A stretch of 64,000 nt of DNA from Chloroflexota bacterium (GTDB lineage Bacteria; Chloroflexota; Limnocylindria; Limnocylindrales; CSP1-4), in the NCBI GenBank assembly GCA_021785175.1, contig JAJYGH010000077.1, forward strand, positions 11,709 to 75,708, read 5' to 3'. Of the stretch, positions 1 through 64,000 are shown in pieces. The position numbers were made by a program, and so were the translations under genes. Numbering within the stretch: the first letter of the stretch is position 1; every line of letters starts with the position of its first letter. Under the pieces are notes generated by a model that had not been told where the DNA came from, did no database searches, and saw nothing but the letters and a program-made list of their open reading frames with translations.

Positions 1-684
1 GGCGACCTCGACCGGATCTCGGCGGAGATGATCCGTCGCGCGGGTGGTGTCCCGTCGTTCGTGGGCGTTCCCGGCCCGCTCGCCCCGTACAGGCACACGA
101 TCTGCGTCTCGATCGACGACGAGGTCGTCCACGGAATCCCGGGCAAGCGGCGCATCGAGCCCGGCGAGGTCGTGTCGATCGACGCCGGCGCAATCATCGA
201 CGGCTGGCACGGCGACGCGGCGCGGACGTTCGTCGTGGGCGACGTCCCTCCCGAGGTCCGGCTGCTCGTCGACGAGACGAGGCGTGCGATGGATGCCGGG
301 ATCGCCGCGGCCCGTCCGGGCGCGTCGATCGGCGACGTCGCGGCCGCCGTGGAGGGGGTGGCGCTCGAGCACGGCTACGGCGTCCTCCGCGAGTACGGCG
401 GGCATGGCATCGGCACCGAGATGCACGAGGAGCCGTTCGTGCCGAACCACCGAGACGCCGGTCGAGGCCGGAAGCTCGAGGTCGGGTTGTGCCTGGCGAT
501 CGAGCCGATGTTCACGCTGGGCGGCCACGAGGTGCGTGTCGGCGACGACGGCTGGACGGTCTCCACGGTCGACGGCAGCATCGCCGCGCACTGGGAGCAG
601 ACGATCGCGATCATGCCGGATGGTCCAGAGATCCTGACCGTCAACGGGCGCGATGTCAGTTTGTCGCAGATTAGGCATGTCTGA
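1..684 (+). CDS. map: Methionine aminopeptidase type I (5' partial, gene begins upstream of window)
   Basis: Translation from pos 1 in frame of ORF 28..684 gives GDLDRISAEMIRRAGGVPSF...HGIP...EYGGHGIG...EPMF, matching Map core motifs; N-terminus missing at window edge. Confidence 0.9.
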   Translation, partial: GDLDRISAEMIRRAGGVPSFVGVPGPLAPYRHTICVSIDDEVVHGIPGKRRIEPGEVVSIDAGAIIDGWHGDAARTFVVGDVPPEVRLLVDETRRAMDAGIAAARPGASIGDVAAAVEGVALEHGYGVLREYGGHGIGTEMHEEPFVPNHRDAGRGRKLEVGLCLAIEPMFTLGGHEVRVGDDGWTVSTVDGSIAAHWEQTIAIMPDGPEILTVNGRDVSLSQIRHV

Positions 685-763
685 TACACTCAGCGTTCGC
701 GTGCCGCGTCCGCGTGACGTGGTGCCCGCGGATCACCAGCAGAGAGGGGTATGACGGTCGCCT

Positions 764-982
764 GTGGCTAAGAAGGACGCCATCGAGGTGGAGGGCACGG
801 TCATCGAGCCGTTGCCCAACACGATGTTCGCTGTCGAGCTCGAGAACGGGCATCGCGTCCTTGCCCACATCAGCGGCAAGCTGCGGATGAACTTCATCCG
901 GATCCTCCCAGGCGACCGGGTCCGCGTCGAGTTGTCGCCGTACGACCTGTCGCGCGGACGAATCACGTATCGACTCAAGTAG
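764..982 (+). CDS. infA: Translation initiation factor IF-1
   Basis: 72 aa [13 protein letters not shown]...[30 protein letters not shown], canonical IF-1 S1-like fold sequence; sits between map and rpmJ as in conserved cluster. Confidence 0.95.
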
Positions 983-998
983 GGCAGGGCAGGCAAAG

Positions 999-1112
999 GT
1001 GAAGGTCCGAGCGTCGGTCAAGACGCGATGTGAGCGCTGCAAGATCATCCGCCGGCACGGCACGGTGATGGTCCTGTGCACGAATCCAAAGCACAAGCAG
1101 CGTCAGGGTTAG
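999..1112 (+). CDS. rpmJ: 50S ribosomal protein L36
   Basis: GTG-start 37-aa [40 protein letters not shown], not in supplied ORF track (too short) but read directly from sequence; Zn-ribbon C..C..C..H pattern. Confidence 0.9.
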
Positions 1113-1119
1113 GAGCAGC

Positions 1120-1491
1120 ATGGCACGCATCTCCGGCATCGATCTCCCGCGCGAGAAGCGCGTCGAGGTGGCCCTGACGTACATCTACGGGATCGGCCTC
1201 CCCACGAGCCAGGTGATCCTCGCGCAGGCGAACGTGAACCCGGACACGAGGGTCCGTGACCTCACCGAGGAGCAGGTGGGACGCCTCCGCGACATCATCG
1301 ACCGGCGCTACAAGGTCGAGGGCGACCTGCGCCGGGAGGTCGCCCTCAACATCAAGCGCCTGCAGGAGATCGGCTCCTACCGGGGCCTGCGGCACCGCCG
1401 CAACCTGCCCGTGCGCGGCCAGCGCACGAAGACCAATGCGCGGCAGCGGCGCGGTCCGAAGCGGACCGTCGGCGTGCGCCGCAAGAAGTAG
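1120..1491 (+). CDS. rpsM: 30S ribosomal protein S13
   Basis: [26 protein letters not shown]...[25 protein letters not shown] typical S13. Confidence 0.95.
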
Positions 1492-1526
1492 CCCAACCGG
1501 GACGTAGCAGCAGGTAGTACCGACGC

Positions 1527-1922
1527 ATGGCGGAACGCAAGCGCGCCACCAAGACCCGGCGGCGCGAACGAAAGAACGTGCCGGTGGGGCACGTGCACAT
1601 CCAGGCCTCGTTCAACAACACGATCGTCACGATCACCGATCCTTCGGGCGCGACGGTTGCGTGGGGCAGCGCGGGCCTGGCGGGGTTCAAGGGCTCTCGC
1701 AAGAGCACGCCCTATGCCGCCGCGTTGAGCGCCGATGGCGCCGCGAGACGCGCGATGGAGCACGGCATGCGCCAGGTCGAGGTGTTCGTGAAGGGACCGG
1801 GCGCCGGACGCGAGCAGGCGATCCGCTCGCTGCAGGCGGCCGGGCTCGAGGTGACGGCCATCACCGACGTGACGCCGATCCCGCACAACGGCTGCCGCCC
1901 GCCCAAGCGGCGCCGCGTCTGA
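1527..1922 (+). CDS. rpsK: 30S ribosomal protein S11
   Basis: [22 protein letters not shown]...[11 protein letters not shown] signature of S11. Confidence 0.95.
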
Positions 1923-1935
1923 GCAGGAGCGAGCG

Positions 1936-2562
1936 ATGGCCCGATACCACGATTCCGTCTGCCGTCTGTGCCGTCGGGAGGGCACCAAGCTCTTCCTGAA
2001 GGGCACCCGCTGCTACACCAAGAAATGCTCCGTCGAGCGGCGCCCGAGCCCTCCTGGGCAGCACGGTGTCCGCCGCCGGAAGATGTCCGACTTCGGCACG
2101 CACCTGCGGGAGAAGCAGAAGTTCCGCAGGGTCTACAGCGTCATGGAGCGCCAGTTCAAGGACTACTTCGCGATCGCGCGGTCGCGCCCCGGCGTGACGG
2201 GCGAGAATCTGTTGCGCCTTCTCGAGCTGCGCCTCGACAACGCGGTGTACCGGATGGGCTTCGCCACGAGCCGGCCGATGGCGCGGCAGCTCGTCGGGCA
2301 CGGCCACTTCGCGGTCAACGGCGTCCCCACCGACATCCCGTCGTATCAGCTCCGGGCCGGAGACCGCGTCGAGGTCGTCGAGTCGAGCCGGTCCCTGGAG
2401 CCGTTCAAGAACGCGCGATCCCAGATGGGGGCCGCCCCGCGGCCGGAGTGGCTGGCCGTCGACCCGGAGCACCTCAGCGCGACCATCGCCGCCCTGCCGC
2501 GCCGCGACCAGATGCCGCTCGAGCTCAACGAGCAGCTCGTGGTCGAGTACTACTCGAGGTAG
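1936..2562 (+). CDS. rpsD: 30S ribosomal protein S4
   Basis: MARYHDSVCRLCRREGTKLFLKGTRCYTKKC Zn-finger N-term and S4 domain (RLDNAVYRMGFA). Confidence 0.95.
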   Translation: MARYHDSVCRLCRREGTKLFLKGTRCYTKKCSVERRPSPPGQHGVRRRKMSDFGTHLREKQKFRRVYSVMERQFKDYFAIARSRPGVTGENLLRLLELRLDNAVYRMGFATSRPMARQLVGHGHFAVNGVPTDIPSYQLRAGDRVEVVESSRSLEPFKNARSQMGAAPRPEWLAVDPEHLSATIAALPRRDQMPLELNEQLVVEYYSR

Positions 2563-2566
2563 AGCG

Positions 2567-3649
2567 TTGGTGATGCAACTGGAGACACCCCAGATCGAGC
2601 AGCTCGAGCAGCTGGGGTCGTCCTACGCCAAGTTCGAGGCAGGTCCGCTGCCCGCCGGGTACGGCGTCACGCTCGGGAACGCGCTGCGCCGCGTGCTGCT
2701 CTCGTCGCTCGAGGGCGCCGCGGTCACGGCCGTCCAGATCCGCGACGTCTACCACGAGTTCAGCACGATCCCGGGCGTCAAGGAGGACGTCACCCAGATC
2801 GTGCTCAACGTCAAGAAGCTTCGCCTCAAGACGTACGCGCCGGACCACCCGGTCCAGCTCAAGCTGACCAAGACGGGTGCCGGCGAGGTCACGGCCGCGG
2901 ACATCACACCGTCGGCCGAGGTCGAGGTCATCAACCCAGAGCTGCACCTCATGACGCTCGACTCGGGCGACGTGACGGTCGAGATGGACCTGACGGTCGA
3001 GTCCGGCATCGGATACCTGGGCGCCGAGCGGCCCGAGCCGCTCCCGATCGGCGTGATCCCGGTCGACGCGGTGTTCTCGCCGGTCCGGCGCGTCAACTAC
3101 ACTGTCGAACCGGTCCGCGTCGGCCAGATGACCAACTACGACAAGCTCACCCTCGAGGTCGAGACCGACGGGTCGATCTCGCCGGAGGAGGCGCTGTCGA
3201 ACGCCGCGGACATCCTGGTCCGGCACTTCAGCCTGTTCACGGCTGCGGGCAAGCAGGTCGGGGCCGGGGCCGCGGGCGCCGTTTCGACGCCGCAACTCCC
3301 GGCGAACATGCTCGAGATGCCGATCGAGGAGCTCGACCTGCCGATGCGGGCGTACAACTCGCTGAAGCGGAACAACATCGTGAAGGTCGGCCAGCTGCTC
3401 CAGCTGTCGGACGACGACCTCCTCCGCATGCGGAACTTCGGCAAGAAGTCGCTCGACGAGATGAAGGAGCGGCTCCGGATGCGCGGGTTCACGCTGCCGG
3501 ATGACGAGTCCGGCGATGGGGCCGGCGTGGACGAGGAGCTTCCCGAGGACGAGGAAGCGCTGGACGAACTCGACGGCGAAGAGGCCGACGAGGACGGAGA
3601 CGACGAAGGCGACGGCGATCTGATCGCGCCGTCCGACACGGAGGCCTGA
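2567..3649 (+). CDS. rpoA: DNA-directed RNA polymerase subunit alpha, with ~45-aa acidic C-terminal tail
   Basis: GYGVTLGNALRRVLLSSLEGAAVTAV...IPGVKEDVTQIVLNVK N-terminal domain and alpha-CTD (LDLPMRAYNSLKRNNI); tail DDESGDGAGVDEELPEDEEALDELDGEEADEDGDDEGDGD; start GTG 2567 or ATG 2573. Confidence 0.95.
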   Translation: MVMQLETPQIEQLEQLGSSYAKFEAGPLPAGYGVTLGNALRRVLLSSLEGAAVTAVQIRDVYHEFSTIPGVKEDVTQIVLNVKKLRLKTYAPDHPVQLKLTKTGAGEVTAADITPSAEVEVINPELHLMTLDSGDVTVEMDLTVESGIGYLGAERPEPLPIGVIPVDAVFSPVRRVNYTVEPVRVGQMTNYDKLTLEVETDGSISPEEALSNAADILVRHFSLFTAAGKQVGAGAAGAVSTPQLPANMLEMPIEELDLPMRAYNSLKRNNIVKVGQLLQLSDDDLLRMRNFGKKSLDEMKERLRMRGFTLPDDESGDGAGVDEELPEDEEALDELDGEEADEDGDDEGDGDLIAPSDTEA

Positions 3650-3652
3650 CGG

Positions 3653-4006
3653 ATGGCTCACCGCGTGGACGGCCGGAAGCTCGGCCGCAAACAGGGACCG
3701 CGGCTCGCGCTCTACAAGAACCTCGTCGTGTCGGTGCTCCGATACGAGCAGGTCCGGACCACCGAGGCGAAGGCCAAGGAGGTGCGGGGGCGCGTCGACC
3801 ACGTCATCTCACTCGCACGCGACGGGTCGCTGACCGCGCGCCGGCGGGCGATCGCGGAGCTGCCCGACGAGCCGCTCGTCATCGACAAGCTGTTCAACGA
3901 GATCGCACCGAAGTACGCCGATCGGACGTCGGGGTTCACACGGATCGTCCGGCTCGGGCAGCGGGCCGGCGATGCGGCGCCGATCGTGCAGATCGAGCTC
4001 GTTTGA
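3653..4006 (+). CDS. rplQ: 50S ribosomal protein L17
   Basis: MAHRVDGRKLGRKQGPRLALYKNLVVSVL...FTRIVRLGQRAGDAAPIVQIELV typical L17. Confidence 0.95.
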   Translation: MAHRVDGRKLGRKQGPRLALYKNLVVSVLRYEQVRTTEAKAKEVRGRVDHVISLARDGSLTARRRAIAELPDEPLVIDKLFNEIAPKYADRTSGFTRIVRLGQRAGDAAPIVQIELV

Positions 4007-4063
4007 CGGCTCGATAGGCGGCGGGAGCGCCGACGCAGCGATGCGCTGGCGCGGCGGCCAACG

Positions 4064-4885
4064 ATGACCGGTCGCGAGACCGGTCGCAGGCCCGCCCGAG
4101 AGGGCGGCCCCGTGCGGTATCGGGCACGGGTCGAATACGACGGGACGGCGTTCGACGGGTTCCAGGTCCAGCCTGGCCATCGCACCGTCCAGGGAGAACT
4201 GGAAGCGGCACTCTCGCGACTCACCGACGGCGTCGGTGTCCGCGTGATCGCCGCCGGACGGACGGATGCCGGGGTGCATGCGTCGGGGCAGGTGATCTCG
4301 TTCACCTATCCTGGACGGCTCCCGGCCCGGGAGCTCGAACGGGCGCTCGGCGCGATCCTGCCGGCCGACATCGGGGTCAGCGGCCTCCGCCGCACGAGCC
4401 CGGGCTTCCACCCACGCTACGCGGCGCGGTACCGGGAGTACCGCTACACCGTCTGGAACGGGCCGCGCAGCCCGCTCCGTGAGCGCTTCGCGCTCGGGGT
4501 GCGGGTCCCGCTCGACGTCGCGGCGATGTCCGAGGCGGCGTCGGCCCTCGTGGGCCGGCACGACTTCTCGGCCTTCGGCGCGGCAGACCGACAACCGATC
4601 CGGACCATTCACTGGATCCGGGTCCGCAGGACGGGCCACGAGGTGACGATCGACGTCGCCGCGGACGCGTTCCTGCGCCAGATGGTGCGAAGCATCGTGG
4701 CGGCACTGCTCCGCGTTGGGCGCGGGGAGATGGCCGCGGGCGACGTGGCGGCGGCACTCGGGTCGTCGCGACGGGCCTTCCACGGTGCGGTGGCGCCGCC
4801 GCAGGGGCTGTGCCTCCGGCGCGTCGTGTACGACGGGCCGGCTCGACGGACGGAGAGGAATGACGACGAAGACGTATACGCCTAG
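4064..4885 (+). CDS. truA: tRNA pseudouridine(38-40) synthase TruA
   Basis: VEYDGTAFDGFQVQPG...AAGRTDAGVHA (catalytic Asp motif RTDxGVHA); alternative GTG start at 4112. Confidence 0.85.
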   Translation: MTGRETGRRPAREGGPVRYRARVEYDGTAFDGFQVQPGHRTVQGELEAALSRLTDGVGVRVIAAGRTDAGVHASGQVISFTYPGRLPARELERALGAILPADIGVSGLRRTSPGFHPRYAARYREYRYTVWNGPRSPLRERFALGVRVPLDVAAMSEAASALVGRHDFSAFGAADRQPIRTIHWIRVRRTGHEVTIDVAADAFLRQMVRSIVAALLRVGRGEMAAGDVAAALGSSRRAFHGAVAPPQGLCLRRVVYDGPARRTERNDDEDVYA

Positions 4886-5291
4886 CGAGGAGGCGATCGA
4901 GCGCCGCTGGTTCGTGGTCGACGCCGCCGGCCAGACGCTCGGCCGCCTGGCGTCGCGCGTGGCGCGCGTCCTCGAGGGCAAGCACAAGCCGACGTACGCA
5001 ACGCACATCGACACCGGCGATCACGTGATCATCGTCAACGCGAGCCGGATCGGGGTGACGCGCGACAAGCGCGAGACAAAGGTCTACACGCGGCACAGCG
5101 GGTACCCGCACGGCCTGCGGCAGGAGACGCTCGGCGACCTGCTGGACCGCCGCCCGGAGGAGGCCATCCGCCGGGCCGTGAAGGGGATGCTGCCGCGGAA
5201 TCGACTCGGCACGCAGCAGCTTCGCAAGCTGAAGGTATATGCGGGCGCGGAGCACCCGCACCAGGCGCAGCGGCCGGAACCGCTGCCCTGA
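4860..5291 (+). CDS. rplM: 50S ribosomal protein L13
   Basis: Internal ATG of ORF 4716..5291: [61 protein letters not shown] typical L13; 5' 26 nt overlap truA. Confidence 0.93.
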
Positions 5292-5308
5292 ACGGAGACG
5301 ACAGCACG

Positions 5309-5710
5309 ATGAGCACGAACGCCGCCTTCTACTACGGGACCGGTCGCCGCAAGACCAGCATCGCCCGCGTCCGGCTGATCCCGGGCGAGGGCGAGATCGT
5401 GGTCAACGGGCGCTCGCTCGACGAGCACTTCGGCAATGCCATCAACCAGTCCGAGATCCTCATGCCGTTTCGGGTCACCGGGACGGAGGGGCACTTCAAC
5501 GCGATGGTGAAGGTCGAAGGCGGCGGGTATCAGGGCCAGGCCGGCGCCATCCGGCACGGCATCGCGCGCGCCCTGCTCCAGTCCGACCCGGAGACGACGC
5601 GGCTGCCGCTGCGCCAGGCCGGCCTCCTCTCGCGCGACCCGCGCATGAAGGAGCGCAAGAAGTACGGCCTGAAGCGCGCCCGGAAGGCGCCGCAGTACAC
5701 GAAGCGCTAG
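5309..5710 (+). CDS. rpsI: 30S ribosomal protein S9
   Basis: [28 protein letters not shown]...[17 protein letters not shown] typical S9. Confidence 0.95.
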
Positions 5711-5760
5711 CGGAGAGGGGCGGGTCCTGCCGCGGAGTGGGCCGCCCTTTCCGCTCCGCT
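5710..5760 (+). terminator. Nested GC-rich stem-loop immediately after rpsI stop (gcggag...ctccgc outer stem, gggcgg...ccgccc inner stem, followed by ttt)
   Basis: Inverted repeats read directly; position right after last gene of r-protein operon. Confidence 0.4.
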
Positions 5761-5787
5761 CGGCCGGTGCGGCCCGCGCGTCACCTG

Positions 5788-5860
5788 CCTCCCTCGTCGC
5801 GCCGAAGGGGAGGGTCAACCGCCACTCCCTCGCTCGTCGCCTGAAGGGGAGGGTCAACCG
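5788..5860. repeat. Tandem imperfect direct repeat (2 x ~35 nt), each unit a hairpin cctccc-N15-gggagg ending gggtcaaccg
   Basis: cctccctcgtcgcgccgaaggggagggtcaaccg / ccactccctcgctcgtcgcctgaaggggagggtcaaccg seen directly between rpsI and TPR gene. Confidence 0.5.
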
Positions 5861-5915
5861 GTGGAATCGGGCCGAAGGGCGTGCAGGCCGGCCCGGCGTA
5901 TGCCACGCTGACGGC

Positions 5916-7034
5916 ATGCCGGACCCGATCTTCGAGCGGTACAAGGAGGCGCTGAGGGCGGGCCACGTGGCCGCGCTGCGCGGCAGGCCCGATGACGCGC
6001 TGGAGCGGTACCGCGAGGCCGCGGCGCTGGCGCCCGACCGGCCGCTGCCACACGTCAGCGCGGCCGAGGTCCTGCTTCGGCTCGGCCGGCGCGACGCGGC
6101 GCTCGCGGCATCCGCGGCCGGGCTCCGGCTCGCCCCAGGGGACGACGGGGTGCTGGACGTCGCGGCGCGGGCGGAGGAGGCGGCGGGGAACCGCGCGAAA
6201 GCGGCGACGCACTTCGACCGGCTCGCCTCGCTCCGCGGAGAGGAGGGCCGCCTCGAGCCTGCACTGGAGGCGGCCGAGCGGGCGCAGGATCTCGACTTCA
6301 CGGGGGAGCGCGCGGAGCGCGTGCGCGCCCTGCGCGGGGCCCTCGAGGACGCGCGGACCAGGCTCGCGAGCCGCGAGTGGGAGGTCCCCGAGCCCGGCCC
6401 GGTGCCCGCACGGTCGCCGGAACGTGATCGTGCCGCTCAGGTGGCGCGTCCGGCGACGGCAGCCGACTGGGCGGCGCTTGCCGCCGCCGAAGCCATCGCA
6501 CCCCGCGGGACCGAGCCGCCGCCGGCCGAGGCCGCGCTCGAGCCTCCGCGATCGGCCATACCGACGCCCGCTCCCCGCGAGGCCGTGCAGGCCGATCGGG
6601 ATGTGGCGCCATCGTCGCCCGGTCCGGCGCCCGCGCCCGCCGACCCAGCGGCACCGGTGCCCGCCCCGCACGGCCCGGAACCCTCGCCCCCGCTCGCCGG
6701 CGACCTCGCGTTCCTGGCCGCGGAAGACCGGGCGGATGCGGGCGACCCGCACGGGGCCGCGCGCCTCTACCTCGAGGCTGCCGCGGCCTACCTTGCCGTC
6801 GGCGCCGCGGGCACGGCCGTCGACACGTGCCTTCGGGCGCTGGCCCGGACACCCGGCGATCTCGACGTCCACCTGGCGCTCGCACGGGTGCAGGCCTCGA
6901 GCGGACACGAGGAGCGTGCGCGCCAGGCAGCCGATCTCCTGTCCCGTCTCCTCACCCTCCGCGGCGATACCGGAGGCCTGGCGGCCGTTGCGGCGTTCAT
7001 GTCGACCCTCGACGGGCCTCGCAACCGCATCTGA
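5916..7034 (+). CDS. TPR-repeat protein with Pro/Ala-rich central linker
   Basis: N- and C-terminal segments with TPR-like 34-residue periodicity (ALERYREAAALAPDRPLPHVSAAEVLLRLGRRDAALAASAAGLRLAPGD; LYLEAAAAYLAVGAAGTAVDTCLRALARTPGD); central PAPAPADPAAPVPAP low complexity. Confidence 0.55.
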   Translation: MPDPIFERYKEALRAGHVAALRGRPDDALERYREAAALAPDRPLPHVSAAEVLLRLGRRDAALAASAAGLRLAPGDDGVLDVAARAEEAAGNRAKAATHFDRLASLRGEEGRLEPALEAAERAQDLDFTGERAERVRALRGALEDARTRLASREWEVPEPGPVPARSPERDRAAQVARPATAADWAALAAAEAIAPRGTEPPPAEAALEPPRSAIPTPAPREAVQADRDVAPSSPGPAPAPADPAAPVPAPHGPEPSPPLAGDLAFLAAEDRADAGDPHGAARLYLEAAAAYLAVGAAGTAVDTCLRALARTPGDLDVHLALARVQASSGHEERARQAADLLSRLLTLRGDTGGLAAVAAFMSTLDGPRNRI

Positions 7035-7099
7035 AAGCAACCCCGGAGGCATCGCCGTGAGGTCTGCAGCCGGGGGACGGCTGGTAGACTAGTCGTTCC

Positions 7100-8041
7100 A
7101 TGCAGCTCGTCGACCTGCTCTCGGGCATTCAGCCGAAGCCGACGACGTTCATCGACATCGGACTCACGGCGCTCCTGATCTATGGCCTGTTCAGCCTGAT
7201 CCGGGACACCCGCGCGGTCCGGCTCGTCATCGGCGTCGTGCTGCTGTACGGGCTGTACGTCCTCGCACAGCTGCTCGGCCTCCAGCTTCTTTCCCAGCTC
7301 CTGCAGGCCGGCGCGTACGTGGGGCTGTTCGCCCTCGTCGTCGTCTTCCAGCCCGAGCTGCGCCGCGCGCTCGAGCGGCTCGGGCACGTCGGGTCCCTGG
7401 GCTGGATGCTGGCGCCCGGCCAGCAGGGGGGCGCCATCGACCGCGTCGCGGCCGAGGTCGCCCGCGCGGCAGCGGGCTTCGCGAAGGATCGCCACGGGGC
7501 GCTGATCGTGCTCGAACGCGAAACGGGCCTCGAGGACCTGGGCGAGACCGGCGTCATGATGCACGCCGACGTCTCGGCCGAGCTCCTGCGCACCATCTTC
7601 ATGCCGCGCTCGCCGCTGCACGACGGTGCCGCGATCATCCGCGGCGACCGTGTCCTCGCCGCCGGCGCCGTACTGCCTCTCGCCGAGAGCGGCCCCGGCG
7701 ACGAGCGGTTCGGGACGCGGCACCGGGCGGCATTCGGCGTGACGGAGGAGACGGACGCGCTGGTCGTCGTCGTGAGCGAGGAAACCGGGTCCATCGGGCT
7801 GGTCGAACGTGGGCGGATCGTGCGCGACCTCGACGAGGAGCAGCTCCGGGTAGCGCTCGTCACGCTGCTCCGTCTCGACGCGTCGCTCCGCTCCTCGTCG
7901 GGCGAGCGTCACGCGAGCCTGCCGGCGCCGCGCCGCGCGCGCCATCTGCCCCGGCCGAACCTGACGCACCGGCCGCCGCGCGGGGGAGCGCCGGGTGCCG
8001 CCGCGGGCGCGGTATCCGCGGGACGGGTCGACCGCACGTGA
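7100..8041 (+). CDS. cdaA: Diadenylate cyclase CdaA (membrane-anchored DAC domain, c-di-AMP synthase)
   Basis: Three N-terminal TM helices then DAC domain with RHRAAFGVTEETDALVVVVSEETGSIGL motif; followed by cdaR-glmM as in the conserved operon. Confidence 0.88.
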   Translation: MQLVDLLSGIQPKPTTFIDIGLTALLIYGLFSLIRDTRAVRLVIGVVLLYGLYVLAQLLGLQLLSQLLQAGAYVGLFALVVVFQPELRRALERLGHVGSLGWMLAPGQQGGAIDRVAAEVARAAAGFAKDRHGALIVLERETGLEDLGETGVMMHADVSAELLRTIFMPRSPLHDGAAIIRGDRVLAAGAVLPLAESGPGDERFGTRHRAAFGVTEETDALVVVVSEETGSIGLVERGRIVRDLDEEQLRVALVTLLRLDASLRSSSGERHASLPAPRRARHLPRPNLTHRPPRGGAPGAAAGAVSAGRVDRT

Positions 8042-9297
8042 TGGCGCGCCGGCTCCTGCGCGTCCTCGTCCGGAACTGGCCACTGCGACTCGGGGCGATC
8101 GCGCTCGCGACCCTGCTGTACCTCGGGCTCGTGATCTCGCAGAACGCCCGAACGTGGAACGGCCCCGTCCCGATCGACGCGGCGAACCAGCCTGCGGACA
8201 CGTTCCTGCTCGCGAGCCTCGGGAACGTGACGAGCGTGCAGTACATCGCCCCGCTCGACATCGCCGCGCAGGTCACGAGCGCGTCGTTCGTGGCCACCGC
8301 CGACCTCGGCGCGGCGGGCGGGCAGCCCGCCGGGACGCCCGTCACCGTGCCCGTCCACGTCGTCGCACGGGATCAGCGCATCCAGGTCGTCAGCTGGGAG
8401 CCCGCGACCGTGGTTGCGCGCCTCGATCCCGTGATCAGCCAGCAGGTCCCCGTCCAGGTCGATCGCGGGACGGTACCCACCGGCCTCACCGCGGGCCAGC
8501 CCGTGGTCAACCCCACGACCGTCATCGTCACCGGCGCCAGCTCGCTCGTGTCACAGGTATCCTCGGCGGTCGCTCGCGTCGTCATCGACGCGAGCGGCGC
8601 GAACGTCGACACGAACGTCGACCTCGTGGCGGTCGACGCGCGGGGCCAGATCGTGTCGCCCGTGACGATCCAGCCCACGACCGTGCACGTCACGATCTCC
8701 GTCGGCGAGCGGCAGGTGAACCGCACCGTGCCCGTCATCCCGGACGTCACCGGCAACCTGGCGACGGGCTACGCGATCCGCGACGTCACGGTGACGCCGC
8801 TCACCGCGACGGTCAGCGGCTCAGGCTCGAGCATCGCGGCCCTGTCGGGCATCCAGACCGTCCCGATCAGCGTCGCGGGGCGCAGCACGGACCTGACGAC
8901 GAGCGTGGCGTTGCAGCCTCCGCACGGCGTCACCGTCGTCGGTCCGACGAAGGTGCAGGTGCGCGTCCGCGTGACCCTCGAGACCGGGTCCCGGAGCTTC
9001 GGGGCCGGAGTGACACTCTCCGGCGCGCGCGCGGATCGCGTCTACCACCTCTCCATCCCCGATGTGCTCGTGACGCTCGGAGGGTCGAGCGCGGCCCTCG
9101 ACGCGGTCAACCCTGCGACACTGTCCGCGTCCATCGACGTGTCCGGACTGAGCGACGGCACGTTCACGCTTCCCGCCCGGGTCCTGACGCCGGCCGGCAC
9201 GACGCTGGTGGCGATCAGCCCGTCGTCGGTGCAGGTGACCGTCACCGCGCCCGCCCCCAGCCCATCGCCATCTGCGCTCGCCTCACCGGGGTTCTGA
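8038..9297 (+). CDS. cdaR: CdaA regulatory protein CdaR (YbbR-like repeats)
   Basis: N-terminal signal/TM anchor then four Ig-like YbbR-type repeats (V.V.V..G......P..V.V.G); start overlaps cdaA stop (GTGATG). Confidence 0.8.
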   Translation: MMARRLLRVLVRNWPLRLGAIALATLLYLGLVISQNARTWNGPVPIDAANQPADTFLLASLGNVTSVQYIAPLDIAAQVTSASFVATADLGAAGGQPAGTPVTVPVHVVARDQRIQVVSWEPATVVARLDPVISQQVPVQVDRGTVPTGLTAGQPVVNPTTVIVTGASSLVSQVSSAVARVVIDASGANVDTNVDLVAVDARGQIVSPVTIQPTTVHVTISVGERQVNRTVPVIPDVTGNLATGYAIRDVTVTPLTATVSGSGSSIAALSGIQTVPISVAGRSTDLTTSVALQPPHGVTVVGPTKVQVRVRVTLETGSRSFGAGVTLSGARADRVYHLSIPDVLVTLGGSSAALDAVNPATLSASIDVSGLSDGTFTLPARVLTPAGTTLVAISPSSVQVTVTAPAPSPSPSALASPGF

Positions 9298-9300
9298 TCC

Positions 9301-10641
9301 ATGGCACGACTGTTCGGTACCGACGGGATCCGGGGGATCGCGAACGTCGACCTCAAGCCCACGCTCGCCTTCGCGCTCGGGCGCGCGACGGCGCACCTGC
9401 TGGCGGCCGGCCGCGGCCCGATCGTGCTCGGCCAGGACACCCGCCGGTCCGGCGACATGCTGGCGGCCGCGATCGTCGCCGGAGCGACGTCGATGGGCGT
9501 GGACGTGCACCGCGCCGGCGTCCTTCCCACCCCCGGACTCGCGCACCTCGCCGGGATGGGCGCGTTCGCCGCCGGCATCGTCGTGTCGGCCTCGCACAAC
9601 CCCGCCGACGACAACGGTCTGAAGGTGCTCGACCGGCACGGGATCAAGCTCGACGACACCGTGGAGGACGAGCTCGACACGCTCATCTGGCGGGCCGACG
9701 AGCTTGCGAGCCCCACGAACGAGGGGATCGGGCGTGACCTCGACGCGCGCAACCTCGTCGAGGAGTACGTCGCGCACCGGGTCGACCTCGCCCGCCGGAG
9801 CCGGAACGACCTCCGCGTCGTGGTCGACTGCGCAAACGGGTCGGGCTATGCGGTCGCCCGGCGGATCATCGCGGAGAGCGGTGCGAGCGTGACGACCATC
9901 CACGATCACCCGGACGGCGTGAACATCAACCGTGACTGCGGAGCGACCCATCCCGAATCGCTGGCCGCGGCCGTGGCCGAGTCGGGTGCCGATGTCGGGT
10001 TCGCGCTCGACGGCGACGCCGACCGCTGCGTCGCGGTCGACGAGAAGGGTCGCGTGGTCGATGGCGACCGGCTCATCGGGCTCATCGCGCTCGACCGGCT
10101 CGGTCGCGCGGCGCTCGCCGAGTGCACGGTCGTCGTGAGCGTCCTCTCGAACGGTGGCCTGGCGGCCGTGGTGCAGGGCGCCGGCGGCCGGATCGTCCGC
10201 ACCCCCGTCGGCGACAAGTACATCCTCGACGCCATGCTGGTCTCCGGGGCCGGGCTCGGCGGCGAGAAGAGCGGGCACGTGATCGTGGCGGAGCACGCGA
10301 ACGCCGGCGACGGGATCGTCACCGCACTCGAGGTGCTGGGCATCCTCGCGCGGCGCGGACGCCCGCTCTCGGAGCTCGTCGATCCGATCCCGCTGTATCC
10401 CCAGCAGCAGCGCAGCGTCCGCGTGCGCCACAAGGACCAGTGGGATGCCGACCCGATGCTCACCGCCGCCGTGCGGGCGGCGGAGGCCGAGCTGATGCCG
10501 GGTGGCCGCGTGCTGGTCCGGCCGTCGGGCACTGAGCCGGTCCTGCGGATCATGGTCGAGGGCGAGGACGAGTCGAGCGTCGCCTCGCTCGCCGACGGGC
10601 TCGCCGCGCTCGCGACCGAGCGTCTCAACCAGTCGGCGTAG
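9301..10641 (+). CDS. glmM: Phosphoglucosamine mutase
   Basis: MARLFGTDGIRG...VVSASHNPADDNGLKV (active-site Ser motif SASHNP). Confidence 0.95.
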   Translation: MARLFGTDGIRGIANVDLKPTLAFALGRATAHLLAAGRGPIVLGQDTRRSGDMLAAAIVAGATSMGVDVHRAGVLPTPGLAHLAGMGAFAAGIVVSASHNPADDNGLKVLDRHGIKLDDTVEDELDTLIWRADELASPTNEGIGRDLDARNLVEEYVAHRVDLARRSRNDLRVVVDCANGSGYAVARRIIAESGASVTTIHDHPDGVNINRDCGATHPESLAAAVAESGADVGFALDGDADRCVAVDEKGRVVDGDRLIGLIALDRLGRAALAECTVVVSVLSNGGLAAVVQGAGGRIVRTPVGDKYILDAMLVSGAGLGGEKSGHVIVAEHANAGDGIVTALEVLGILARRGRPLSELVDPIPLYPQQQRSVRVRHKDQWDADPMLTAAVRAAEAELMPGGRVLVRPSGTEPVLRIMVEGEDESSVASLADGLAALATERLNQSA

Positions 10642-10652
10642 GGGAAACCTGC

Positions 10653-12479
10653 ATGTGCGGCATCGTCGGTTACAGCGGTCCGCGGCAGGCCGCCCCCATC
10701 CTCCTCGACGGCCTGGCACGGCTCGAGTACCGCGGCTACGACTCGGCGGGGATCGCGCTCGTCTGCGATGACGGCGCGATGTTCGTCGAGAAGAAGGCCG
10801 GAAAGCTCGAGAACCTGCGGAATGCCGTCGGCGAAACTCCGCCGTCGTCGAGCGCGGGGCTCGGGCACACGCGCTGGGCGACCCACGGCCGTCCCAACGA
10901 CCTCAACGCCCACCCCCACGCCGACTGCTCGGGCGACATCGTCGTGATCCACAACGGGATCATCGAGAACTTCCGGGAGCTGCGCGACGGACTCGAGGCG
11001 CGTGGGCACCGGCTGACGTCGGAGACGGATACGGAGGCGATCGCGCACCTGGTCGAGGAGGCGTACGCCGGTGACATCGCGGATGCCGTCCGGCGAGCGC
11101 TCGCCCAGGTGTCCGGCGCCTACGCGCTCGTGGCGCTCCACCGCTGCGAGCCCGGACGGCTCGTCGGGGCCCGGATGAACGTGCCGCTCATCGTGGGCGT
11201 CGGGGACGGCGAGAGCTTCGTCGCGTCCGACGTCGCCGCGGTCCTGGCCCACACGAACCGCGTCATGTTCCTCGAGGAGGGCGACGTCGCCGACATCGAC
11301 GGGTCGTCGGTGCGGATCACCGCCCTCGACGGGACCGTCCGCGAGCGACCCGTCCAGACGATCGACTGGACCATCGAGGCGGCGGAGAAGGGCGGCTACC
11401 CGCACTTCATGCTGAAGGAGATGCACGAGCAGCCGGAGGCGATCCGGGCGGCCATCACCGGCCGCATCGTGCACGACCACCTCTCGCTCGACGAGCTCGA
11501 GCCGGTGCGGGGAGCGCTGGCGACCGCGACCCGCGTCGAGTTCGTCGCATGCGGAACCGCGGCCTACGCGAGCATGGTCGGCGCGAGCCTCGTCGAATCG
11601 CTGGCAGGACTGCCGGCCCGGGTGACCGTCGCGTCGGAGTTCCGGTACGCGCCACCGCCGCTCGACGAGCGGACGCTCGTCGTGGCCGTGAGCCAGTCGG
11701 GCGAGACGGCCGACACGCTCGCCGCCACGCGCCTCGCGCGCTCGCGGGGCTGCCCGATCATCGCGATCACGAACACCGTCGGCTCCGCGCTCACCCGCGA
11801 GACCGACGCGGTGTGCTTCCTGCAGGCCGGGCCCGAGATCGCGGTCGCCGCGACGAAGACGTTCGTCACACAGGTGACCGTCGTCGCGATGCTTGCCGCC
11901 GTCATCGCGCGGGCGCGCGGCCGGCTCGACCCCGCGTTCGAGCGCGACCTCGTCCGGGCCCTGCGCGCGCTGCCGGAGCAGGCCGAGCAGGCGCTCCGGC
12001 TCGACCCCGTGATCCGCGATGCCGCGCAGCGGTACGTGAACAGCCAGGGCTTCATGTTCATCGGGCGTGGCCTGGGGTACGCGCCGGCGCTGGAGGGCGC
12101 GCTGAAGCTCAAGGAGGTCAGCTATACGCACGCCGAGGGGTACGCCGCGGGCGAGCTCAAGCACGGCCCGATCTCGCTCCTCGCCGCCGACGTGCCGCTC
12201 GTGGCCGTCGCGACCCGCTCGAGCGTGCAGGACAAGCTGCTCTCGAACGTCATGGAGGGCCGGGCCCGGGACGCGCGCGTGATCGCGGTCTCGACCGAGG
12301 GCGACGACCAGGTGTCGCGCCACGCGGACGACGTGTTCGCGGTGCCGGACACGCTCGAGGCGCTCAGCCCGGTGCTGGCCGTCATCCCCCTCCAGCTGTT
12401 CGCGTACCACATGGCCGTCGCACGCGGCACGGACGTGGACCAGCCGCGCAACCTGGCGAAGTCGGTCACGGTCGAGTAG
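10653..12479 (+). CDS. glmS: Glutamine--fructose-6-phosphate aminotransferase (isomerizing)
   Basis: MCGIVGY N-terminal Cys nucleophile, two SIS domains, C-terminal ...AKSVTVE. Confidence 0.95.
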   Translation: MCGIVGYSGPRQAAPILLDGLARLEYRGYDSAGIALVCDDGAMFVEKKAGKLENLRNAVGETPPSSSAGLGHTRWATHGRPNDLNAHPHADCSGDIVVIHNGIIENFRELRDGLEARGHRLTSETDTEAIAHLVEEAYAGDIADAVRRALAQVSGAYALVALHRCEPGRLVGARMNVPLIVGVGDGESFVASDVAAVLAHTNRVMFLEEGDVADIDGSSVRITALDGTVRERPVQTIDWTIEAAEKGGYPHFMLKEMHEQPEAIRAAITGRIVHDHLSLDELEPVRGALATATRVEFVACGTAAYASMVGASLVESLAGLPARVTVASEFRYAPPPLDERTLVVAVSQSGETADTLAATRLARSRGCPIIAITNTVGSALTRETDAVCFLQAGPEIAVAATKTFVTQVTVVAMLAAVIARARGRLDPAFERDLVRALRALPEQAEQALRLDPVIRDAAQRYVNSQGFMFIGRGLGYAPALEGALKLKEVSYTHAEGYAAGELKHGPISLLAADVPLVAVATRSSVQDKLLSNVMEGRARDARVIAVSTEGDDQVSRHADDVFAVPDTLEALSPVLAVIPLQLFAYHMAVARGTDVDQPRNLAKSVTVE

Positions 12480-12489
12480 GTTCGCGTCG

Positions 12490-13125
12490 ATGGAACGCGG
12501 GGCGGAGGACGGGCGCGACGTGACGCGCGCGGAGTCGGCGGTGGCCGGCGGCCGGAACGGGATCCGGCCGACACCGGGCGAGGCCGGAGCCGCTGCGAGT
12601 GGCGAGGCGCCGATCCCGGAGCTCGGAGTCGACATCGTCCGCGTCGAGCGGATTCGTGCCGCCCTGGAGCGGTACGGCGAACGGTTCCGGCGTCGCGTCC
12701 TGACGCCCGCGGAGGCGGCCTACGTTCGCTCGAACCCCGAACGCTTCGCCGGGCGGTGGGCGGCAAAGGAGGCCGTGAGCAAGGTGCTCGGGCTCGGGGT
12801 TCGGGGCGTCGGGTGGCGCGACATCGAGGTCGTGCGGCTGCCGACGGGGCAGCCCGCTGTCCGGCTGTCGGGTCGCGCCGGCGCCCGCGCGCTCCAGCTC
12901 GGCATGGGGCGCATCGCGCTCTCGATCACGCACGAACGCGAGTACGCCGTGGCCGTCGCGTCGGGTGTGCGGGCGGCGGGGGGCGCGTTCCTGTTCCCGG
13001 TCGACATCGAGGACCGGCTCGACGAGCGTGAGCGGCGTCTCGTCGCGCGCCTGGAACGGATCCGGGCGCTCGGCCGCGATGTCGTGGACGCCGAAACGAG
13101 CCGCGCCGCGAAGCCCGAGCGATGA
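12490..13125 (+). CDS. acpS: Holo-[acyl-carrier-protein] synthase with N- and C-terminal extensions
   Basis: Core LGVDIVRVERI...FAGRWAAKEAVSKVLG matches AcpS; start uncertain (ATG 12490 or GTG 12541). Confidence 0.75.
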   Translation: MERGAEDGRDVTRAESAVAGGRNGIRPTPGEAGAAASGEAPIPELGVDIVRVERIRAALERYGERFRRRVLTPAEAAYVRSNPERFAGRWAAKEAVSKVLGLGVRGVGWRDIEVVRLPTGQPAVRLSGRAGARALQLGMGRIALSITHEREYAVAVASGVRAAGGAFLFPVDIEDRLDERERRLVARLERIRALGRDVVDAETSRAAKPER

Positions 13126-14162
13126 GCGCATCATCCCGGCGGCCCATCCAGGTCCTCGATGACGATGCGGTCGCCGCGCTGCTCCCGGTCCGCGACCCGA
13201 GGGCGCACAAGGGCGACAACGGTCGGATCCTCCTGGTCGCGGGTTCGCTCGATTTCGCTGGGGCCGGGCTTCTCTCGAGCCACGCGGCGGGGCGTGCCGG
13301 CGCGGGCCTCGTGACGCTCGCGGTCCCGCGGTCGCTGCAGCCGGTCGTGGCGGGCCGTTTCGTCGAGGTCATCACCCACGGGCTTCCGGAGCGGGAACCG
13401 TACGAGGTCGACCCGGAGGCGGCGGCGGCCGAGGTGCGCGGCCTCGCCCACGACGCGCTCGTGCTCGGCCCGGGCCTGCGCCGTTCCGACGCGAACGATG
13501 CCTTCGTGAACGCCGTGCTGACCGGCGATGGAGGCCAGGCGGGCGACGTCACGCCGTCGAGTGGCGCCGCCGCGTCGCGCGGTGGCACGGCGACCGCCGA
13601 CGACCCCGCGCCCGTGCTCGTGGATGCCGAGGCGCTCAACGCGCTGTCGCGGACGCCCGGGTGGCACGAGCGGGTGCGGCGGCGCTGCGTGTTGACCCCG
13701 CACCCCGGCGAGTTCCGGCGCCTGCGGCCGGACGTCGAGGGCGACCTGTCCGGCGACGATGACGCGCGCGAGCGGGCGGCACGCGACGCGGCCGAGGAGT
13801 GGGGGCAGGTCGTGCTGCTCAAGGGCGCGCGGACCGTCATCGCGAGCCCCGACGGACAGGCGGCACGCCTGCCGTTCGAGAACCCCGCCCTCGGCACTGG
13901 CGGGACGGGCGATGTCCTGTCGGGCGTCATCGGTGCGCTCCTCGCGCAGCGACTCGAGCCGTACGCCGCGGCGCGCCTCGGCGCGTACCTTCACGGCGCC
14001 GCCGGCGAGGTCGTCCGCGAACGGCTCGGTGACAGCGGGCTGCTTGCGTCGGACCTTCCCGGCGAGATCGCGCACGCCCGACACCGGCTCTCGAAGCTCC
14101 GCGACCGCCGGTCCGGTTCGGAACACAGGGTCGGCTTCGCGATGCGGGGCGGTGGGGCGTGA
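13122..14162 (+). CDS. nnr: ADP-dependent NAD(P)H-hydrate dehydratase (YjeF C-terminal domain only)
   Basis: HKGDNGRILLVAGSLDFAGAGLLSSHAAGRAGAGLV...GTGGTGDVLSGVIGALLAQ motifs of YjeF_C carbohydrate-kinase-like domain; ATG overlaps acpS stop. Confidence 0.8.
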   Translation: MSASSRRPIQVLDDDAVAALLPVRDPRAHKGDNGRILLVAGSLDFAGAGLLSSHAAGRAGAGLVTLAVPRSLQPVVAGRFVEVITHGLPEREPYEVDPEAAAAEVRGLAHDALVLGPGLRRSDANDAFVNAVLTGDGGQAGDVTPSSGAAASRGGTATADDPAPVLVDAEALNALSRTPGWHERVRRRCVLTPHPGEFRRLRPDVEGDLSGDDDARERAARDAAEEWGQVVLLKGARTVIASPDGQAARLPFENPALGTGGTGDVLSGVIGALLAQRLEPYAAARLGAYLHGAAGEVVRERLGDSGLLASDLPGEIAHARHRLSKLRDRRSGSEHRVGFAMRGGGA

Positions 14163-15421
14163 GCGCGGCCGGCGAAGGCGGAGGACCTCTGCCGCTCGAG
14201 GCCCGGCTGCAGGCGGCCGGACTGCCGCCGCTGCCGCGTTCCGCCTGGCTCGAGATCGACCTCGCGGCCCTCGCCGCGAACGTCGCGACGGTCCGCTCCC
14301 TGCTGCGGCCAGGCGTGCGCCTGGCCGCGGTCGTCAAGGCCGACGCGTACGGCCACGGGCTCGTCCCGGTTGCGCGCGCGTTCGCCGCCGCCGGCGTGGA
14401 CTGCCTGTGCGTCGCGACGCTGGACGAGGCGCTCGCGGTCGCCGACGCCGCGCCCGGCGTGACCGTGCTCGCGCTGTTCCAGCCGCCCGTCGACGGGATG
14501 TGCGAGGCCGCCGCGCGCGGGATCGAGGTGACGCTCTCCGGGGAAGGGACGGTGCCGGAGATCGGCCGGCTGGGGCTCAGGGCGGATCGGCCGCTCCGCG
14601 TGCACGTCGAGATCGACACGGGCCTGCAGCGTGCCGGGGTCGCGCCCGGGCGTGCCGGCCGCGTGGCGTCCGCCCTGCTCGCGACGCCGGGCGTCGAGCT
14701 CGTCGGGGCGTGGTCGCACCTCGCGAGCGCACACGACGCGGCCGTCAGCGCCGAGCAGGCGTCGCGGTTCCGTGAGGCGTGCCGCTCGGTGGAGGCGTCC
14801 GGGGCGCGCGTGCTGCGGCATGTCTGCGCGACGGGCGGCATCTTCGCGGCGACGGCTCCCCAGCTCGACATGGTCCGCGTCGGGCTCGCCCTCTACGGCC
14901 TGCTGCCGGACGCGTTCCCCGCGGCGCCCGCGGCGCGACCGGCAGCGGCGCGCCTGCGTCCCGCGATGTCCCTGCGCGCCCGGCCTCTTCGGGTCGCGAA
15001 CGTGCAGCCGGGGGAGGGCGTCGGGTACGGCGCGCGGTGGCGTGCGGACCGGCCTTCGTCGGTCGCGACCCTGCCGGTCGGGTACGGCGACGGTTGGGCC
15101 TACGCGTCGGCGGGGCGGACGAGCGCGCTCGTCCGCGGGCGGCGCGTGCCGCTCGTCGGGAGCGTGGCGATGGACGCCGTCGCCGCCGACGTCACGGACG
15201 TGCCGGGGGTCGGCCTGGGCGACGAGTTCGTGCTGCTCGGGGAGCAGCAGGGCGAGCGCATCGCCGCCGTGGATCTGGCGCGTGAACGCGCCACGATCCC
15301 GTACGAGATCGTGACGGCGATGGCACGGCGTCTGCCCCGCGTGTACGATGCCGACGGCGACGTGCTGAGCGTCCGGACGCTCTCGGGCGAGTCGCGGGCG
15401 ACGCGGGCGAGAGGGCAATGA
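14159..15421 (+). CDS. alr: Alanine racemase
   Basis: AVVKADAYGHG PLP-lysine motif; two-domain length 420 aa; GTG overlaps nnr stop. Confidence 0.9.
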   Translation: MSAAGEGGGPLPLEARLQAAGLPPLPRSAWLEIDLAALAANVATVRSLLRPGVRLAAVVKADAYGHGLVPVARAFAAAGVDCLCVATLDEALAVADAAPGVTVLALFQPPVDGMCEAAARGIEVTLSGEGTVPEIGRLGLRADRPLRVHVEIDTGLQRAGVAPGRAGRVASALLATPGVELVGAWSHLASAHDAAVSAEQASRFREACRSVEASGARVLRHVCATGGIFAATAPQLDMVRVGLALYGLLPDAFPAAPAARPAAARLRPAMSLRARPLRVANVQPGEGVGYGARWRADRPSSVATLPVGYGDGWAYASAGRTSALVRGRRVPLVGSVAMDAVAADVTDVPGVGLGDEFVLLGEQQGERIAAVDLARERATIPYEIVTAMARRLPRVYDADGDVLSVRTLSGESRATRARGQ

Positions 15422-16107
15422 CTGGCGTGAGGCTGTGGAACGGCGACATCTGCGACCTCCAGGTCGACGCGATCGTCGTGCCGGCGATGCCAACCCTGTT
15501 CATGTCGTACGGCGTCGCGGCGGCCGTGAAGCAGCGCGGAGGGCACGGCATCGAGTTCGAGGCGGTGTCGCGCGGACGCCAGGACATCGGCGCGGCGGTC
15601 GCGACCGCGGCAGGCTCGCTCGGCGCGCGCCACGTCATCCACGCGGTCTCCGTCGGTCCCGATCGGAAGACGTCCGCGGCCGCGATCGACGCCGCGACCC
15701 GGTCCGCGCTCCGGCTCGCGGAATCGCTGGGCGCAGGTGTCGTCGCGTTCGCGCCGCTCGGCTCGCCGCTCGGCGGCGTCCCACTCGCCGAATCCGCGCG
15801 GACGATGCTCCGCGCGATCCACGAGACGCTGGCCTCCGCCTCGGTGCGCGACGTCGTGATCGCGCTGCGCTCGACCCCCACCTACGAGGCGTTCCGGGAC
15901 GAGCTCGGCCGCCAGCGTGTGCTCCGGGCCGTGCCGGTGACGCCCGGCTCCGACCTCATGCCGGTCCCGGTCGCGCCGGAGGCGGACCAGCCGACCGGGC
16001 CGGACCCGGACGAGGCCGGCGCCGACGATCGAGCCTGCGCGTCGTCGGACGTCGAGGCACCCGCAGCCGACGCGACCCCGCTCCACACCGCGGGCGCCGG
16101 GCGATGA
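15418..16107 (+). CDS. Macro domain protein (ADP-ribose/O-acetyl-ADP-ribose binding or hydrolase)
   Basis: LWNGDICDLQVDAIVVPAMPTLFMSYGVAAAVKQRGGHGIEF...ARHVIHAVSVGP resembles the macro-domain N-terminal Gly-rich ADP-ribose-binding motif region; ATG overlaps alr stop. Confidence 0.65.
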   Translation: MTGVRLWNGDICDLQVDAIVVPAMPTLFMSYGVAAAVKQRGGHGIEFEAVSRGRQDIGAAVATAAGSLGARHVIHAVSVGPDRKTSAAAIDAATRSALRLAESLGAGVVAFAPLGSPLGGVPLAESARTMLRAIHETLASASVRDVVIALRSTPTYEAFRDELGRQRVLRAVPVTPGSDLMPVPVAPEADQPTGPDPDEAGADDRACASSDVEAPAADATPLHTAGAGR

Positions 16108-16397
16108 GCGAGCCCCGCTTCCTGAGGCGCGACGAGGTCCAGGACGAGCTCGTGGACGCCGTTGCCCGCGAGGTCCAGATGCGCGGGATGACCACGAGCA
16201 TGGTGCTGTTTCTCGAGGCGAGCCGGCCGTACCGGCCCCTCGGGAGCCCCGCGATGCTCTTCTTCGACCCCGTCCTCCGCAGCATCCTGACCGGCGGAAT
16301 CGCCGGCGTGGAGCGCGTCCTGGCCGACGAGAGCGGCATCGAGCGACTCATCGAACGACTCGAGGAGCTCGACGAGGAGTCCCGCTGGGATTCGTGA
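16104..16397 (+). CDS. Hypothetical 97-aa acidic protein
   Basis: ATG overlaps macro gene stop (ATGA); high GC3; no recognisable motif (MSEPRFLRRDEVQDELVDAVAREVQMRGMTTSMVLFLEAS...). Confidence 0.45.
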   Translation: MSEPRFLRRDEVQDELVDAVAREVQMRGMTTSMVLFLEASRPYRPLGSPAMLFFDPVLRSILTGGIAGVERVLADESGIERLIERLEELDEESRWDS

Positions 16398-16480
16398 CCG
16401 CGGGGCGGGCACGCGGGGTCGAGCGCGAAACGGCCCTGTCCCGTCCGACGCGGCGCGGGCAGGCCGGGTAGGATCATCGG

Positions 16481-18073
16481 GTGACCTCCGGCGCCCACCC
16501 ATCGTTCACCATCGACGTCGGATCGGCCTCGATCGCGGCCGCCCTGATCGCCCCGCTCGACGGCCGTCGGCGCCTGCTCGCGTCGGCCGCGGCCCCGGTG
16601 GCCGTCGGCGCCGAGCCGCTGCTGCGCGACCTCGTGGGGCGAGTGTCGGCCGCCGACCGTGCGGTCCTGCCCGACGCGGGCCGCTGGGAGGACTGGCCGC
16701 GGATCGAGTGCCGCACGGACCCGCCGCCGCGCGCGGTGCTGGCCGGGATCTCCGAGCGTGTTCTCGAGCCCCTCGCCCGCGAGTTCACGCGCGATGGCTG
16801 GGCTGTGACGGCGACCGTCACGGGCGAGCGAGCCCAGGCATACGAGACCGCGCTCGCGATCCGCGATCCCGACCTCGACCTGCTCGTCGTCGCGGTGCCG
16901 GACGGCAGCGCGCACGACAGCGCCGCCGCGCTCCTTGCCGTCGTGGGCGCGGTCGCCTCGCTCCGACCGCAACTGCCGGTCGTGGTCTCGGGCGGCGGTG
17001 CGACGAGCGTGCCGGGCGTCGCGCCGGAGCGGCTCCTCCACGGTCACGGCCCGGCCGACACCGTCGCCGTGTCCCGGCAGGCCGTCCCCGGCCGGCTCGC
17101 GGGTCGCGAGGCCTTCGTGCGGTCGGTCGCGTCGCTCGCCCAGGTCCTCGACCTGCGCGTCGAGGGCGTGGACGTCGGCCACGAGGCCGGGACGCGGGCC
17201 ATGGCCGGAGCCGACGGCATCCTGCGCCGGATCGTCCTCGCCGAGGGTGCGCTCGTGCCGGCCGCGGCGCTCGACGACCAGCGCCTGCTCGATGCGATCG
17301 CGCGCTGGTCACCCCTGCCCGACGACGCGTACGTGATCCGGGATCGGCTCCGGAACCTGCGCATCGCGCCGTGGCGCGACGCCACGTCGGACGGGGCGAG
17401 GCTGCGGCTTGCGGCGGCGCGCGCCGCTCTCGAACGGCTGGAGGACGCCTGGCATGACGACGGGCGGCAGCATGGCAGCGGCCTGGACCGGTTGACCGAC
17501 CGCCACGGCCACGTTCCCGCGACCGCGCCCGACCTCCTCATCGCGAGCGGTGGCGCCTTTGCCGCGCCGCCCGGCCCTGCGACCGCGCTCGCACTCGTCG
17601 ACACGCTGCGCCGCCCGGGTGCCATGGTCCTCGCGCACGACCACGCGCGGGTGCTCGGCCCGATCGGAACCCTTCAGGACGAGGACGAGCGAAGGCGGCT
17701 GCTCGCGGAACTCGTCGACACGGCGCTGCTGCCGCTCGGCAGCGCGATCGTCGCACCGGGGCTGCGGGCCGCTCGACGCGGCACGGTCAGGGTGACCGTG
17801 GGCGGCGCGACGACGAGTCTGCCGCTGACCCCGGCCGCGGTGCAGGTCGTCGATCTGCCGCCGGGCGTGTCCGCCACCACCGAGCTCGACTCACCGGACG
17901 ACCTGTTCGTCGGCGCACGGGCGCGTCGCGTCTCGTTCGAGGTCACGGGCGGGCTGGGCGGCCTGCTCGTCGACACCCGCGAGATCCCGCTGCGGCTGCC
18001 GGATCGCCCCGAGCGACGGCGTGCGTATCTCGATGCGTGGCAGCGACCGCTCTGGACGAACGCGGAGCCATGA
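16481..18073 (+). CDS. Hypothetical protein, GlmL/MutL-like putative actin-fold (ASKHA) ATPase
   Basis: N-terminal FTIDVGSASIAAALI resembles phosphate-1 motif (DxGS) of glutamate-mutase-associated GlmL/MutL family; internal VVVSGGGATS phosphate-2-like motif; 530 aa. Confidence 0.5.
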   Translation: MTSGAHPSFTIDVGSASIAAALIAPLDGRRRLLASAAAPVAVGAEPLLRDLVGRVSAADRAVLPDAGRWEDWPRIECRTDPPPRAVLAGISERVLEPLAREFTRDGWAVTATVTGERAQAYETALAIRDPDLDLLVVAVPDGSAHDSAAALLAVVGAVASLRPQLPVVVSGGGATSVPGVAPERLLHGHGPADTVAVSRQAVPGRLAGREAFVRSVASLAQVLDLRVEGVDVGHEAGTRAMAGADGILRRIVLAEGALVPAAALDDQRLLDAIARWSPLPDDAYVIRDRLRNLRIAPWRDATSDGARLRLAAARAALERLEDAWHDDGRQHGSGLDRLTDRHGHVPATAPDLLIASGGAFAAPPGPATALALVDTLRRPGAMVLAHDHARVLGPIGTLQDEDERRRLLAELVDTALLPLGSAIVAPGLRAARRGTVRVTVGGATTSLPLTPAAVQVVDLPPGVSATTELDSPDDLFVGARARRVSFEVTGGLGGLLVDTREIPLRLPDRPERRRAYLDAWQRPLWTNAEP

Positions 18074-19101
18074 TCGGTTCGATCGCGCCCGACCGCATCG
18101 CGCCGCGGGTCATGATGCTGTCGCAGCCCGTCGTGCGGATCGCACTCCATCCGGGTGATCGGCCGCTCGTCGCGGCCGGCGACAGGGTCGAGCCGGGCCA
18201 GCCGGTCCTCGAGCGCCTTCGCCACGCGCAGGTCGCCGAGCACGGGCTCCGGGGCCATGCGATGCCGGCGCCGGGGACGACGTTCGCAGGGGGCACGGCC
18301 GTGGCCGGGTCCGGACGCCGCACACTCCGGTTCGATGGCGCGGGCGAGGTCGTCTGCGCCCTGCCCGGCGGCCACGTGCGGGCGGTCGTCTCACGCCACC
18401 TCGCGACCGTGGAGTCGCCGGTCGACGGCACCGTGGTCGGCCTCGACGCCGCCGCGCTGTCGCTTCGGGCCGACGGGATGGGCGTCACCGCCCTGATCGC
18501 GGTCGGCGAGCCCGCGTGCGGTCCGCTTGTCGTCGCCATCGAGGGGCCGTCGGCGGAGCTCCGGGGACAGCGGATCGACGTCCGGCACGCGGGCGCCATC
18601 CTCGTCGCCGGGTCCCGCATCGACGTCGAGAGCCTGACCCGCGCCCGGGCGATGGGCGTGCGCGGCGTGATCGTCGGGGGCGTCATCGGCACCGACGTGC
18701 ATGCGCTCCGCGCGTCGATCGGACGCCAGGAGGCATCGATCCACGCGAGCCCACCCTTCGCGCTGGTCGTCCTCGACGGGTACGGGAAGCGGCCGATCCC
18801 GCCCGACGCCTGGGAGGCGCTGACGCAGGCGGCGGGGCAGACCGTCGGTCTCGCCACGACGCCGCCGCTCGTGCTGCTGCCTTCGGACGCGGCGCCGTAC
18901 GCCGCGGACCGGTCCCGTGTGCGGGTCGTGTCCGGCCCGTACCTCGGCCGCACAGGCCGTGTCCTCGAGATGATCGGCCTCCGCCGGCTCGCCGGCGGCG
19001 TGTACCGGGAATTGGCCCGCGTCGCGCTCGACCCTGTCGTGCCGCCCGGCGCCCACGACATCGTCGAGCTGCCGATCGCCGAGCTGGAGCGTCATGGCTG
19101 A
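18070..19101 (+). CDS. Hypothetical protein with C-terminal KOW-like motif
   Basis: ATG overlaps upstream stop (ATGA); RVRVVSGPYLGRTGRVLEM fits the KOW G-x-Y/F-x-G-x-x-G-x-V pattern; otherwise no match recognised. Confidence 0.45.
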   Translation: MIGSIAPDRIAPRVMMLSQPVVRIALHPGDRPLVAAGDRVEPGQPVLERLRHAQVAEHGLRGHAMPAPGTTFAGGTAVAGSGRRTLRFDGAGEVVCALPGGHVRAVVSRHLATVESPVDGTVVGLDAAALSLRADGMGVTALIAVGEPACGPLVVAIEGPSAELRGQRIDVRHAGAILVAGSRIDVESLTRARAMGVRGVIVGGVIGTDVHALRASIGRQEASIHASPPFALVVLDGYGKRPIPPDAWEALTQAAGQTVGLATTPPLVLLPSDAAPYAADRSRVRVVSGPYLGRTGRVLEMIGLRRLAGGVYRELARVALDPVVPPGAHDIVELPIAELERHG

Positions 19102-19627
19102 GCCGCGGACGCCGGGGGGATCGTCGGTGGTGGTCCGGAGCGCGTCGGCCGAGGCGACGCGAGCGCTCGCCGCGCAGGTCGCCGAGGTGGCCGGGGCGGG
19201 AGACGTCGTCGCGCTGCGCGGCGAGCTGGGCGCCGGGAAGACGCAGTTCGCCAAGGGGTTTGCGCGGGGTCTGGGCGTCGATGCCGTCGTCAACAGCCCG
19301 AGTTTCACGCTGATGGCCGAGTACGCAGGCCGCTTGCCCCTGTTCCACCTCGACCTGTACCGCATCGTGGGGGCCGCGGACGCGCTGGCCGGAGGGCTCC
19401 TCGACGAGCGGCAGCAATCGGGCGTGACGCTCATCGAGTGGGCCGAGCGCCTGGACGGTCCGGTCGGGGGATCGGACGTCGAGGTGCGGTTCGAGGGCTC
19501 CGGCGACGAAGTGCGCCGGATCGAGCTTCTGGCGCGGACCGACCGCGGCCGGCACTACGTCGGTGCGGCGCGGACGTGGCGGGACGAGTGGCGTGACGCT
19601 GCGAACAGCGACGGGGGGAGGCCGTGA
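19094..19627 (+). CDS. tsaE: tRNA threonylcarbamoyladenosine biosynthesis ATPase TsaE
   Basis: Walker A LRGELGAGKTQFAKG; precedes tsaB-rimI-tsaD. Confidence 0.9.
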   Translation: MAEPRTPGGSSVVVRSASAEATRALAAQVAEVAGAGDVVALRGELGAGKTQFAKGFARGLGVDAVVNSPSFTLMAEYAGRLPLFHLDLYRIVGAADALAGGLLDERQQSGVTLIEWAERLDGPVGGSDVEVRFEGSGDEVRRIELLARTDRGRHYVGAARTWRDEWRDAANSDGGRP

Positions 19628-20421
19628 TGGACGGTGGTGCGGGCGACCGTGCGAAGGGCCCCCTCGTCGGGATCGACACGGCGACGCGCCGGGCCGCGAT
19701 CGCGATCGGCGACGGGTACGGGCCGCCGGTCTCACAACGGTCGTGGGAGGCGGGCTACCGGCACGGCGAGGAGCTGCTGGCGGTGCTCGACGAACTCCTG
19801 CGCGAGGCGGGGATCGGGCTGTCGGACGTCGGCGGGATCGTGACCGGGATCGGACCGGGCGCGTTCACGGGGCTGCGGGTCGGGCTTGCGACGGCGAAGG
19901 CCCTCGCCTACGGGCTCCACGTGCCGATCGTGGGCGTTGCCTCGACGCGCGCACTCGCCCGCGCCGCACTGGCATCCCCGAATCCACGGCCGCCAGCCGG
20001 GGCCGGGCCGCCGGGCGCAGGCCCCGCATCTGCCCACCCTGCGGTCGTCGCGGTCGCGATGCCCGCCGGGCCCCATGACCGATATCTCGCGCGATATCGC
20101 ACTCTCGCGGGGCAAGGCGATCTCGAAGCTGTCGACGGTCCTGTGCTCGTCCCGGGCGGCGAGGCGATCGAGCCGCTCGTCCGCGATGCGACACTGGTCG
20201 CCGTCGACCTGGGCGGGCGCCCTGGCGTGGACGACGATGCGCTCGTGCGGGGTCGCATGGCGCAGGAGGGGCTCGGGGAAGCGCTGCTGGCGGCGGGCCG
20301 CGAGGCGCTCGATCGCGGCGAGGCGGGTGACGTCGCGGCCCTCGTGCCGGCGTACGTGACGCTGCCGCGGGGCATCACGGTGCAGACGGGAGCCATCGAG
20401 TGGTCGCGCGACCTCCGGTGA
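19624..20421 (+). CDS. tsaB: tRNA threonylcarbamoyladenosine biosynthesis protein TsaB (inactive Kae1 homologue)
   Basis: LVGIDTATRRAAIAI...GPGAFTGLRVGLATAKALAY typical YeaZ. Confidence 0.88.
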   Translation: MMDGGAGDRAKGPLVGIDTATRRAAIAIGDGYGPPVSQRSWEAGYRHGEELLAVLDELLREAGIGLSDVGGIVTGIGPGAFTGLRVGLATAKALAYGLHVPIVGVASTRALARAALASPNPRPPAGAGPPGAGPASAHPAVVAVAMPAGPHDRYLARYRTLAGQGDLEAVDGPVLVPGGEAIEPLVRDATLVAVDLGGRPGVDDDALVRGRMAQEGLGEALLAAGREALDRGEAGDVAALVPAYVTLPRGITVQTGAIEWSRDLR

Positions 20422-21011
20422 CCGTCGTCATCGAGCCGATGCGCGCGGACGACATCCCCGCCGTCCACGACATCGAGCGCGCGAGCTTCAGCGCGCCCTG
20501 GCCGACCTACGCGTTCCGGCAGGAACTCGAGTCGAATCGCCTCGCCCGGTACGTCGTCGCGCGGGAGGGGGACCACGTGGTGGGCTACGGCGGGCTCTGG
20601 CTGATGGTCGACGAGGCCCACATCACGACGTTCGCCGTGGCGCCCGCATCGCGGCGGCAGGGTGTCGGGGAACGCATGCTGCTCGAGCTGTTGCGGATCT
20701 CGGAGTCGGTGGGCGCGGCGGTCGCCACGCTCGAGGTGCGCGTGTCGAACCTGCCGGCGCGGCGGCTGTACGAGAAGTACGGCTTCCGGCCGGTCGGCGT
20801 GCGGCCCCGGTACTACACGGACAACAACGAGGACGCGCTGATCATGACGACGGGGGAGCTCAGCTCGAGGGAGATGCGCGGGCGCATCGCGCGGCTGTCG
20901 GCCGAGCTGTTCGGGTCGGGGGTCGGCGCGACGGACACCGCCGCTGATCGGCGCGGCGGCGCCGATCAGCGGAGCCCCGGTGTCCCGCGCGGCGGGGAGG
21001 CGGTCGGATGA
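20418..21011 (+). CDS. rimI: Ribosomal-protein-alanine N-acetyltransferase (GNAT)
   Basis: GNAT motifs (RRQGVGERMLLELL; YEKYGF); GTG 20418 overlaps tsaB stop (alternative ATG 20400). Confidence 0.85.
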   Translation: MTVVIEPMRADDIPAVHDIERASFSAPWPTYAFRQELESNRLARYVVAREGDHVVGYGGLWLMVDEAHITTFAVAPASRRQGVGERMLLELLRISESVGAAVATLEVRVSNLPARRLYEKYGFRPVGVRPRYYTDNNEDALIMTTGELSSREMRGRIARLSAELFGSGVGATDTAADRRGGADQRSPGVPRGGEAVG

Positions 21012-22051
21012 GTGGCAGCGGGATCGTCCTCGCCGTCGAGACGTCGTGTGACGAGACGGCCGTCGCCGTCGTCGAGAACGGGCGGCGGATCCGCGCCAGC
21101 GTGGTCGCGAGCCAGGTCGCCATGCACGCCGCGACGGGCGGGATCGTCCCCGAGGTCGCGGCACGCGCGCACCTCCGCTGGATCGTGCCGGTGTTCGAGG
21201 AGGCGCGCGCGGGGGCCGGGATCGACGACTGGTCGGAGATCGAGTCGGTGGCCGTGACATACGGACCGGGGCTCGCAGGCTCACTGCTCGTCGGCATCAA
21301 CTTCGCGAAGACGCTCGCCTACGTCCACGGTCGCCCGCTCGTCCCGGTCAACCACCTCGAGGGGCACATCTACGCCGCGTGGCTGCTCGACCCCGGCGAG
21401 TCCGAGCGGCCCGCGCCGCCGTTTCCGCTGATCGCGCTGGTCGTCAGCGGCGGGCACACGTTCCTCGTCGAGATGCGCGACCACCTCGACTATCGCTTCC
21501 TCGGGCAGACGGTCGACGATGCGGCGGGCGAGGCGTTCGACAAGGTCGGCCGGCTGCTGGGCCTGCCGTATCCCGGCGGCCCGGCGATCATGAAGGCGGC
21601 CGCCGGGGCGGTCGACCACGACGTGGAGTTCCCGCGGGCCTGGATGGGCGACTCCTACGACTTCAGCTTCAGTGGCCTCAAGACGGCGGCGCGCCGGGCG
21701 ATCGAGGCGCGCGGGGGGACCGCGTCGCTCGCGTCGGAGGTCGTGGCCGAGCTCGCGTACGGGTTCCAGGAGTCGGTCGTCGACGTGCTCGCGACGAAGA
21801 CGGGGCTGGCCGCCGCGCGCAGCGGGGCACAGGCGATCGTGCTCGGCGGCGGCGTCGCGGCGAACGCGGTGCTGCGGGATCGCGTCGCCGAGCGAGCGGC
21901 GGCGCTCCACATCCCGCTGATCGTGCCGCGGCCGGCGCTCTGCACGGACAACGCGGCGATGATCGGGGCGGCCGGCTTCTTCCGGACGCGCGCCGGGACG
22001 CGCGCTTCGCTCGACCTCGACGCGCGCCCGTCGCTGCCACTCGTCGAGTGA
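21008..22051 (+). CDS. tsaD: tRNA N6-adenosine threonylcarbamoyltransferase TsaD
   Basis: ILAVETSCDETAVAVV...HLEGHIYAA metal-binding His motif; ATG overlaps rimI stop. Confidence 0.93.
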   Translation: MSGSGIVLAVETSCDETAVAVVENGRRIRASVVASQVAMHAATGGIVPEVAARAHLRWIVPVFEEARAGAGIDDWSEIESVAVTYGPGLAGSLLVGINFAKTLAYVHGRPLVPVNHLEGHIYAAWLLDPGESERPAPPFPLIALVVSGGHTFLVEMRDHLDYRFLGQTVDDAAGEAFDKVGRLLGLPYPGGPAIMKAAAGAVDHDVEFPRAWMGDSYDFSFSGLKTAARRAIEARGGTASLASEVVAELAYGFQESVVDVLATKTGLAAARSGAQAIVLGGGVAANAVLRDRVAERAAALHIPLIVPRPALCTDNAAMIGAAGFFRTRAGTRASLDLDARPSLPLVE

Positions 22052-22068
22052 CCGGAGTCGCTCGGACC

Positions 22069-23070
22069 ATGACCACACCGCGCGATCCTCTCGACGGCGT
22101 CCACCTCGGTCCCGAGTCCGTCCGCCGGCACCTGCGCCGGCACGGCCTCGAGGCGCGGCACTCGCTGAGCCAGAACCATCTCGCCGACGGTGAGACGCTC
22201 GAGGCGATCGTGCAGGCCGCCGCGCCGACGGGACGCCGAGTGCTGGAGATCGGGCCGGGCATCGGCATCCTGACCGGCGCCCTCCTCGCGCAGGGAGCGG
22301 CCGTCACCGCCGTCGAGGTCGACGCGCGCCTGGCCGCGCACCTCCGCGACCGGTTCGCGGAAGCGATCGGCCGCGCGGAAGACGAGGAGGCCCCCGGCGG
22401 CCTGCGGTTGGTCGAGGCCGACGCGCTCGACGTTCCCGTCACGGACCTCGTCGGGGCCCCGTACGACCTCGTCGCGAACCTGCCCTACCACATCACGAGC
22501 CCGATCCTCCACCACGTCCTCGGCAACGAGCCCCGTCCGGAGCGGTTCGTGCTGATGCTCCAGCGCGAGGTTGCCGAGCGGATCGCGGCGGCGCCGGGCG
22601 GGCTCAGCTACCTCAGCGTGTTCGTCCAGTACCACGCCCGCGTCGAGGTCGTGCGGATCGTGCCGGCCTCGTCGTTCGAGCCGTCGCCCGACGTCGACTC
22701 GGCCGTGCTGGTGGGCACCACGAGGCCACGGCGGTTGCCGCCGGACGAGGAGGATGCGCTGTGGCGCCTCGTCCAGGCCGGGTTCCGGGAACGTCGCAAG
22801 ATGCTCCGCAACGTGCTGTCGCGGCAGCTGACGTCGCTCGGACGGGAGCGCATCGACGCGGCGCTCGAGGGCACCGGGATCGCGCCCGATCGGCGGCCGC
22901 AGACGGTGTCCGTCGAGGAGTGGCTGGCGCTCGCGGAGGCGCTGGCCATGATCGGCGACGATTGGCGGAAGGGCGCGGCGAACGGCGCGCAGACCGACCC
23001 CGCGGACACCGACGCCGGGCACGCGCGCACGGGACATGCCGGCACGCCGGCCCCGGGCGGCCACCGGTGA
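22069..23070 (+). CDS. rsmA: 16S rRNA (adenine1518/1519-N6)-dimethyltransferase
   Basis: HSLSQNHL...VLEIGPGIGILT SAM-binding motif, NLPYHITS catalytic motif; Ala-rich C-terminal extension. Confidence 0.9.
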   Translation: MTTPRDPLDGVHLGPESVRRHLRRHGLEARHSLSQNHLADGETLEAIVQAAAPTGRRVLEIGPGIGILTGALLAQGAAVTAVEVDARLAAHLRDRFAEAIGRAEDEEAPGGLRLVEADALDVPVTDLVGAPYDLVANLPYHITSPILHHVLGNEPRPERFVLMLQREVAERIAAAPGGLSYLSVFVQYHARVEVVRIVPASSFEPSPDVDSAVLVGTTRPRRLPPDEEDALWRLVQAGFRERRKMLRNVLSRQLTSLGRERIDAALEGTGIAPDRRPQTVSVEEWLALAEALAMIGDDWRKGAANGAQTDPADTDAGHARTGHAGTPAPGGHR

Positions 23071-24200
23071 CGGCGGACAGCGGTGGGCCCACGCTCCCCG
23101 CACGCCGCCGCGAGCGCCCCTCGGTCCTGACACTGGCGGCCCCGGCGAAGGTCAACCTCGTCCTCGAGGTCGGCGAGCGCCGTCCGGACGGGTTCCACGA
23201 ACTGCGGTCCGTGTTCGCGCCGCTGGCGCTCGCCGACACGCTCGCGGTCCGTGTGATGGCTGGCAGTGACGCGGACGCCGCCGCTGGTGTCGTCGCCCCC
23301 GCGGCAGGGGACCTCGACGGCGCTCGCGACGCCGGCGCCGGCCCCGATACGCTCTCGATCCTGGGGGCGTCGGACCTGCCGGTCGAGGGGAACCTCGTGC
23401 TCCGGGCCGCCGCGCTCCTGCGCGCCGACGTCGCCCGGGCGCTTCCGCCGCTCGAGTTCCGGCTCCGGAAGCGGATCCCGGCCGCGGCGGGGCTCGGCGG
23501 GGGGAGCAGCGACGCCCTGGCCGCCCTCGATCTCGCGGCTGCGGCCTGGGGTATTCGTCTCGCCGCGCGGCGGCGCCTCGTCCTCGCCGAGCGGCTCGGA
23601 TCGGACGTGCCGTTCTTCTGCGTCGGCGGCTGGGCCCTCGTCGGCGGACGGGGCGAGCGGCTGCAGCGCCTGCCGCCGCCGGCCGGCGGCCCGCTCGGCG
23701 TCCTCCTCGTCGTCCCCGCCGCTCGCCTGTCCACCCGCGACGTGTTCTCGGCGTTCGACGCGCAGCGGGCGAAGCCGTGCGATCCCGGCCGCGCGCCGTC
23801 CCGCGCGCGTGGCGCCGGCGCCGGATCCGTCCCCCGCCCCGCGACCGCCCTCGCCCGTCGCCTCCGTGCCGCGGCGTCGCCCGCTCAGATCGCCACCATC
23901 GAACCCGCCAACGACCTGGCTCCCGCCGCCGACGCGCTGCTGGACGGCCTCGCCGAGGCGCGGGCCGGCATCGGCACGATCCTCGGACGACCAGTCCACC
24001 TCAGCGGATCGGGGCCGTCGATGGCCGTCCTCTATCCTTCGCCGGGGTACGCGCGCGAGGCCGCGGCCATCATCTCCGCCGCCATCGCCCGCGGAGCCCT
24101 GCACGTCCCGGGTGGTTCGGGCGAGGTGATCGCCACGATGACGGGGCCGGAGCGACCGGCACGCAGGCGCGCGGATGCACACAGGGGAGGAGTCGCATGA
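23067..24200 (+). CDS. ispE: 4-diphosphocytidyl-2-C-methyl-D-erythritol kinase
   Basis: APAKVNLVLEV, GHMP motif GLGGGSSDALAAL; GTG overlaps rsmA stop; long low-complexity C-terminal region. Confidence 0.85.
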   Translation: MTADSGGPTLPARRRERPSVLTLAAPAKVNLVLEVGERRPDGFHELRSVFAPLALADTLAVRVMAGSDADAAAGVVAPAAGDLDGARDAGAGPDTLSILGASDLPVEGNLVLRAAALLRADVARALPPLEFRLRKRIPAAAGLGGGSSDALAALDLAAAAWGIRLAARRRLVLAERLGSDVPFFCVGGWALVGGRGERLQRLPPPAGGPLGVLLVVPAARLSTRDVFSAFDAQRAKPCDPGRAPSRARGAGAGSVPRPATALARRLRAAASPAQIATIEPANDLAPAADALLDGLAEARAGIGTILGRPVHLSGSGPSMAVLYPSPGYAREAAAIISAAIARGALHVPGGSGEVIATMTGPERPARRRADAHRGGVA

Positions 24201-24583
24201 TGGACGCGATCTCGACGTCGGAGGCCCCCGCGGCGATCGGCCCGTACAGCCAGGCCCTGCGCGCAGGCCGGTTCGTGTTCTGTTCGGGGCAGCTCGGGAT
24301 GGACCCGGCGTCGGGCGAACTGGCGGCGGGCACCGCTGCGCAGGCGGAGCGTGCCCTTGCCAACGTTCGCGCCGTCCTCGCCGCGGCCGGGGCCGTAATG
24401 GACGACGTGGTCCGGACCACGATCTTCCTCGCCGACATGTCGGACTTCGCGAGCGTGAACGAGGTGTATGCGCGCCACTTCCGCGCTCCGTTCCCGGCGC
24501 GCTCGACCGTCGCCGTGGCCGCACTGCCGCGAGGCGGCCGCGTCGAGATCGAGGTCACGGCGCTGCTGCCGGACCGGCCATGA
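24197..24583 (+). CDS. ridA: RidA/YjgF family reactive-intermediate (enamine/imine) deaminase
   Basis: APAAIGPYSQA...RTTIFLADMSDFASVNEVY...ARSTVAVAALPRGGRVEIE typical RidA; ATG overlaps ispE stop. Confidence 0.88.
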   Translation: MMDAISTSEAPAAIGPYSQALRAGRFVFCSGQLGMDPASGELAAGTAAQAERALANVRAVLAAAGAVMDDVVRTTIFLADMSDFASVNEVYARHFRAPFPARSTVAVAALPRGGRVEIEVTALLPDRP

Positions 24584-24679
24584 CGGCGCCGACGATGGGC
24601 GTCGAGCCCGCGCCCCTGGTTCCCCTCGCCTCGCGGCCGAGGTGCCGCATCGCTGCGATGGGGGGCCGGTGGTGCGACG

Positions 24680-24708
24680 TTGACACTCCCGCGCCCGGAC
24701 CGGAGAAT
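24680..24708 (+). promoter_or_regulatory. Candidate sigma-70-type promoter TTGACA-N17-GAGAAT upstream of glmU
   Basis: Motif read directly in 175-nt ridA-glmU intergenic gap; AT-richer than surroundings. Confidence 0.3.
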
Positions 24709-24758
24709 CACCGCGACGTGTCGAACAACCCTCCAGGTCGCCACGAGCGGCCGGCGTC

Positions 24759-26258
24759 GTGAACGACGCCACTGCCGGCCCGCTCGCCGTCATCCTCGCC
24801 GCGGGCCTCGGGACCCGCATGCGGTCGCGCCGGCCCAAGGTCCTTCACCCCGTCTGCGGCCGCCCGATGCTGGCCCACGTGCTCGACGTCGCTCGCACGC
24901 TCCGTGGGCCCGACCCGCTCGTGGTCGTGTCGCCCGCGACCGAGCGCGTGCGGCAGGAGATCGGGGCCGATGGGGTCGCGTACGCGCTGCAGGCGGAGCC
25001 GCTCGGGACGGCCGACGCGCTGCGGTCCGCGATGGACGCGGTCCCCCCCGGGGTCGACGAGATCATCGTGCTCAGCGGCGATGTCCCGCTGCTGCGGCCC
25101 GCCACGGTCCGCGAGCTGGTGCTGCTGCGGCGCTCCGAGGACGCGACGATCGCCCTCGCCGTGACCCATCCGGCCGACCCGCGCGGGTACGGCCGCGTCG
25201 TGCGCGACCTCGACGGGCGCGTGGCACGGATCATCGAGGAGAAGGACGCCGACGAGGCGACGCGCCGGATCGGCGAGGCGAACGCCGGCCTCTACGCCTT
25301 CAACGCGGCGTGGGTGCGCTCGCGGATCGCGGACGTCGCGCCGTCGCCGACCACGGGGGAGTATTACCTCCCGGAGCTGGTCGCGATGGCGCATGCCGAG
25401 GGCGGCACGGTCGTGACGCTCGACGTCGCGGACGAGCGCGAGCTGGCGGGCATCAACGACCGGGTGCAGCTCGCCGAGGCGGAGGGGGAGCTGCGCCGGC
25501 GCATCGTCGAGGAGCACATGCGGGCCGGGGTCACGATGCTCGACCCGCGCAGCGTCACCGTCGAGTCGGGCGTCGAGATCGCCCCCGATGTCGTGCTCGA
25601 GGCCGGCGTGATCCTGCAGGGCCGCACCCGGATCGGAGCCGACAGCGTGATCGGCGCCGGCAGCCGGGTCGTCGACAGCGTCGTCGGCGAGCGGTGCCGT
25701 GTCTGGTCGAGCGTGATCGAGTCGAGCGAGATCGGGGACGACGTCCGGATCGGGCCCTGGGCGCACCTCCGCCCGGGAACGCGCGTCGGCGACGGCGCCG
25801 AGGTCGGCAACTTCGCCGAGATCAAGGCGAGCACCCTCGGTCCCGGCTCGAAGCAGCACCACTTCAGCTATCTCGGCGACGCGACGATCGGCACGCACGT
25901 GAACATCGGCGCGGGCACGGTCACCTGCAACTACGACGGACGCCGCAAGCACCCGACCCGGATCGGCGACGGTGCGTTCATCGGATCCGACACGATGCTC
26001 GTCGCTCCCGTGGACGTCGGCGCCGGGGCGAGGACGGGGGCCGGCTCGGTCGTGACCCGCGACGTTCCGGACGGGATGCTGGCCGTGGGCGTGCCCGCGC
26101 GCCTCCGCCGGCCGCGAGATGCAAGCGAGCGGGAGATCGAGCCCGGGACGATCGCCGCGGAGGCCGGAGAGGCCTCCGCGGTCATGGCCGGCGCAGCAGA
26201 CGATCCCGCGGCCCAGCGGCCGGTACCCGCAGCGGAGGACGCCGCGCCCCGCGCATGA
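24759..26258 (+). CDS. glmU: Bifunctional UDP-N-acetylglucosamine pyrophosphorylase / glucosamine-1-phosphate N-acetyltransferase
   Basis: LAVILAAGLGTRMRS nucleotidyltransferase motif plus C-terminal left-handed beta-helix hexapeptide repeats; GTG start. Confidence 0.92.
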   Translation: MNDATAGPLAVILAAGLGTRMRSRRPKVLHPVCGRPMLAHVLDVARTLRGPDPLVVVSPATERVRQEIGADGVAYALQAEPLGTADALRSAMDAVPPGVDEIIVLSGDVPLLRPATVRELVLLRRSEDATIALAVTHPADPRGYGRVVRDLDGRVARIIEEKDADEATRRIGEANAGLYAFNAAWVRSRIADVAPSPTTGEYYLPELVAMAHAEGGTVVTLDVADERELAGINDRVQLAEAEGELRRRIVEEHMRAGVTMLDPRSVTVESGVEIAPDVVLEAGVILQGRTRIGADSVIGAGSRVVDSVVGERCRVWSSVIESSEIGDDVRIGPWAHLRPGTRVGDGAEVGNFAEIKASTLGPGSKQHHFSYLGDATIGTHVNIGAGTVTCNYDGRRKHPTRIGDGAFIGSDTMLVAPVDVGAGARTGAGSVVTRDVPDGMLAVGVPARLRRPRDASEREIEPGTIAAEAGEASAVMAGAADDPAAQRPVPAAEDAAPRA

Positions 26259-27583
26259 ACGCGCTCCAGGACCTCATCATCATCGCGATCCTGATCGCGC
26301 TCAACGCGTTCTTCGTCGCGTCCGAGATCGCGCTCGTCACGACGCGGCGCAGCCGCATCGAGCAGCTGATGGAGGAGGGCAACCAGGCCGCGCGGCGCGT
26401 GGACCACCTCCTCCAGCGGCCGGGCCGGTTCCTCGCCGTGACGCAGCTCTGGATCACGTTCATCGGCTTCCTGTCGGCCGCGTTCGCCGCCCTCAGCCTC
26501 AACGAGGGGTTGCGCGCTCTGCTCGCCCAGATCCCCGCCCTGCGTGACTACGCCGACGCCCTGAGCCTGCTCATCGTCACGTTGCTCCTCTCGCTGTTCG
26601 CCATCGTCTTCGGCGAGCTCGTCCCGAAGGCGTTTGCGCTCGCGAACGCCGAGCGATTCGCGCTCGGCATCTCGGGCCTGTTCCTGTTCCTCGAGAAGGT
26701 GCTGAGCCCGCTCGTGCGGCTGCTCGAGTTCGTGACGAACGCCGTGACGCGCCCGTTCGGTGTCGTCCAGCAGGACCGCACCCAGATCTCGATGGAGGAA
26801 TTCAAGATCCTCGTCGAGCGCGGCGGCGAGCAGGGCGTGCTCGAGGCGGAGGAGGAGCAGATGATCTCCGCGGTCATCGAGCTCGGCGAGGGCCGCGTGC
26901 ACGAGGTCATGGTCCCCCGGATCGACGTGACGGCGATCCCGATCGACACGCCCTTCGGCGAGGCGGTCGACACGATCCTGCGCGAAGGTCACTCGCGGAT
27001 CCCGGTGTACGAGGAGTCGATCGACAACATCGTCGGGATCCTGTACGCGAAGGACCTGCTGCCGTACCTCAAAGGCAACGCCCCCACGCCAGACCTGCGG
27101 CGGCTGCTCCGCACGCCGCTGTTCGTGCCCGAGTCGATGAGCGTGGACGACCTCCTGCACGAGCTGCAGCGGCGCAGGGTCCACATCGCGATCGTGCTCG
27201 ACGAGTACGGCGGGACCGCGGGCCTCGTGACCATCGAGGACCTGCTGGAGGAGATCGTCGGCGAGATCCAGGACGAGTACGACGTCGAGGAGCCGATGGT
27301 CGAGCGGGTGTCGGAGGGCGAGGTCCGGTTCGACGGCCGCGCGAACATCGACGATTTCGTCGACGCGTTCGACGTCGATCTGGCCGACGAGGACCGCGAG
27401 GAGTACGACACGGTGGGCGGTCTCGTGTACCACCGCGTCGGGGGCGTCCCCGAGGTCGGCGACAGCATCGACGTCGACGGGGTCACGCTGACCGTGGAGT
27501 CGACCGACGGACGGCGGGTCGGCAAGGTTCTGGCGGTCCGCCGGCCCGAGGAGCCGGTGCACGCGGAGGCGGCGGGGGAGTAG
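26255..27583 (+). CDS. CNNM/CorC-family membrane protein (DUF21-CBS pair-CorC_HlyC)
   Basis: Four N-terminal TM helices (DUF21), tandem CBS domains, C-terminal transporter-associated domain; ATG overlaps glmU stop; embedded in a spurious 967-aa ORF. Confidence 0.85.
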   Translation: MNALQDLIIIAILIALNAFFVASEIALVTTRRSRIEQLMEEGNQAARRVDHLLQRPGRFLAVTQLWITFIGFLSAAFAALSLNEGLRALLAQIPALRDYADALSLLIVTLLLSLFAIVFGELVPKAFALANAERFALGISGLFLFLEKVLSPLVRLLEFVTNAVTRPFGVVQQDRTQISMEEFKILVERGGEQGVLEAEEEQMISAVIELGEGRVHEVMVPRIDVTAIPIDTPFGEAVDTILREGHSRIPVYEESIDNIVGILYAKDLLPYLKGNAPTPDLRRLLRTPLFVPESMSVDDLLHELQRRRVHIAIVLDEYGGTAGLVTIEDLLEEIVGEIQDEYDVEEPMVERVSEGEVRFDGRANIDDFVDAFDVDLADEDREEYDTVGGLVYHRVGGVPEVGDSIDVDGVTLTVESTDGRRVGKVLAVRRPEEPVHAEAAGE

Positions 27584-27661
27584 GGCCGTCGCGTCGCGGG
27601 CGACGCGCGATCCGCGGTGTCGCGGAGCCGCGCGGCGGGCGGGTCGGACCGGCCGGGCGAA

Positions 27662-27683
27662 GGGGAAGCGCCGATCCTTCCCC
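27662..27683. terminator. Hairpin ggggaag-N8-cttcccc between convergent genes
   Basis: Perfect 7-bp inverted repeat read directly in convergent intergenic region. Confidence 0.3.
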
Positions 27684-27701
27684 GGGCGGGACCCCGTTCT
27701 C

Positions 27702-28721
27702 CTACGCGCTGATCGCGCCGACGATGATATCCCGGAGCCGGTCGCGCGCAGCCCCCTGGACGACCCCCGCCAAGTCGAGCGCGTCCAGCGCCTCGTCCCG
27801 GTAGCGCCGCGCCTCGTGCCGCGTGTACTCACCGGCCCCCGTCCGATCCAGGATCGCCCGCGCCTCGGCGACCTCGTCGGTGGTTGGGTCCTCGCGAGCG
27901 AGGATCTCCCGGAGCCGACCGGCATCCTCCGCGGAGGCGTGCTCGAGTGCGTACAGGACCGGGAGCGTCCGCTTCCGCTTTGCCAGGTCCGACGGCTCCT
28001 TGCCCGTCTCCTGCTCGATGCCCCAGATCCCGAGCAGGTCGTCGTTGAGCTGGAACGCGAGCCCCAGGGCCCACCCGAAGCGGCGGTACGCGTCGACAAC
28101 CGCCTGGTCGTCGGTCGCCAGCATCGCTCCGGCCTCGATGGAGGCCGCGATGAGGGCGGCCGTCTTCCGGCCGATCATGTCGAAGTACCGCTCGACCGTC
28201 ATCCGGTCCCCGCGCTCGGCGCCCCACAGGTCCAGGAACTGGCCCTCGCACAGCGCCAGGCACGTCCGGTCGTAGAGCCGGAACAACCGGAGGACCTTCG
28301 AGTCGCTGAATCCGAGGTCGGACAGCCGGTGGAGGGCCAGCCGCGAGAGCACGAACAGCGTGTCGCCCGCGTTGATTGCCTGGCCGACGCCGAAGATCGT
28401 CCACAGCGCGGCGCGATGGCGCCGTTCGATGTCGCGGTCCTCGATGTCGTCGTGCACGAGGCTGAAGTTGTGGCCGAGCTCCACCGCCGCGGCGCCGGGC
28501 AGCGCGCGGGCATGGTCGCCGGCGATCGACGCGTACGCGAGGAGCCCGAGCAGCGGGCGCAGCCGCTTGCCACTCACACCCGCCGGACCGTCCAGGCCCA
28601 TGTGGTAGCGGACCATGTCGTAGAGTTCGCGCGTGGCCGGGGCGTCGACCTCGTCGACGACCCGCAGGATCTCGGCCTCGGTGTCGGCGATCATCGCCTG
28701 CAGGTCGGTCTGTGTCAGCAC
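27702..28721 (-). CDS. Polyprenyl diphosphate synthase (trans-isoprenyl diphosphate synthase family)
   Basis: First Asp-rich motif LVHDDIEDRD and second FQLNDDLLG; chain length not assignable. Confidence 0.88.
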   Translation of the reverse strand: MLTQTDLQAMIADTEAEILRVVDEVDAPATRELYDMVRYHMGLDGPAGVSGKRLRPLLGLLAYASIAGDHARALPGAAAVELGHNFSLVHDDIEDRDIERRHRAALWTIFGVGQAINAGDTLFVLSRLALHRLSDLGFSDSKVLRLFRLYDRTCLALCEGQFLDLWGAERGDRMTVERYFDMIGRKTAALIAASIEAGAMLATDDQAVVDAYRRFGWALGLAFQLNDDLLGIWGIEQETGKEPSDLAKRKRTLPVLYALEHASAEDAGRLREILAREDPTTDEVAEARAILDRTGAGEYTRHEARRYRDEALDALDLAGVVQGAARDRLRDIIVGAISA

Positions 28722-28753
28722 GTCCCGGATGATACAGGCGGTACGCTTCCGCC

Positions 28754-29518
28754 ATGCCCGTCCCCCGGATCTACAAGACGAGCGCGATCGTCCTCTCGCG
28801 CTTCGACCTGGGCGAGGCCGACCGCGTCCTGACCCTCCTGACGCCGCACGACGGGAAGCTCAAGGCCATCGCCAAGGGTGTACGCCGGCCCTCGAGCCGG
28901 ATCGGGGGAAGCCTCGAGCCGTTCGCGGAGCTGCACCTCGTGCTCGCCCACGGGCGCACGTTCGACATCGTCACTCAGGCGACCGTCCGCCACGCCTGGC
29001 TCACGCTGCGCGATCGTCTCGAGTCGACCGCGACCGCCTGGTACCTGTCCGAGCTCGCCGAGCGATCCACCGAGGAGCGCGCCCCCGCTCCGCGGCTGTA
29101 CGACCTGCTCGTGGCCGCGTACGGACACCTCGACGCGGGATTGCCGCCGGGCCGCGTTGCGCGCTGGTTCGAGTTCGGGCTCACCGACGAGCTGGGGCTG
29201 CGGCCGGAGGTCGACCGGTGCGTGGAGTGCGACCGGCGACTGGAGGCCGACGAGGCGTTCCGGTGGGTGCCGGCGCTCGGCGGGCTGCTCTGCGCGTCCC
29301 ATCCCGGCCCGGACGCGGAACGGGCTGCGCTGTCGGTGGACGGGCTCCGGTTGCTCAAGGCGTACCGGCACATGGGCCTCGAGACGGTTGCGGCGCTGCG
29401 GCTGCCGGCCGCAGTGGAGGCGGAGGCCGAGCACGCGATGCGGCTGTTCGTCCGGCACGTCCTCGAGCGCGAGGCCCGCTCGCTCGAGTTCCTCGACGAG
29501 GTGCGCGCGGGGCGCTGA
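28754..29518 (+). CDS. recO: DNA repair protein RecO
   Basis: N-terminal OB-fold region and central C..C...C..C zinc motif (CVECDRRLEADEAFRWVPALGGLLCASH). Confidence 0.85.
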   Translation: MPVPRIYKTSAIVLSRFDLGEADRVLTLLTPHDGKLKAIAKGVRRPSSRIGGSLEPFAELHLVLAHGRTFDIVTQATVRHAWLTLRDRLESTATAWYLSELAERSTEERAPAPRLYDLLVAAYGHLDAGLPPGRVARWFEFGLTDELGLRPEVDRCVECDRRLEADEAFRWVPALGGLLCASHPGPDAERAALSVDGLRLLKAYRHMGLETVAALRLPAAVEAEAEHAMRLFVRHVLEREARSLEFLDEVRAGR

Positions 29519-29854
29519 CCGATGGCCGGCCGGCCTGCGCGGCCACGGTCGGTGGACCGGCCCGGCACGGACTCGCCGGGTCTCGGCGGGACGGGTCGGA
29601 TGACCCTCGACCTGCCCCCGCAGGCGAGGCAGACCAGGCGGGCGCGGCGCGGTGGGCGCGTCGTCCGGGCGGCGCCGGCGACTTTCGAGGCGGTGGGTGC
29701 CGGCGGCCGGATGCCGCCACGGGCCCGCGGGGGAGGCGGCCATGTCCGTCCAGGTTTCTGCCCGTGGAAAGCAGGGCCGGGCGGCGTGCGACAATGACGC
29801 TCCGCCGGAGCGCGCGTGCCAGATCGCGCCGGTGACGCCAGGAGCCACCTCACC

Positions 29855-31288
29855 GTGACCGACAAACCGACCGCCACCATGCCGCGTGCCGAAGTCGCCG
29901 CCGACCCCGGGCCCGCCGTCGCCGCCCTCGACACGATCGTCTCGCTGTCGAAGCGGCGCGGGTTCGTGTTCCCGAGCTCCGAGATCTACGGCGGCATCAA
30001 TGCCGTGTGGGATTACGGACCCCTCGGGGTCGAGCTCAAGAACAACGTGAAGCGCGCGTGGTGGCGCGCGATGGTCCAGGATCGGGACGACATCGTCGGG
30101 CTCGACGCCGGCATCCTGATGGCGCCGCAGGTCTGGGTCACGTCGGGGCACGTCGCGAGCTTCTCCGACCCGCTCGTGGAGTGCGAGACGTGCCACCGCC
30201 GGTACCGGCTGGACGAGCTGCCGGGTGCGGAGAACCTGACGCAGACCGAGCTGCGCGATCCCACGATCGTCGAGCGGCTCGGCCTGCGCTGCCCGGTCGA
30301 CCAGGGGAAGCTCGGCGCGCCGCGACGCTTCAACCTCATGTTCAAGACGTACATGGGCCCCGTCGAGGAGGACGCGGCGCAGGTGTACCTGCGCCCCGAG
30401 ACCGCGCAGGGCATCTACGTGAACTTTCGGAACGTGCGCGAGACCAGCCGGAAGAAGATTCCGTTTGGGATCGCGCAGATCGGCAAGGCCTTCCGCAACG
30501 AGATCAGCCCCGGCAACTTCGTCTTTCGGATGCGCGAGTTCGAGCAGATGGAGATGCAGTTCTTCGTGAGGCCCGACGACGCGGCGGCGCAGTTCGAGGC
30601 GTGGATGCCGCGGCGGCGTGCGTGGTACGAGCAGTACGGGGTCAACCCGGCGCGCCTGCGCTTCCGGCAGCATGCCCCCGACGAGCTCGCGCACTACGCG
30701 AAGAAGGCCGTCGACGTCGAGTACCGGTTCCCGTTCGGCTGGAAGGAGCTCGAGGGGATCCACAACCGCGGCGACTGGGACCTCGGGCGGCATCAGGAGG
30801 CGACCGGCGAGAACCTCGAGTACTTCGACCAGGCGACCGGCGAGCACTTCGTGCCGTGGATCGTCGAGACGTCGGCCGGCGCGGACCGCGCCGCCTTCAC
30901 GTTCCTCATCGACGCCTACCGCGAGGAGGCGGTGCGCGGCGAGACGCGCGTCGTGCTCGGGTTCCACCCTGACCTCGCGCCCTACAAGGTCGCGGTGCTG
31001 CCGCTGCTCAAGAAGCGGCCCGAGATCGTCGAGCTGTGCCACCGGATCCGCGACGACCTCAAGCGCGACGTCATGGCGGTCTACGACGACACGGCCTCGA
31101 TCGGGAAGCTGTACCGCCGTCAGGATGAGATCGGGACGCCCTACTGCGTCACGGTCGACGTGGATTCGCTCGAGGACCGCGCGGTGACCGTGCGCGATCG
31201 CGACTCGATGGAGCAGGTGCGGGTGCCGGTCGAGGGCATCCGGCGCTACATCCTCGACCGGCTCGAGGAGGCGCGCTCGGCCGGCTGA
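29855..31288 (+). CDS. glyQS: Glycine--tRNA ligase (dimeric class II, GlyQS type)
   Basis: IVSLSKRRGFVFPSSEIYGG, FRNE...FEQMEMQFF motif 2/3 region; GTG 29855 with AGGAG 10 nt upstream (ORF track start 29816). Confidence 0.9.
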   Translation: MTDKPTATMPRAEVAADPGPAVAALDTIVSLSKRRGFVFPSSEIYGGINAVWDYGPLGVELKNNVKRAWWRAMVQDRDDIVGLDAGILMAPQVWVTSGHVASFSDPLVECETCHRRYRLDELPGAENLTQTELRDPTIVERLGLRCPVDQGKLGAPRRFNLMFKTYMGPVEEDAAQVYLRPETAQGIYVNFRNVRETSRKKIPFGIAQIGKAFRNEISPGNFVFRMREFEQMEMQFFVRPDDAAAQFEAWMPRRRAWYEQYGVNPARLRFRQHAPDELAHYAKKAVDVEYRFPFGWKELEGIHNRGDWDLGRHQEATGENLEYFDQATGEHFVPWIVETSAGADRAAFTFLIDAYREEAVRGETRVVLGFHPDLAPYKVAVLPLLKKRPEIVELCHRIRDDLKRDVMAVYDDTASIGKLYRRQDEIGTPYCVTVDVDSLEDRAVTVRDRDSMEQVRVPVEGIRRYILDRLEEARSAG

Positions 31289-31359
31289 CAGCGCGCATGG
31301 GCGGCTCGTTCTGACGCTCCGTCACCGGGCCGCGTGCCGCCCTCGCCACGAGAGAAGGA

Positions 31360-31452
31360 GCCCGGCCGATCGTGCAGCAACCGGCCGGGCGGGGGAACGT
31401 CGGAATGGGGCCCGGCCGATCGTGCAGCAACCGGCCGGGCGGGGAACGTCGC
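31360..31452. terminator. Duplicated (2 x ~44 nt) bidirectional terminator-like hairpin element between convergent glyQS and nfnB
   Basis: gcccggccgatcgtgcagcaaccggccgggcgggg(g)aacgtcg repeated twice; each copy has 7-bp stem ccggccg/cggccgg with 13-nt loop. Confidence 0.5.
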
Positions 31453-32960
31453 TAGCGGGTTGCGGCCAGCGCGGCGGCCGCCGAGTGATGCTGGACCACG
31501 TGCCGCTCGGCCGGCTCGGTCGCGGGCGGGTACTCGCCGCGCAGCCAGGCGTCGATGGCATGTGCCGCGCGCTTGCCGTCACCCATCGCCAGGATCACCG
31601 TGGCCGATCCGCGGACGATGTCGCCGCCGGCGAAGACGCCCGGCATGCTGGTCATGCCGTGCTCGTCGGTGACGATGTACCCCCACTGGTTGACGTCGAG
31701 CTCCGGTGCCGTGCGCGTGAGGATCGGGTTGCTCCGTGTCCCGATGGCCACGACCACCTCCTCGCAGTCGATGACGAACTCGGAGCCCTCGACGGGGACG
31801 GGGCGCCGGCGACCGGAGGCGTCGGGCTCGCCGAGCTCCATCCGGATGCACCGCAGGCCGCGGACCCAGCCCTGCTCGTCGCCGAGCACCTCGACCGGCG
31901 CGACCAGGAAGTCGAAGCGAATCCCTTCCTGTTCCGCGTGGTGGACTTCCTCGACGCGCGCCGGCATCTCCTCGCGGCTCCGGCGGTAGACGCAGATGGC
32001 CTCGTCCGCACCCAGGCGTTTCGCGGTGCGCACCGAGTCCATCGCGACGTTCCCGCCGCCGACCACCGCGACCCGCCGGCCCCTCAGGATCGGCGTGTCC
32101 GAGCCCTCGGTCCACGCGCCCATCAGGTTGACGCGCGTCAGGTACTCGTTCGCCGAGTACACGCCCTTCAGGTTCTCACCGGGGACGTTCATGAACACCG
32201 GCAGCCCGGCGCCGACCGCGATGAAGATCGCGTCGAACATCTCCCGGAGCTCGGGCAGCGTGTACGTCTTGCCGATGATCGTGTTCGGCTGGATGTCGAC
32301 GCCCCTGGCGACGAGCCGGTCGACCTCGGCCTGGACGATGTCCTTCGGAAGCCGGAACTCGGGGATGCCGTAGATCAGCACGCCACCCGGGGCGTGGAAC
32401 GCCTCGAACACCGTGACCCTGTGGCCCGACTTCACGAGCTCTCCCGCCGCCGTGAGGCCTGCGGGCCCCGAGCCGATCACTGCGACGCGCTTGCCGCTGC
32501 CCTGCGTGCCCGGTGCGGGCAGCTGGTCAGCGTGCGCGCTCGCCCAGTCCGCGACGAACCGCTCGAGGTAGCCGATCGCGACCGGCCTGCCCGTCTTGGC
32601 CCGGAGGCACACGCCCTCGCACTGCGTCTCCTGTGGGCAGACGCGCCCCGTCACGCAGGGGAGGGCATTGTCGTCGAGCAGCGACTGCGCCGCGCCGGCG
32701 ATGTCGCCGCGCGCGAGGCGGTCGATGAAGCGCGGGATGTTGACGGAGACCGGACAGCCGTCAACGCAGTATTCCTTCGGGCAGAGCAGGCAGCGCTCGG
32801 CCTCGAGCATCGCCAGCTGCTCGTCGAAGCCGAGGTTGACCTCCTGAAAGTTGTGCGCGCGGACCGTCGCCTCCTGCTCGGGCATGAGCTGGCGCTCGAT
32901 CTGCATGCGCTCCTTCTTGGTCGGGACCGGGCGCTCGCCCGGGAGGAGCTGCTCCGTCAT
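31452..32960 (-). CDS. GltD-like NADPH-dependent FAD oxidoreductase; NfnB / sulfide dehydrogenase SudA-type large subunit
   Basis: ATG at 32960 (MTEQLLPGE...) inside a longer spurious ORF; N-terminal Fe-S Cys motifs CLLCPKEYCVDGCPV, FAD/NAD Rossmann motifs VAVIGSGPAGL and VAVVGGGNVAMD; overlaps upstream gene stop (ATGA). Confidence 0.85.
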   Translation of the reverse strand: MTEQLLPGERPVPTKKERMQIERQLMPEQEATVRAHNFQEVNLGFDEQLAMLEAERCLLCPKEYCVDGCPVSVNIPRFIDRLARGDIAGAAQSLLDDNALPCVTGRVCPQETQCEGVCLRAKTGRPVAIGYLERFVADWASAHADQLPAPGTQGSGKRVAVIGSGPAGLTAAGELVKSGHRVTVFEAFHAPGGVLIYGIPEFRLPKDIVQAEVDRLVARGVDIQPNTIIGKTYTLPELREMFDAIFIAVGAGLPVFMNVPGENLKGVYSANEYLTRVNLMGAWTEGSDTPILRGRRVAVVGGGNVAMDSVRTAKRLGADEAICVYRRSREEMPARVEEVHHAEQEGIRFDFLVAPVEVLGDEQGWVRGLRCIRMELGEPDASGRRRPVPVEGSEFVIDCEEVVVAIGTRSNPILTRTAPELDVNQWGYIVTDEHGMTSMPGVFAGGDIVRGSATVILAMGDGKRAAHAIDAWLRGEYPPATEPAERHVVQHHSAAAALAATR

Positions 32961-33799
32961 CGGACCGCCTCCGCCGCACACGCATGACGATGTTCGACCG
33001 CCGACTGCTCGAACGCCCGGTACGTGGTCAGGCGATCCGCCAGCAGCCGGAAGTCGACGAGGTGGCCGTCGAACTCGGGTCCGTCGACGCAGGCGTACTT
33101 CGTCTGCCCGCCGACCTCGACCCGGCAGCCGCCGCACATCCCGGTCCCGTCGATCATGATCGAGTTGAGCGAGACGACGGTATGGACCCCGTGGGGCCGA
33201 GTCAACTCGGAGACGGCCCGCATCATCGGCACGGGGCCGACGGCATACACCGTGTCGATCCCGCCCTGGTCCAGGAGATCCTTCAGAGCCTCGGTGACGA
33301 ACCCGTGGCGTCCGTAGCTGCCATCGTCGCTGCAGACGACCACCTCGCCGCACGCGCGCAGCTCGTCCTCGAGGATGACCCACTCGCGCGAGCGTCCGCC
33401 GATGACGCTCGTCACGGAGACGCCGCGGCGCTGGAGTCCCTGCGCGATCGGCAGGATGACGGCCGTGCCGACGCCCCCGCCCACGCACACCGCGTGGCCC
33501 TGTTCGAGCAGCTCGGTGGGGCTCCCGAGCGGTCCGGCGATGTCCTGGATCGCCTCGCCCGGCTCGAGCTCGACGAGGTCCATCGTGCTCTTGCCGATGC
33601 CCTGGATGACGAGCGTGATCGAACCTGCGACGGGATCGGCATCGGCGATGGTCAGCGGGATCCGCTCGGCGCCGGGCCCCCGGCGGACGATGACGAACTG
33701 GCCGGGCTTCCGGATCTCTGCGATACGTGGGGCGCTGACCCTGAGGCGGGTGACGTTCGGCGACAGCTGCGCCTTCTCGAGGATCTCGTGCATGACCAT
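32957..33799 (-). CDS. PyrK-like FAD/[2Fe-2S] electron-transfer subunit; NfnA / SudB-type small subunit
   Basis: Flavodoxin-reductase-like fold and C-terminal Cys cluster (CGGCRV...C); paired and overlapping with GltD-like gene. Confidence 0.82.
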   Translation of the reverse strand: MVMHEILEKAQLSPNVTRLRVSAPRIAEIRKPGQFVIVRRGPGAERIPLTIADADPVAGSITLVIQGIGKSTMDLVELEPGEAIQDIAGPLGSPTELLEQGHAVCVGGGVGTAVILPIAQGLQRRGVSVTSVIGGRSREWVILEDELRACGEVVVCSDDGSYGRHGFVTEALKDLLDQGGIDTVYAVGPVPMMRAVSELTRPHGVHTVVSLNSIMIDGTGMCGGCRVEVGGQTKYACVDGPEFDGHLVDFRLLADRLTTYRAFEQSAVEHRHACAAEAVR

Positions 33800-33971
33800 C
33801 CACTGCTGCGGCTGCGCGACCCATTACTGCACATGGGGTCGCCAAAACCCATAGTGCGGTGCACAAGGTTCCCGCGCGACCCACCAGAGTTCGCGTTGGG
33901 GTGGGCCGAAGGTCACGACGGACACTCCCCGGAGGGGCGGTCGGGAACGGCGCCGCGGGACCGGTGCCGCC

Positions 33972-34826
33972 TCAGTGCTCTGCAGCGACCTGCACCGCGC
34001 GGTCACTCACCGGGCGCCCCCTCGTCACGTCCACCGCCGGCGGCATTCCCTTGCCCTTCGGCCAGTAGAGCTCCTTCTTCACGTGGGGCTCCGGGAACCC
34101 GCGGCCCTGCATGAGCGCCTCGGCCTTCAGGATCATCTCGGGATTGCCGCAGATGTAGACGACGGTGCGCTCAGGGACGAGCCGGTGTTCCTCGCAGACG
34201 TCGTCGAGGATCGCCTCCACCCGTCCCGTGCGCCCCGTCCATCCCGCGTTCGCGGGATCGGAGGGGCGCGAGACCGTGGGCACGTACGTGAGCGGGTACC
34301 CGTCGCGCGCCAGCTGCTCCAGCTCGCCGCGGTATCCGAGCTCCCTGGCGTACGACACGCCGTGCGCGATCAACGTGCGCCGCGGGACGCGGTCCATGAG
34401 GAGGGTCCGCGTCATCGAGATGAACGGCGCGATGCCGGTGCCGGTCGAGATGAAGAGATGCGTCCGGTCATCGTCCGGTTCGAGCATGAACCGTCCCTTG
34501 GGGCCCGTGACCCGCATCCCGTGCCCGATCGGCAGCCGCCAGAGCAGCGTCGTGAAGCGCAGGATCGGCACGAGCCGGATGTAGAACTCGTAGCCGTCGC
34601 GCGACTCGCGCGGGGACGAGGCCACCGAGTACGGACGCTGCACGAGCTTGCCGTCCGCGAAGACGCCGATCGTCAGGTACTGCCCGGGCTCGAACGACAC
34701 CGGCTCGCCGCGCGCGCGCACCCAGAAGTACGCCAGGTCGTCGGTCTCATCCGCGCGCCGGACGAGATCCGCGTTGTACAGCTCCGAGCTCGCGTCGATG
34801 ACGCGCGTGTCCTCGGGCATCATCAT
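33972..34826 (-). CDS. fpr: Ferredoxin--NADP+ reductase (FNR family)
   Basis: RPYSVASSP FAD motif, LFISTGTGIAPF NADP motif, YICGNPEM. Confidence 0.85.
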   Translation of the reverse strand: MMMPEDTRVIDASSELYNADLVRRADETDDLAYFWVRARGEPVSFEPGQYLTIGVFADGKLVQRPYSVASSPRESRDGYEFYIRLVPILRFTTLLWRLPIGHGMRVTGPKGRFMLEPDDDRTHLFISTGTGIAPFISMTRTLLMDRVPRRTLIAHGVSYARELGYRGELEQLARDGYPLTYVPTVSRPSDPANAGWTGRTGRVEAILDDVCEEHRLVPERTVVYICGNPEMILKAEALMQGRGFPEPHVKKELYWPKGKGMPPAVDVTRGRPVSDRAVQVAAEH

Positions 34827-34913
34827 CGTGCTGCGGCACCTCCCTGCGGCAGACGGCCGTCCTTCGCTTGACGCGCCTCCACCTCAACGCCGATGCATCC
34901 AGTGTACGTCGGG

Positions 34914-36164
34914 CTATCCCGCCGCCAGCAGGCCCGCGCCTCGTACCGGCTCCACGGCGAAGACGCGGGGCGTCAGGCCGGTCCGCGCCGGGTACTCCGA
35001 GAGCACTGCGTCGCGCAGCCGAGCCTCCGCGCCGCGCTCGACGAGGGCGACGGTACAGCCGCCGAACCCCGCGCCGGTCATCCGCGAGCCGATGACACCC
35101 GGCGTCGCCAGCGCGATCTCCACCATCGCGTCGAGCTCGGGGGAGCTCACCTCGTACTGGTCCCGCAGGGACTCGTGGCTCTCGACCAGGCAGCGCCCGA
35201 CCGTGGCCAGGTCCCCGGCCTCCAGCGCCGCCACCGTCCGCAGCACGCGCTCGTCCTCGCGCACGACGTGCGCGCACCGGCGGAACGTCTCCTCGTCCAG
35301 CCTGCCGCGGATCGACGCGAGCATGTCGGGCGTCACGTCGCGCAGTGCCCGGATCCTCCGATCGCCCTTGGCGAGCACGGCGACGGCCGCCTCGCACTGG
35401 GCGCGCCTCGCGTTGTACTGCGACACGCTGAGGCGCCGTGGCGAGCCCGTGTCGCACACGATGATCCGGCACCGCTCGAGCGGCAGGGGGACGGGCCGCC
35501 ACTCGAGCGTCCGGAAGTCGAGCAGGATCGCCTCACCGTCGCGTCCGAGCGCCTCGGCCGCCTGGTCCATGAGGCCGGAGTTGACGCCCACGTACCGGTT
35601 CTCGGCGCGCTGGCAGACCCGCGCGAGCGTCATGGCGTCCACGTCGCCGCCGGGGGGGTCGGTCAGCGCCCACGCCGACGCGAGCTCGATCGCCGCGGAC
35701 GACGACAGGCCCGCGGACGTCGGGATCGTGCTCGCGAGGAGCCCGCGGAAGCCACGCGTCGGGATGCCGGCCTGGCCCAGGCTCCACGCCGTGCCGGCCA
35801 CGTAGTCGATCCACCGGCCCTGCGCCGGCCCGATCGCGTCGAGATCGAAGCCCGCGCGCTCGCCGGATTCCCCGAGGACGATCTCGACGCGCCGATCCGC
35901 GGAAGGGACGAGCGCGATGCGCAGCTCGAGGTCGATCGCCGCGGGGAGCGCGAACCCGTCGTTGTAGTCGGTGTGTTCGCCGATGAGGTTCACGCGTCCG
36001 GGCGCGCGCACGACGCGGACAAGGTCGGGGCGATCGGCGGCCCGCGGCTCGGCCTCGGCCAGCGCCGCTCTCAGCGCCTCGACGTCCTGGCACGCCACGT
36101 CGCCGATCGAGCGCGGCGCCTCCTCGCGCGGATCGAACCCGACCGCCAGCTGCCGGCCCTCCAC
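34914..36164 (-). CDS. galK: Galactokinase (GHMP kinase)
   Basis: Galactokinase signature APGRVNLIGEHTDYNDGFALP, GHMP motif GLSSSAAIELA; start chosen at GTG 36164 (ORF track extends to 36458 through an Arg-rich likely non-coding stretch). Confidence 0.8.
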   Translation of the reverse strand: MEGRQLAVGFDPREEAPRSIGDVACQDVEALRAALAEAEPRAADRPDLVRVVRAPGRVNLIGEHTDYNDGFALPAAIDLELRIALVPSADRRVEIVLGESGERAGFDLDAIGPAQGRWIDYVAGTAWSLGQAGIPTRGFRGLLASTIPTSAGLSSSAAIELASAWALTDPPGGDVDAMTLARVCQRAENRYVGVNSGLMDQAAEALGRDGEAILLDFRTLEWRPVPLPLERCRIIVCDTGSPRRLSVSQYNARRAQCEAAVAVLAKGDRRIRALRDVTPDMLASIRGRLDEETFRRCAHVVREDERVLRTVAALEAGDLATVGRCLVESHESLRDQYEVSSPELDAMVEIALATPGVIGSRMTGAGFGGCTVALVERGAEARLRDAVLSEYPARTGLTPRVFAVEPVRGAGLLAAG

Positions 36165-36313
36165 GCCGTCCTGCGCCTCGGCGACCCTGGCGATCGCGCG
36201 ATCGAGGGCGAACGGCGCCCTAGCGTACGACGTTCGGCGGATGCGCCGTAGACTCGCCCGGCGCCGGCGCCGGGCAGCGACCGACGGGACGACGAAGACG
36301 GGGGGAGGCGCGC

Positions 36314-37201
36314 ATGCACCAGGCGCAGCAGTGGCCCGAAGCCGAACTGGTCCTGGACGCGCGCGCCCGCCTCGGCGAGGGACCCGTGTGGGACGAGATC
36401 GCCGGGGTTCTCGCGTGGGTCGACATCCTCGCTCCCGCCATCCACGTGTACCGGCCATCGGACGGCTCCGACCTCCTGATCCCGCTGCCGTCGCCCGTCG
36501 GCGCGGTCGCGCTCCGCGAGCGGGGCGGGTTCGTGCTCGCCCTCGAGGACGGCTTCTGGCTGCGCGACGCCGATGGCACGCTGCGGTTCCTCGCGCCCGT
36601 CGAGGCGGACGACCCGTCGATCCGGATGAACGACGGCGGCGTCGACCCGGCCGGGCGGTTCTACTGTGGAACGATGGCGTACGACGAGCGCCCAGGCGTC
36701 GCCGCCCTGTATCGCCTGGAGCCCGATGGGCGCGTCGACCGCCTGTTCGGCGGCGCGACGATCTCGAACGGGATCGACTGGAGCCCGGACGGCCGCTCGT
36801 GCTGGTACATCGACACCCCGACGCTCGGCGTCGATCGGTTCGACTACGACCATGAGACCGGCGCGCTGACGAACCGGCGCCGGGTCATCACCATCGAGCC
36901 TGGACAGGGGTCGCCCGACGGACTGACGGTCGACGCCGAAGGGGGCGTGTGGGTGGCGTTCTGGGGCGGCTGGTGCGTGCGCCGCTATCTGCCCGACGGG
37001 ACGCGCGACCGCGTCGTGCAGGTGCCGGCGGCGCAGGTGACGAGCTGCGCGTTCGGCGGCGAGCTGCTCGACGAGCTGTACATCACGACGGCATGGAACG
37101 GGCTGTCGGCATCCGACCGCGAGGCCCAGCCGCACGCGGGCGGCCTGTTCCGGACACGACCGGGCGTGCGGGGCGTGCGGGCGCGACGATTCGGCGGGTG
37201 A
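36314..37201 (+). CDS. SMP-30/gluconolactonase/LRE-like (regucalcin family) protein
   Basis: LGEGPVWDE motif and six-bladed propeller repeat pattern. Confidence 0.8.
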   Translation: MHQAQQWPEAELVLDARARLGEGPVWDEIAGVLAWVDILAPAIHVYRPSDGSDLLIPLPSPVGAVALRERGGFVLALEDGFWLRDADGTLRFLAPVEADDPSIRMNDGGVDPAGRFYCGTMAYDERPGVAALYRLEPDGRVDRLFGGATISNGIDWSPDGRSCWYIDTPTLGVDRFDYDHETGALTNRRRVITIEPGQGSPDGLTVDAEGGVWVAFWGGWCVRRYLPDGTRDRVVQVPAAQVTSCAFGGELLDELYITTAWNGLSASDREAQPHAGGLFRTRPGVRGVRARRFGG

Positions 37202-37213
37202 ACCCGCCCGGCC

Positions 37214-39235
37214 CTACACGAGCTCCGGCCGGACCCACTCCTTGCCGAGCACGTGGTGATCGAGGAACGCCAGGACGGTCGCGTACCAGAGCCGCGAGTT
37301 CTGCGGCTTCAGCACCCAGTGGTTCTCATCGGGGAAGTACAGGAACTTCGACTCGACGCCGTGCCGCTGGAGGTCGGTCCACAGCTGGAGCGCCTCGCTG
37401 ATCGGCACCCGGGCGTCGAGCTCGCCGTGGATGACGAGCATCGGCGTGCGGAACGACCCGATCGCACGCGACGGGCTCTGCTCGACGTACCGGTGCGCGT
37501 CCTCGTACGGATTCCCGAACTCGAACTCCCACCAGTTGCCGTCGTCCGTCGTGCCGTGAAACCCGCGCAGCTCGTAGAGGCTCGCGTGGGTGATGATGCA
37601 GCGGAAGCGATCCGTGTGGCCGGCAACCCAGTTCGCCATGTAGCCGCCGAACGACCCGCCCATGAGCGCCTGCCGGCTCTCGTCGATGTCGGGGCGCGCG
37701 ACCGCGGCGTCCACCGTCGCGATCATGTCCGTGAACGGCGCCTCGTTCCAGCGTCCCCACCCGCGCTGCACGAACGCCTGCCCGTACCCGAGCGAGAACG
37801 CCGGGTCGGGGAGGAGGACGGCGTACCCGCGCGAGGCGAGGATCTGGGAGTTCCACCGCCAGTGCCACCCGTCCGTCCACGACCCGAGCGGGCCGCCATG
37901 GACGAACACGACGAGCGGCGCGGGATCGTCGGCCGAGGCCTCGGGCGGGAGCACGAGCCAGGCGCCGATCCGGGCGCCGTCCGCTGCCGTCGTCTCGATC
38001 AGCTCGACCCGGCCGGGCGTGCCGACGGCCGTGGCGTCGAGTGCGGACGATGGCAGGACGCGCGGGGACTGCTCGGACGCGTCGGCGTCGAGCCTCACGA
38101 CCTGGTTCGGCACGCGCAGCGTCGAGCGCAGCGCGTACACGGCCGACCCGTCCGCAGATGGAGCGATGTTCGCGAACGTGCCGTCCGCCGAGAGGCACGA
38201 CACCGTCCCCGTCGCGAGATCGGCGCGGAACACGCCCTCGCTGCCCCGCCGGGCGGCGAGGAAGAAGACGGCCGACCCGTCGGGGGCCCAGGTCGGGGAG
38301 TCGGGCCACAGGTCGGCGGTGGGGGCGAGGTCGCGACCCAGCCCGGACTCGAGCTCCACCAGCCAGAGCCGGCCCTCCTCGGCTGTTTCGGGGTCGCCGA
38401 GTGACGTGCGGACGCAGGCGACCGACCGCCCGTCGGGCGAGACCGCGGGCTGGTCGTAGGAGGCATCGCCGCCGGTGAGCGTTCGCGTTCGGCCGGTCTC
38501 GACGTCGATCGCGACAAGGTTCACGACCGGGCGGCGGATGTCGTCCGACAGCATCGAGGCGACGACCGTGCGGCCGTCGGGCGAGACGTCGAAGCCGCGC
38601 TCCTCGAGCGCGGCCCCCGCGTCGGGCGTCAGGTCGCGGACGTCGGCCGCGGGCTCGGTGCCCTCTGGGATGCGGGCCGACAGGAGGTGTCGCTCGCGCG
38701 GTCCGACGTAGTGGTCCCAGTGCCGGATCGGGTACGACTCGAACAGCAGGGCCGAGACCCCGGCGTCCTTGCGCGCCTTCGCGCGCGCCGCGTCCGCGTC
38801 CAGCGTGCCCGCGTCGCGGTGCATCCTGCCCGCCATCACCACCGTCCGGGCCGAGCGCGCCGCGCGGATGTCCTCGATCCCGCCCTCCGGCGCCAGGAGC
38901 TGACGTGCCTCGCCCCCGTCGGCAGGGAGCAGCCAGAGCGCCTGCGTCTCCCGCTTCGCATCGTCGGTCGCGTCGGGGTCGGGCCGGGCGGAGGCGAACA
39001 GGAGCGATCCGTCGGGGAGGAAGGCCGGGCTGCCCTCGCCGGACGCCGACCGCGTAAGGCGCCGCGGCTCGCGCCGTCCGTCGGGATCGACCTCCCACAG
39101 GCTGTTGACGAGCTTCTTGCCGTCGGGCGCCGGCACGCCCACCGTGACCACGAGGCGCGACCCGACGGGCGAGCAACGAAGGTCGGACAGGCGGGGCAGC
39201 GTGACGAACCGGTCGAAGTCGAACGTCTCACTCAT
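37214..39235 (-). CDS. S9 family serine peptidase (prolyl oligopeptidase/acylaminoacyl-peptidase-like) with N-terminal beta-propeller
   Basis: ATG 39235 MSETFDFDRF...; propeller WD/TolB-like repeats (DGS..FL, SPDG), C-terminal alpha/beta-hydrolase with GGSFGGYM nucleophile elbow and VIHGELDARVP; lies in the lower third of a spurious 1744-aa ORF. Confidence 0.85.
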   Translation of the reverse strand: MSETFDFDRFVTLPRLSDLRCSPVGSRLVVTVGVPAPDGKKLVNSLWEVDPDGRREPRRLTRSASGEGSPAFLPDGSLLFASARPDPDATDDAKRETQALWLLPADGGEARQLLAPEGGIEDIRAARSARTVVMAGRMHRDAGTLDADAARAKARKDAGVSALLFESYPIRHWDHYVGPRERHLLSARIPEGTEPAADVRDLTPDAGAALEERGFDVSPDGRTVVASMLSDDIRRPVVNLVAIDVETGRTRTLTGGDASYDQPAVSPDGRSVACVRTSLGDPETAEEGRLWLVELESGLGRDLAPTADLWPDSPTWAPDGSAVFFLAARRGSEGVFRADLATGTVSCLSADGTFANIAPSADGSAVYALRSTLRVPNQVVRLDADASEQSPRVLPSSALDATAVGTPGRVELIETTAADGARIGAWLVLPPEASADDPAPLVVFVHGGPLGSWTDGWHWRWNSQILASRGYAVLLPDPAFSLGYGQAFVQRGWGRWNEAPFTDMIATVDAAVARPDIDESRQALMGGSFGGYMANWVAGHTDRFRCIITHASLYELRGFHGTTDDGNWWEFEFGNPYEDAHRYVEQSPSRAIGSFRTPMLVIHGELDARVPISEALQLWTDLQRHGVESKFLYFPDENHWVLKPQNSRLWYATVLAFLDHHVLGKEWVRPELV

Positions 39236-39324
39236 GCGCGCATCATCGCATCGCGCGGACGGGTCGACGCGGCCGGCAGGCATGTGGGGCGGCGAGGGCG
39301 CGGAACGGCCGGTCGGCACGCATC

Positions 39325-39353
39325 GACGCTGCCGATGGCCCATCGGCAGCGTC
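39325..39353. promoter_or_regulatory. 29-bp perfect palindrome GACGCTGCCGATGG-C-CCATCGGCAGCGTC in divergent peptidase/ppdK intergenic region
   Basis: Read directly; 14-bp perfect arms, sits ~130 nt upstream of ppdK ATG and ~90 nt upstream of peptidase ATG. Confidence 0.4.
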
Positions 39354-39484
39354 CGGCAGGGCGGCGGTACAATCCCGGCGGTGCTGCGTCCCGTTCTTCC
39401 GCGCGCCCGGAGCCGCGTTTCGACGTCCCCAACGCAGCCGATGCTCCCGACCGCGAACCGTCCTGCACAAGGAGCCAGCGACTG

Positions 39485-42268
<2,784 letters not shown>

Positions 42269-42314
42269 CGGGTCGCCCTGGCCGGCGCGGTCGGCGCGTG
42301 CCGGCGTCAGCCTC

Positions 42315-42590
42315 ATGATGACGCTCGAGACGGCGATGCTCGGCCGCGAGCCGTTCACGGCGACGATCTCGCACCTCGTGGACAACGTCATCCTCCTGCG
42401 ACACACGCTCGAGACGGGCCGGATGGCGCGCGCGATCGCCGTCCTCAAGGCACGCTCGAGCCGTCATGAACAGGTGCTTCGCTCGCTGCGGATCGACGAG
42501 CACGGGGTCGAGATCGGCTCAGCCGACGATGCCGACTGGGCCGCTCCCGATGCACTGGAGGCCATCGCCGAGGCTCGCGGCCAGCGGTGA
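42315..42590 (+). pseudogene. Orphan C-terminal fragment of a KaiC/RecA-superfamily ATPase (last ~90 aa only)
   Basis: ATISHLVDNVILLRHTLETGRMARAIAVLKARSSRHEQVLRSLRIDEHGVEIG aligns with the KaiC CII C-terminal segment (TI-DTIILLQYVEI-GEM-RAI-V-KMRGS-HDK-IREF-I---G--I); no upstream ATPase domain present (ppdK ends 47 nt upstream). Confidence 0.6.
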
Positions 42591-43570
42591 GCGATCCGTT
42601 CCGCGAGGGCGGCCGGTCTGGACGCGACCGACGGGACCCGCGGACCGCGGAGCGTGTGGGGATCGGGGCGTCCGCGACCGGCGCCGTCCTGTTCGGCAGC
42701 TCGTATGTCGCCACCGCGTTCGTCCTGCGCTCGTTCCCGCCGCTCGGTGCTGCCGCGTGGCGGGGGCTGCTTGCCACGCTCGCACTGGGGATCGTGCTGG
42801 GGGCCGGCGGCCTCGGGCCACGTCCATCGCGTCCCACCGGGCCGCAGCTCGCTCGGCTGATCGTGCTCGCGCTCACCGGAGGGCTGGTCTTCATCGTGTT
42901 GATGAACACCGCGGTGCAGGACGCGGGCCCGACCATCACGTCGTTCGTGGCCGGGCTCTACGCCGTCCTCGCCGCGGTCCTCGCGCCGGTCGTGCTGCGC
43001 GAGGGGCTCAGCCGCGCGGCCGTGATCGGGTTCGTGCTGGCGCTCGTCGGGACGCTCCTGCTGGCCGAGCTCCACGCCACGTCGTCCACGCTCACGGGGG
43101 TGCTCGTGGGGCTCGGGGCCGCGGTCTCGTACGCCCTGTTCCTCGTGCTCTCGCGCCGCTGGTCCGTGCCGTGGCGGCTGTCCGGACCGGTCGTGACGTT
43201 CGGGACCGTCGTCGCGACGGGTGTCCCGCTCGCGGCCTGGCTCCTCGCGACCGACCCGGCCGCGCTCCTGCCCGCCCATCCGCGGACCGACGCGCTGCTC
43301 GCGCTGGGCTGGCTCGCGATCTTTCCCGGGGTCGTGGCCGTCACCCTGATCGTCATCGGGGTCCAGCGGCTCGACGCGCGCCGCTCGTCCGCGTTCCTGC
43401 TGCTGAACCCGGTCGCGGCCGCGCTGCTCTCATGGCTGCTCCTCGGGGAAGGCCTGAGCCCGAGCCAGTTCGTGGGCGCGGCCCTCGTGCTCGCCGGGAT
43501 CGCGTCGGCGTCCGGCGCGGTGTCGTGGGCGGCGTCGTCGGTGCGCGACTGGCGCGGCGCCGCGACCTGA
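42587..43570 (+). CDS. EamA/DMT-family transporter
   Basis: Ten predicted TM helices in two EamA-like halves; GTG overlaps fragment stop. Confidence 0.7.
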   Translation: MSDPFREGGRSGRDRRDPRTAERVGIGASATGAVLFGSSYVATAFVLRSFPPLGAAAWRGLLATLALGIVLGAGGLGPRPSRPTGPQLARLIVLALTGGLVFIVLMNTAVQDAGPTITSFVAGLYAVLAAVLAPVVLREGLSRAAVIGFVLALVGTLLLAELHATSSTLTGVLVGLGAAVSYALFLVLSRRWSVPWRLSGPVVTFGTVVATGVPLAAWLLATDPAALLPAHPRTDALLALGWLAIFPGVVAVTLIVIGVQRLDARRSSAFLLLNPVAAALLSWLLLGEGLSPSQFVGAALVLAGIASASGAVSWAASSVRDWRGAAT

Positions 43571-43698
43571 CGACCGGGGGACAGGCGCGCGTCAGTCGCG
43601 ACGGCCGCCCGTCCCGATGCCCGTTGCTGCCGCGTCCAGCGACGTTCCCCTTGCCGGCTTCGCGGCGTCCGGCGACGGTCCCGCCGGCCTCTCCGGGC

Positions 43699-44946
43699 CT
43701 ACGCCGGTCCGGATCGAGCGATCGGTCCGGGCCCGGGGGTCGTCCGCGCGCCGGACCAGCGGACGATGCGGTCGGCCGACGTGGCCTGGACGAGCAGCGT
43801 GAAGAGGACGATCCCGAACGTGATCCCCTGGAGCTCGGCCCGGTCGGGGAAGTCGGCCGGCAGCGCGAGCGCCAACGCGACGGCGACGGCTCCGCGGAGG
43901 CCCGCCCAGAACATCACGTGCAGCCAGGCGAGCGGCAGGCGTTCGCGGCCGGTCAGCCGCTCGGCCAGGGCAGACGCGCCGCCGAGCATGAGGTACACGA
44001 CGCCGGCTCGCGCAACGAGGATCGCGACGACGCCCCACGCGATCGGCACGAGCGCGTCGGCAATCCGCGAGACCGGGATCGCGAGCCCGATGAGCAGGAA
44101 CACGAGCGCGGTCAGCAGGAACGCGAGGAACTCCCAGACGACGTCGATGGCCTCCTGCACCCGCTGGCTGAGCCCGACCCGGCGTCCGTAGGAGCCGAGC
44201 ACGACGCCTGCCGCGACCGTCGCGATGATCCCCGACAGCCCGACCCGATCCGCGACGAGGTACGTGCCGTACGCGGCAACGAGCGTCAACGTCAGCTCGA
44301 CGAGGTGATCCTCGATGAGCGCCGCGATCCGGGAGATGACGAAGCCGGAGGCGATCCCGACAGCGACGCTGCCGAGCGTCACCGCGACGAACCGGAGGCC
44401 GGCGTCGCCGAGGCCGACGTGGCCCGTGGTCGCGGCGATCGCGATGGTGAACGCGACAATGCCCGTCCCGTCGTTCAGCAGGCTCTCGCCCTCGACGACG
44501 GTGGCGAGCCGGACCGGTGCACGGAGCCGCCGGATGCTCGCGGTCACCGACGCCGGGTCCGTGGCCGAGACCATGGCGCCGAGCACGAATCCCGACGAGA
44601 GCGACAGGCCGGTCGCGAGGTGCAGCACGACGGCCACGAACGCGGCGACCACGAGGACGCCCGGGACGGCAAGCAGCAGGACCCCGGCCAGGGCGTCCAC
44701 GAGGTCCTCCTGGTCGAGCGAGTACGCAGCCTCGAACACCAGGCCCGGCAGGAGCACGAGCAGCACGAGCTGGGGGCTGACCTGGAGGTGCAGTGGCGGC
44801 GAGACCGCGGAGATCGCAAGCCCCATGAGCACGAGGGCGACCGCGTACGGCAGCCCGACGCGCCTCGTGACGAGCGCGACGAACGCGAGGACGACGAGCA
44901 GGGCGACGAACGCTTCGACGACCTGGACGATCGGCGTGTCGTTCAT
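43699..44946 (-). CDS. Na+/H+ (cation/proton) antiporter, CPA1/NhaP-like
   Basis: Polytopic membrane protein with TDPASV and LLNDGTGIV motifs characteristic of Na_H_Exchanger family. Confidence 0.8.
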   Translation of the reverse strand: MNDTPIVQVVEAFVALLVVLAFVALVTRRVGLPYAVALVLMGLAISAVSPPLHLQVSPQLVLLVLLPGLVFEAAYSLDQEDLVDALAGVLLLAVPGVLVVAAFVAVVLHLATGLSLSSGFVLGAMVSATDPASVTASIRRLRAPVRLATVVEGESLLNDGTGIVAFTIAIAATTGHVGLGDAGLRFVAVTLGSVAVGIASGFVISRIAALIEDHLVELTLTLVAAYGTYLVADRVGLSGIIATVAAGVVLGSYGRRVGLSQRVQEAIDVVWEFLAFLLTALVFLLIGLAIPVSRIADALVPIAWGVVAILVARAGVVYLMLGGASALAERLTGRERLPLAWLHVMFWAGLRGAVAVALALALPADFPDRAELQGITFGIVLFTLLVQATSADRIVRWSGARTTPGPGPIARSGPA

Positions 44947-45302
44947 GCGGGCATGCTAGGCGAGCGGTCGGGCAGCCGCCCGGCGCTCGAGCCGCCAGGC
45001 GAGCCCGCTCGCACGCCGGTGACGGGCGGCCGTCATGCGTGGCGCGTGGAACGGACGCTGACGCGGCGATCAGCGCGCGCCGTTAACGCTCGCCCGGCCT
45101 GCCTCGATCCCACGCCGCAGGCGTCGTGGACCCTGCGTGGGCGGCGGCGCGAAACGCCGGCCCGTCCGCCTGCGGATGCGTGTCCTTCCGCGCCGCCCCG
45201 GCCCGCATGCCGGCGCGCAGCAGCTCGATCTGCCTGCCGGCAGTGCCCCGCGTGACCCCTGCGACGGCCCGCCACCCTCGCCTGGCGGCCGGGCCGGTGC
45301 CG

Positions 45303-45641
45303 TCAGTCGCCGCCCGTGTCGGTGGGCCCCGTCGGCATGTCGGCTGGGCCCAGGTCCCCCGGTTCCGCGCTTCCGAACGCGGTCGAGCTGCCCGTCCCGG
45401 AGCGGGCCCCGAAGGCGCCCGGCGCTCCCTCGCCCGCGCCGCTGCCGCCGAACGCGCCGCTCGCCATGGAGTTGCCGGTCGCGCGGGCGTTCCCGCCTGC
45501 GGCGTGCTCGTCCCAGTGGCCCTCGTGCCCTGCGTGCATGTGTCCGTCGTGGACGTAGTCGGTGTGATCGTCGTGGCCGATGGCCTGGTGCCCGCATCCC
45601 GGGCCGTGCTGGTGCTGATGGTTCGGGTGCTCCTGGTGCAT
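45303..45641 (-). CDS. Small histidine-rich / Gly-Ala-Ser-rich hydrophilic protein (putative metal-binding)
   Basis: ATG 45641 preceded by GGAGG (5 nt spacing); 17 His in first 50 aa (MHQEHPNHQHQHGPGCGHQAIGHDDHTDYVHDGHMHAGHEGHWDEH) then GSGAGEGAPGAFGARSGTGSS tail; high GC3. Confidence 0.6.
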   Translation of the reverse strand: MHQEHPNHQHQHGPGCGHQAIGHDDHTDYVHDGHMHAGHEGHWDEHAAGGNARATGNSMASGAFGGSGAGEGAPGAFGARSGTGSSTAFGSAEPGDLGPADMPTGPTDTGGD

Positions 45642-45695
45642 GTCGCCTCCGTGATGTTCGTGAGGCCGCGTCCCCCGCGGCCGTGGGCAAGCGCC

Positions 45696-45968
45696 TCAGG
45701 CCCCGGCCTTGCCGGGCCTCGCGCCCTGCGACGGGGTGCGCCGGTGGCCGGTGTCGACCCACGGCTCGAGCCCGCTCGTGTCCTGGTGCGTCGGCGTGTG
45801 CCCGGGGTGGTGGCCCCGGACGTCCTTCGCGCGGTCCTGCGATCCGCCCTGCCGGGGCTGCCAGCCCTCGTCCTTGCGTTCGCCCTGGTCCTGCCGGCTG
45901 TCGCCGGCACCGCTCTGCCCGTAGCGCCCGCCGCCTTCGTTCGGGCGGTCGTGCTTCTGACCACTCAT
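45696..45968 (-). CDS. Small highly hydrophilic Gly/Gln/Arg/Asp-rich protein (general-stress/KGG-like disordered protein)
   Basis: ATG 45968 preceded by GGAGG (5 nt); MSGQKHDRPNEGGGRYGQSGAGDSRQDQGERKDEGWQPRQGGSQD...; no TM, no Cys; upstream part of track ORF 45696..46127 treated as non-coding. Confidence 0.55.
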   Translation of the reverse strand: MSGQKHDRPNEGGGRYGQSGAGDSRQDQGERKDEGWQPRQGGSQDRAKDVRGHHPGHTPTHQDTSGLEPWVDTGHRRTPSQGARPGKAGA

Positions 45969-46026
45969 GCTGCCTCCGTCGCCGCGCGCCGAGCCCGCGC
46001 AGATGCCGTCGATCGGTTGCCTGCAG

Positions 46027-46058
46027 CGTGACTCGCGCGTTCTTGCGCGCGAGTCACG
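46027..46058. promoter_or_regulatory. 32-bp perfect palindrome CGTGACTCGCGCG-TTCTTG-CGCGCGAGTCACG (candidate operator) in divergent promoter region
   Basis: 13-bp perfect arms read directly; 59-90 nt upstream of small-protein ATG (minus) and ~80-110 nt upstream of saccharopine dehydrogenase ATG (plus). Confidence 0.45.
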
Positions 46059-46134
46059 GCGGCCGCGACAGCCTTGCAGCGGCAGTCGACCGTGCGCGCC
46101 GGACGCCGGCGCCGCGTATCCATACACTCACGGC

Positions 46135-47325
46135 ATGGGCTCGTATCGATACGGAATCCTGGGCGCCGGACGTCAGGGGACGGCGGCCGCCTATGACCTC
46201 GTCGTGCGCGGCGAGGCGGCCTCGGTGACGCTCGCCGATATCGATCCGGAGGCGGCGCGCCGCGCGGCCGAGCGCGTGAACGGGCTGACGAAGACCGACC
46301 GCGTGCAGGGAGTCGGACTGGACGTCACCGACCGCGCGGCCCTCGTGGCGTTCCTCCGGCCGCTCGACGCGTTCATCGCGGCGGTGTCGTACAAGCTGAA
46401 TCTCGGGATCGCCGAGGCCGCGCTCGAGGCGGGCACGAGCATGTGCGACCTGGGCGGGCACACGGAGACGGCGCTCGCGCAGATCGGCCTGGCCGACCGC
46501 GCGCGCGAGGCAGGGATCGCGATCGTGCCGGACTGCGGCGAGGCGCCAGGGCTCGCGAACAACCTCATGACGTACGCGACGACCCTCCTCGACGAGACCG
46601 ACGACCTGGTGCTGCTCGACGGCGGCCTCCCGCTGAATCCCGACGCCCCGTGGGACTACATGGTCACGTTCGCGATGGACGGGCTGACCAACGAGTACGC
46701 GGGCGGGGCCGACTGGGTTCGGGATGGCCGGATCGTCCACGTCGACACGTTCGACCCGGCCGAGTACGAACTGGTCGACCTTGGCGAGCCGGTCGGCGAG
46801 CTCGAGGCATTCTCCGCCGGTGGCGGCTCGACGATCCCGTGGACGCTCGGAAGGACCGTGCCGTCGATCCGCAACAAGGTCCTGCGCTACCCCGGCCACG
46901 TCGCACAGTTCCAGGCGTTCCAGGAGGCCGGCTTCTTCTCGGAGGAGCCGATCGAGGTCGACGGCGCTCGGGTCATCCCGCGCCACGTCTTCCACGCGCT
47001 CATCGAGCCGCAGATCCGGGCCCCCGAGGGGTTCGAGGACATCGTGATCGCGCACGTGATCGCGACGGGACGCAGGGGCGGGGCACCGGCACGCGCCGTC
47101 GTCGACCTGCGTGCCACGCGCGACGATGCGCTCGGCTTCACCGGCATGGAGCAGACGACCGGCTGGCACGCGGCGATCGTGTGCCATCTGCTGGCCTCGG
47201 GCGCGATCCCGCCCGGCGCCTGCGCGGTGGAGGAGGCCGTCGAGCCCGCGGCCATGGTCGACGCCCTGCGGGAGCGGGGGTTCCCCGTCGAGGTGTCCGT
47301 GGAGACGGCCGTCCCGGCAGCCTGA
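46135..47325 (+). CDS. Saccharopine dehydrogenase (NAD(P)-binding) family oxidoreductase
   Basis: N-terminal Rossmann YGILGAGRQG, family-typical length ~396 aa; internal ATG of track ORF 45967..47325. Confidence 0.7.
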   Translation: MGSYRYGILGAGRQGTAAAYDLVVRGEAASVTLADIDPEAARRAAERVNGLTKTDRVQGVGLDVTDRAALVAFLRPLDAFIAAVSYKLNLGIAEAALEAGTSMCDLGGHTETALAQIGLADRAREAGIAIVPDCGEAPGLANNLMTYATTLLDETDDLVLLDGGLPLNPDAPWDYMVTFAMDGLTNEYAGGADWVRDGRIVHVDTFDPAEYELVDLGEPVGELEAFSAGGGSTIPWTLGRTVPSIRNKVLRYPGHVAQFQAFQEAGFFSEEPIEVDGARVIPRHVFHALIEPQIRAPEGFEDIVIAHVIATGRRGGAPARAVVDLRATRDDALGFTGMEQTTGWHAAIVCHLLASGAIPPGACAVEEAVEPAAMVDALRERGFPVEVSVETAVPAA

Positions 47326-47396
47326 GGGCCCGGGACCGCCCGTCGAGGCGCCATCGGGACGGGGCCAGGCGGTACGATTCGGCCGGGAGGTCCCTC

Positions 47397-48005
47397 GTGT
47401 TCTACCGAACCGACCCGTGGTTGCACGTGATCGTCGGGTGCATGTCGTCGGGCAAGACGGACGAGTTGCTGCGCCTGCTCCGGCGTGCCGAGATCGCGCG
47501 CCGCCGGGTCCTGCTGGTCCGGCCCGACATCGACACGCGCACGCCCGCCGAGTACGCCGAGAGCCGGAGCCACGCGCGCTTCCCCTCGACGCTCGTGCCA
47601 CGCTCGGAGCCCCGCGAGGTCCTGGCGCTCGCGAGGGAGCGCGACGCCGACATGGTCGGGATCGAGGAGGCCGAGTTCTTCGAGCCCGGGATCGTCGAAA
47701 CCGTCGAGGCGCTCCGTTCGAGCGGCCGGCACGTCATCGCGACTGGCCTCAACCTCGACTTCGCCGGCCGGCCCTTCAACTCGATGCCCGCGCTGCTGGC
47801 GCTCGCGGACGAGATCACGACGCTGACGGCGATCTGCATGGTGTGCGGCGAGACGGCGACGCGGACGCAGCGCCTCGTCAACGGGCTGCCGGCCGCGATC
47901 GACGACCCGCTGATCGTCGTGGGGGGTCTGGATCGGGCGGCGGTGGAGGCGTACGAGGCACGCTGCACGCGCCATCACGAGGTGGGCCCGGCGCGCTCCG
48001 GTTGA
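47397..48005 (+). CDS. tdk: Thymidine kinase
   Basis: P-loop VIVGCMSSGKTDELLR, C-terminal Zn ribbon C..C...C..H; GTG start with GGGAGG 7 nt upstream. Confidence 0.88.
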   Translation: MFYRTDPWLHVIVGCMSSGKTDELLRLLRRAEIARRRVLLVRPDIDTRTPAEYAESRSHARFPSTLVPRSEPREVLALARERDADMVGIEEAEFFEPGIVETVEALRSSGRHVIATGLNLDFAGRPFNSMPALLALADEITTLTAICMVCGETATRTQRLVNGLPAAIDDPLIVVGGLDRAAVEAYEARCTRHHEVGPARSG

Positions 48006-48192
48006 GCCTCGCCCCCGCGCGCCGATCGCGTGACACGCGTGTTCGACCGCCGATGCTCGCGGCCGGGGTCGGTCTGGCGTAGCCGGCGGGGCGGGCGGCC
48101 TGCTCCGGCCCTCTTGCCCGTCCTGGCCCGACCGATGGCACTGTCGCAGGCCGGTGGCGCGGGCCGAGACTCGTTCGCCGGAGGTGCGTCGC

Positions 48193-48780
48193 ATGTCTTT
48201 GACGGCGAAGGTCGCGTCCCCGCTGGCGCTGGTCTCCCTCGAGGAGTGCCTGGAGGGAAGGCGGTCGCGTCGCGACTTCTGCCGCGAACCGCTGGACGAG
48301 GACGTTCTGTACTGGTTGTGCTGGGCGGGCCAGGGGATCACGGACCGCGAGGGCCTCCGCACCGCGCCGTCGGCTGGCGGCATCCATCCGCTCGAGCTGT
48401 ACGTCGTCGCGCCATCGTCGGTGTTCCACTACGACACCCGCGGCGACCGGCTCGAGGTGGTCATGCGCGGCGACCGGCGCCCGGCACTGTGCACCGCGGC
48501 GTTCTCGCAGGACATCGTCGGGCTCTCGGCCGCGACGATCGTCATCGCGGCGGTCGAGGGCCGGATGGACCCGCGGTACGGGGCACGGGCGCGACGATAC
48601 GAGCTGATCGAGGCGGGGCACGTGGCGCAGAACATGCTCCTCGCCGCGACGGCGCTCGGCCTCTGTGCGGCCCCCGTCGGGGCGCTCGACGACGTGGCGG
48701 TGCGTGACGTCCTCGAACTGCCAGAGGCATACCTGCCGCTGTACCTCGTCGCCGCCGGTCGCTCGACGCCGTCGCGCTGA
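48193..48780 (+). CDS. Nitroreductase-family / SagB-type dehydrogenase domain protein
   Basis: RRSRRDF, TAPSAGGIHPLELYVV, EAGHVAQNMLLAATALGLCAAPVGA motifs of FMN nitroreductase superfamily (SagB/ThcOx branch); ATG 48193 with GGAGG 10 nt upstream. Confidence 0.7.
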   Translation: MSLTAKVASPLALVSLEECLEGRRSRRDFCREPLDEDVLYWLCWAGQGITDREGLRTAPSAGGIHPLELYVVAPSSVFHYDTRGDRLEVVMRGDRRPALCTAAFSQDIVGLSAATIVIAAVEGRMDPRYGARARRYELIEAGHVAQNMLLAATALGLCAAPVGALDDVAVRDVLELPEAYLPLYLVAAGRSTPSR

Positions 48781-48898
48781 GTTCCGTCCGGCGTTGCCGG
48801 AGGCGCTCGCCGAGCCGAGGGCCAGGCTCCGCGAGGTTTCCACGCCCGGCGCGCGGGACCGAGGGAGGCTCCCGCGCCCCCCGGGTCGTGCCGCTAGC

Positions 48899-50167
48899 AT
48901 GGCGGCGATGCCCGCCACCGACCGGTCCTACCGCGCGCTGCTCGCCGTGCCCTCGCTGGCGCGCGTGATCGCGGGCATGCAGATCGCACGGGTCGCCCAG
49001 TCGATGATCGGCGTCGCGCTCGTGCTCTTCACGCTCACCGAATACCACTCCGCGATCCTCGCCGGCGTCGTGACCTTCCTGAGCATCGCGCCGGGGATGG
49101 TCGCGAGCCCGATCGCGGGCGCACTGCTCGACCGGCACGGCCGTTCGCGGCTGGTGCTGCTCGACTACGCCGTCGCCTGCGTCTCGTTTGCCCTGATCGG
49201 CGTCCTCGCGATGTCCGGCCATCTTCCGGCGTGGCTCCTGCTGCTGATCGCGGCCGTCTCCTCGCTGACCGGCCCGCTGAGCAACTCGGGGCTGCGCAGC
49301 CTGTTCCCGCTGCTCGTGCCGCGGCACCTGTGGGAGCGCATCAACGCGGTCGACTCGATGGGCTACGTCATCGCGACGATCGTCGGTCCGCCGGTGGCCG
49401 GGACGCTCGTGGCGATCGCCGGCGGCTCGACCGCGCTCGTCGCGATCGGCGCGGTCTTCGCCGTCGCCGCCGTCGTGCTGATCGGCATCCCGGACCCGCA
49501 CACGGACGTGACCTCGACGGGCCGGCTCCTGCTCGACGCGTGGCAGGGCCTCCTCTACACGTGGCGCAACCCCACGCTCCGTGCGCTCGGCTTCGCGATC
49601 TCCGCGGTGAACCTGGCCGCTGGCGTGGTCACGATCGTGATTCCGCTCATCGTGCTCGACCACCTGCACCAGGGCCCGGGCGTCGTCGGCGCCGTCTTCG
49701 CGACGATGGGGATCGGCGGAGCCGTGGCGGCGATCGCGTTCGGCCGGCTCAACACGAACGGCCGCGAGCGCCTCATGCTCGCGGTCCCGATGGTCGGCAT
49801 GGCCCTCGCCGTCGCACTGCTGCTGCCCGAGCATCTCGCGCTGCTGGCCGCCTCGATGGCGCTCCAGGGTCTGATGAACGGGCCGATGGACGTCGGGATG
49901 TTCACGCTCCGGCAGCGGCGGACCGATCCGGCCTGGATGGGCCGCGCGTTCGCGGTGTCGATGAACTTCAACTTCGCGGGTTTCCCGATCGGGTCGGCGA
50001 TCGCGGGCCCGCTCGCGTCGGCGTCGATCCCCGCCGCCATCGTGTTCGCCGTCGCGATGGCGCTGGTCGGAGCGCTCCTCGCCTGGCGGGGGATTCCCGT
50101 GCGGGACGAAGGCGCGGCGTGGGTGCCGTCGCCGCGCCGCGAGGTCGGGTCGACGCCGGGACGGTAG
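48899..50167 (+). CDS. MFS transporter
   Basis: 12 predicted TM helices, MFS loop motif GALLDRHGRSR between TM2-3. Confidence 0.8.
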   Translation: MAAMPATDRSYRALLAVPSLARVIAGMQIARVAQSMIGVALVLFTLTEYHSAILAGVVTFLSIAPGMVASPIAGALLDRHGRSRLVLLDYAVACVSFALIGVLAMSGHLPAWLLLLIAAVSSLTGPLSNSGLRSLFPLLVPRHLWERINAVDSMGYVIATIVGPPVAGTLVAIAGGSTALVAIGAVFAVAAVVLIGIPDPHTDVTSTGRLLLDAWQGLLYTWRNPTLRALGFAISAVNLAAGVVTIVIPLIVLDHLHQGPGVVGAVFATMGIGGAVAAIAFGRLNTNGRERLMLAVPMVGMALAVALLLPEHLALLAASMALQGLMNGPMDVGMFTLRQRRTDPAWMGRAFAVSMNFNFAGFPIGSAIAGPLASASIPAAIVFAVAMALVGALLAWRGIPVRDEGAAWVPSPRREVGSTPGR

Positions 50168-50219
50168 GCAGAGCGCGGCAGATCTGCCAATGTGCTGGGA
50201 GATTTGATAAGGTTCCGGC

Positions 50220-51062
50220 GTGACTCCTCCGGCGTCCCGCCGTGTCCCCGAACGACGTCCACCCGCCACTCAGCCCGCCACTGACTGGATCGGGCTCGGC
50301 GACGCCACTGTCCTGCTCGGCGTCAGCCCCGCCACGCTCCGGCGCTGGTCCGACGAAGGCCGGATCCCCGTCTTCACGACGCCCGGCGGCCATCGCCGGT
50401 ACTCGCGCCGCGCGCTCCGCGCGTTCGTGCCGCACCGCGGGCCGCGCCCGACCCTCGCCCGCCTCGGAGCGTCGGCGGAGCGGATCGCACGCGCATACCG
50501 GGGACCGGGGCGGCGTCACGCCGCCCCGATCGCGCCCGCGACCGGCCACTCGTGGCTCGACGGGCTCGGCGAGCGGGATCTGGCGGCGTTCCGTGCGCGG
50601 GGCAGGACACTCGTCGAGGAACTGCTGCTGCACCTGGACGCCGGGGCGGAGTCGGCGGATGCCGCGGAGCACCTCGAGCGCGCGGTCTCGGCGGCGACAG
50701 AGCATGGGCGCGAGATGGCGCGCCTCGGCTGCTCGACGGTCGCGGCGGTCGAGACCTTCCTGGCGTTCCGTGCGCCGTTCCTCGGCGAGATGACGAGGCT
50801 CGCGCGTCGGCGGAGTCTCGACGCGGCGGAGGCTACGGGGCTCCTCGCGGCCGTCGAGGCGGCCCTTGACCGGCTGCTCGTGGCCACGATCGAAGGGCAT
50901 GCCGAGGGGAAGGCCGGGACCGGCCGCGAAACGACGCCGGGCACCCCGAATGCGACGAGCTCGACGGCCGCTGGAGTGCCGGCAGGCGGGGAGACGCCAG
51001 CGCGGGCAGGGGAACCTGGCGGGCGAAGGCGCAAGGGACCGGACGGGCGGGCGCGGCCGTGA
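50220..51062 (+). CDS. Helix-turn-helix (MerR/excisionase-type HTH_17) DNA-binding protein fused to an uncharacterised ~200-aa domain; candidate heme-operon regulator
   Basis: DWIGLGDATVLLGVSPATLRRWSDEGRIPVFTTPGGHRRY HTH; stop overlaps hemA GTG start. Confidence 0.55.
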   Translation: MTPPASRRVPERRPPATQPATDWIGLGDATVLLGVSPATLRRWSDEGRIPVFTTPGGHRRYSRRALRAFVPHRGPRPTLARLGASAERIARAYRGPGRRHAAPIAPATGHSWLDGLGERDLAAFRARGRTLVEELLLHLDAGAESADAAEHLERAVSAATEHGREMARLGCSTVAAVETFLAFRAPFLGEMTRLARRRSLDAAEATGLLAAVEAALDRLLVATIEGHAEGKAGTGRETTPGTPNATSSTAAGVPAGGETPARAGEPGGRRRKGPDGRARP

Positions 51063-52273
51063 GCGATCGCCCGTTGCCACTCTGGATCCTGGCCGCCCAG
51101 GCGGACCGGCACCCCGCCGAAGCGCGCGCCGCGTTCGCGCAGTCCGCACGCGCCGGCGCCGAGGATGCCGCGTTCCTCGTGACGTGTCACCGTGTCGAGG
51201 TCGTGGCGACGGGGGAGCGCCCACGGGCGTCGATCCAGGCCGCGGCCGGCGAGGCCGCGGCGCGCGGCCTCGCCCATGGGCTGCGCGCGTACGCGGGGCG
51301 CGAGGCGGCCGAGCATCTCTTCCGCCTCGCCGCCGGGCTGGAGAGCGCGGTCACGGGCGAGGACGAGATCCTCCACCAGGTGCGCGAACTCCTCGACGAC
51401 GTTCGGGAGGCCGAACACCCCGATGCCGTCCTCGTGCGCGCGCTCGAGGTGGCGATCGGCGTGGGCCGAAGGTCACGCGCGGAGCGCGAGCGGCCGCAGG
51501 AGCGCGGCCTCGCGGATCGAGCTCTCGACTGGGTGGCGTCGCGCGGCGTGGACATGGCCGGGAGCAGCGTGCTGGTCGTCGGCGCCGGCGTGATGGGCCG
51601 GGCGGTCGCCGTCGGCGCGGGACGGCGCGGGGGCCGGGTCACGGTCGCGAGCCGTGACGTGGAGCACGCGCGGAGCGTCGCGCGCCTGTTCGACGGCGAG
51701 GCATCGGCGCTGGACGCCGCGGCGGAGCGGTTCTGGACGTCGGATGCCGTCGTGGTCGCGCTGGCGGGCCCGTGGGTCGCGCTCGAGCGGGTCGAACGCG
51801 CCGTGCCCGGGCCCGCGGCCGCACCCTGCTGCCCCGCCGTCGTCGACCTGTCGTCACCGCCCGCGCTGTCCGGCTCGATTCGTGCCCACCTCGGCGAGCG
51901 GTACGTGGGGATCGACGACCTGTTCGCCGGGCGGCCGCAACGGGGCGCGGACGCCGAGCGAGTCCGGCGCGAGTACGTCGAGCACGCCGAGCGGCTCGTG
52001 GCGGAGGCGGCAGACCGCTTCGCGCGATGGGTCGAGGCACGGCCGTCGATCGAGACGCTCCGCGCGCTGCGAGCCTCGGCCGAGGCTCGGCGGGTGCGCG
52101 ACCTCGAACGGCTTCTGCGGCGGCTGCCCGATCTCGACCCGCGGCAGCGCGCGCTCGTGTCAGCCTTCTCGGAGCAGCTCGTTGCGGGGATCCTGCACGC
52201 GCCGAGCGCGCGCCTTCACGACGATTCGGACGGGTCGGCGGCCGCGGCGGCGCGACGGCTGTTCGGACTGTGA
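51059..52273 (+). CDS. hemA: Glutamyl-tRNA reductase
   Basis: Catalytic-Cys region FLVTCHRVEV (canonical TCNRxE with N to H), LESAVTGEDEILHQV, NAD Rossmann VLVVGAGVMG. Confidence 0.85.
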   Translation: MSDRPLPLWILAAQADRHPAEARAAFAQSARAGAEDAAFLVTCHRVEVVATGERPRASIQAAAGEAAARGLAHGLRAYAGREAAEHLFRLAAGLESAVTGEDEILHQVRELLDDVREAEHPDAVLVRALEVAIGVGRRSRAERERPQERGLADRALDWVASRGVDMAGSSVLVVGAGVMGRAVAVGAGRRGGRVTVASRDVEHARSVARLFDGEASALDAAAERFWTSDAVVVALAGPWVALERVERAVPGPAAAPCCPAVVDLSSPPALSGSIRAHLGERYVGIDDLFAGRPQRGADAERVRREYVEHAERLVAEAADRFARWVEARPSIETLRALRASAEARRVRDLERLLRRLPDLDPRQRALVSAFSEQLVAGILHAPSARLHDDSDGSAAAAARRLFGL

Positions 52274-53376
52274 GCGCGACGCCGGCGGCGTCTCGGCGCG
52301 CCCTTCGCCTCGGGACGCGCGGGTCCGCGCTCGCGCGGCTCCAGTCGGAGCAGGTCGCGGACGCCCTGCGCGCCCGCGGGCACGCCGTCGAGATCGTCGC
52401 GGTCGTGACCGCGGGCGACGTGCGACCGCCGGACACGGCCTGGGGGGAGGGTGCGTTCGTCGGAGCCCTCGAGCACGCGCTGCTGTGCGGCGAGGTCGAC
52501 CTGGCGGTCCACAGCGCGAAGGACGTGCCGATCGGCGAGGACAGGCCGGGCGACCGCGATGGCGGCGCCGCGCGCGCCCGAGCCGACGGTGCGGCGGGCT
52601 GCCCGGAGGCGCGTGCCGTCGCGCCGGCGACCGACGTGGGCGGCCCGTCCGGCGCTGGGCCGCTCGTGATCGCGGCGTACCCGTGGCGGGAGGATCCGCG
52701 GGATGCCCTCGTCCTGCCTGCCTCGCGCGCGGGCACCGTCCCCGACGCGCCGGCGCCCGCACTGCTGCCTCTTCCCGCGCCGGGGCCCATCCGCTGTGGC
52801 GGTCTCGACGCGGACCTGCTGCCGAGCGGGTCGCGCGTCGGCACCGACAGCCCGCGCCGTGCCGGCTTCCTCCGCGCCGCGCGCCCCGACCTCGAGATCG
52901 TGCCGCTCCACGGCAACGTCGACACGCGGCTGCGGCGCCTCGACGACGGGAATGCGGGTGCGCTCGTGCTCGCCGTCGCGGGCCTTCTCCGTCTCGGGCA
53001 CGCCGCCAGGATCTCGTGCGCGATCGACCCCGAGATCGTGCCGCCGGCGCCCGCGCAGGGCGCCCTCGCCGTCCAGTGCCGGTCGGACGACGGCGAGGTT
53101 CGCGCGGCGCTCGCGGGCCTTGACGACCCGTCGATCCGCCTCGCCGTCGAGACCGAGCGGGCCGTCCTGCGCGCGGCCGGTGGAGGGTGCCGCGCCCCGC
53201 TCGGCGCGTTCGCGACGGTGTCCGGCGGCGTGATCGACCTCGTCGCAGGTGCCGTTGCCGCCGACGGGCGGGCGACGATGACGCGGTCGTCGGCTCCCGA
53301 AGCCGCCTGGCGCGAGCTGGCGGAGTCCACCGCCCGCGCACTGCTGCGCAGCGGGTATCCGGGAGCCGACGAGTGA
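52270..53376 (+). CDS. hemC: Hydroxymethylbilane synthase (porphobilinogen deaminase) with low-complexity insertion
   Basis: LRLGTRGSALA N-terminal motif, cofactor-Cys region GGCRAPLGAFA; GTG overlaps hemA stop. Confidence 0.85.
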   Translation: MSATPAASRRALRLGTRGSALARLQSEQVADALRARGHAVEIVAVVTAGDVRPPDTAWGEGAFVGALEHALLCGEVDLAVHSAKDVPIGEDRPGDRDGGAARARADGAAGCPEARAVAPATDVGGPSGAGPLVIAAYPWREDPRDALVLPASRAGTVPDAPAPALLPLPAPGPIRCGGLDADLLPSGSRVGTDSPRRAGFLRAARPDLEIVPLHGNVDTRLRRLDDGNAGALVLAVAGLLRLGHAARISCAIDPEIVPPAPAQGALAVQCRSDDGEVRAALAGLDDPSIRLAVETERAVLRAAGGGCRAPLGAFATVSGGVIDLVAGAVAADGRATMTRSSAPEAAWRELAESTARALLRSGYPGADE

Positions 53377-54353
53377 CGGACGAAGCCGGCCGCGGGCATG
53401 GGTCCGACGGGCGAGCCGCCGAGCGCGGTCGACGAACCGTCCTCGTGACGCGTCCCGCCGGGCCTGCCGACCCGCTCGTCGCACGGCTCCGGGAGGCCGG
53501 CGTCGCCGTGCGCGCGGTGCCCACCGTTCTCACCCGCCCGCTGCCGCCGGGCGGCGCGCTGGATGAGGCGGTGGCGCGGCTGCTGGAGTTCGACTGGGTG
53601 GTCGTGACGAGTGCCGCGGGCGCGGACGCGTTCGCGGAGGCGTGGGCGCGGGCGCAGCCGACGGAACGCGCTGTCGGTCACGAAACCGAGCGCGGCGGCG
53701 AGGTGCTGGGCGCGCGACCGGCGCTCGGCCTCGACGAGCCCGTCCGCGCGCGGTTCGCGGCCGTCGGGCCCGCCACCGCCGACGCACTCCACCGGACCGG
53801 GTTCACGCCGTCCATCGCGAGCCCCGACGGCACGGCATCCGGGATCGTCGCGGCGCTGCGCGCCGTGGGAGACACGGCCGGGCTCCGCGTCCTGCTTCCG
53901 AGGGCGAGCGCGGCCGCCGCCGACCTTCCCGCCGCGCTCCGCGCCGCCGGCGCGCTGGTCGACGAAGTGGTCGCCTACGAGACCGTCGAGGCGCCGGCCG
54001 AGTCGGCTGCCCCATTGCGAGACGCCCTGGCCGATCCCGACCTCGCCGCGATCGCCGTCGCGTCCGGGTCGGCCGTCCGCGGGCTCGCCGCCCTCGTGTC
54101 GTCGTCCCCGGAAGCCGCGAGGCTCCACTCCGTCCCATTCGTCTCGATCGGTCCCTCGACGTCGGCGGAGGTGCGCCGCCTCGGGCTGCCGCTGGCTGCC
54201 GAGGCGAGCGCGCCCACGGTCGTCGCGCTCGCCGACGCCGTCCTCCGGCTGCTCGATGTGCTCGACGCCGGTCTGGCCGACGCGAGCCCTGCCGCCGGCC
54301 CCGCCGACGCCCGTTCCGCCGGCGTCCCGTCTTCCGTGGAGGTCACGCCATGA
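53373..54353 (+). CDS. hemD: Uroporphyrinogen-III synthase
   Basis: HEM4-like two-domain pattern (TVLVTRPAG...; VVTSAAGADAF; VVAYETV; FVSIGPSTSAE); GTG overlaps hemC stop. Confidence 0.75.
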   Translation: MTDEAGRGHGSDGRAAERGRRTVLVTRPAGPADPLVARLREAGVAVRAVPTVLTRPLPPGGALDEAVARLLEFDWVVVTSAAGADAFAEAWARAQPTERAVGHETERGGEVLGARPALGLDEPVRARFAAVGPATADALHRTGFTPSIASPDGTASGIVAALRAVGDTAGLRVLLPRASAAAADLPAALRAAGALVDEVVAYETVEAPAESAAPLRDALADPDLAAIAVASGSAVRGLAALVSSSPEAARLHSVPFVSIGPSTSAEVRRLGLPLAAEASAPTVVALADAVLRLLDVLDAGLADASPAAGPADARSAGVPSSVEVTP

Positions 54354-55387
54354 CCCTCGTGTCGCGCCCGGCCGTTCCGCACGCCGCCCCGCCCTCGATC
54401 GACCTGCCGCGCTTCGACCGCACCCGTCGGATGCGCGCCTCGGCCGCGCGCCGCTCACTTGTTCGGGAGACCCGGCTCTCGCCCGCGCAGTTCGTCATGC
54501 CGCTGTTCGTGATCCCCGGCCGCGGGCGTCGCGAGCCCATCGCCTCGATGCCCGGGCAATCGCGCCTGTCCCCGGACCTCGTCGTCGAGCTCGCGGGAGA
54601 GCTGGCGTTGCTCGGCGTCGGTGGCCTGATGCTGTTCGGGATCCCCGGCGAGAAGGACCCGGACGGCGAGGCCGCGGCCGACCCGCAGGGCCCGGTGCCG
54701 GAGGCGCTCCGCCTGCTGCGCGAGGCGGGGCTGCCGCTGACGCTGGCGGCCGACGTGTGCCTGTGCGAGTACACGACGCACGGACACTGCGGGATCGTCG
54801 TCGGCGACCGGATCGACAACGACCTGACCCTGCCCCGCCTGGCGGAGGCCGCGGTCGCGTACGCGCGCGCCGGGGCGGACGTCGTCGCGCCGAGCGCGAT
54901 GATGGACGGCCAGGTGGCCGCCATCCGGCACGGGCTCGACGCGGCCGGCGAGACGAATACGGCGATCCTCGCGTACGCCGCGAAGCACGCGTCGGCGCTG
55001 TACGGGCCGTTCCGCGACGCGGCCGATTCGACGCCGTCGTTCGGCGACCGGCGCAGCCACCAGATGGATCCGGCGAACGGACGCGAGGCGCTGCGCGAGA
55101 TGGCACTCGATGCGGCCGAGGGGGCGGACATGCTGATGGTGAAGCCCGCCATCACGTCGCTCGACGTGCTCGCGCGGGCGCGAGAGCGGTTCGACCTGCC
55201 GCTCGCCGCGTACCAGGTGAGCGGCGAGCTCGCGATGGTCGAGGCGGCCGCGGCACATGGCTGGATCGACCGGCGTCGCACCGCGCTCGAACTGCTGACG
55301 GCGATCGCGAGAGCGGGTGCCGACGTGATCCTGACCTACCTGGCCCGCGACGCCGCGACGTGGCTCGCGGAGGAGGCGAAGCGATGA
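54350..55387 (+). CDS. hemB: Delta-aminolevulinic acid dehydratase (porphobilinogen synthase)
   Basis: RRLVRETRLSPAQFVMPLFV, active-site region CLCEYTTHGHCG and Schiff-base Lys region MLMVKP; ATG overlaps hemD stop. Confidence 0.9.
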   Translation: MTLVSRPAVPHAAPPSIDLPRFDRTRRMRASAARRSLVRETRLSPAQFVMPLFVIPGRGRREPIASMPGQSRLSPDLVVELAGELALLGVGGLMLFGIPGEKDPDGEAAADPQGPVPEALRLLREAGLPLTLAADVCLCEYTTHGHCGIVVGDRIDNDLTLPRLAEAAVAYARAGADVVAPSAMMDGQVAAIRHGLDAAGETNTAILAYAAKHASALYGPFRDAADSTPSFGDRRSHQMDPANGREALREMALDAAEGADMLMVKPAITSLDVLARARERFDLPLAAYQVSGELAMVEAAAAHGWIDRRRTALELLTAIARAGADVILTYLARDAATWLAEEAKR

Positions 55388-56211
55388 CCGACAACGCCGG
55401 CGGAAGCGGCACCGACCGGAACCCCGCGCCGGACGCCGCCCAGCAACCCGAGCGACCCCCGTCCCGATACGTCCACGCGCTCGCGCTCGGCCTCGACCCC
55501 GCCTGGCGGCGATTGCCCGCGGCCGAGCGCGAGGGATCGGGCCGCGCCTTCGCCGCCGCGCTCGAGGCTGACCCGTCGATCGTCACCCACACCTACTCGA
55601 TGATCGGCCTCCAGGCCGGGACCGACCTGCTCATCTGGCGGCTCGCGCCGTCGCTCGACGCGCTCGAGCAGGCGGCGGCGCTGGCGCTCCGCTCGGGGCT
55701 GGGCGCCTGGCTGACGGTGCGCGAGAGCCTGATCGGGACGATCCAGCCATCGCAGTACGTGCGGAACCCGACGCAGCAGGAGCAGTCGCTGTTCGAGGGC
55801 GAGCGCTCGGCGTACCTGGTCGTGTACCCGTTCACGAAGTCGACGGAGTGGTACCTGCTGGGGCGGGACGCGCGGCAGGGGATCATGAACGAGCACATGC
55901 GGATCGGGCACCGCTATCCGCAGGTACGGCAGCTGCTCGCGTACTCGTTCGGGCTCGACGACCAGGACTTCATCGTGGCGTACGAGACCGACGACCTTCC
56001 GGGCTTCGTCGACCTCGTGCGCGACCTGCGCGGCTCCGACAGCCGCCGGTCCACCGTGCGTGACACGCCGATCCTGACGGCGGTCCACCGCCCGATCGGC
56101 GAGATCCTCGAGATGCTCGGGGCCACCACGGCGGCGTCGACGCGCAGCGCCGCCGGCGTGTCCGGCCACGGCCGGTCCGGCTCGCGCGACACGGTGGGAG
56201 CGGCGCGGTGA
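55384..56211 (+). CDS. hemQ: Coproheme decarboxylase (HemQ/ChdC, chlorite-dismutase-like fold)
   Basis: YSMIGLQAGTDLLIW and YLVVYPFTKSTEWYLL...YSFGLDDQDFIVAYETDDL typical HemQ; embedded in heme operon. Confidence 0.85.
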   Translation: MTDNAGGSGTDRNPAPDAAQQPERPPSRYVHALALGLDPAWRRLPAAEREGSGRAFAAALEADPSIVTHTYSMIGLQAGTDLLIWRLAPSLDALEQAAALALRSGLGAWLTVRESLIGTIQPSQYVRNPTQQEQSLFEGERSAYLVVYPFTKSTEWYLLGRDARQGIMNEHMRIGHRYPQVRQLLAYSFGLDDQDFIVAYETDDLPGFVDLVRDLRGSDSRRSTVRDTPILTAVHRPIGEILEMLGATTAASTRSAAGVSGHGRSGSRDTVGAAR

Positions 56212-57500
56212 CGGAGACGACCGCCGCGGCGGCGAGCGCTGCCAGGTACCGCCGGCGAGCGGAGGCGCTCTTCCCGGGCGGCGTCAACAGCCCGGTTCGG
56301 GCGTATCGCGCGGTCGGCGGCGACCCGCCCATCATCGTCCGCGGCCGCGGTGCGACCGTCACCGACGTGGACGGCGTGGAGTACCTCGACTACGTCGGCG
56401 CGTTCGGGCCACTCATCCTCGGCCACGCGCACCCGGCGGTGACGACGGCCGCAGTCGCACAGATCGAGGCGGGCGCGCCGTTCGGCGCCACGGCGCCGGC
56501 CGAGGTCGAGCTCGGCGAGGCGATTCGGGAGGCGATGCCGTCGATCGAGAGGCTCCGGCTCGTGAGCTCCGGGACCGAGGCGGTCATGAGCGCGCTGCGC
56601 GTGGCACGTGCCGCGACGGGACGCGAGCTCGTCCTGAAGTTCGAGGGCGGCTACCACGGGCACTCCGACGGGCTGCTTGCCCAGGCCGGGTCGGGCCTCG
56701 CGACGCTGTCCCTGCCGGCGAGCGCCGGCGTGCCGGCGGACGTCGCCGCGCAGACCATCCTCGCCCGCTACAACGACCTTGGGCCGGTCGAGGCGGCGTT
56801 CGAGCGGTATCCGGGCCGGATCGCGGCCGTCATCGTCGAGCCCGTCGCGGCGAACATGGGCGTGGTCGCGCCGGTAGCCGGCTTCCTCGAGGGGCTCCGG
56901 GAGATCACGGCCCGCTGCGCTGCGCTGCTCGTGTTCGACGAGGTCATCACCGGCTTCCGGGTCGCGCACGGTGGCGCCCAGGCGCGCTACCACGTGACGC
57001 CCGACCTGACCGTCCTCGGCAAGATCATCGGCGGAGGGATGCCGGTCGGTGCCTACGGGGGCCGCGCGGACCTGATCGACCTCGTGGCGCCCGTGGGGCC
57101 GGTCTACCAGGCGGGGACGCTTTCGGGTCACCCGGCCGCGATGGCCGCCGGGGCCGCGACGCTGCGACTGCTCGGTGCCGACCTGTACGCCCGCCTCGAG
57201 CGGCTCGGCGCCTCGCTCGAGGCGGGGCTGCTCGAGGCGGCGTCAGCGGCCGGCCGGTCTGTGTCCGTCGGGCGCGTCGGCTCGATCCTGACGCTGTTCT
57301 TTCGCGGCCGCGCGCCGCGGGACTTCGACGAGGTGCAGGAGGCCGACGTTGCCGCCTTCGCGCACTTCCACCGCGCGATGCGGGCCGCCGGAATCCTGCT
57401 GCCGCCCGCGTCGCAGGAGGCGTGGTTCGTCTCCGCCGCGCACACTGACGAGGACGTCGCGCGGACGGTCGAGGCCGCGCGGGAGGCCTTCCGGGCATGA
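56208..57500 (+). CDS. hemL: Glutamate-1-semialdehyde 2,1-aminomutase
   Basis: FPGGVNSPVRAY, PLP-Lys region VLGKIIGGGMPVGAYGG. Confidence 0.93.
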   Translation: MTETTAAAASAARYRRRAEALFPGGVNSPVRAYRAVGGDPPIIVRGRGATVTDVDGVEYLDYVGAFGPLILGHAHPAVTTAAVAQIEAGAPFGATAPAEVELGEAIREAMPSIERLRLVSSGTEAVMSALRVARAATGRELVLKFEGGYHGHSDGLLAQAGSGLATLSLPASAGVPADVAAQTILARYNDLGPVEAAFERYPGRIAAVIVEPVAANMGVVAPVAGFLEGLREITARCAALLVFDEVITGFRVAHGGAQARYHVTPDLTVLGKIIGGGMPVGAYGGRADLIDLVAPVGPVYQAGTLSGHPAAMAAGAATLRLLGADLYARLERLGASLEAGLLEAASAAGRSVSVGRVGSILTLFFRGRAPRDFDEVQEADVAAFAHFHRAMRAAGILLPPASQEAWFVSAAHTDEDVARTVEAAREAFRA

Positions 57501-58657
57501 CGCCGGGTCCCGCTCCGTTCAGCTCCGCTCCGTTGCCGGGTCGCGCTCACGTCGGGACCCCTCGGCCCGAGGCCCGGATCGGCGACGCGACCGGGGCGCC
57601 TGTCGGCGGCGGCGGATCGCCTCGTCGCGACCTGCCCCTGCTGCGTGCGTACCGCCGCGAGTCGGTGCCGTACACGCCCGTGTGGTTCATGCGCCAGGCC
57701 GGCCGCGCCCTGCCCGAGTACCGCGCGATCCGCGAGCGCGCGGGCCTGGCGGAGATCGTTCGCGACCCTGCGCTCTGCACCGAGGTCACGTTGCAGCCGG
57801 TGAGCCGGCTCGGCGTCGACGGCGCGATCATGTTCGCCGACATCACGACGCCGCTGCCGGGCATGGGGGTGGACGTCCGGTTCGTCGAGGGCGTGGGCCC
57901 GGTCATCGACGCCCCCGTGCGCACCCCGGCCGACGTCGCACGGCTGACCCCGTTCGACCCGCAGGACGCCGTCGAGTCGCTCCTCGAGGCCGTCCGGCTT
58001 GTCCGCGCAGAGAGCCCGGTGCCGGTCATCGGGTTCGCCGGCGCGCCGTTCACGCTTGCGAGCTACCTCGTCGAGGGTCGCTCCTCGCGGGATGCGACGC
58101 GCCTGCTCGGCCTGTTCCGCTCCGATGCCACGACGTTCCACGCGTTGCTCGCGCGACTCGTCGACGCGACCGTCGCCTACGCGCGCGCGCAGGTCGAGGC
58201 GGGCGCCGAGGCCATCCAGATGTTCGACAGCTGGGTCGGGGTGCTGAGCCCGTGGGACTACGAGCGCGGGGTGCTCCCGCACATCCGGCGGCTGTTCGCC
58301 GGCCTCGAGGGTCTCGGCGTGCCGCTTGTGCTGTTCGGGACCGGGACCGCCGGACTCCTCGAGCTCCAGGGGGCCTCCGGGGCGACCGTCATCGGCCTCG
58401 ACTGGAGGATCGGGCTGCGGGAGGCGCGCACACGGTTGCCGGCGCTGGCCGTCCAGGGGAACCTCGACCCATCGGCGCTGCTCGGGTCCTTCGATGGCGT
58501 GGCGGAGCAGGCGACGTGGGTGCTCGACCAGGCGACCGGGACGCCGGGACACGTGTTCAACCTGGGGCACGGCGTCCTGCCGGCGACCGACCCCGACGAT
58601 CTCCGGCGGCTCGTGGACCTCGTGCACGAGCGGACGTCGGCGAGGGCAGGGTCGTGA
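57497..58657 (+). CDS. hemE: Uroporphyrinogen decarboxylase, copy 1 (long N-terminal extension)
   Basis: PVWFMRQAGR signature 1, IMFADITTP, GFAGAPFTLASYLVEG signature 2; ATG overlaps hemL stop; alternative later GTG start possible. Confidence 0.88.
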   Translation: MTPGPAPFSSAPLPGRAHVGTPRPEARIGDATGAPVGGGGSPRRDLPLLRAYRRESVPYTPVWFMRQAGRALPEYRAIRERAGLAEIVRDPALCTEVTLQPVSRLGVDGAIMFADITTPLPGMGVDVRFVEGVGPVIDAPVRTPADVARLTPFDPQDAVESLLEAVRLVRAESPVPVIGFAGAPFTLASYLVEGRSSRDATRLLGLFRSDATTFHALLARLVDATVAYARAQVEAGAEAIQMFDSWVGVLSPWDYERGVLPHIRRLFAGLEGLGVPLVLFGTGTAGLLELQGASGATVIGLDWRIGLREARTRLPALAVQGNLDPSALLGSFDGVAEQATWVLDQATGTPGHVFNLGHGVLPATDPDDLRRLVDLVHERTSARAGS

Positions 58658-58728
58658 CGATGCAGGATCCCCCGCTCGCGGGGGAGGCGGCGTGCGGTGC
58701 GCGCACGCGTGTCGCCGGGGCCGGGCCG

Positions 58729-59808
58729 ATGACGGGGGAGCGGCGGTTCCTCGCCGCGTGCCGCCTCGAGCCCGTCGACGCCACGCCCGTCTGGTACATG
58801 CGGCAGGCCGGGCGGGGCATCCGCGAGTACGAGCTGATGCGCGACCGGTATGGCGTGCTCGGCATCGCGCGGACCCCGGAACTCGCCGCGCGCGCGAGCG
58901 TGCTGCCCGTCTCGGCGTACGGCGTCGACGCCGCCGTCATGTATGCCGACGTCATGCTCCCGACCGGGCCCATGGGCGTCGAGTTCGACCTCACTCCCGA
59001 GGGTCCCGTGCTCGCCGCGCCGTTCCGCTCCCCGGCAGATGTCGCGCGGCTCCGCGCGTACGAGCCCGAGGACGAGCTGGCGTTCGCGATGGAGGCGATC
59101 CGGATCGCGCGACGGGAGCTGGACGGGCGGCAGGCGCTCATCGGCATCGCCGGCGGCCCGTTCACGCTCGCGGCGTATCTCGTCGAGGGCCGCGCGACGC
59201 GCGACCAGGCGACGGCGCGCGCGTTCATGTACGCACAGCCGGAGGCGTGGCACGACCTGCTGAGCCGAATCGCGGAGGTCGGGCGTCGCTACGTGGCCGC
59301 GCAGGTGCACGCGGGCGTGCAGGCCGTGCAGGTGTTCGACACGTGGGCCGGGACCCTGTCCCCGGCGGACTACGAGGCGTACGTGCTGCCGCACGCGTCC
59401 CGGCTCATCGAGGGCGCGCGGGGCGTGCCGGTGATCCACTACGCCGCGGGCGGATCGGGCCTCGTCGAGCTGCTCGTGCGCGCCGGGGCCGACGTCGTCG
59501 GCGTCGATGCCCGCGCATCGCTCGACGAGGCGTGGAGCCGGGCGGGGACGGGCGTCGGGATCCAGGGCAACCTGGACGGCGCGCGCCTCCTGGCCGGCTG
59601 GGATGCCGCCGAGCCCGGAGCGCGGCACGTCCTCGACGAGGCGGCAGGCCGGCCCGGCCACATCTTCAACCTGGGCCATGGCATCCTGCCCGGCACCGAT
59701 CCCGCGCTGCTGGCCCGTCTCGCGGACTTCGTCCACCAGGAGTCGGCGAAGCGGCCGGCGGCGGAGCGGACCGGGGGCCGGCGCGCCACCACGGAGGTGT
59801 CAGCGTGA
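58729..59808 (+). CDS. hemE: Uroporphyrinogen decarboxylase, copy 2 (tandem paralogue)
   Basis: MTGERRFLAACRLEPVDATPVWYMRQAGR aligns with the canonical HemE N-terminus; VMYADVMLP; IAGGPFTLAAYLVEG; alternative start ATG 58660 right after copy-1 stop. Confidence 0.85.
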   Translation: MTGERRFLAACRLEPVDATPVWYMRQAGRGIREYELMRDRYGVLGIARTPELAARASVLPVSAYGVDAAVMYADVMLPTGPMGVEFDLTPEGPVLAAPFRSPADVARLRAYEPEDELAFAMEAIRIARRELDGRQALIGIAGGPFTLAAYLVEGRATRDQATARAFMYAQPEAWHDLLSRIAEVGRRYVAAQVHAGVQAVQVFDTWAGTLSPADYEAYVLPHASRLIEGARGVPVIHYAAGGSGLVELLVRAGADVVGVDARASLDEAWSRAGTGVGIQGNLDGARLLAGWDAAEPGARHVLDEAAGRPGHIFNLGHGILPGTDPALLARLADFVHQESAKRPAAERTGGRRATTEVSA

Positions 59809-60791
59809 TCGACGATCGCCTCGGCGGGGCGAATCCCCCTGGTCCCCGGAGCAGCCCCACCGGGGTCCTCCTCATGACGTACGGCTCGCCCCATGACCTC
59901 GAGGACGTGCCGCGCTACCTGTCCGCGGTCCGTGGCGGGCGGCAGCCCGAGCCCGAGCTCGTCACGGAATTCACGCGGCGGTACGCGCTCATCGGCGGTT
60001 CCCCGCTCGTCTCGATCACGCGCCAGCAGGCCTCGGCGCTCGAGGAGCGTCTCGGTGCGGGCTACCGGGTGGCGGCCGGGATGCGCTTCTCCGATCCGAC
60101 GATCGCGTCGGCGCTCGCCAGCCTCCACGAGGCCGGGTGCGGGCACGTCGTCGCGATCGTGCTGTCGCCGCAGTATTCCGACCTCATCATGGGTGGCTAC
60201 GGGAGAGCCGTCGCGGCCGCCCGCCAGTCGATCGGCCCGGACGCGCCGCGCGTCGCGATCGCCGGTTCGTGGCACCTGGAACCCGCCTTCGTCGCGGTGC
60301 TCGCGGCGCGCATCCGCGAGTCGCTCGCGCGGTTCCCCGAGGCGGCGCGCGCCTCCGTCCCGGTCCTGCTCACCGCGCACAGCCTGCCGAGGCGTGTCGC
60401 CGAACAGGAGCCCGGGTACCTGCGCCAGCTCGACGAGACGGCGACGGCGATCGCAGAGGCTGCGGGGTTGCCGCGCGACCGGTGGCACTTCTGCTGGCAG
60501 AGCGCCGGCCACGAGCCGGGGGAGTGGATGACGCCCGATTTCGCCGATCTCGTGCCACGGCTGCGGGCGGAGGGGCACCGCGCGGTCGTCGTCGCCCCGA
60601 TCCAGTTCCTCGCCGACCACCTCGAGACGCTCTACGACGTGGCGATCGGTGCCCGGGAGCAGGCCGAGACGGCGGGCATGGCGTTCCAGCAGATCCGGGC
60701 GCTGAACGCCGACCCCGGTCTCGTGGAGGCGCTCGCCTCCGTCGTGCACGGCACGGAGGCCGAGGCGGTTCCCGCGGCTGCGGTGCCCTGA
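59805..60791 (+). CDS. cpfC: Ferrochelatase (coproporphyrin ferrochelatase CpfC/HemH type inferred from HemQ context)
   Basis: GVLLMTYGSP N-terminal motif, AIVLSPQYS, HSLP metal-binding His-Ser-Leu-Pro; GTG with GGAGG 8 nt upstream, overlaps hemE2 stop. Confidence 0.88.
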   Translation: MIDDRLGGANPPGPRSSPTGVLLMTYGSPHDLEDVPRYLSAVRGGRQPEPELVTEFTRRYALIGGSPLVSITRQQASALEERLGAGYRVAAGMRFSDPTIASALASLHEAGCGHVVAIVLSPQYSDLIMGGYGRAVAAARQSIGPDAPRVAIAGSWHLEPAFVAVLAARIRESLARFPEAARASVPVLLTAHSLPRRVAEQEPGYLRQLDETATAIAEAAGLPRDRWHFCWQSAGHEPGEWMTPDFADLVPRLRAEGHRAVVVAPIQFLADHLETLYDVAIGAREQAETAGMAFQQIRALNADPGLVEALASVVHGTEAEAVPAAAVP

Positions 60792-60807
60792 CTACCCCGT
60801 CGGGAGC

Positions 60808-61023
60808 GTGATCGGGCCGAGTGGCTCTGCCGCGAGGAGGCCGCTGCAGGCACCCTTGCACCTCATGATCCGAGTGTCCTGGCCCCGCATCCTGCGTCCC
60901 GTGACGCGCGCCGTGCGCTGGCATCGGCGGCAGCCCAACACCATCGTCACCGTCGTCGACATCCGCCCCAACCAGCAGCGGGCGCGGCGATACGAGATCG
61001 TTCTGGGGCGGCGCCAGGGCTGA
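60808..61023 (+). CDS. Hypothetical small protein (52-71 aa)
   Basis: High-GC3 ORF MIRVSWPRILRPVTRAVRWHRRQPNTIVTVVDIRPNQQRARRYEIVLGRRQG in convergent gap; no ribosome-binding site found; weak. Confidence 0.25.
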   Translation: MIGPSGSAARRPLQAPLHLMIRVSWPRILRPVTRAVRWHRRQPNTIVTVVDIRPNQQRARRYEIVLGRRQG

Positions 61024-61099
61024 CCGCGGTGCCAGGGCCGCGCCTGGCACCGCGCGTCGTGGAGACGGCTGCCCCGGGCCGACACGAGCCGGGAGCGAG

Positions 61100-61888
61100 T
61101 CAGCCGGCGCCGCGGCCTGCCGCGCCCGTTCCTTCTGCGCCCGGTCTGCCCCCGACCGCACGGCCGACCGCCTGCAGCGTCGCTTCGAGCTCCGCCGCGA
61201 GCGCCGCCATCGTCGGTGAGACGCGGTCCGCACCGGCGAGCTCCGCCTCCTCGTAGGTGCTGGCCGGCGCCCAGACGTACATCCCGGCGCGCCGGCCTGC
61301 CTCGATCCCGGGTGGCGTGTCCTCGACGACCAGGCACGCGTCGGGGTACGCGCCGAGCGTGGCCGCAGCGTGCAGGAACAGGTCCGGCGCGGGCTTCGGC
61401 CGGGCGACGTCGTCAGCGCTGAACGCGCGGCCGGCGAAGCGCTCGAGCAGTCCCGTCGCGCGCAGCGACGCCTCGATCCGCTCTCGCGTCCCATTCGACG
61501 CCACGCAGCAGTCGACCCCGCGCTCTCGCAGCCGCTCGAGCAGCTCGGGGACTCCCGTCGAGGGCCGCAGCTCGCGCGAGAACACGTCGGCCAGGCGTCG
61601 CGCGTAGGTCGCCTCGAACAGCGCCGGAAGGGCCAGCCCCCGCCCCTCCACGACCTGCCGCACGCGCCCCAACGTGCCGCCCGTGAAGTCGCGGTGGCTC
61701 TCCTCGGGCGTGTACGGGATCCCGAGGTCGGTGAGGACCTCGGCGAGCGTCGCCGACGAGAGGCGCTCGCTGTCGACGAGCACGCCGTCGTTGTCGAAGA
61801 TCACGAGGCGCAGGGGATCAGGGAAGGGGCGTCGAGGGGTCACGAACCCATCCTGCCACGCCGCGCGGTACGCTCGCCCGGTGGCCAC
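61100..61888 (-). CDS. HAD-superfamily hydrolase (subfamily IA, beta-PGM-like)
   Basis: Motif I VIFDNDGVLVDSE, motif III K (PKPAPD), motif IV EDTPPGIEAG; true start probably later (GTG ~61843) because ATG 61888 would overlap divergent NUDIX gene. Confidence 0.75.
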   Translation of the reverse strand: MATGRAYRAAWQDGFVTPRRPFPDPLRLVIFDNDGVLVDSERLSSATLAEVLTDLGIPYTPEESHRDFTGGTLGRVRQVVEGRGLALPALFEATYARRLADVFSRELRPSTGVPELLERLRERGVDCCVASNGTRERIEASLRATGLLERFAGRAFSADDVARPKPAPDLFLHAAATLGAYPDACLVVEDTPPGIEAGRRAGMYVWAPASTYEEAELAGADRVSPTMAALAAELEATLQAVGRAVGGRPGAEGTGAAGRGAG

Positions 61889-62348
61889 GAAGCTGAGCGC
61901 CGGGATCCTGCTGCACCGGACCCGGGACGGGCGCGTCGAGGTGCTCCTCGCGCATCCCGGCGGGCCGTTTCATGCCGCACGCGAGCACGGGAACTGGTCG
62001 ATCCCGAAGGGCGAGCCGGCCGACGGCGAGGATCTGGAGGCGGCGGCGCTTCGGGAGTTCAGGGAGGAGACCGGGACGCTGCCGGCCGGGCCGCGAGTGC
62101 CGCTCGGGTCGATCCGACAGAAGGGTGGGAAGGTCGTGACGGCCTGGGCCGTCGAGGGGGACCTGGACCCGGCGTCTGCGCGGAGCAACGAGTTCGAGAT
62201 GGAGTGGCCGCCGGGCTCGGGACGCCGGCAGTCGTTCCCGGAGGTCGACCGGGTGGCCTGGTTCTCGGCCAGCGAGGCGCGCACCCGGGTCACGCCCGGC
62301 CAGGCCGAGTTGCTGGACCGCCTCGATGAGGCGCTCGCGGATCGCTGA
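61881..62348 (+). CDS. NUDIX hydrolase
   Basis: Nudix box KGEPADGEDLEAAALREFREETG; GTG start uncertain. Confidence 0.75.
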   Translation: MATKLSAGILLHRTRDGRVEVLLAHPGGPFHAAREHGNWSIPKGEPADGEDLEAAALREFREETGTLPAGPRVPLGSIRQKGGKVVTAWAVEGDLDPASARSNEFEMEWPPGSGRRQSFPEVDRVAWFSASEARTRVTPGQAELLDRLDEALADR

Positions 62349-62389
62349 GGGCGGCGACGGTCGGCGGGCGACGGCTCGGCCACCCGGGG

Positions 62390-64000
62390 TCAGTCGGGTG
62401 ATGCGGTCGGACGAGGCGCCGGGGTGTGCAGCGGAGCCGGCGTCGGGGAGGGCAACGCGACCGGGCTCGGCGTGCGGGCGGCCTGTGGCGCCGTTGCGAA
62501 CGGGCCGGACGGTCCGTTCGCGGACGGGGACGCCGTTGCGAACGGGCTCGCCGACGTCGTCGCGGTCGCGGAGGGCGACGCCGCGCCGGGCGTCGCCGAG
62601 GTCTCGGGCGCGAGCACCGGCGCGAGCGATCGGGCGAGCAGACGTGCGTAGGCCATGGCGCCCGCGGGCCGCAGGTGGATGGCGTCGTCCCAGAAGTACT
62701 CCGGGTGGTTCTCGCTCGCCCCGTGCCAGTCGACCACCTCCACGTTCGGGTACTTCCTCGCGGTCGCGGCGAGCATCGCGTTGTCGTGCGCCTCCCAGTC
62801 CCGCGGCTCCTTGAGGTTGACGAACGCGACGAGCCGCTCGGACCTGAGCACCTGCATCGCCTGGTCGAGCATCGAGCCGCTGATCCAGCCGTTGTCGCCG
62901 AGCGAGATCACGACGACCGGCGGAAGCACGCCGGCCTTCTGACGGGCCTCGAGCAGCTGGATTCCGACCTGGAACGACCGCCCCTCCGCCGCGTTGATCT
63001 CGATCCCCTGGATCGCGGTCCGGAGCTGACGCACCGCGCCGAGCATGACGGAGTCCCCGATGGCCAGCACGCGTGGAGGCCGCGCGACGGCGATCGGTGG
63101 TGGTGACCCCGAAGCGAGCGGCTCGTTCCCGACCGGGACCCCGGGCGCGGCCGACGATGCGCCGGTCCCGGGGTTGCCGACGCCGGTCGCGCTCCCGGCG
63201 CCGTTCGACACGGGCCCGGGGCCGTCCGGTGTCCCGCCCTTTCCCGAGAGACCGCTGACGGACACACCCGCGACCGACACGCCCGTCCCCGACACGGGGC
63301 CGCCGGTGTCGATCGACGTCACGGCGAGGTAGGAGGGCGTGGGAGGGGGTGTCGCGGCGACCACGCGCGCGCCGACGACGACGGCGGCCACGAGGACCGC
63401 GGCACCCGACGCGAGCGGCAGCCGAGACGCACGGGCACGCTCGCCGCGCGGCAGCGACTGCCAGCGCCTCCAGGCCCGCCCGAGGGCCCCGTGCCGGATC
63501 GGCGTCTCGAGGAAGCGATACGACGCCTCGGCCGCGACGAGCGTCAGCGCAAGGCGGAGAGCCAGGTCGGGGAGCGGATCGAGCGGGAGATCGAGCTGCG
63601 GGCGGGTGAAGGTGAAGATCGGCCAGTGCCAGAGGTAGATGCCGTACGAGCGCTCGCCGATCCAGCGGAGGGGCTGACGGTCGAGCAGGCGCGTGCCGAC
63701 ACGGCCGCGCGGATGGACCGCCGCGACGATGATGGCGGCCGTGGTGAGGCCGAGCAACAGGAAGCCGCCCTGGTACAGGAACGGCTCGTACTCGTCGAGC
63801 CAGATGAACGCGGCGGCGAGCGCGGCGAGGCCGGCGATCCCGACCGCGTCGAGCCATGGAGCCATGCGCAGGGCTCGGAACGCCCGCGCGAGCGACGGCC
63901 GCGGGGCCGACGGCGAGGCGGGGCCGTCGGCGGCGAGTGGGGAGTCGGGCGCCGCCGCGGCATCGCCCCGTGATTCGGAGTGGGCCGTGGGAGCCACCTC
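62390..64000 (-). CDS. Acyltransferase-3 (OafA-like) membrane domain fused to SGNH/GDSL hydrolase domain; 5' end beyond window
   Basis: RWIGERSYGIYLWHWPIF end of acyltransferase_3, then TM, Pro/Gly linker, SGNH block LAIGDSVMLGA; ORF open to window edge. Confidence 0.75.
   Translation of the reverse strand, partial: EVAPTAHSESRGDAAAAPDSPLAADGPASPSAPRPSLARAFRALRMAPWLDAVGIAGLAALAAAFIWLDEYEPFLYQGGFLLLGLTTAAIIVAAVHPRGRVGTRLLDRQPLRWIGERSYGIYLWHWPIFTFTRPQLDLPLDPLPDLALRLALTLVAAEASYRFLETPIRHGALGRAWRRWQSLPRGERARASRLPLASGAAVLVAAVVVGARVVAATPPPTPSYLAVTSIDTGGPVSGTGVSVAGVSVSGLSGKGGTPDGPGPVSNGAGSATGVGNPGTGASSAAPGVPVGNEPLASGSPPPIAVARPPRVLAIGDSVMLGAVRQLRTAIQGIEINAAEGRSFQVGIQLLEARQKAGVLPPVVVISLGDNGWISGSMLDQAMQVLRSERLVAFVNLKEPRDWEAHDNAMLAATARKYPNVEVVDWHGASENHPEYFWDDAIHLRPAGAMAYARLLARSLAPVLAPETSATPGAASPSATATTSASPFATASPSANGPSGPFATAPQAARTPSPVALPSPTPAPLHTPAPRPTASPD

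Follow-up and report, generated by a model that had tools for sequence, protein, structure and literature searches.

A three-gene set lying between alr and tsaE appears, from sequence comparisons among relatives, to be what is left of a larger membrane-linked system that occurs in several Chloroflexota classes and has apparently not been described. The set, p97-p530-p343, was found in the window, by which we mean the whole 64-kb stretch of DNA analyzed here. The organism belongs to the Chloroflexota, class Limnocylindria, so the comparison with actinobacteria drawn in an earlier, sequence-only reading does not apply. The features of the locus are as follows.

alr, 14159..15421, + strand: alanine racemase, upstream flank; Ala_racemase_N and Ala_racemase_C (Pfam), TIGR00492 at 263 bits (NCBIfam)
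macro-domain protein, 15418..16107, + strand: 229 aa, PF01661; accessory cassette member
p97, 16104..16397, + strand: 97 aa, soluble; new family
spacer between p97 and p530, 16398..16480, + strand: 83 nt, non-coding, read from the sequence
p530, 16481..18073, + strand: 530 aa, GTG start; divergent GlmL/MutL-family ASKHA (actin-fold) protein
p343, 18070..19101, + strand: 343 aa, three domains; obligate partner of p530
tsaE, 19094..19627, + strand: downstream flank; Pfam TsaE at 111.7 bits, TIGR00150

By synteny, tsaB, rimI and tsaD follow downstream of tsaE. The four cassette reading frames and the four overlaps named in the sequence-only reading are all present: ATGA sequences join the alr stop to the macro start (15418), the macro stop to the p97 start (16104) and the p530 stop to the p343 start (18070), and the end of p343 shares 8 nt with the beginning of tsaE (19094-19101). 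The lengths of p343 homologues favour the ATG at 18070 as its start over a GTG further upstream, at 18037. The accompanying statement that every junction overlaps was wrong, as 83 nt (16398-16480) lie between p97 and p530. Every one of the 73 related loci measured has a spacer here, of 16-269 nt (median 58); three more, which gave 557-760 nt because their gene calls were broken, were excluded. The four genes are thus not obligatorily coupled into the single unit that had been proposed. Within the spacer, the motif CCGGGTAGGAT at 16464-16474, 6 nt upstream of the p530 GTG, is kept among aligned close relatives (L011 has a 1-nt variant), and is the predicted initiation signal of p530 itself. GC content is 0.73-0.77 in cassette and flanks alike and so gives no sign of a recently acquired island. 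Consensus scans of the cassette, which are of little value at 75% GC, showed neither promoter nor terminator; Rfam had no match in 13000-23000 at E <= 1, and none of the four proteins matched a component model of PADLOC (anti-phage defence) at E <= 1.

The trio was present in all 70 related genome loci with enough flank, a recurrence that places the arrangement far beyond chance, and in 66 of 70 related genomes it sat between alr and tsaE, where the sequence-only reading had asked whether it recurs. The conserved core is p97-p530-p343, which p97 opens in most lineages; some others, such as those of L091 and L092, have only the p530-p343 pair. The p343 gene always comes immediately 3' of p530. 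Searches for Rosetta-stone fusions returned long p530-profile matches without extra domains, with one exception: a single p530-C/p343/TsaE chimera, which looks like an assembly frameshift.

In the Anaerolineae and in deeper Limnocylindria-like lineages, four membrane-protein genes lie between the p97 homologue and the ATPase gene, giving a full system of seven to eight genes. Their products are a DUF6754 protein, two six-helix proteins and, encoded between these two, a two-helix protein that also has an alpha/beta domain; hydropathy scans predicted transmembrane segments in all four, and none has a recognizable enzyme domain. L087 has the trio order, with these four genes inserted, between alr and tsaE, and the same full arrangement was seen in 80 of 80 soil-metagenome loci with enough upstream DNA. 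In these full-system relatives the DUF6754, 6TM, 2TM and 6TM genes occupy the position of the window's spacer. The full gene order also occurs at unrelated locations, on Anaerolineales, Anaerolineaceae and Ardenticatenaceae-like contigs. Because the deeper relatives carry the membrane genes at the spacer, and the Anaerolineae have the same order, the window most likely holds the reduced form. Searches with tblastn and profile HMMs found no membrane-partner homologue in the 64-kb window or in 80 genome loci of ~15 kb, so the trio may have lost its link to the membrane. The system is not described in the libraries and papers searched, as the sequence-only reading had claimed for the combination, and a literature search found no mention of DUF6754, PF20539 or PF13941.

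The best conserved of the four cassette proteins is p97, with a median identity of 62% across 77 loci; this approximates the value for tsaE and indicates purifying selection on p97. Alignment of 75 sequences gave the consensus VAREIQLRGL..FLEASRPYRPLG..AMLFFDPVLR..GIERLIERLEEL, with an acidic tail and the terminal residues WD[AS]. The protein had been described as one of no recognizable family, and it indeed has no match in Pfam, NCBIfam or PDB. It is homologous to the protein encoded first in the full systems, as seen with b85 (41% identity, E 3e-18) and, by hhalign, with a84 (probability 96.5%, E 8e-10).

The ASKHA fold of p530 has conserved phosphate-1, phosphate-2 and adenosine motifs. The phosphate-1 motif, D12-x-G14, is followed by a flavodoxin-like insert (~aa 74-190), a second ASKHA lobe (~aa 227-425; VDVG233xxxG237, G357-G358) and a C-terminal beta domain plus helix carrying the invariant sequence GGLGGLLVDTR (aa 490-500); D12/G14, G233/G237 and G357/G358 are likewise invariant. 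No direct match was found in Pfam or NCBIfam (both at E <= 0.1), or in PADLOC or PDB sequences. The p530 profile does match P0383 (E 1.4e-26) and P0330 (E 8e-37), relatives that pass Pfam MutL (PF13941) with 176.6 and 86.5 bits, respectively, and p530 aligns with the MutL protein of L087 (bMutL) at 29% identity over 582 columns (E 1e-22). We regard p530 as a distant member of the GlmL/MutL family, placed there only by fold and transitive homology. The suggestion of a GlmL/MutL-like ATPase accordingly stands with respect to the ASKHA fold and homology to MutL/GlmL members, but not with respect to a direct HMM match. A GGT[DE]xG motif in the inserted domain, kept by the Pfam-positive relatives, has been lost from the window's p530, so its activity may have changed.

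Three domains make up p343: an N-terminal barrel-sandwich hybrid domain (~aa 16-160), a swivelling beta/beta/alpha domain (~aa 165-270) with the motif GSRIDxEALTRARAMGVRGVIVGG, and a C-terminal KOW/SH3-like barrel (~aa 280-343). The last of these is a five-stranded SH3-like barrel resembling in fold the KOW domains of NusG, Spt5 and ribosomal proteins. The KOW motif of the sequence-only reading is upheld by this fold, although its Pfam score (PF00467, aa 283-300) is 19.7 bits against a cut-off of 22.3. Besides this sub-threshold hit, p343 matched no family in Pfam, NCBIfam or PADLOC, and it did not belong to the RnfC_N/NqrA sequence profiles (PF13375, PF05896). Comparison of b342 with p343 gave E 1e-15, and hhalign of p343 against a356 gave 98.2%. 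PDB sequence and profile searches returned only noise for p530, p343, p97, DUF6754 and the domain of the two-helix protein. A phospho-His swivel mechanism for p343 was rejected because no His is conserved, the acceptor position after the GG loop included.

The folds of these two proteins raise the possibility, to which we assign a small but real chance, that p530 and p343 form a two-subunit, ATP-dependent small-molecule enzyme resembling hydantoinase or acetone carboxylase beta, whose product would enter the metabolism of amino sugars or D-Ala, or NAD repair. Over its full length, p530 is matched best in fold by HyuA-type proteins, namely 5l9w (acetophenone carboxylase, E 1.9e-7), 9h03 (N-methylhydantoinase, E 5.4e-7) and 5svc (acetone carboxylase), at TM-scores of 0.27-0.29 and identities of 10-13%. 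Fold comparison also likens the p343 swivelling domain, with its invariant Arg, Asp, Glu and Gln residues, to those of PEP-utilizing enzymes, aconitase X and RraA, and metabolic genes adjoin the cassette. However, a HyuB-like catalytic partner is absent, p343 does not conserve the phosphate-carrying His of PEP-utilizing swivels, and the ancestral partners are the four membrane proteins, which have no enzyme domain that we could recognize.

The macro-domain identity proposed for the first cassette gene was confirmed: its product matches PF01661 with 60 bits (cut-off 22; E 2.8e-16; model positions 6-118 of 118), and its closest solved structure, Thermus TTHA0132 (2dx6; E 3.2e-21), aligns end to end. 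A MacroD-like core (~aa 1-165) precedes a low-complexity, Pro/Ala/Asp-rich tail of ~60 aa. Where TTHA0132 has IVNAANNY, the window protein has IVVPAMPT; orthologues from the window's clade have VVPA[MT], and distant ones VNAAN or VNPAN. The conserved Asn of the (V)NAAN motif is thus absent from the window protein. This residue contacts the distal ribose and contributes to MacroD-type catalysis, and TTHA0132, like Af1521, has Ala in place of the proposed catalytic Asp (PMC5413906). The macro gene was present in 51 of 74 related loci. Of the 74 species with the reduced cassette, 23 lack it, as do L087, L147, the pair-only loci L091 and L092 and every Anaerolineae operon. Its stop overlaps the p97 start wherever it occurs, and in a deep soil clade (L099, L101, L110, L116 and others) it is found with the complete seven-gene system as well, which makes the association old. 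The macro-domain protein is a facultative add-on, translationally coupled to p97.

These data bear on the proposal that the four genes form an ADP-ribosylation reversal or repair module, in which the macro-domain protein removes ADP-ribose while the ATPase and adaptors remodel the substrate. The constant overlap with p97 and the company of the full system in the deep soil clade count in favour of such a module. Nevertheless, the macro gene is missing from the many loci listed above, the catalytically relevant Asn is gone from the window's clade, and no ADP-ribosyltransferase was found in the cluster. We consider the module improbable; the loss of the Asn motif makes an ADP-ribose-centred role for the whole set unlikely. 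Of the four-gene unit envisaged in the sequence-only reading, the recurrence of the genes together survives, but not their being an obligatory unit with an ADP-ribose function.

To our knowledge, the only known role of GlmL/MutL proteins, themselves little studied, is to help B12-dependent mutases, and p530 could by analogy be a true GlmL-type chaperone that, aided by p343 and p97, reactivates a coenzyme-B12-dependent mutase. We think this quite improbable. No B12-dependent mutase was seen in the cluster or in any related-operon neighbourhood read, and the partners are membrane proteins instead of mutase subunits. Furthermore, even the Pfam-positive relatives of p530 fall well short of the NCBIfam cut-offs for GlmL (81 versus 475 bits, 52 versus 204 bits), and the p530 insert is without the DxHxxG-type motif that marks B12 binding.

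A role for the p530-p343 pair as an accessory of t6A tRNA modification, acting with TsaE, TsaB and TsaD, is suggested by the 8-nt overlap of p343 with tsaE and by the position of the pair, which immediately precedes tsaE throughout the Limnocylindria-like lineages, very divergent ones included. In addition, TsaB and TsaD are likewise ASKHA proteins, and the KOW-like barrel of p343 could bind RNA. Yet the Anaerolineae operons adjoin neither alr nor any tsa gene, which leaves the earlier tie to t6A without support outside this lineage; the other partners in the system are membrane proteins, and the alr-tsaE junction holds unrelated genes in other phyla too. We therefore hold this role to be highly improbable. 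That the trio has no function and has simply been decaying since the membrane genes were lost is scarcely credible: p530 and p343 do evolve faster than their neighbours (median identities of 45% and 40%, versus 72% for tsaD and glmS) and p530 has lost a motif that its relatives keep, but the reading frames are intact in all 70 species, over an identity range of 35-85%, many residues are invariant, p97 is very well conserved and the predicted folds are of high confidence.

The explanation that we favour, and consider probable as a whole, is a reduced Chloroflexota system in which p530, p343 and p97 form the energy or regulatory module of an envelope membrane complex. The window's lineage would have lost the four membrane genes from the operon, leaving p97, the 83-nt spacer, p530 and p343. 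In this scheme p530 would bind and hydrolyze ATP and would work in a complex with p343 and p97, a physical interaction suggested by gene order only. The trio may be, or may once have been, the cytoplasmic energy or regulatory module of a membrane complex that, to judge by its genomic company, would most likely act on the cell envelope. Beside the Anaerolineae operons lie genes for PIG-L, GlmM-type PGM_PMM, and LysM or LPXTG-type proteins, and the window has the envelope-related genes cdaA, cdaR, glmM, glmS ... alr ... glmU. The envelope link is a weak one, drawn only from the genes nearby, in what is an ancient housekeeping supercluster. The trio might, in the window's lineage, dock to membrane partners encoded elsewhere or might have acquired an autonomous role. 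Our best guess at the function is a cytoplasmic module, driven by ATP, that serves a membrane complex of the cell envelope. More tentatively, several Chloroflexota classes may possess an undescribed machine for envelope biogenesis or maintenance, pared down in the main Limnocylindria lineage to a soluble three-protein module that has a separable function and is macro-modulated in many species. If so, the GlmL/MutL family would not consist primarily of B12-enzyme reactivases.

Here a large branch of the GlmL/MutL family has a fixed set of partners of another kind (p343, p97 and four membrane proteins), which at least three lineages of the Chloroflexota conserve; this phylum abounds in soil and water but is poorly cultured. 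The reduced and full forms amount to a natural experiment, the membrane genes being absent from the one and retained in the other, and they point to proteins for co-expression and to interactions to test. The alr-tsaE junction has carried lineage-specific cargo over long evolutionary time, so adjacency by itself is no basis for annotating a link to t6A or D-alanine.

Among known systems, the GlmL/MutL proteins (PF13941; NF040745, TIGR01319) share with p530 the ASKHA fold and an inserted Rossmann/flavodoxin-like domain, homology through Pfam-passing intermediates and a presumed ATP-dependent helper role. They differ in that p530 has an extra C-terminal beta domain with GGxxGxxxDxR, outside the 450-position Pfam model, no B12 mutase nearby, and obligate partners in p343, p97 and the membrane proteins. 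Hydantoinase-A-type subunits give the best overall fold matches and also have an ASKHA region followed by further C-terminal domains, whereas p530 has neither a HyuB-like partner nor a sequence-level match to them. FtsA and PilM, actin-fold proteins tethered to the membrane, bind short peptides from their partners there; neither has sequence similarity to p530, for which no 1C-type subdomain and no sign of polymerization or membrane tethering were found. NqrA and RnfC are peripheral subunits of membrane ion-pumping redox complexes, and their N-terminal domains are like p343, which has no cofactor motifs, in fold and layout only. The Rnf/Nqr analogy was rejected at the sequence level, with hhalign probabilities of 3.5% for p343 against E. 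coli RsxC and under 0.1% for the six-helix protein against RsxA or RsxE. Compared with the TTHA0132 and Af1521 macrodomains, the window protein is distinguished by VVPAM for VNAAN, the ~60-aa low-complexity tail and the coupling to p97. Finally, DdrAB, the diol/glycerol dehydratase reactivase, contains ASKHA, swivelling and flavodoxin-like domains. Although the cassette spreads these over different polypeptides, gives no sequence or top fold match to DdrAB and has no B12 enzyme in its neighbourhood, the two share the same set of fold types in an ATP-dependent helper.

The four cassette ORFs, encoding the macro-domain protein (macro), p97, p530, and p343, all run in the same direction between alr and tsaE, within a housekeeping supercluster:

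1936-26258, + strand, housekeeping supercluster, a single long co-directional run that holds the cassette
7100-8041, + strand, cdaA, supercluster member
8038-9297, + strand, cdaR/ybbR, supercluster member
9301-10641, + strand, glmM, supercluster member
14159-15421, + strand, alr, upstream flank of the cassette
15418-16107, + strand, macro ORF
16104-16397, + strand, p97 ORF
16398-16480, + strand, p97-p530 spacer, 83 nt without overlap
16481-18073, + strand, p530 ORF with a GTG start
18070-19101, + strand, p343 ORF
19094-19627, + strand, tsaE, downstream flank of the cassette
24759-26258, + strand, glmU, supercluster member

The sequence-only reading had described ATGA overlaps at 15418, 16104, and 18070 and an 8-nt overlap at 19094-19101, all of which are present in the sequence; its statement that every junction overlaps fails at p97 and p530, which are separated by the spacer instead. 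The GC content of the cassette (0.73-0.77) is the same as that of its flanks. As is usual at 75% GC, numerous long ORFs also appear on the opposite strand and in the remaining frames; a GC3 filter retains only the + strand set. The supercluster reads rpsD, rpoA, rplM, rpsI, cdaA, cdaR (ybbR), glmM, glmS, acpS, nnrD, alr, the cassette, tsaE, tsaB, rimI, tsaD ... glmU, recO, an order that is the same in annotated relatives, and its cdaA-cdaR-glmM-glmS block matches an arrangement known from Firmicutes. Nearly all homologues of p530 and p343 belong to metagenome-assembled genomes (MAGs) named Candidatus Limnocylindrales, Limnocylindria, or Chloroflexota; thus, the organism is not an actinobacterium, and the earlier actinobacterial framing has to be set aside.

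When each species was represented by a single genome, the scan identified 356 species with a p530 relative, from which 80 loci were taken for analysis. The genes for p97, p530, and p343 occur in that order in 70/70 loci with enough flank, and p530 is invariably paired with p343. The set lies between alr and tsaE at 66/70 loci and is not flanked by alr at the other four (4/70). In a few species (L016, L025, L044), alr is absent from its usual place and nnrD lies immediately before macro or p97. The macro gene is found at 51/74 loci, and its stop overlaps the p97 start wherever it occurs; overlap of p530 with p343 is likewise frequent. The p97-to-p530 junction was a spacer in every locus measured (16-269 nt, n=73, three loci with broken gene calls having been excluded). 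Its sole conserved stretch among aligned close relatives, one of which has a 1-nt variant, is CCGGGTAGGAT (window 16464-16474, + strand), 6 nt 5' of the p530 GTG. It may act as a ribosome-binding site (AGGA) or as an internal promoter (-10-like TAGGAT at 16469-16474), with the TAGGAT possibly spaced as expected for a leaderless p530 transcript.

No direct match to p530 was found in any HMM library searched or among PDB sequences. An AF2 model, built with 31 homologues in the alignment, was confident (pLDDT 87.8), and Foldseek searches with it returned ASKHA proteins only: the hydantoinase-A-type subunits of two enzymes, acetophenone carboxylase and N-methylhydantoinase, ranked highest, and PilM, DnaK, Ppx/GppA, FtsA, and HgdC-type activators came next. 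Residues of the phosphate-1 (D12-x-G14), phosphate-2 (G233, G237), and adenosine (G357-G358) motifs are invariant, as is a C-terminal GGLGGLLVDTR motif. p530 has the ASKHA fold and keeps its nucleotide-binding motifs intact. An exhaustive profile search produced 902 clusters, in which more distant full-length relatives pass Pfam MutL/GlmL. Among these, P0383 from Anaerolineales, which NCBI names 'glutamate mutase L', scores 176.6 bits over the whole model and P0330 from Limnocylindria scores 86.5 bits, yet both remain far under the NCBIfam GlmL cut-offs. p530 therefore belongs to the MutL/GlmL superfamily as a divergent member and is not a GlmL equivalog. We considered whether p530 and p343 might form a hydantoinase-like two-subunit enzyme, with which the fold matches agree, but the partners do not fit. 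That p530 is a true B12-reactivase was also considered; however, the scores argue against this, and a mutase gene is not nearby.

Two long-read assemblies contain p530 in pieces (L012:7476-8603, L065:7578-8588), which may reflect either frameshifts in the assemblies or real pseudogenes. In P0363, a 724-aa metagenome protein, one ORF joins p343 and TsaE to the C-terminal part of p530. Because p343 and tsaE overlap by 8 nt, this looks more like a frameshifted assembly than a true fusion.

The Pfam KOW match of p343 falls slightly under the cut-off, and the phosphate-carrying His of PEP-utilising swivel domains is not conserved in it. Neither the domain combination of p343 nor p97 matched a described family, and p97 has no Pfam or NCBIfam family, no PDB relative, and no predicted membrane helix. 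Nevertheless, p97 is the most conserved of the four cassette proteins, being 96% identical in the closest genome, versus 85% for p530, with a median identity of 62% across 77 loci, similar to that of tsaE. In the reduced lineage, which has the cassette without membrane-protein genes, its C-terminal end is acidic (...EELDEExxWD[AS]; window 16360-16394, + strand).

The macro protein matches Pfam Macro with 60 bits, and among solved structures it is closest to Thermus thermophilus TTHA0132 (E 3.2e-21), a MacroD-like macrodomain with Ala at the proposed catalytic Asp, as in active Af1521 (PMC5413906). Where TTHA0132 and more distant orthologues have VNAAN, the window clade has VVPAM. A low-complexity, Pro/Ala/Asp-rich C-terminal tail of ~60 aa (window 15925-16104, + strand) marks the window clade; it differs in sequence and length among close relatives and is missing from more distant orthologues. 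The patchy presence of macro and the loss of the Asn from the window protein weaken the proposal that the cassette is an ADP-ribose-centred unit.

A larger form of the system was found in Anaerolineae, where the operon of P0383 (Anaerolineales) is arranged as follows:

gene 1, 84-aa protein
gene 2, DUF6754 protein with two membrane helices
gene 3, six-helix protein, 203 aa
gene 4, L081:4243-7380, 1045-aa membrane protein combining a zinc ribbon, an extended acidic stretch of repeats, and a helix-domain-helix module
gene 5, second six-helix protein, 205 aa
gene 6, MutL (P0383), 577 aa
gene 7, 356-aa protein
gene 8, membrane or LPXTG-type protein

By hhalign, the 84-aa protein is homologous to p97 (96.5%, E 8e-10) and the 356-aa protein to p343 (98.2%, E 3e-14). 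The same operon is also present in Anaerolineaceae contigs and in contigs assigned to Ardenticatenaceae or Anaerolineales, with GC contents of 36-67%. In the 1045-aa protein, the zinc ribbon is N-terminal and the acidic region (~700 aa) carries at least eight [LIM]P[DE]WL repeats. The acidic ...DEExxWD[AS] tail of reduced-lineage p97 is absent from the full-system homologues; it may share a short linear motif with these repeats.

In L087 (GCA_046262115.1), a deeper Limnocylindria genome, a full set lies between alr and tsaE, in the order 85-aa p97 homologue, DUF6754, six-helix, two-helix, and six-helix proteins, MutL (562 aa), and p343 homologue. A metagenome scan seeded with this p343 homologue recovered 80 soil loci; the same full set lies between alr and tsaE in all those with enough upstream DNA, and macro precedes the p97 homologue in most of those showing it. 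In two deep-branching contigs, a MutL-like gene and a p343-like gene are all that lies between alr and tsaE (L091:3346-6098, L092:3629-6357), p97, macro, and membrane genes being absent there; this pair is therefore the minimal unit. The full form is ancestral, since the order p97, membrane genes, MutL, p343 is common to Anaerolineae and deep Limnocylindria-like lineages. p97 belongs to a set ancestrally encoded with four membrane proteins; macro is facultative. Neither BLAST nor profile HMMs found the membrane genes in the window or the 80 genome loci. The window cassette is a reduced form of the larger system: the window's lineage lost the four membrane genes exactly at the site that the spacer now takes up. 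A role for the pair as a t6A accessory was considered, but adjacency to tsa genes is limited to this lineage. Conservation in 70/70 species contradicts the idea that the reduced trio is a decaying remnant.

For this reduced form of a membrane-associated system, we propose that p530 would hydrolyse ATP as a complex with p343 and p97, and that the trio would be, or would once have been, the cytoplasmic module of a membrane complex. Genomic company is the only functional pointer. In the window, the cassette is accompanied by cdaA, cdaR, glmM, glmS, alr, and glmU, and the full Anaerolineae operons have cell-envelope-related neighbours, namely genes for a PIG-L deacetylase, for a phosphoglucosamine mutase of GlmM type, or for a LysM or LPXTG (LPQTG sorting signal) protein (L082:1639-2364, L082:10884-12200, L084:7355-8242, L081:10890-11546). 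These neighbours point weakly toward the cell envelope.

The full system is reminiscent of Rnf/Nqr in having a barrel-sandwich subunit and two six-helix proteins, a resemblance that has no sequence support. The closest described family is GlmL/MutL, which has been described as a chaperone reactivating glutamate mutase (PMC4682846) and is listed with the non-polymerising families of the actin superfamily (PMC5597319). With it p530 has fold and ancestry in common, but p530 gives no direct HMM match, differs in genomic context, and has an additional C-terminal domain. The literature searched made no mention of DUF6754 or PF13941. The system is real and conserved across several Chloroflexota classes, no description of it was found, and the window holds only the trimmed version. 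The finding is a GlmL-type ASKHA helper with a wholly different, conserved partner set, a claim that would be stronger if the seven-gene machine turns out to have its own function.

Follow-up and report, generated by a model that had tools for sequence, protein, structure and literature searches.

KaiC homologues have previously been noted in Chloroflexi (PMC5520375), and networks of KaiC-like proteins, histidine kinases and response regulators have been described in Pseudomonas (bioRxiv 10.1101/2022.01.26.477890). The two-domain KaiC-like ATPases of non-cyanobacterial bacteria consist of two tandem domains (CI and CII, about 460-520 aa) and are often annotated as 'circadian clock protein KaiC' or 'RAD55 family ATPase'. 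The single-domain KaiC-like proteins (archaeal ArlH/FlaH, thermo_KaiC, KaiC_arch) are complete RecA-like domains of about 230 aa with a P-loop. Here, we consider a 91-aa ORF located between ppdK and eamA in a 64-kb stretch of DNA from a Chloroflexota metagenome-assembled genome (the window, i.e., the whole stretch that was analysed). The ORF is very probably the 3' end of a two-domain KaiC-like ATPase gene, i.e., a 5'-truncated remnant left by a deletion of about 5 kb.

With regard to the two-domain ATPases, the remnant corresponds to their C-terminal 98 residues (69-71% identity), is followed by the same downstream eamA and keeps the segment aligned with the CII phosphosite and the arginine-finger region, but it lacks about 79% of the protein including the first domain, the P-loops, Walker B and the catalytic residues. 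With the single-domain proteins it shares a length shorter than KaiC and a match to PF06745, whereas it covers only about one third of a domain and has no nucleotide-binding site; matches to the C-terminal ends of TIGR03881, TIGR03877 and TIGR03880 are weak (E 0.005-0.06) and far below the cut-offs. The remnant also resembles bacterial pseudogene fragments: only part of the gene is left, while a relative has the intact orthologue at the syntenic site; start, promoter and catalytic motifs are lost, the dN/dS is raised, and the piece is read as an ORF by virtue of an internal Met. Compared to such fragments, its preservation is unusually good, with an open frame and conserved residues, indicating a recent event, and its 3' end probably still serves the translation start of eamA. 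We are dealing with an ordinary gene remnant and no new kind of protein.

The coordinates of all features are listed in Table 1. A first-pass annotation had labelled the ORF as a C-terminal fragment of KaiC/RadA-like ATPases. Both the ORF and its resemblance to the KaiC C-terminus are confirmed, i.e., the 91 aa match PF06745 (KaiC) significantly (E=2.8e-8, 33.9 bits compared to a gathering score of 26.6 bits), and the label can be narrowed to KaiC-like, dropping the RadA part. The match is restricted to profile positions 160-228 of 231 and does not amount to a complete RecA-like domain. In the same way, the NCBIfam KaiC models are matched only at their C-terminal positions 410-473 of 515, and a phmmer comparison with the KaiC chains of the PDB (E=7e-12) places ORF residues 5-69 on KaiC 412-476, which is the C-terminal end of the CII domain. 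Relatives of the ORF have 450-510 aa with two matched stretches, so that a product of 91 aa falls short of two tandem domains. The scores for the circadian KaiC equivalogs are accordingly low (NF006799 and TIGR02655; 38.8 bits for a cut-off of 408 and 29.7 bits for a cut-off of 546). As had been noted before, there is no ATPase core: neither a Walker A P-loop (GxxxxGK[T/S]) nor the Walker B/catalytic acidic residues are found in the 91-residue ORF or in the extended 100-residue frame. The codon-position GC content of the remnant (0.72/0.48/0.86) follows a coding-like pattern, with a third-position value (GC3) slightly lower than the 0.93-0.96 of its neighbours.

The flanking genes, ppdK and an EamA transporter gene, are as first described, and so is the overlap of the TGA stop of the ORF with the GTG start of eamA (as GTGA). 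The ORF begins 46 nt 3' of the ppdK stop. A small correction concerns the KaiC frame, which opens nine codons upstream of the called ATG.

Table 1. Features of the ppdK-eamA locus and corresponding positions in related loci.
Feature	Position in window	Strand	Position elsewhere	Description
ppdK	39485-42268	+	L101 1755-4538	pyruvate, phosphate dikinase, 927 aa; Pfam PPDK_N, PEP-utilizers, PEP-utilizers_C
ppdK stop	42266-42268	+		TAA
Presumed deletion scar	42269-42287	+	L101 4538-9538	19 nt in place of about 5.0 kb; blastn breakpoints, junction alignment
Full kaiC-like remnant (very probable)	42288-42590	+	residues 374-471 of the 471-aa orthologue	100 in-frame codons and stop
91-aa ORF	42315-42590	+		ATG start, ORF finder; sequence MMTLETAMLGREPFTATISHLVDNVILLRHTLETGRMARAIAVLKARSSRHEQVL...; GenBank MDA8203070.1, annotated as 'hypothetical protein', Chloroflexota MAG
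GAGG motif	42570-42573	+		13 nt 5' of the eamA GTG, within the kaiC 3' end
eamA	42587-43570	+		DMT-family transporter, 327 aa; PF00892, E=7e-33
Intact KaiC-like module			L093 2882-5713; L101 7005-9836	divergent PAS_4, MerR-HTH/receiver fusion, two-domain KaiC-like ATPase, without KaiB
Variable interval	42269-46122		L101 4538-14191; L012 3106-3316; L095 3031-3307; L096 5599-6000	between ppdK and saccharopine dehydrogenase gene
Site of missing exchanger gene	44966-45302		L101 12229-13626	370-aa Na+/Ca2+ exchanger (PF01699) in the relative
Histidine-rich ORF	45303-45641	-		112 aa; MHQEHPNHQHQHGPGCGHQAIGHDDHTDYVHDGHMHAGHEGHWDEH...
Longer segment	45652-46098		about 198 nt in L101	447 nt
Gly/Arg-rich ORF	45696-45968	-		90 aa
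Segment differing in length	48031-48101		L101 16138-16345	
Nitroreductase 3' of TK	48193-48780		L101 16259-17026	195 aa (255 aa in L101)
KaiC-like gene end in another contig			L011 572-1039	last ~135 residues' worth of the gene, 1.1-kb metagenome contig

For the comparison with relatives, neighbouring genes served as anchors, and it was the EamA orthologues that led to the loci L093 and L094, whose EamA is the closest orthologue (85% identical). The closest other species is represented by L093, L094, L101, L102 and L103 from independent ENA, Logan and NCBI assemblies, where L101 is NCBI GCA_027344525.1. In this relative, five genes are found between ppdK and eamA, i.e., a nitroreductase, a Pyr_redox_2 oxidoreductase, a PAS_4 protein, a MerR+receiver regulator and a kaiC-like gene. 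The latter (protein P0273, L093/L101) is intact, encodes 471 aa with two PF06745 domains, covers profile positions 2-229 and stops in L093 2 nt before the orthologous eamA GTG. It lies directly 5' of eamA in all five loci. Of these, L103 reaches only from the PAS gene over the MerR/receiver and kaiC-like genes into the next gene, which has no Pfam record and is truncated by the contig end. In L093 (which starts with the last 414 bp of ppdK), L101 and L102, ppdK is found 5 kb further upstream in the same orientation; the outer genes lie beyond the short loci L094 and L103. From ppdK through GluTR, the gene order in L101 and L102 equals that of the window: ppdK, the five genes, eamA, Na+/H+ antiporter, Na+/Ca2+ exchanger, a small His-rich ORF, saccharopine dehydrogenase, TK, nitroreductase, MFS, MerR and GluTR, with the five genes and the exchanger present in the relative; L101 also includes part of the S9 peptidase gene. 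Since it is the same in five independent assemblies, the L093/L101 arrangement is unlikely to be a product of chimeric assembly.

Both Walker A motifs of the parent protein (GLPGTGKT at about 30-37, GPSGSGKT at about 265-272) as well as both Walker B regions are located upstream of the breakpoint at residue 374. With 222 bits, the parent stays below the cut-off of 408 of the NCBIfam circadian KaiC equivalog, and no KaiB or KaiA family is found among the called genes next to it in L093 and L101. The parent gene is KaiC-like and no clock KaiC. It is paired with a receiver-domain regulator, similar to the networks of KaiC-like proteins, histidine kinases and response regulators in Pseudomonas. 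The MerR-HTH/receiver gene and the kaiC-like gene overlap by 4 nt, and for the KaiC-like signalling cassette we observe hundreds of homologues at 54-61% identity, several of them in Actinomycetota MAGs.

The breakpoints are located by blastn, which aligns window positions 37709-42267 with L101 1-4537 and 42287-44965 with L101 9539-12228. That is, the breakpoints are at 42267/42287 in the window compared to 414/5416 in L093 and 4537/9539 in L101, and the window has 19 nt where the relative has 5.0 kb including codons 1-373 of the kaiC-like gene. Beyond the junction, the ORF aligns with KaiC residues 383-469 of L093 (60/87 identical, E=2e-37), and a tblastn comparison extends the homology to residues 374-469 at window positions 42288-42575 (70.8% identity, E=1.5e-28), such that the KaiC frame opens at about 42288 (residue 374). 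In the junction alignment, RSARAGVSL-MMTLE of the window is paired with QRSARAGVNL-LMTLE. The ATG at 42315 is aligned with Leu383 (CTG in L093) and the ATG at 42318 with the internal Met384 of the parent. What the remnant retains of the protein is the C-terminal tail and, before it, about 79 residues from the end of the second (CII-like) domain; the remnant's frame is two codons longer than that of the L093 kaiC and so overlaps the eamA start. The eamA of the window is the orthologue of the gene directly 3' of the intact kaiC in the relatives, with 84-85% aa identity to L093 EamA and a conserved N-terminus. Within the 64-kb window, neither another KaiC-like sequence nor a relocated copy of the deleted genes was found.

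An origin as remnant of a deleted kaiC-like gene, marking a past rearrangement, had already been put forward in the first-pass annotation; the intact 471-aa gene at the syntenic site supports it, and a full kaiC between ppdK and eamA is present in L093, L101 and L102. In an ancestor of this Chloroflexota (Limnocylindrales-like) species, the order would have been ppdK, nitroreductase, Pyr_redox_2 oxidoreductase, PAS protein, MerR/receiver regulator, kaiC-like gene and eamA, as it still is in the closest known relative. A deletion of about 5.0 kb, or several with equal net effect, would then have removed everything from just past the ppdK stop to about codon 373 of kaiC, leaving the last 98 kaiC codons still adjoining eamA. 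Since full-length members of a large family cannot descend from a truncated gene, the state of the window is the derived one. The call of a 91-aa 'protein' results from two in-frame ATGs, of which one is the internal Met and the other is a Leu codon in the relative. With four fifths of the protein gone, including the Walker B motifs and both of the P-loops, no ATPase action is possible, and the remnant is most probably without function as a protein, i.e., we infer that it is untranslated or non-functional.

The ppdK gene itself is intact, with a nucleotide identity to L101 of 91-99% over the whole gene. We considered a recombination tract ending at the junction, given that the identity is 96% in the last 414 bp of ppdK and 81% beyond. 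As ppdK shows 91-99% throughout and the gene upstream 85-90% (L101), the conservation is gene-specific and the tract was rejected. The dS of ppdK is 0.16 over its last 137 codons compared to 0.40-0.59 for the neighbours, its high identity ends at the gene borders, and its GC3 is 0.96. These values fit a highly expressed gene under strong codon-level constraint and not a tract of recombination.

To what extent the remnant is constrained was assessed by comparison with L093. Its dS of 0.59 is similar to that of eamA (0.58), while its dN/dS of 0.39 exceeds the values of eamA (0.17), the antiporter (0.11), saccharopine dehydrogenase (0.11), TK (0.08) and ppdK (0.04). At 74.7%, its nucleotide identity is lower than that of any other coding segment between and including the S9 peptidase and MFS genes. 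All 100 remnant codons are open, but under simulated neutral drift a frame of this kind survives with P 0.68-0.96 for t up to 0.1, so that the open frame is weak evidence of constraint. A relative-rate test against 60 KaiC-like proteins as outgroups, which share 54-61% identity with the parent, yields six window-derived and six L093-derived amino acid changes; restricted to positions with at least 50% consensus, the counts are five and four. Among 28 positions with a conservation of at least 80% across the outgroups, two carry conservative changes specific to the window (A->S, I->V) and one a change specific to L093. In the neutral simulation, at most two such changes are observed with P=0.41 at 0.05, P=0.05 at 0.1 and P=0.002 at 0.15 substitutions per site. 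That is, either neutral drift has lasted for less than about 0.1 substitutions per site, which is about a third of the remnant's branch, or some constraint persists.

Conserved residues are thus lost no faster than in the intact orthologue, from which we conclude that the deletion is probably fairly recent. The sampled strains differ by about 0.5% and have the deletion in common. For a long-dead pseudogene, the preservation of the remnant is too good; a recent deletion and continued purifying selection would explain this equally well. If selection is at work, the truncated tail would still be translated and kept either as a leader ORF of eamA or as a free C-terminal peptide docking to a hexamer of full-length KaiC-like protein encoded elsewhere, and the locus would represent an early stage of gene-remnant co-option. 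We consider this unlikely. The lack of a Shine-Dalgarno motif, the lack of a short orthologue elsewhere and the origin of the strands from an incomplete fold favour a recent remnant over constraint. The retained strands belong to the central sheet of a RecA-like domain whose rest is lost, and are unlikely to fold alone.

The first of these two roles concerns the downstream gene. In both the window and L093, the eamA GTG, the EamA N-terminus and the GAGG 13 nt upstream are conserved (context 'ccatcgccgaggc...' in both), and the GAGG is probably the ribosome-binding site of eamA. Between ppdK and eamA, neither a sigma-70-like promoter nor an intrinsic terminator was found; eamA is therefore probably read through from ppdK. 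No Rfam family matches the region even at an E-value limit of 1, and shuffled sequence folds as well as the 76-nt junction. As the deletion took away the MerR/receiver-kaiC context 5' of eamA, the gene would have lost its upstream operon context and would now depend on read-through from ppdK, using the ribosome-binding site within the 3' end of the remnant. The last remnant codons may be preserved for carrying the eamA initiation region, which is the most plausible residual role, acting in cis and without protein function.

A stronger version holds that, after the loss of the operon's own promoter and upstream genes by deletion, the remnant is kept in cis as a translated leader of eamA, where ribosomes end at the TGA and re-initiate at the overlapping GTG, such that selection acts on the open frame as well as on the last codons with the eamA ribosome-binding site. 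The GTGA stop/start overlap of the window is in accordance with this, as is the L093 kaiC stop only 2 nt before the GTG, by which close coupling would be the ancestral state; further points are the GAGG conserved in both genomes, the lack of a terminator-like site between ppdK and eamA and a frame open across 100 codons. On the other hand, ribosome loading is doubtful for a remnant that has no Shine-Dalgarno motif of its own and starts 46 nt past the ppdK stop, the survival of the frame under drift alone is expected as given above, and the eamA genes of L096/L097 and L092 are located behind a spacer without any homologue of the ORF. We regard such a leader as quite improbable.

A retained mini-protein had been the second option of the first-pass annotation. 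In this case, the 91-aa product would mimic part of a KaiC-like subunit (C-terminal strands, arginine-finger region and tail), and its target for binding or poisoning would be a full-length KaiC-like hexamer from another site of the genome. Family residues are kept in the segments SHL-DN-ILLR and VLKAR-S-H, which are aligned with the S431 region and K457/R459 of KaiC, the amino acid change is no greater than in the intact orthologue, and the GC content by codon position is still coding-like. Nevertheless, we judge a genuine mini-protein to be very unlikely, as the dN/dS is 2-10x that of the neighbours, strands from the central sheet of a RecA-like fold are unlikely to fold alone, the 64-kb window encodes no full-length KaiC, and both the start context and the database searches speak against it.

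With regard to the start context, no Shine-Dalgarno-like motif precedes either ATG (42315, 42318), whereas GGAGG-type motifs precede ppdK, TK, the nitroreductase and nearby small ORFs. A word-indexed search across 5.8 billion proteins found nothing outside the 99%-identity cluster to which the ORF belongs. An exhaustive phmmer search of 1.84 billion representatives gave 298 hits. In most of them, the match is to the C-terminus of a KaiC-like protein of full length (two domains, 450-510 aa); besides the ORF itself, none of the hits is more than 47% identical over a long alignment. In both searches, the ORF forms one species-level cluster without short orthologues in other species. Several short hits start with a Met in the register of the ORF (MTMEAPELLG, MAMEVPELLG, MMTQETAEFYG), and we therefore considered a family of KaiC C-terminal mini-proteins of about 90-100 aa. 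This was rejected since the short hits are contig-edge truncations or miscalled starts: P0012, P0105 and P0100 are located 15-133 nt from the ends of contigs of 0.5-1.1 kb, and for P0071 the KaiC homology continues upstream of the called start. The shared register follows from gene callers using the conserved internal Met when the 5' part of a gene is missing. The contig L011 has the end of a KaiC-like gene (see Table 1) directly beside a STAS-domain gene in divergent orientation, which may be a further case of KaiC truncation, in an unrelated organism.

Finally, an assembly or binning artefact, i.e., a chimeric contig joining ppdK to the middle of kaiC, is conceivable for a metagenome-assembled genome but extremely unlikely here, since the ORF is present in ten contigs from different ENA, NCBI and Logan samples and the junction is repeated across independent assemblies, with zero base differences over the 47 nt between ppdK and the ATG in the nine (ENA, NCBI) that are comparable over the full span, the tenth contig (Logan) being too short for junction comparison.

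Given a recent remnant as the preferred reading, the significance is mainly for annotation, and nothing here is surprising to a specialist. MDA8203070.1 should carry a flag as kaiC-like pseudogene fragment, and short 'KaiC' database entries starting at the conserved internal Met are mostly truncated genes and do not form a family. The locus records the recent loss, within a lineage, of a KaiC-like/MerR-receiver/PAS signalling module along with two redox enzymes, and the deletion placed the EamA transporter directly behind the highly conserved ppdK.

Beyond this deletion, the interval between ppdK and saccharopine dehydrogenase is a hot spot of gene-content change, with five configurations among close relatives. 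L101/L093 have the full five-gene module and the Na+/Ca2+ exchanger; the window has the remnant, eamA, the antiporter and two small ORFs; in L096/L097 and L092, ppdK is followed by a spacer of about 400 bp, eamA and the antiporter; L095 has an oxidoreductase and then directly eamA; and in L012 only about 210 bp separate ppdK from the saccharopine dehydrogenase gene. Using ppdK as anchor in GTDB genomes, L012 (ppdK 88% identical) is the only one that keeps the downstream gene order, but the whole block is missing there, so that the anchor does not serve for reading the direction of change. As window positions 42271-46122 have no counterpart in L012, the KaiC piece is located at the left edge of a variable block. 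A foreign origin of this 3.85-kb block was rejected, since its composition is like that of the flanks and L092 and L096 share the order ppdK-eamA-antiporter. Either the five-gene module dates back to the ancestor of the whole clade, or it is a gain in the ancestor shared by the window species and L093/L101.

No KaiC trace was found in the ppdK-eamA spacers of L092 and L096/L097. We also looked for an older decayed copy of the remnant in the spacers of L092, L096, L095 and L012, which gave only noise. The L012 spacer shows a 26-aa hit with 12 identities (mostly R/A/S) and 44% nucleotide identity that does not extend and is equalled by about 0.75% of random offsets; it was treated as chance.

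Further differences are observed downstream of eamA. A second lineage-specific loss concerns the Na+/Ca2+ exchanger, which in L093/L101 is located between the Na+/H+ antiporter and the small His-rich ORF and of which tblastn finds no trace in the window. The histidine-rich ORF itself is 63% identical in L093/L101, adjoins cation antiporter genes and has neither an NCBIfam match nor a Pfam family in the precomputed contig annotations; it may encode a small metal-binding protein. The longer segment that follows holds the Gly/Arg-rich ORF, which is called in all strains without family match and may not be a real gene. The nitroreductase 3' of TK is shorter than its L101 counterpart, and this length gap corresponds to an N-terminal extension or another start call, next to the segment of unequal length given in Table 1.

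Follow-up and report, generated by a model that had tools for sequence, protein, structure and literature searches.

In a 64,000-nucleotide stretch of Chloroflexota DNA (hereafter the window; 73% GC), two small minus-strand reading frames, here called A and B, lie in tandem and diverge from a saccharopine-dehydrogenase-family gene (Table 1). An initial annotation of this DNA had read the two frames as a possible metal-buffering or stress dyad, governed by a repressor that would bind a perfect palindrome in the divergent region. The locus raises four questions: are A and B real genes, what do their products resemble, do the two belong together, and what might the palindrome do? The earlier proposal was borne out in part, with several of its details overstated.

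Table 1 Features of the A–B locus, in window coordinates.
Feature	Position	Strand	Remarks
Na+/H+ exchanger gene, 3′ of B	43699..44946	-	Pfam PF00999
Conserved non-coding stretch	45095..45185	-	Between B and the next cation-antiporter gene; from alignment with locus L006
Gene B	45303..45641	-	112 aa, coordinates including stop; GC3 0.90; H13C1 domain plus disordered tail
B residues 47-112, Gly/Ala/Ser-rich tail	45306..45503	-	Three AFG repeats and a conserved C-terminus
B residues 2-46, one copy of the His/Cys domain	45504..45638	-	From leave-out profile, conserved columns and AF2
Shine-Dalgarno GGAGG of B	45646..45650	-	4 nt 5′ of ATG; read from the sequence
7-bp inverted repeat in the 54-nt A-B spacer	45664..45682	-	Indistinguishable from chance
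Gene A	45696..45968	-	90 aa, coordinates including stop; GC3 0.92; short, predicted-disordered member of an uncurated hydrophilic family
Shine-Dalgarno GGAGG of A	45973..45977	-	4 nt 5′ of ATG; read from the sequence
Perfect 13-6-13 palindrome	46027..46058		In the 166-bp divergent region; stem-loop or operator
TACACT, -10-like hexamer	46123..46128	+	6 nt 5′ of the saccharopine-dehydrogenase ATG
Saccharopine-dehydrogenase-family gene, divergent	46135..47325	+	Pfam PF03435 and PF16653; synteny anchor

Both A and B are genuine genes. Their GC content follows a gene-like pattern across the three codon positions (GC1/GC2/GC3 of 0.76/0.58/0.92 for A and 0.74/0.58/0.90 for B), as it does in the flanking saccharopine dehydrogenase (0.74/0.49/0.92) and Na+/H+ exchanger genes (0.75/0.47/0.94). 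The plus-strand ORFs overlapping A and B show an off-frame GC pattern and are therefore spurious, as had been supposed. Gene callers predicted A and B in independent assemblies; near-identical contigs (L001–L005) are present in several metagenomes, and B is called as a gene in L001–L004. Compared with its counterpart in a sister lineage (locus L006), B evolves under purifying selection, with a dN/dS of 0.23 (0.18 for its domain, 0.29 for its tail; 0.11 for the adjacent saccharopine dehydrogenase). At 73% GC long spurious ORFs are frequent, and several overlap this very region, so one might suspect that A and B are themselves chance open frames that code for nothing. Yet both display the correct GC1 > GC2 < GC3 pattern, both have homologues in the hundreds and both were called by gene finders in independent assemblies; together with the dN/dS of B, the GC pattern and the homologues refute this reading, to which we assign a negligible probability. 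Each ATG is closely preceded by a GGAGG, just as the initial annotation had it. That such sites are rare in the window did not hold, however, since a scan for GGAGG-N3-9-start recovered them upstream of about 15 further gene-like ORFs. On its 3′ side, B is separated from the Na+/H+ exchanger gene by a non-coding gap of 356 nt.

The product of B combines a single His-rich domain with a Gly/Ala/Ser-rich tail, the latter already recognized in the initial annotation. Its first 50 residues contain 14 His (rather than the 17 originally counted), His accounts for 30% of residues 1–47, and the 112 residues include one Cys. The domain follows the pattern H-x2-H-x2-H-x-H-x-H-G-P-G-C-G-H-x4-H-x2-H-x-D-Y-x-H-D-G-H-x-H-x2-H-x2-H-x-D-E-H. 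Scored against a profile built without B and its close relatives, residues 2–46 reached 67.6 bits (E = 6e-14 in a 1.8-billion-sequence space), and at no conserved domain column does B depart from the consensus. AF2 predicts four short beta-strands for the domain at moderate confidence (pLDDT ~77–82) and disorder for the tail (pLDDT ~50). The tail ends in a conserved C-terminus (AFGSAxPGDLGPADMPTGPxDTGGD) and, among the loci fetched, is common only to the sister lineage (L006/L008). Neither Pfam nor NCBIfam returned a match for B, and the PDB held no sequence match for B or the domain profile and no fold match for the predicted domain. A bacterial metallothionein (PF02069) was considered for B and rejected: there is no Pfam match, only one Cys and no Cys-rich Zn4 cluster motif. 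A tblastn search of the 64-kb window for ArsR, Fur and ZnuABC homologues found none, in agreement with the earlier statement that no cognate regulator is encoded nearby.

Homologues retrieved in the first search (P0001–P0004) had the N-terminal motif of B in common, sometimes in two copies, and a search with a profile of the ~47-residue segment against 1.84 billion cluster representatives expanded this set considerably. The domain, termed H13C1, occurs in 1089 representatives at E ≤ 1e-3 and in 301 at E ≤ 1e-10; the best 150 of the 1089 are mostly 50–200 aa long. In addition, at least 590 stretches, located with one peptide pattern in contigs representing one genome per species, were confirmed by tblastn. 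The matches listed derive mostly from Actinomycetota, and also from Chloroflexota, Candidatus Obscuribacter and Acidobacteriaceae. Over 300 domain instances, the conserved columns comprise 13 His, one Cys (0.99) and the motifs D-Y, D-G and D-E-H/C, with frequencies at conserved positions of 0.8–0.99. Two domain copies are found in 123 of 176 family proteins, compared to which B, with one copy and a unique tail, has an atypical architecture, although the two-copy form is a usual and not a defining trait of the family; B is a peripheral, atypical member of the H13C1 family. The domain is without a match in Pfam and NCBIfam, family members included, and in the PDB, and NCBI labels the members “hypothetical protein”. 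Full-text literature queries with the domain motif strings returned no paper, nor did look-ups by term in a 2024 metallostasis review and in zinc-regulon or ArsR-family papers bring up a description of the domain.

What the domain is fused to, and what surrounds it, points to metal homeostasis. H13C1 is fused C-terminally to ArsR/SmtB helix-turn-helix proteins (P0011, P0045 and P0051, where an HTH_5 domain is joined to two H13C1 domains; further cases at L037 and L077), is likewise attached C-terminally to ABC-3/ZnuB-type permeases (P0141 and 12 loci) and, in eukaryotes, is fused to C2H2 zinc-finger proteins, one of them from Physarum polycephalum (Amoebozoa). Operon types include znuA-znuC-znuB::domain-fur in Propionibacteriaceae-type loci, X-arsR in Streptomyces and arsR-X-fur, X being the family member; the last of these is seen in L084, where an overlap of 4 nt and a gap of 12 nt occur, and also in L019, L033, L075, L099 and others. 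In counts that were obtained by jackhmmer on six-frame ORFs, with only a few examples confirmed by Pfam/NCBIfam, 41 of 93 loci have an ArsR-family ORF at a distance of up to 3 kb; in 39 it is within 400 nt, and all 39 adjacent ArsR genes share the strand of the family member. In 29 of 93 loci a ZnuA, ZnuB or Fur-family ORF is either fused to the domain or found no more than 3 kb away, where the transporter and Fur assignments are to be read at family level: the best NCBIfam matches of these neighbours fell below the cut-offs, none reached an equivalog-level Zur assignment, and ABC-3 systems carry Mn or Fe too. Altogether, 53 of the 93 loci have an ArsR or Fur/Znu neighbour or fusion, and the other 40, many of them on short contigs, lack one over 3 kb.

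In Corynebacterium and Mycobacterium, the arsR(znr/smtB)-zur operon is well known to work as a zinc switch (PMC2823685), and the same operon type houses many B-family members in the form arsR-X-fur, although the described znr(smtB)-zur operons lack the middle gene and the window locus lacks either regulator. In view of this operon type and of the family context, the best inference for the domain is that it binds or senses Zn(II) in the cytosol. As judged by homology and gene neighbourhood, H13C1 constitutes a large, uncurated domain family linked to zinc-homeostasis genes, and B itself is very probably metal-binding, in keeping with the metal-related half of the initial proposal.

The upstream gene has a different character. 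A is identical to a hypothetical protein of a Chloroflexota metagenome-assembled genome (NCBI MDA8203074.1) and also to P0300; it is strongly hydrophilic (GRAVY −1.82, 20% Gly), and AF2 assigns it no secondary structure (pLDDT 57.5). It had been likened to the disordered YciG/KGG-type stress proteins, of which the hydrophilic and predicted-disordered character stood and the relationship did not: YciG/KGG (PF10685) was rejected, there being no KGG match in Pfam or NCBIfam and motifs of its own instead. In Pfam at E ≤ 1, seven family members scanned, window A included, went unmatched, and no NCBIfam model matched window A at E ≤ 1 or two full-length members at E ≤ 0.1. As regards the search for homologues of both peptides that had been suggested, A yielded a family of 155 proteins at the permissive threshold of E ≤ 1, using a profile of A and its one weak match; a single pairwise BLASTP comparison, with P0006, gave E = 1e-13. 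Family members are mostly 150–210 aa long, the few that are named are hypothetical proteins, and one comes from Candidatus Limnocylindrales. They share an N-terminal motif (RYGHSNVGGGNQDQGERKDEGWxxRQGG), a middle motif (GTNTQGELAGIG) and a C-terminal module (GTDQPPRMGGPLGPD...GAGGFDxGV...VGAVHQGA). Of the columns that are invariant in the N-terminal and middle motifs, A retains 16 of 16 (RYG...QDQxERKDxGWxxRQGG and T-x-x-QG-x3-G; residues R15, Y16, Q26, D27, E30, R31, D33, W36, R39, Q40, G41, G42, T78, Q81, G82 and G86) and ends at residue 90, directly after the second motif, without the C-terminal module. Consistently, tblastn of full-length members against the window detected the N-terminal part only. 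Candidate short forms of 91–111 aa exist elsewhere in the family (P0237, P0244 and P0257). A thus belongs to an uncurated family of hydrophilic proteins, of which it is a predicted-disordered member truncated at the C-terminus.

Do A and B belong together? A sister lineage with common synteny (L006, L008 [“Chloroflexi bacterium WH2.bin114”] and L108) is informative here, its saccharopine dehydrogenase in L006 being 90.7% identical to that of the window. In this lineage A is missing and B directly follows the saccharopine-dehydrogenase gene at a distance of 245 nt; a Na_Ca_ex gene is inserted between B and the Na+/H+ exchanger, and no ArsR, Fur or Znu gene was found in the neighbourhood of B. 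L108 adds no independent evidence, as its intergenic region is 99% identical to that of L006. The region upstream of A aligns with that upstream of B in L006 (score 47; shuffles 21.5 ± 3.3, 0 of 300 reaching 47), so that A occupies the place that in the sister lineage is the leader of B. Between the A–B spacer and the L006 leader, a match of 17 nt was discarded as not significant (score 29; shuffle maximum 35). Elsewhere, no A homologue turned up near the B-family loci examined, and no B homologue at four A-family places examined (three of them distinct). Given the absence of A from the sister lineage and of A/B co-occurrence elsewhere, the pairing is lineage-specific and not a conserved functional dyad, so that this part of the initial proposal falls away.

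The palindrome, found where the initial annotation had placed it, has the form CGTGACTCGCGCG-N6-CGCGCGAGTCACG and stands 59 nt from the ATG of A and 77 nt from that of the saccharopine dehydrogenase. If transcribed, it would form a hairpin of −29.4 kcal/mol (z = −4.5). First-order Markov simulations predict ~0.17 perfect repeats with arms of at least 13 and loops of at most 12 per 64 kb; the window has three more, unrelated perfect palindromes with arms of at least 13 (at 20941, 39325 and 57190), at least one of them intragenic, which argues that this class of repeat is not special to the locus. Exact copies of the half-site are confined, within the window, to the two arms themselves; allowing up to two mismatches gave 34 occurrences versus 59 expected by chance, and GTGAC-N4-24-GTCAC occurs three times versus 2.4 expected. 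The corresponding position in the sister lineage is taken by CGTGACG-TGAT-CGTCACG (7-4-7) within a larger hairpin of similar predicted stability (−30.5 kcal/mol, z = −2.8), so that only the 6-bp ends, CGTGAC/GTCACG, are kept; when window and L006 are aligned, the left arm of the palindrome finds a counterpart but the right arm does not. Two Streptomyces loci (L039 and L061) carry CCGTGAC-CTCC-GTCACGG upstream of the B-family gene, and the palindrome was not found in the upstream regions of A-family genes. Across the three lineages, the gap between the conserved ends measures 20, 6 and 4 nt. Differing arm length and spacing argue against a dimeric operator of fixed spacing, and the pattern of the ends, traced through two to three lineages, would fit a retained stem-loop at least as well. 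An intrinsic terminator was rejected, as a consensus scan, albeit one not designed for this phylum, detected no terminator-like site between 45000 and 46300 and the palindrome is placed between two divergent start codons. As to the smaller hairpin that had been described between the two genes, its inverted repeat exists, but the spacer does not fold significantly (z = −1.15; 26 of 200 shuffles fold equally well), and its minimum-free-energy structure omits the 7-bp repeat.

Starting from what was observed—two real genes, a family and its context for B, an A that is not conserved and a palindrome with the features given above—we consider it fairly probable that B is a cytosolic metal-binding domain protein, A an unrelated, lineage-specific neighbour and the palindrome a stem-loop-forming element. 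The domain, predicted to be beta-rich, presents ~13 His, one Cys and three to four acidic ligand-type residues at fixed spacing, which would suffice for several tetrahedral sites; its metal would most likely be Zn(II), Ni or Co being less likely candidates, and its most likely role that of a buffer or sensor module dependent on metal occupancy. Other organisms have the same module fused to ArsR/SmtB repressors, Zur-type Fur proteins and ZnuB-type importer permeases or encoded in one operon with them; in this Chloroflexota lineage it is free-standing, and the conserved disordered tail may contact a partner. Given that A sits in the ancestral leader of B, the two genes are probably co-transcribed, presumably from the ancestral promoter region of B. 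The palindrome would be a stable stem-loop-forming element kept in place in both lineages, probably a 5′-UTR or DNA structural element, or else the site of a putative regulator.

How does this compare with the original idea of a stress or metal dyad, in which a dimeric repressor occupies the palindrome as an operator shared with the saccharopine dehydrogenase? The perfection of the repeat, its central position in the divergent region and its excess over the Markov expectation would all suit an operator. So would the fact that the sister lineage and Streptomyces L039 and L061 also have the CGTGAC...GTCACG ends 5′ of their B-family genes, as would the repressors that are co-operonic with many family members. 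The three end spacings are nonetheless hard to square with one dimeric protein, no further half-site occurs in the 64 kb, A is nowhere conserved with B among the loci examined and the window offers no ArsR- or Fur-type candidate, which leaves this reading unlikely. Still less probable, in our estimate, is that the palindrome has no dedicated function, being one of several GC-rich perfect inverted repeats that this genome generates (for example, by local inverted duplication), and that A is a decaying fragment of a longer gene that landed in the leader of B. Such decay would account for the missing C-terminal module, which most family members, at 150–210 aa, possess, and for the absence of A from the sister lineage; the three unrelated palindromes in the window and the one-armed alignment with L006 likewise suit a repeat without function. 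However, the ORF of A is intact, follows a GGAGG, has a GC3 of 0.92 and preserves every invariant residue of the N-terminal module; short candidate forms exist elsewhere in its family, and the sister lineage has a stable hairpin at the corresponding position. Beyond these readings, a bolder and speculative one, which we likewise hold to be rather unlikely, would make H13C1 a cross-kingdom sensor of zinc occupancy, with free-standing B coupling metal status to a partner through its FG-type tail in a new cis-regulatory arrangement. If so, ArsR repressors, ZnuB importers (by trans-inhibition) and amoebozoan C2H2 factors would all receive information on cytosolic Zn through one and the same fold; partners of the B tail might include the downstream cation antiporters, and the stem-loop and the downstream non-coding element would be cis-regulatory parts.

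Under the favoured reading of B as a metal-binding domain protein, its closest parallels are the bacterial metallothioneins SmtA/BmtA, which are under the ArsR-family repressor SmtB. Like B they are small, cytosolic and packed with metal ligands, the partnership with ArsR/SmtB recurs in the B family (41 of 93 loci), and buffering at high zinc is plausible for both. Unlike them, B has no sequence relation to SmtA/BmtA, ~13 His and a single Cys instead of a Cys-rich cluster, a predicted beta-meander without a PDB match and no ArsR gene nearby in the window. A second parallel is provided by His-rich proteins that store or deliver Ni and Zn, such as Hpn and Hpn-like of Helicobacter, the tails of SlyD, HypB and UreE, and the His stretches of COG0523 GTPases. 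Hpn-type sequences share with B a very high His content, a cytosolic location and a presumed capacity for several divalent ions, but they are low-complexity, poorly conserved tracts, whereas the B domain is a discrete module, duplicated and fused, whose spacing is fixed across phyla and into Amoebozoa. For A, the YciG/KGG proteins and hydrophilins are similar in being small and very hydrophilic, A being predicted to be disordered; in contrast to YciG/KGG, A lacks a KGG repeat and has separate family motifs.

Discussions of zinc buffering in bacteria usually centre on low-molecular-weight thiols, paralogues of ribosomal proteins, COG0523 chaperones and the rare metallothioneins. Zinc homeostasis, above all in Actinomycetota, would gain a missing component in a compact, strongly conserved domain built on His, and H13C1 could prove useful as a small metal-sensing module. 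The window locus is accordingly of value mainly as a pointer to the H13C1 family.

Two smaller elements flank the pair. No Rfam covariance model matched the leader, the spacer or the downstream stretch at E ≤ 1 (44500–46500), and a scan for the sigma-70 promoter consensus, which was not designed for this phylum, gave no match. On the far side of the palindrome, a TACACT hexamer suggests a leaderless transcript of the divergent saccharopine-dehydrogenase gene, in which it might act as the promoter; the site (GAGTGTATGG on the minus strand) is kept between the window and L006. Downstream of B, the conserved non-coding stretch shows no coding frame bias and aligns locally with L006 positions 6392..6481 at a score of 42, a value reached by 0 of 300 shuffles (23.7 ± 3.2).

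In the window and in its sister lineage alike, a conserved non-coding stretch separates B, the minus-strand gene encoding one His/Cys domain and a disordered tail, from the next cation-antiporter gene. The two copies align with a score of 42 (shuffles, 23.7 ± 3.2), and the window copy showed neither coding bias nor an Rfam match; it could serve the antiporter genes as a leader or promoter element, or else be a small RNA. In the sister lineage, B and the Na/H exchanger gene flank a Na_Ca_ex (CaCA family) gene; the window counterpart (44947-45302) consists solely of 356 nt of non-coding DNA.

On the other side, the ATG of the saccharopine-dehydrogenase gene is preceded at 6 nt by TACACT, which is part of a block, CCATACACTC, retained in the sister lineage; judged from sequence, this arrangement suggests that the mRNA is leaderless.

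Among B-family genes elsewhere, Streptomyces loci share an AT-rich element, CAGGAATCGCTATATGTTAATGTC, which is embedded in GC-rich DNA and likely serves the pair of His-rich gene and arsR as its operator or promoter. In two Streptomyces loci, the His-rich gene is immediately preceded by a PLP-enzyme block, comprising an Orn/DAP-decarboxylase-like gene, PALP+rhodanese and a class-V aminotransferase together with a methyltransferase, that may constitute a small-molecule (metallophore-like) cluster. Across various taxa, a palindrome recurs upstream of B-family genes, and two further loci carry Zur-box-like palindromes (GAGAATGAGACTCATTCTC in L089, GAGGATGAGTGTCATCCTC in L071). In three contigs, genes of the A family, named after the hydrophilic-protein gene upstream of B, have an upstream motif in common. 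The bacterial His/Cys domain also occurs as two C-terminal copies in eukaryotic C2H2 zinc-finger proteins, a candidate metal-responsive transcription factor architecture.

The window contains three more perfect inverted repeats, with arms of 13-14 bp and unrelated sequences; the one at 39325 lies within a long ORF (38687..42268, heuristic gene call).

Features of the window and of related loci (L, contigs or loci; P, homologous proteins)
Feature	Location	Remarks
Conserved non-coding stretch	window 45095-45185; L006 6392-6481	− strand (window); local alignment
Na_Ca_ex gene, sister lineage	L006 6549-7661; L108 2050-3162	
TACACT and conserved block	window 46123-46134; L006 5762-5771	sequence conservation with sister lineage
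AT-rich element CAGGAATCGCTATATGTTAATGTC	L015, L016, L028, L052, L061, other Streptomyces loci	~60-90 nt upstream of two-domain gene
PLP-enzyme block	L066 330-5632; L024 1-5689	Streptomyces
Palindrome CA(G/A)CACC-N4-GGTG(C/T)TG	L019, L033, L056, L098, L075	upstream of B-family genes
Motif TCCGTATCGCCGTTGCGACACAA	L105 ~5925-5950; L106; L107 ~5955-5980	upstream of A-family genes
C2H2 zinc-finger proteins with His/Cys domain	P0068; P0070 (Physarum polycephalum); P0073	
Further perfect inverted repeats	window 20941-20972; 39325-39353; 57190-57226

Follow-up and report, generated by a model that had tools for sequence, protein, structure and literature searches.

In the genome of a soil/freshwater Chloroflexota bacterium of Limnocylindria-like affiliation, a stretch of 64,000 nucleotides, here called the window, was analysed. 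It contains, on the plus strand, a single ten-gene heme operon of the coproporphyrin-dependent type, as originally predicted, with the gene order merR-like, hemA, hemC, hemD, hemB, hemQ/chdC, hemL, hemE1, hemE2 and hemH. The first gene codes for a MerR/HTH_17-type regulator (50220..51062; Pfam HTH_17 and MerR), and its 3' end overlaps the start of hemA; a gene of this type is likewise located 5' of hemA in the related loci L082 and L084-L087. The hemA gene for glutamyl-tRNA reductase (51059..52273) matches the NCBIfam hemA models under their curated cut-off, and Pfam GlutR domains were recorded in loci orthologous to this region. Hydroxymethylbilane synthase is encoded by hemC (52270..53376; TIGR00212, 231.8 bits, cut-off 164) and porphobilinogen synthase by hemB (54431..55387; NF006762, 433 bits, cut-off 297). 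Between them, hemD for uroporphyrinogen-III synthase (53445..54353) gives weak NCBIfam HemD matches, with HEM4 present in the same slot of related loci. The hemQ/chdC gene for coproheme decarboxylase (55384..56211), which is a marker of the coproporphyrin-dependent pathway, matches HemQ_actino with E = 6e-34, under the cut-off, and Chlor_dismutase is found in the same slot of related loci. The two hemE genes are flanked on the 5' side by hemL, coding for glutamate-1-semialdehyde aminomutase (56208..57500; TIGR00713, 536.7 bits, cut-off 527.3), and on the 3' side by the ferrochelatase gene hemH/cpfC (59805..60791; Pfam Ferrochelatase, 238.6 bits over 59805-60788; TIGR00109). Homologues of cgoX/hemY and of the hemN-like gene were not identified in the window by tblastn with queries from L085.

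For the hemE pair, two adjacent, full-length open reading frames on the plus strand were confirmed. The upstream gene, hemE-1 (57497..58657), codes for a canonical uroporphyrinogen decarboxylase of 386 amino acids, and the downstream gene, hemE-2 (58729..59808), for a divergent HemE paralogue of 359 amino acids when read from its conserved MTGERRF start. Both are currently annotated plainly as 'uroporphyrinogen decarboxylase'. The ATG of hemE-1 overlaps the hemL stop codon (ATGA) and is preceded by a Shine-Dalgarno sequence, GGGAGG, 10 nt upstream; the only alternative usable start is TTG 57533. For hemE-2, the candidate starts are GTG 58654, which overlaps the hemE-1 stop codon (GTGA), ATG 58660, and the conserved ATG 58729. 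The earlier starts give a protein of 382-384 amino acids, and the stretch 58654..58728, in which GTG 58654 is in frame with hemE-2, is either a variable spacer or an optional N-terminal extension. The GTG start of hemH in turn overlaps the hemE-2 stop codon (GTGA), with GGAGG upstream, so that stop-start overlaps of the ATGA/GTGA type are present at the hemL/hemE-1, hemE-1/hemE-2 and hemE-2/hemH junctions. Among the tandem loci the spacer between the two hemE genes varies from -4 to 116 nt, and an ATGA/GTGA overlap at the hemE-1 stop codon is found in nearly all of them. A scan for promoter- and terminator-like sites within the operon gave none above chance.

Both gene products belong to the HemE family. 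The TIGR01464 hemE equivalog, with a cut-off of 302.95, is matched with 370.7 bits by HemE-1 and with 338.3 bits by HemE-2, and the whole Pfam URO-D profile (PF01208) with 390 and 349 bits, respectively. Bacillus subtilis HemE (PDB 2INF) was matched end to end by HemE-1 with 322 bits (E = 4e-95, residues 48-380, phmmer) and by HemE-2 with 287 bits (E = 3e-84). The signature motifs described in the original prediction were found in both copies, namely PVWFMRQAGR, IMFADITTP and GFAGAPFTLASYLVEG in HemE-1, and PVWYMRQAGR, VMYADVMLP and GIAGGPFTLAAYLVEG in HemE-2. The (beta/alpha)8-barrel fold of UroD is predicted for HemE-1 by its match to 2INF and for HemE-2 by an AF2 model (pLDDT 81.4), which gave TM scores of 0.84-0.86 to 24 solved UroD chains with 34-43% identity. 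The genomic context is that of a HemE involved in heme biosynthesis, and the order hemA-C-D-B-Q-L-E1-E2-H recurs in related loci.

The URO-D superfamily also includes enzymes that are not decarboxylases, and the exchange described below at the hydrophobic floor of the pocket might be taken as a sign that HemE-2 has acquired a different chemistry, for example that of an MtaA/CmuA-like methyltransferase, or a tetrapyrrole substrate outside heme synthesis. The family scores and the ranking of folds ruled out a methyltransferase-type paralogue: the two copies gave 72.8 and 73.7 bits with TIGR01463 (MtaA/CmuA-type) against a cut-off of 235.4, and 39-56 bits with the MtaA and MtbA equivalogs against cut-offs of 400-600. 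The match of the HemE-2 model to MtaA (TM 0.75, 19% identity) is also far weaker than that to UroD, and in all tandem loci the gene lies strictly between hemE-1 and hemH inside the heme operon. A different chemistry of HemE-2 is thus extremely unlikely. The methylcobamide:CoM methyltransferases MtaA, CmuA and MtbA have the URO-D fold in common with HemE-2 and show that HemE paralogues can gain new functions; however, its scores lie far under the cut-offs of those families and its gene has no corrinoid or methyltransferase context. HemE-2 clearly belongs on the HemE side.

The N-terminal extension predicted for the upstream copy is real in the window sequence, but it is not conserved among the orthologues. 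In HemE-1, TPVW starts after residue 59, compared to 16 in most orthologues, and the low-complexity segment (57497..57634, about 43 amino acids beyond the usual start) is lineage-specific. The orthologues start with MNDRLLRAYRR, and their extensions, of 0-55 amino acids, show no sequence conservation. A role as a conserved functional element was therefore rejected, since length and sequence vary and the extension is absent from most orthologues.

The copies are clearly diverged, as had been described, with 46% identity over 339 amino acids (E = 6e-98). The designation 'tandem duplicated' proved misleading. In the phylogeny that had been proposed as a check, the two copies fall into separate deep clades, with bootstrap values of 100 for the hemE-1 type and 92.5 for the hemE-2 type, and they were monophyletic in 0 of 100 bootstraps. 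Each type also occurs as the lone hemE in the same operon slot, the hemE-2 type in L081-L083 and the hemE-1 type in L084, L085, L170 and L171. A recent tandem duplication or gene conversion was rejected on the basis of this identity and clade structure, and the copies appear to be anciently diverged HemE paralogues or xenologues rather than fresh duplicates. In a backbone tree of hemB and hemL the pair is patchily distributed; because the loci picked as outgroups lacked both genes, this tree is effectively unrooted and therefore gives no decision between duplication plus loss and transfer. The pair may have originated by ancient duplication with differential loss or by an operon-level transfer.

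The tandem arrangement is shared by at least 10 related Chloroflexota loci (it was found in L001-L005, L072, L076, L086, L087, L088 and L169), in which the gene order of the heme operon is common, and more than 10 contigs from independent assemblies carry it. An assembly artefact or chimera is therefore excluded. A profile search of 1.84 billion representatives yielded only three clusters at 50% identity of the F154I downstream type. A metagenome scan with an alignment of the hemE-1 type gave no tandem pair in 80 loci, the matches listed being mostly 50-68% relatives. Literature searches brought up no account of hemE genes arranged in tandem in a bacterium.

Residue positions are given in human UROD numbering, and the roles of these residues follow in part a UniProt list. 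This list of binding and catalytic residues comprises the R37-R41 segment, D86, Y164, S219 and H339 (UniProt, as quoted in PMC3510221). All of them are identical in HemE-1 and its upstream orthologues, without exception. All tandem loci have a canonical upstream copy, and the only deviation of HemE-1 among the audited conserved residues is K178L. HemE-2 retains R37, R41, R50, D86, Y164 and H339, and carries the substitutions F154I, R47E, S219T and K178R. The audit was based on 73 sequences and then on 150 family representatives from a profile search. The changes at R47, S219 and K178 were dropped as signs of degeneration, because these positions proved less invariant in the wider sample: S219T is present in about 35 of the 150 representatives, and S219T, K178R and a residue other than Arg at position 47 often occur in single-copy HemEs that are presumably functional. 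F154 is replaced in about 8 of the 150, three of which are of the downstream type. F154I is the sole truly unusual residue of HemE-2 in the window. F154 is a near-invariant residue of the pocket, and its exchange would alter the pocket's hydrophobic floor. F154I is universal among the downstream copies of tandem loci; monophyly of all F154I copies has a bootstrap value of 51. At the 33 family positions with at least 95% conservation, upstream copies break 0-1 and downstream copies 2-4, F154I always being included.

In Tajima's relative-rate test, 64 unique changes were counted in HemE-2, whereas a single-copy relative had 22 (P = 6e-6). For HemE-1, the numbers against single-copy relatives with a close outgroup were 29 and 19, an excess without significance (P = 0.15), and with Bacillus as the outgroup several comparisons reached P = 0.01-0.05. 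HemE-2 is accelerated relative to single-copy relatives of its own type. In the HemE model, single-copy genes score about 389 bits, upstream copies 371-380 and downstream copies 287-340, with HemE-2 of the window about 50 bits under its single-copy relatives. The original prediction that both copies look catalytically competent is supported insofar as both are bona fide members of the HemE family and keep R37, R41, D86, Y164 and H339; however, the two are not equivalent, given the F154I exchange, the faster evolution and the lower score of the downstream copy. Since the core residues are kept in both copies and the pair is shared by relatives, neither a degenerate copy in this genome nor an artefact, the two findings named in advance as speaking against the prediction, was encountered.

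Despite the acceleration, the codon data indicate purifying selection on hemE-2 in the clade of the window. Median dN/dS values were 0.23 for hemE-1, 0.18 for hemE-2, 0.19 for hemL, 0.16 for hemB and 0.23 for hemH, and the least saturated pairs gave 0.12-0.13 for both hemE copies; with a dS of about 0.7 at 93% GC3, which may be partly saturated, the absolute values are rough. The hemE-2 value was obtained from 28 pairs of orthologues that cover an amino-acid divergence of about 25%, and no frameshifts or stops were identified in hemE-2 among 8 independent orthologues. In sister lineages R41, H339 or D86 have been lost from the downstream copy, or it is a pseudogene, or the gene has been deleted. 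L169_b (P0243) carries R41G, H339E and G340A in an intact open reading frame of 360 amino acids and scores 287.5 bits with TIGR01464, under the cut-off; L004_b and L087_b carry H339Q, with a dN/dS of 0.116 between them; and L086_b is an outright pseudogene. The most eroded downstream copies are L169_b and L076_b.

On balance we consider it probable that HemE-1 is the main enzyme and that HemE-2, a paralogue coupled to it in translation, serves with partial redundancy as a subunit or isoenzyme, mixed dimers being plausible. The genes hemL-hemE1-hemE2-hemH would be transcribed and translated as one coupled operon, in which HemE-1 acts as the canonical uroporphyrinogen III decarboxylase and provides CpfC and ChdC, the coproporphyrin-dependent branch, with coproporphyrinogen III. 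Whichever copy may have been the newcomer, hemE-2 would derive from the HemE lineage to which, in other Limnocylindria-like bacteria, the lone hemE of this operon belongs. As a neighbour of hemE-1, it would have come under altered constraint, with fixation of F154I and faster evolution, and in some lineages would then have lost binding or catalytic residues or been deleted. In the clade of the window HemE-2 has most likely kept the UroD barrel and the binding of porphyrinogen; synthesised along with HemE-1, it would provide an additional decarboxylase subunit with partial redundancy. Since the active sites of the UroD dimer are juxtaposed, mixed dimers would be the most economical arrangement.

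HemE-2 could also simply be a fully competent isoenzyme, given that S219T, K178R and a non-Arg residue at position 47 are common in single-copy HemEs. Two independent homodimers, both fully active, might be kept for dosage or for kinetic specialisation on early and late decarboxylation steps or on uroporphyrinogen I and III. The core residues retained, the score above the equivalog cut-off and a purifying selection as strong as that on hemE-1 are consistent with this reading, but a needed separate activity is at odds with the repeated loss of R41, H339 or D86, or of the whole gene, in sister lineages which keep hemE-1, and the tight stop-start coupling suits co-assembly at least equally well; we regard it as rather unlikely. 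The same losses, together with the intact reading frame of L169_b, the low dN/dS between L004_b and L087_b and the presence of F154I in all downstream copies, would fit an essentially non-catalytic HemE-2, a pseudoenzyme in the making which is kept to support HemE-1 structurally or to regulate it, or to hand porphyrinogen on to the coupled ferrochelatase. The hemE-2 stop codon overlaps the hemH start, and protein fusions of the types HemE-HemH, HemD-HemE and HemE-HemN are found elsewhere, which shows that UroD can be physically tied to its pathway neighbours. However, none of the residues whose part in binding or catalysis is directly supported by structures is lost in the clade of the window, and any such role would be dispensable, because L086_b is a pseudogene and L084, L085, L170 and L171 are devoid of the copy. 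A purely non-catalytic HemE-2 is accordingly judged improbable for the window, the loss of binding or catalytic residues from a maintained reading frame being seen, in part, in L169_b and L004_b/L087_b.

Decay or loss in several lineages, the acceleration of the downstream lineage and the occupation of the same slot by either type alone in other genomes would also be expected from a slow xenologous displacement, in which one HemE type entered an operon holding the other and hemE-2 is functionless and merely not yet lost. For the clade of the window this is very unlikely, since neutral drift would not leave hemE-2 with the same dN/dS as its essential neighbours, and the 8 orthologues are free of frameshifts and stops. 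A further reading, which we put forward tentatively as possible but not probable, is an obligate heterodimer of UroD occurring in nature. Its sole canonical site would be that of HemE-1, and the non-equivalent, evolving HemE-2, catalytically dead in some lineages, would tune the enzyme or hand coproporphyrinogen on to the next enzymes.

UroD is a cofactor-free homodimeric enzyme which decarboxylates the four acetates of uroporphyrinogen III, and the reason why its two active sites are placed opposite one another at the dimer interface has been debated. To our knowledge, this question has been probed only with engineered single-chain heterodimers, and for the known bacteria a single hemE with a homodimeric product has been described. 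Human UROD heterodimers were reportedly engineered as single chains with one active site disabled (PDB 3GVV/3GVW). Like the proposed dimer of HemE-1 and HemE-2, they have two non-equivalent active sites; however, the constructs are artificial, whereas a dimer of HemE-1 and HemE-2 would be natural. According to its title, the study on them, Phillips et al. 2009 (reference 409 in PMC13564367), found that site-to-site shuttling is not required to make coproporphyrinogen; going by that title, one canonical site per dimer could therefore suffice. The HemE of B. subtilis, of the coproporphyrin-dependent pathway, shares with the window pair the barrel fold, the residues R37, R41, D86, Y164 and H339 and the neighbours hemH and hemQ. 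In contrast to the single, homodimeric HemE described for known bacteria, the window has two deeply diverged, adjacent and translationally coupled hemE genes, the downstream one with F154I and a faster evolution. In plants, diatoms and other algae, multi-copy UROD isoenzymes of differing evolutionary origin are known (PMC11914136, PMC5115734). There, too, a genome retains two or more genuine UROD genes, but these arose by endosymbiotic gene transfer and are unlinked nuclear genes with differential targeting or expression, whereas the genes of the window are in one operon of a bacterium without compartments. The siroheme decarboxylase AhbA/AhbB, like NirDL/G/H, consists of two paralogous subunits encoded by adjacent genes (reviewed in PMC7242693). 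It decarboxylates the acetate side chains of a tetrapyrrole with a pair of paralogues, as might the products of the window pair, but the fold is unrelated and the substrate is siroheme, so that the analogy is restricted to the cooperation of paralogues.

An obligate heterodimer of HemE-1 and HemE-2, if real, would be the first description of an asymmetric UroD, and a counterpart in nature to the engineered UROD heterodimers. For pathway reconstructions in Limnocylindria, the downstream hemE should not be counted as independent evidence of capacity. The Limnocylindria-like lineage presents a natural series, from an intact second copy through the loss of binding residues to a pseudogene and deletion, each beside a canonical HemE. 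It would lend itself to asking whether a dimer can do with a single good active site, and how redundant paralogues of a dimeric enzyme drift to pseudoenzymes or are lost.

A compact heme cluster is located on the forward strand at positions 50220-60791 of the window, whose G+C content is about 74%. It consists of a gene for a MerR/HTH_17 regulator, followed by hemA, hemC, hemD, hemB, hemQ/chdC, hemL, two URO-D genes and hemH/cpfC. The presence of hemQ and of a Bacillus-type hemH marks the coproporphyrin-dependent route (reviewed in PMC7242693). By tblastn with the genes of the related locus L085 as queries, no cgoX/hemY or hemN-like homologue was identified in the window. In L085 (10057-12628) and L170 (7069-9562), whose only hemE is of the c1-type (defined below), the genes after hemH encode a radical-SAM protein and a HemY/CgoX-type amino-oxidase; neither gene was called after hemH in the window or in L086, L087 and L088, the sampled tandem loci with flanks extending past hemH. 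A site scan of the operon revealed no promoter-like sites, and the sole terminator-like hairpin of the 12-kb operon region lies inside hemL (57274-57294, forward strand), one observed against 1.2 expected by chance. The MerR/HTH_17-type gene (50220-51062, forward strand) shares 4 nt with the start of hemA. L082 and L084-L087 have kept it at this position, in many cases with a weak RsbRD_N match, and it is a candidate for a heme-operon regulator of Limnocylindria-like bacteria, of which we know of no characterised counterpart.

The original prediction described the two URO-D genes as a tandem duplication of hemE inside one heme operon, with both copies clearly diverged and carrying three signature motifs. 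All three motifs were found in the sequence, and pairwise alignment gave 46% identity over 339 aa. The upstream gene, hemE-1 (57497-58657), encodes 386 aa from an ATG which overlaps the hemL stop and is preceded by a GGGAGG Shine-Dalgarno sequence; its sole alternative start is a TTG at 57533. For the downstream gene, hemE-2, which ends at 59808, possible starts are a GTG at 58654, overlapping the hemE-1 stop, an ATG at 58660 and the ATG at 58729, which opens the conserved MTGERRF. Both products match Pfam URO-D from end to end and exceed the cut-off of the curated HemE equivalog TIGR01464 (302.95), with 370.7 bits for copy 1 and 338.3 bits for copy 2. Bacillus subtilis HemE (PDB 2INF) is the best solved relative of each, and both genes are already annotated as HemE/uroporphyrinogen decarboxylase. 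The AF2 model of copy 2 (pLDDT 81.4) superposes onto 24 UroD chains with TM scores of 0.84-0.86, whereas an MtaA-type methyltransferase reached a TM score of 0.75 at only 19% identity.

Most orthologues of copy 1 start with MNDRLLRAYRR, 16 residues ahead of TPVW. Pro/Gly/Ala-rich N-terminal extensions of 8-55 aa, not conserved in sequence, are confined to the immediate subclade of the window. The extension looks like a by-product of holding the start codon in place at the hemL stop rather than a functional domain.

The tandem pair is shared by relatives. It was identified in five loci of a GTDB scan (L001-L005; 75-81% identity to the window for copy 1, 76-83% for copy 2), and further in L072 (together with L034), in L076, in L086, in L087 and L088, and in L169. 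The closest named relatives belong to Candidatus Limnocylindrales/Limnocylindria within the Chloroflexota. An assembly artefact was ruled out, since many contigs of 10-110 kb from NCBI, ENA and Logan, each assembled independently, encode both proteins in identical or nearly identical form, the label being simply uroporphyrinogen decarboxylase from a Chloroflexi/Chloroflexota MAG. The tandem arrangement is rare outside this group: among the matches listed, a single hemE was present at the locus in the remaining 73 from GTDB and in all 80 fetched from metagenomes. No description of a tandem or heteromeric bacterial HemE was found in the searchable literature, where algae and plants are the only known carriers of multi-copy UROD (PMC11914136, PMC5115734). 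Natural fusions were also observed, joining the URO-D domain to the preceding or following pathway enzyme: HemD-HemE (P0251, P0255), HemE-ferrochelatase (P0258) and HemE-radical SAM/HemN_C (P0358). About 15 of the best 150 HemE family representatives are 635-660 aa long.

A recent origin of the pair was not borne out. In neighbour-joining trees the two copies were sisters in 0 of 100 bootstraps, and they fall into separate clades, c1-type (bootstrap 100) and c2-type (92.5). Among the database matches, c1-type proteins are 63-99% identical to copy 1 and 44-52% to copy 2, while c2-type proteins are 43-56% identical to copy 1 and 56-99% to copy 2. Each type also occurs as the only hemE of an otherwise identical operon, the c2-type in L081, L082 and L083 and the c1-type in L085, L170 and L171. 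L084 is nested within the c1 clade of the window and retains the downstream synteny, in a locus without hemQ, hemE-2 and hemH. This close relative (L084:1-17029; GCA_049967415.1, Candidatus Limnocylindrales; c1 75%, hemB 84%) has an operon of hemA-C-D-B-L-E(c1) only, and shares with the window the flanking MFS and merR-like genes upstream and HAD, NUDIX and acyltransferase genes downstream. On a hemB+hemL backbone tree, which is effectively unrooted, loci with the pair, with c1-type alone and with c2-type alone are interleaved. This implies either that an old duplication was followed by differential loss, or that one hemE type was transferred into operons holding the other.

The original prediction also held that both copies look catalytically competent. 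Residues at HemE-conserved positions were audited in human UROD numbering, verified by counting R37, R41, D86, Y164 and S219. The upstream copies are all canonical: of the 33 positions with at least 95% conservation in 137 family representatives, each deviates at none or one. Copy 1 of the window carries K178L. Copy 2 of the window keeps R37, R41, R50, D86, Y164 and H339 and carries F154I. F154I and K178R occur in every downstream copy; F154 is replaced in only about 8 of 150 family representatives, three of them downstream-type. R47E, S219T and K178R of copy 2, striking against 73 loci, were rejected as damage because they are common variants in the wider family. With a close outgroup, downstream copies showed many more unique changes than single-copy c2-type relatives in three comparisons (64 versus 22, P = 6e-6; 64 versus 30, P = 5e-4; 54 versus 32, P = 0.02), an excess that shrinks when Bacillus serves as the outgroup. 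Upstream copies showed no such excess with a close outgroup (for example, 29 versus 19, P = 0.15), whereas several comparisons with the Bacillus outgroup gave P = 0.01-0.05. TIGR01464 scores are about 389 bits for single-copy genes of either type, 371-380 for upstream copies and 340, 338 and 322 for downstream copies, with 287.5, under the cut-off, for P0243, the downstream product of L169. These scores agree with the relative rates: the two copies are not equivalent.

In sister lineages, the downstream copy has lost binding or catalytic residues, or is missing altogether. R41G is found in L076, and H339Q in L004 and L087. P0243 carries R41G, H339E and G340A, yet is an intact 360-aa ORF which overlaps its canonical upstream partner by 4 nt. 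In L086 the copy (L086:9062-10165) is a pseudogene with R41A, D86V and G340A, split by an in-frame stop into ORFs of 96 and 269 aa between an intact c1-type hemE and hemH. It is absent from L084, L085, L170 and L171. Where a c1-type gene exists, the downstream copy is thus dispensable as a catalyst.

A neutral leftover, as which copy 2 might be regarded, is contradicted by its dN/dS. Median NG86 dN/dS, taken over the window and eight loci related to it, was 0.18 for hemE-2, compared to 0.23 for hemE-1, 0.19 for hemL, 0.16 for hemB and 0.23 for hemH. Among the least saturated pairs, the values for hemE-1 and hemE-2 were 0.115 and 0.129 (L001-L003) and 0.126 and 0.116 (L004-L087), and in amino-acid identity to their orthologues both copies resemble hemH. 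By these measures hemE-2 is a maintained functional gene in the clade of the window rather than one in decay. New chemistry, as a further alternative, is contradicted by the family scores.

In most tandem loci an ATG or GTG overlaps the hemE-1 stop (ATGA/GTGA). In L004, L087 and L169 hemE-2 starts at this codon with its conserved MTGAE, and in L076 the stop codon already contains the beginning of the conserved start (GTGATG); the other tandem loci have a hypervariable spacer of 38-116 nt before the conserved start. The GTG at 58654 of the window lies in the reading frame of hemE-2. The same overlap exists at the hemL/hemE-1 junction and at the hemE-2/hemH junction, where the full-length ferrochelatase gene starts with a GTG at 59805 (forward strand) preceded by GGAGG. 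These overlaps argue for co-translation in a fixed proportion. The spacer (58657-58729 in the window, with counterparts in L001-L005, L072, L086 and L088) varies from -4 to 116 nt and is hypervariable in sequence; in several loci it opens with an additional 'MTG' start codon that lies across the stop of hemE-1, giving the impression of a start region repeatedly duplicated or expanded.

The best-supported reading is that copy 1 is the canonical uroporphyrinogen decarboxylase and that copy 2, in this clade, still acts as a second UroD subunit that is partly redundant. Copy 2 would descend from the HemE lineage which in sister genomes functions by itself, and the constraint on it would have altered since it shared the operon with copy 1. 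Less well supported than this are two independent isoenzymes, or a copy 2 that serves as a non-catalytic partner or hand-off protein. UroD is dimeric, and its two active sites are juxtaposed; single-chain UROD structures (3GVV/3GVW) appear among the fold matches of the copy 2 model. Phillips et al. 2009 (ref 409 in PMC13564367) state in their title that shuttling between the two UroD sites is not required. A heterodimer of both copies with one canonical site should thus be able to work, and it could account for the persistence of eroded downstream copies as intact ORFs.
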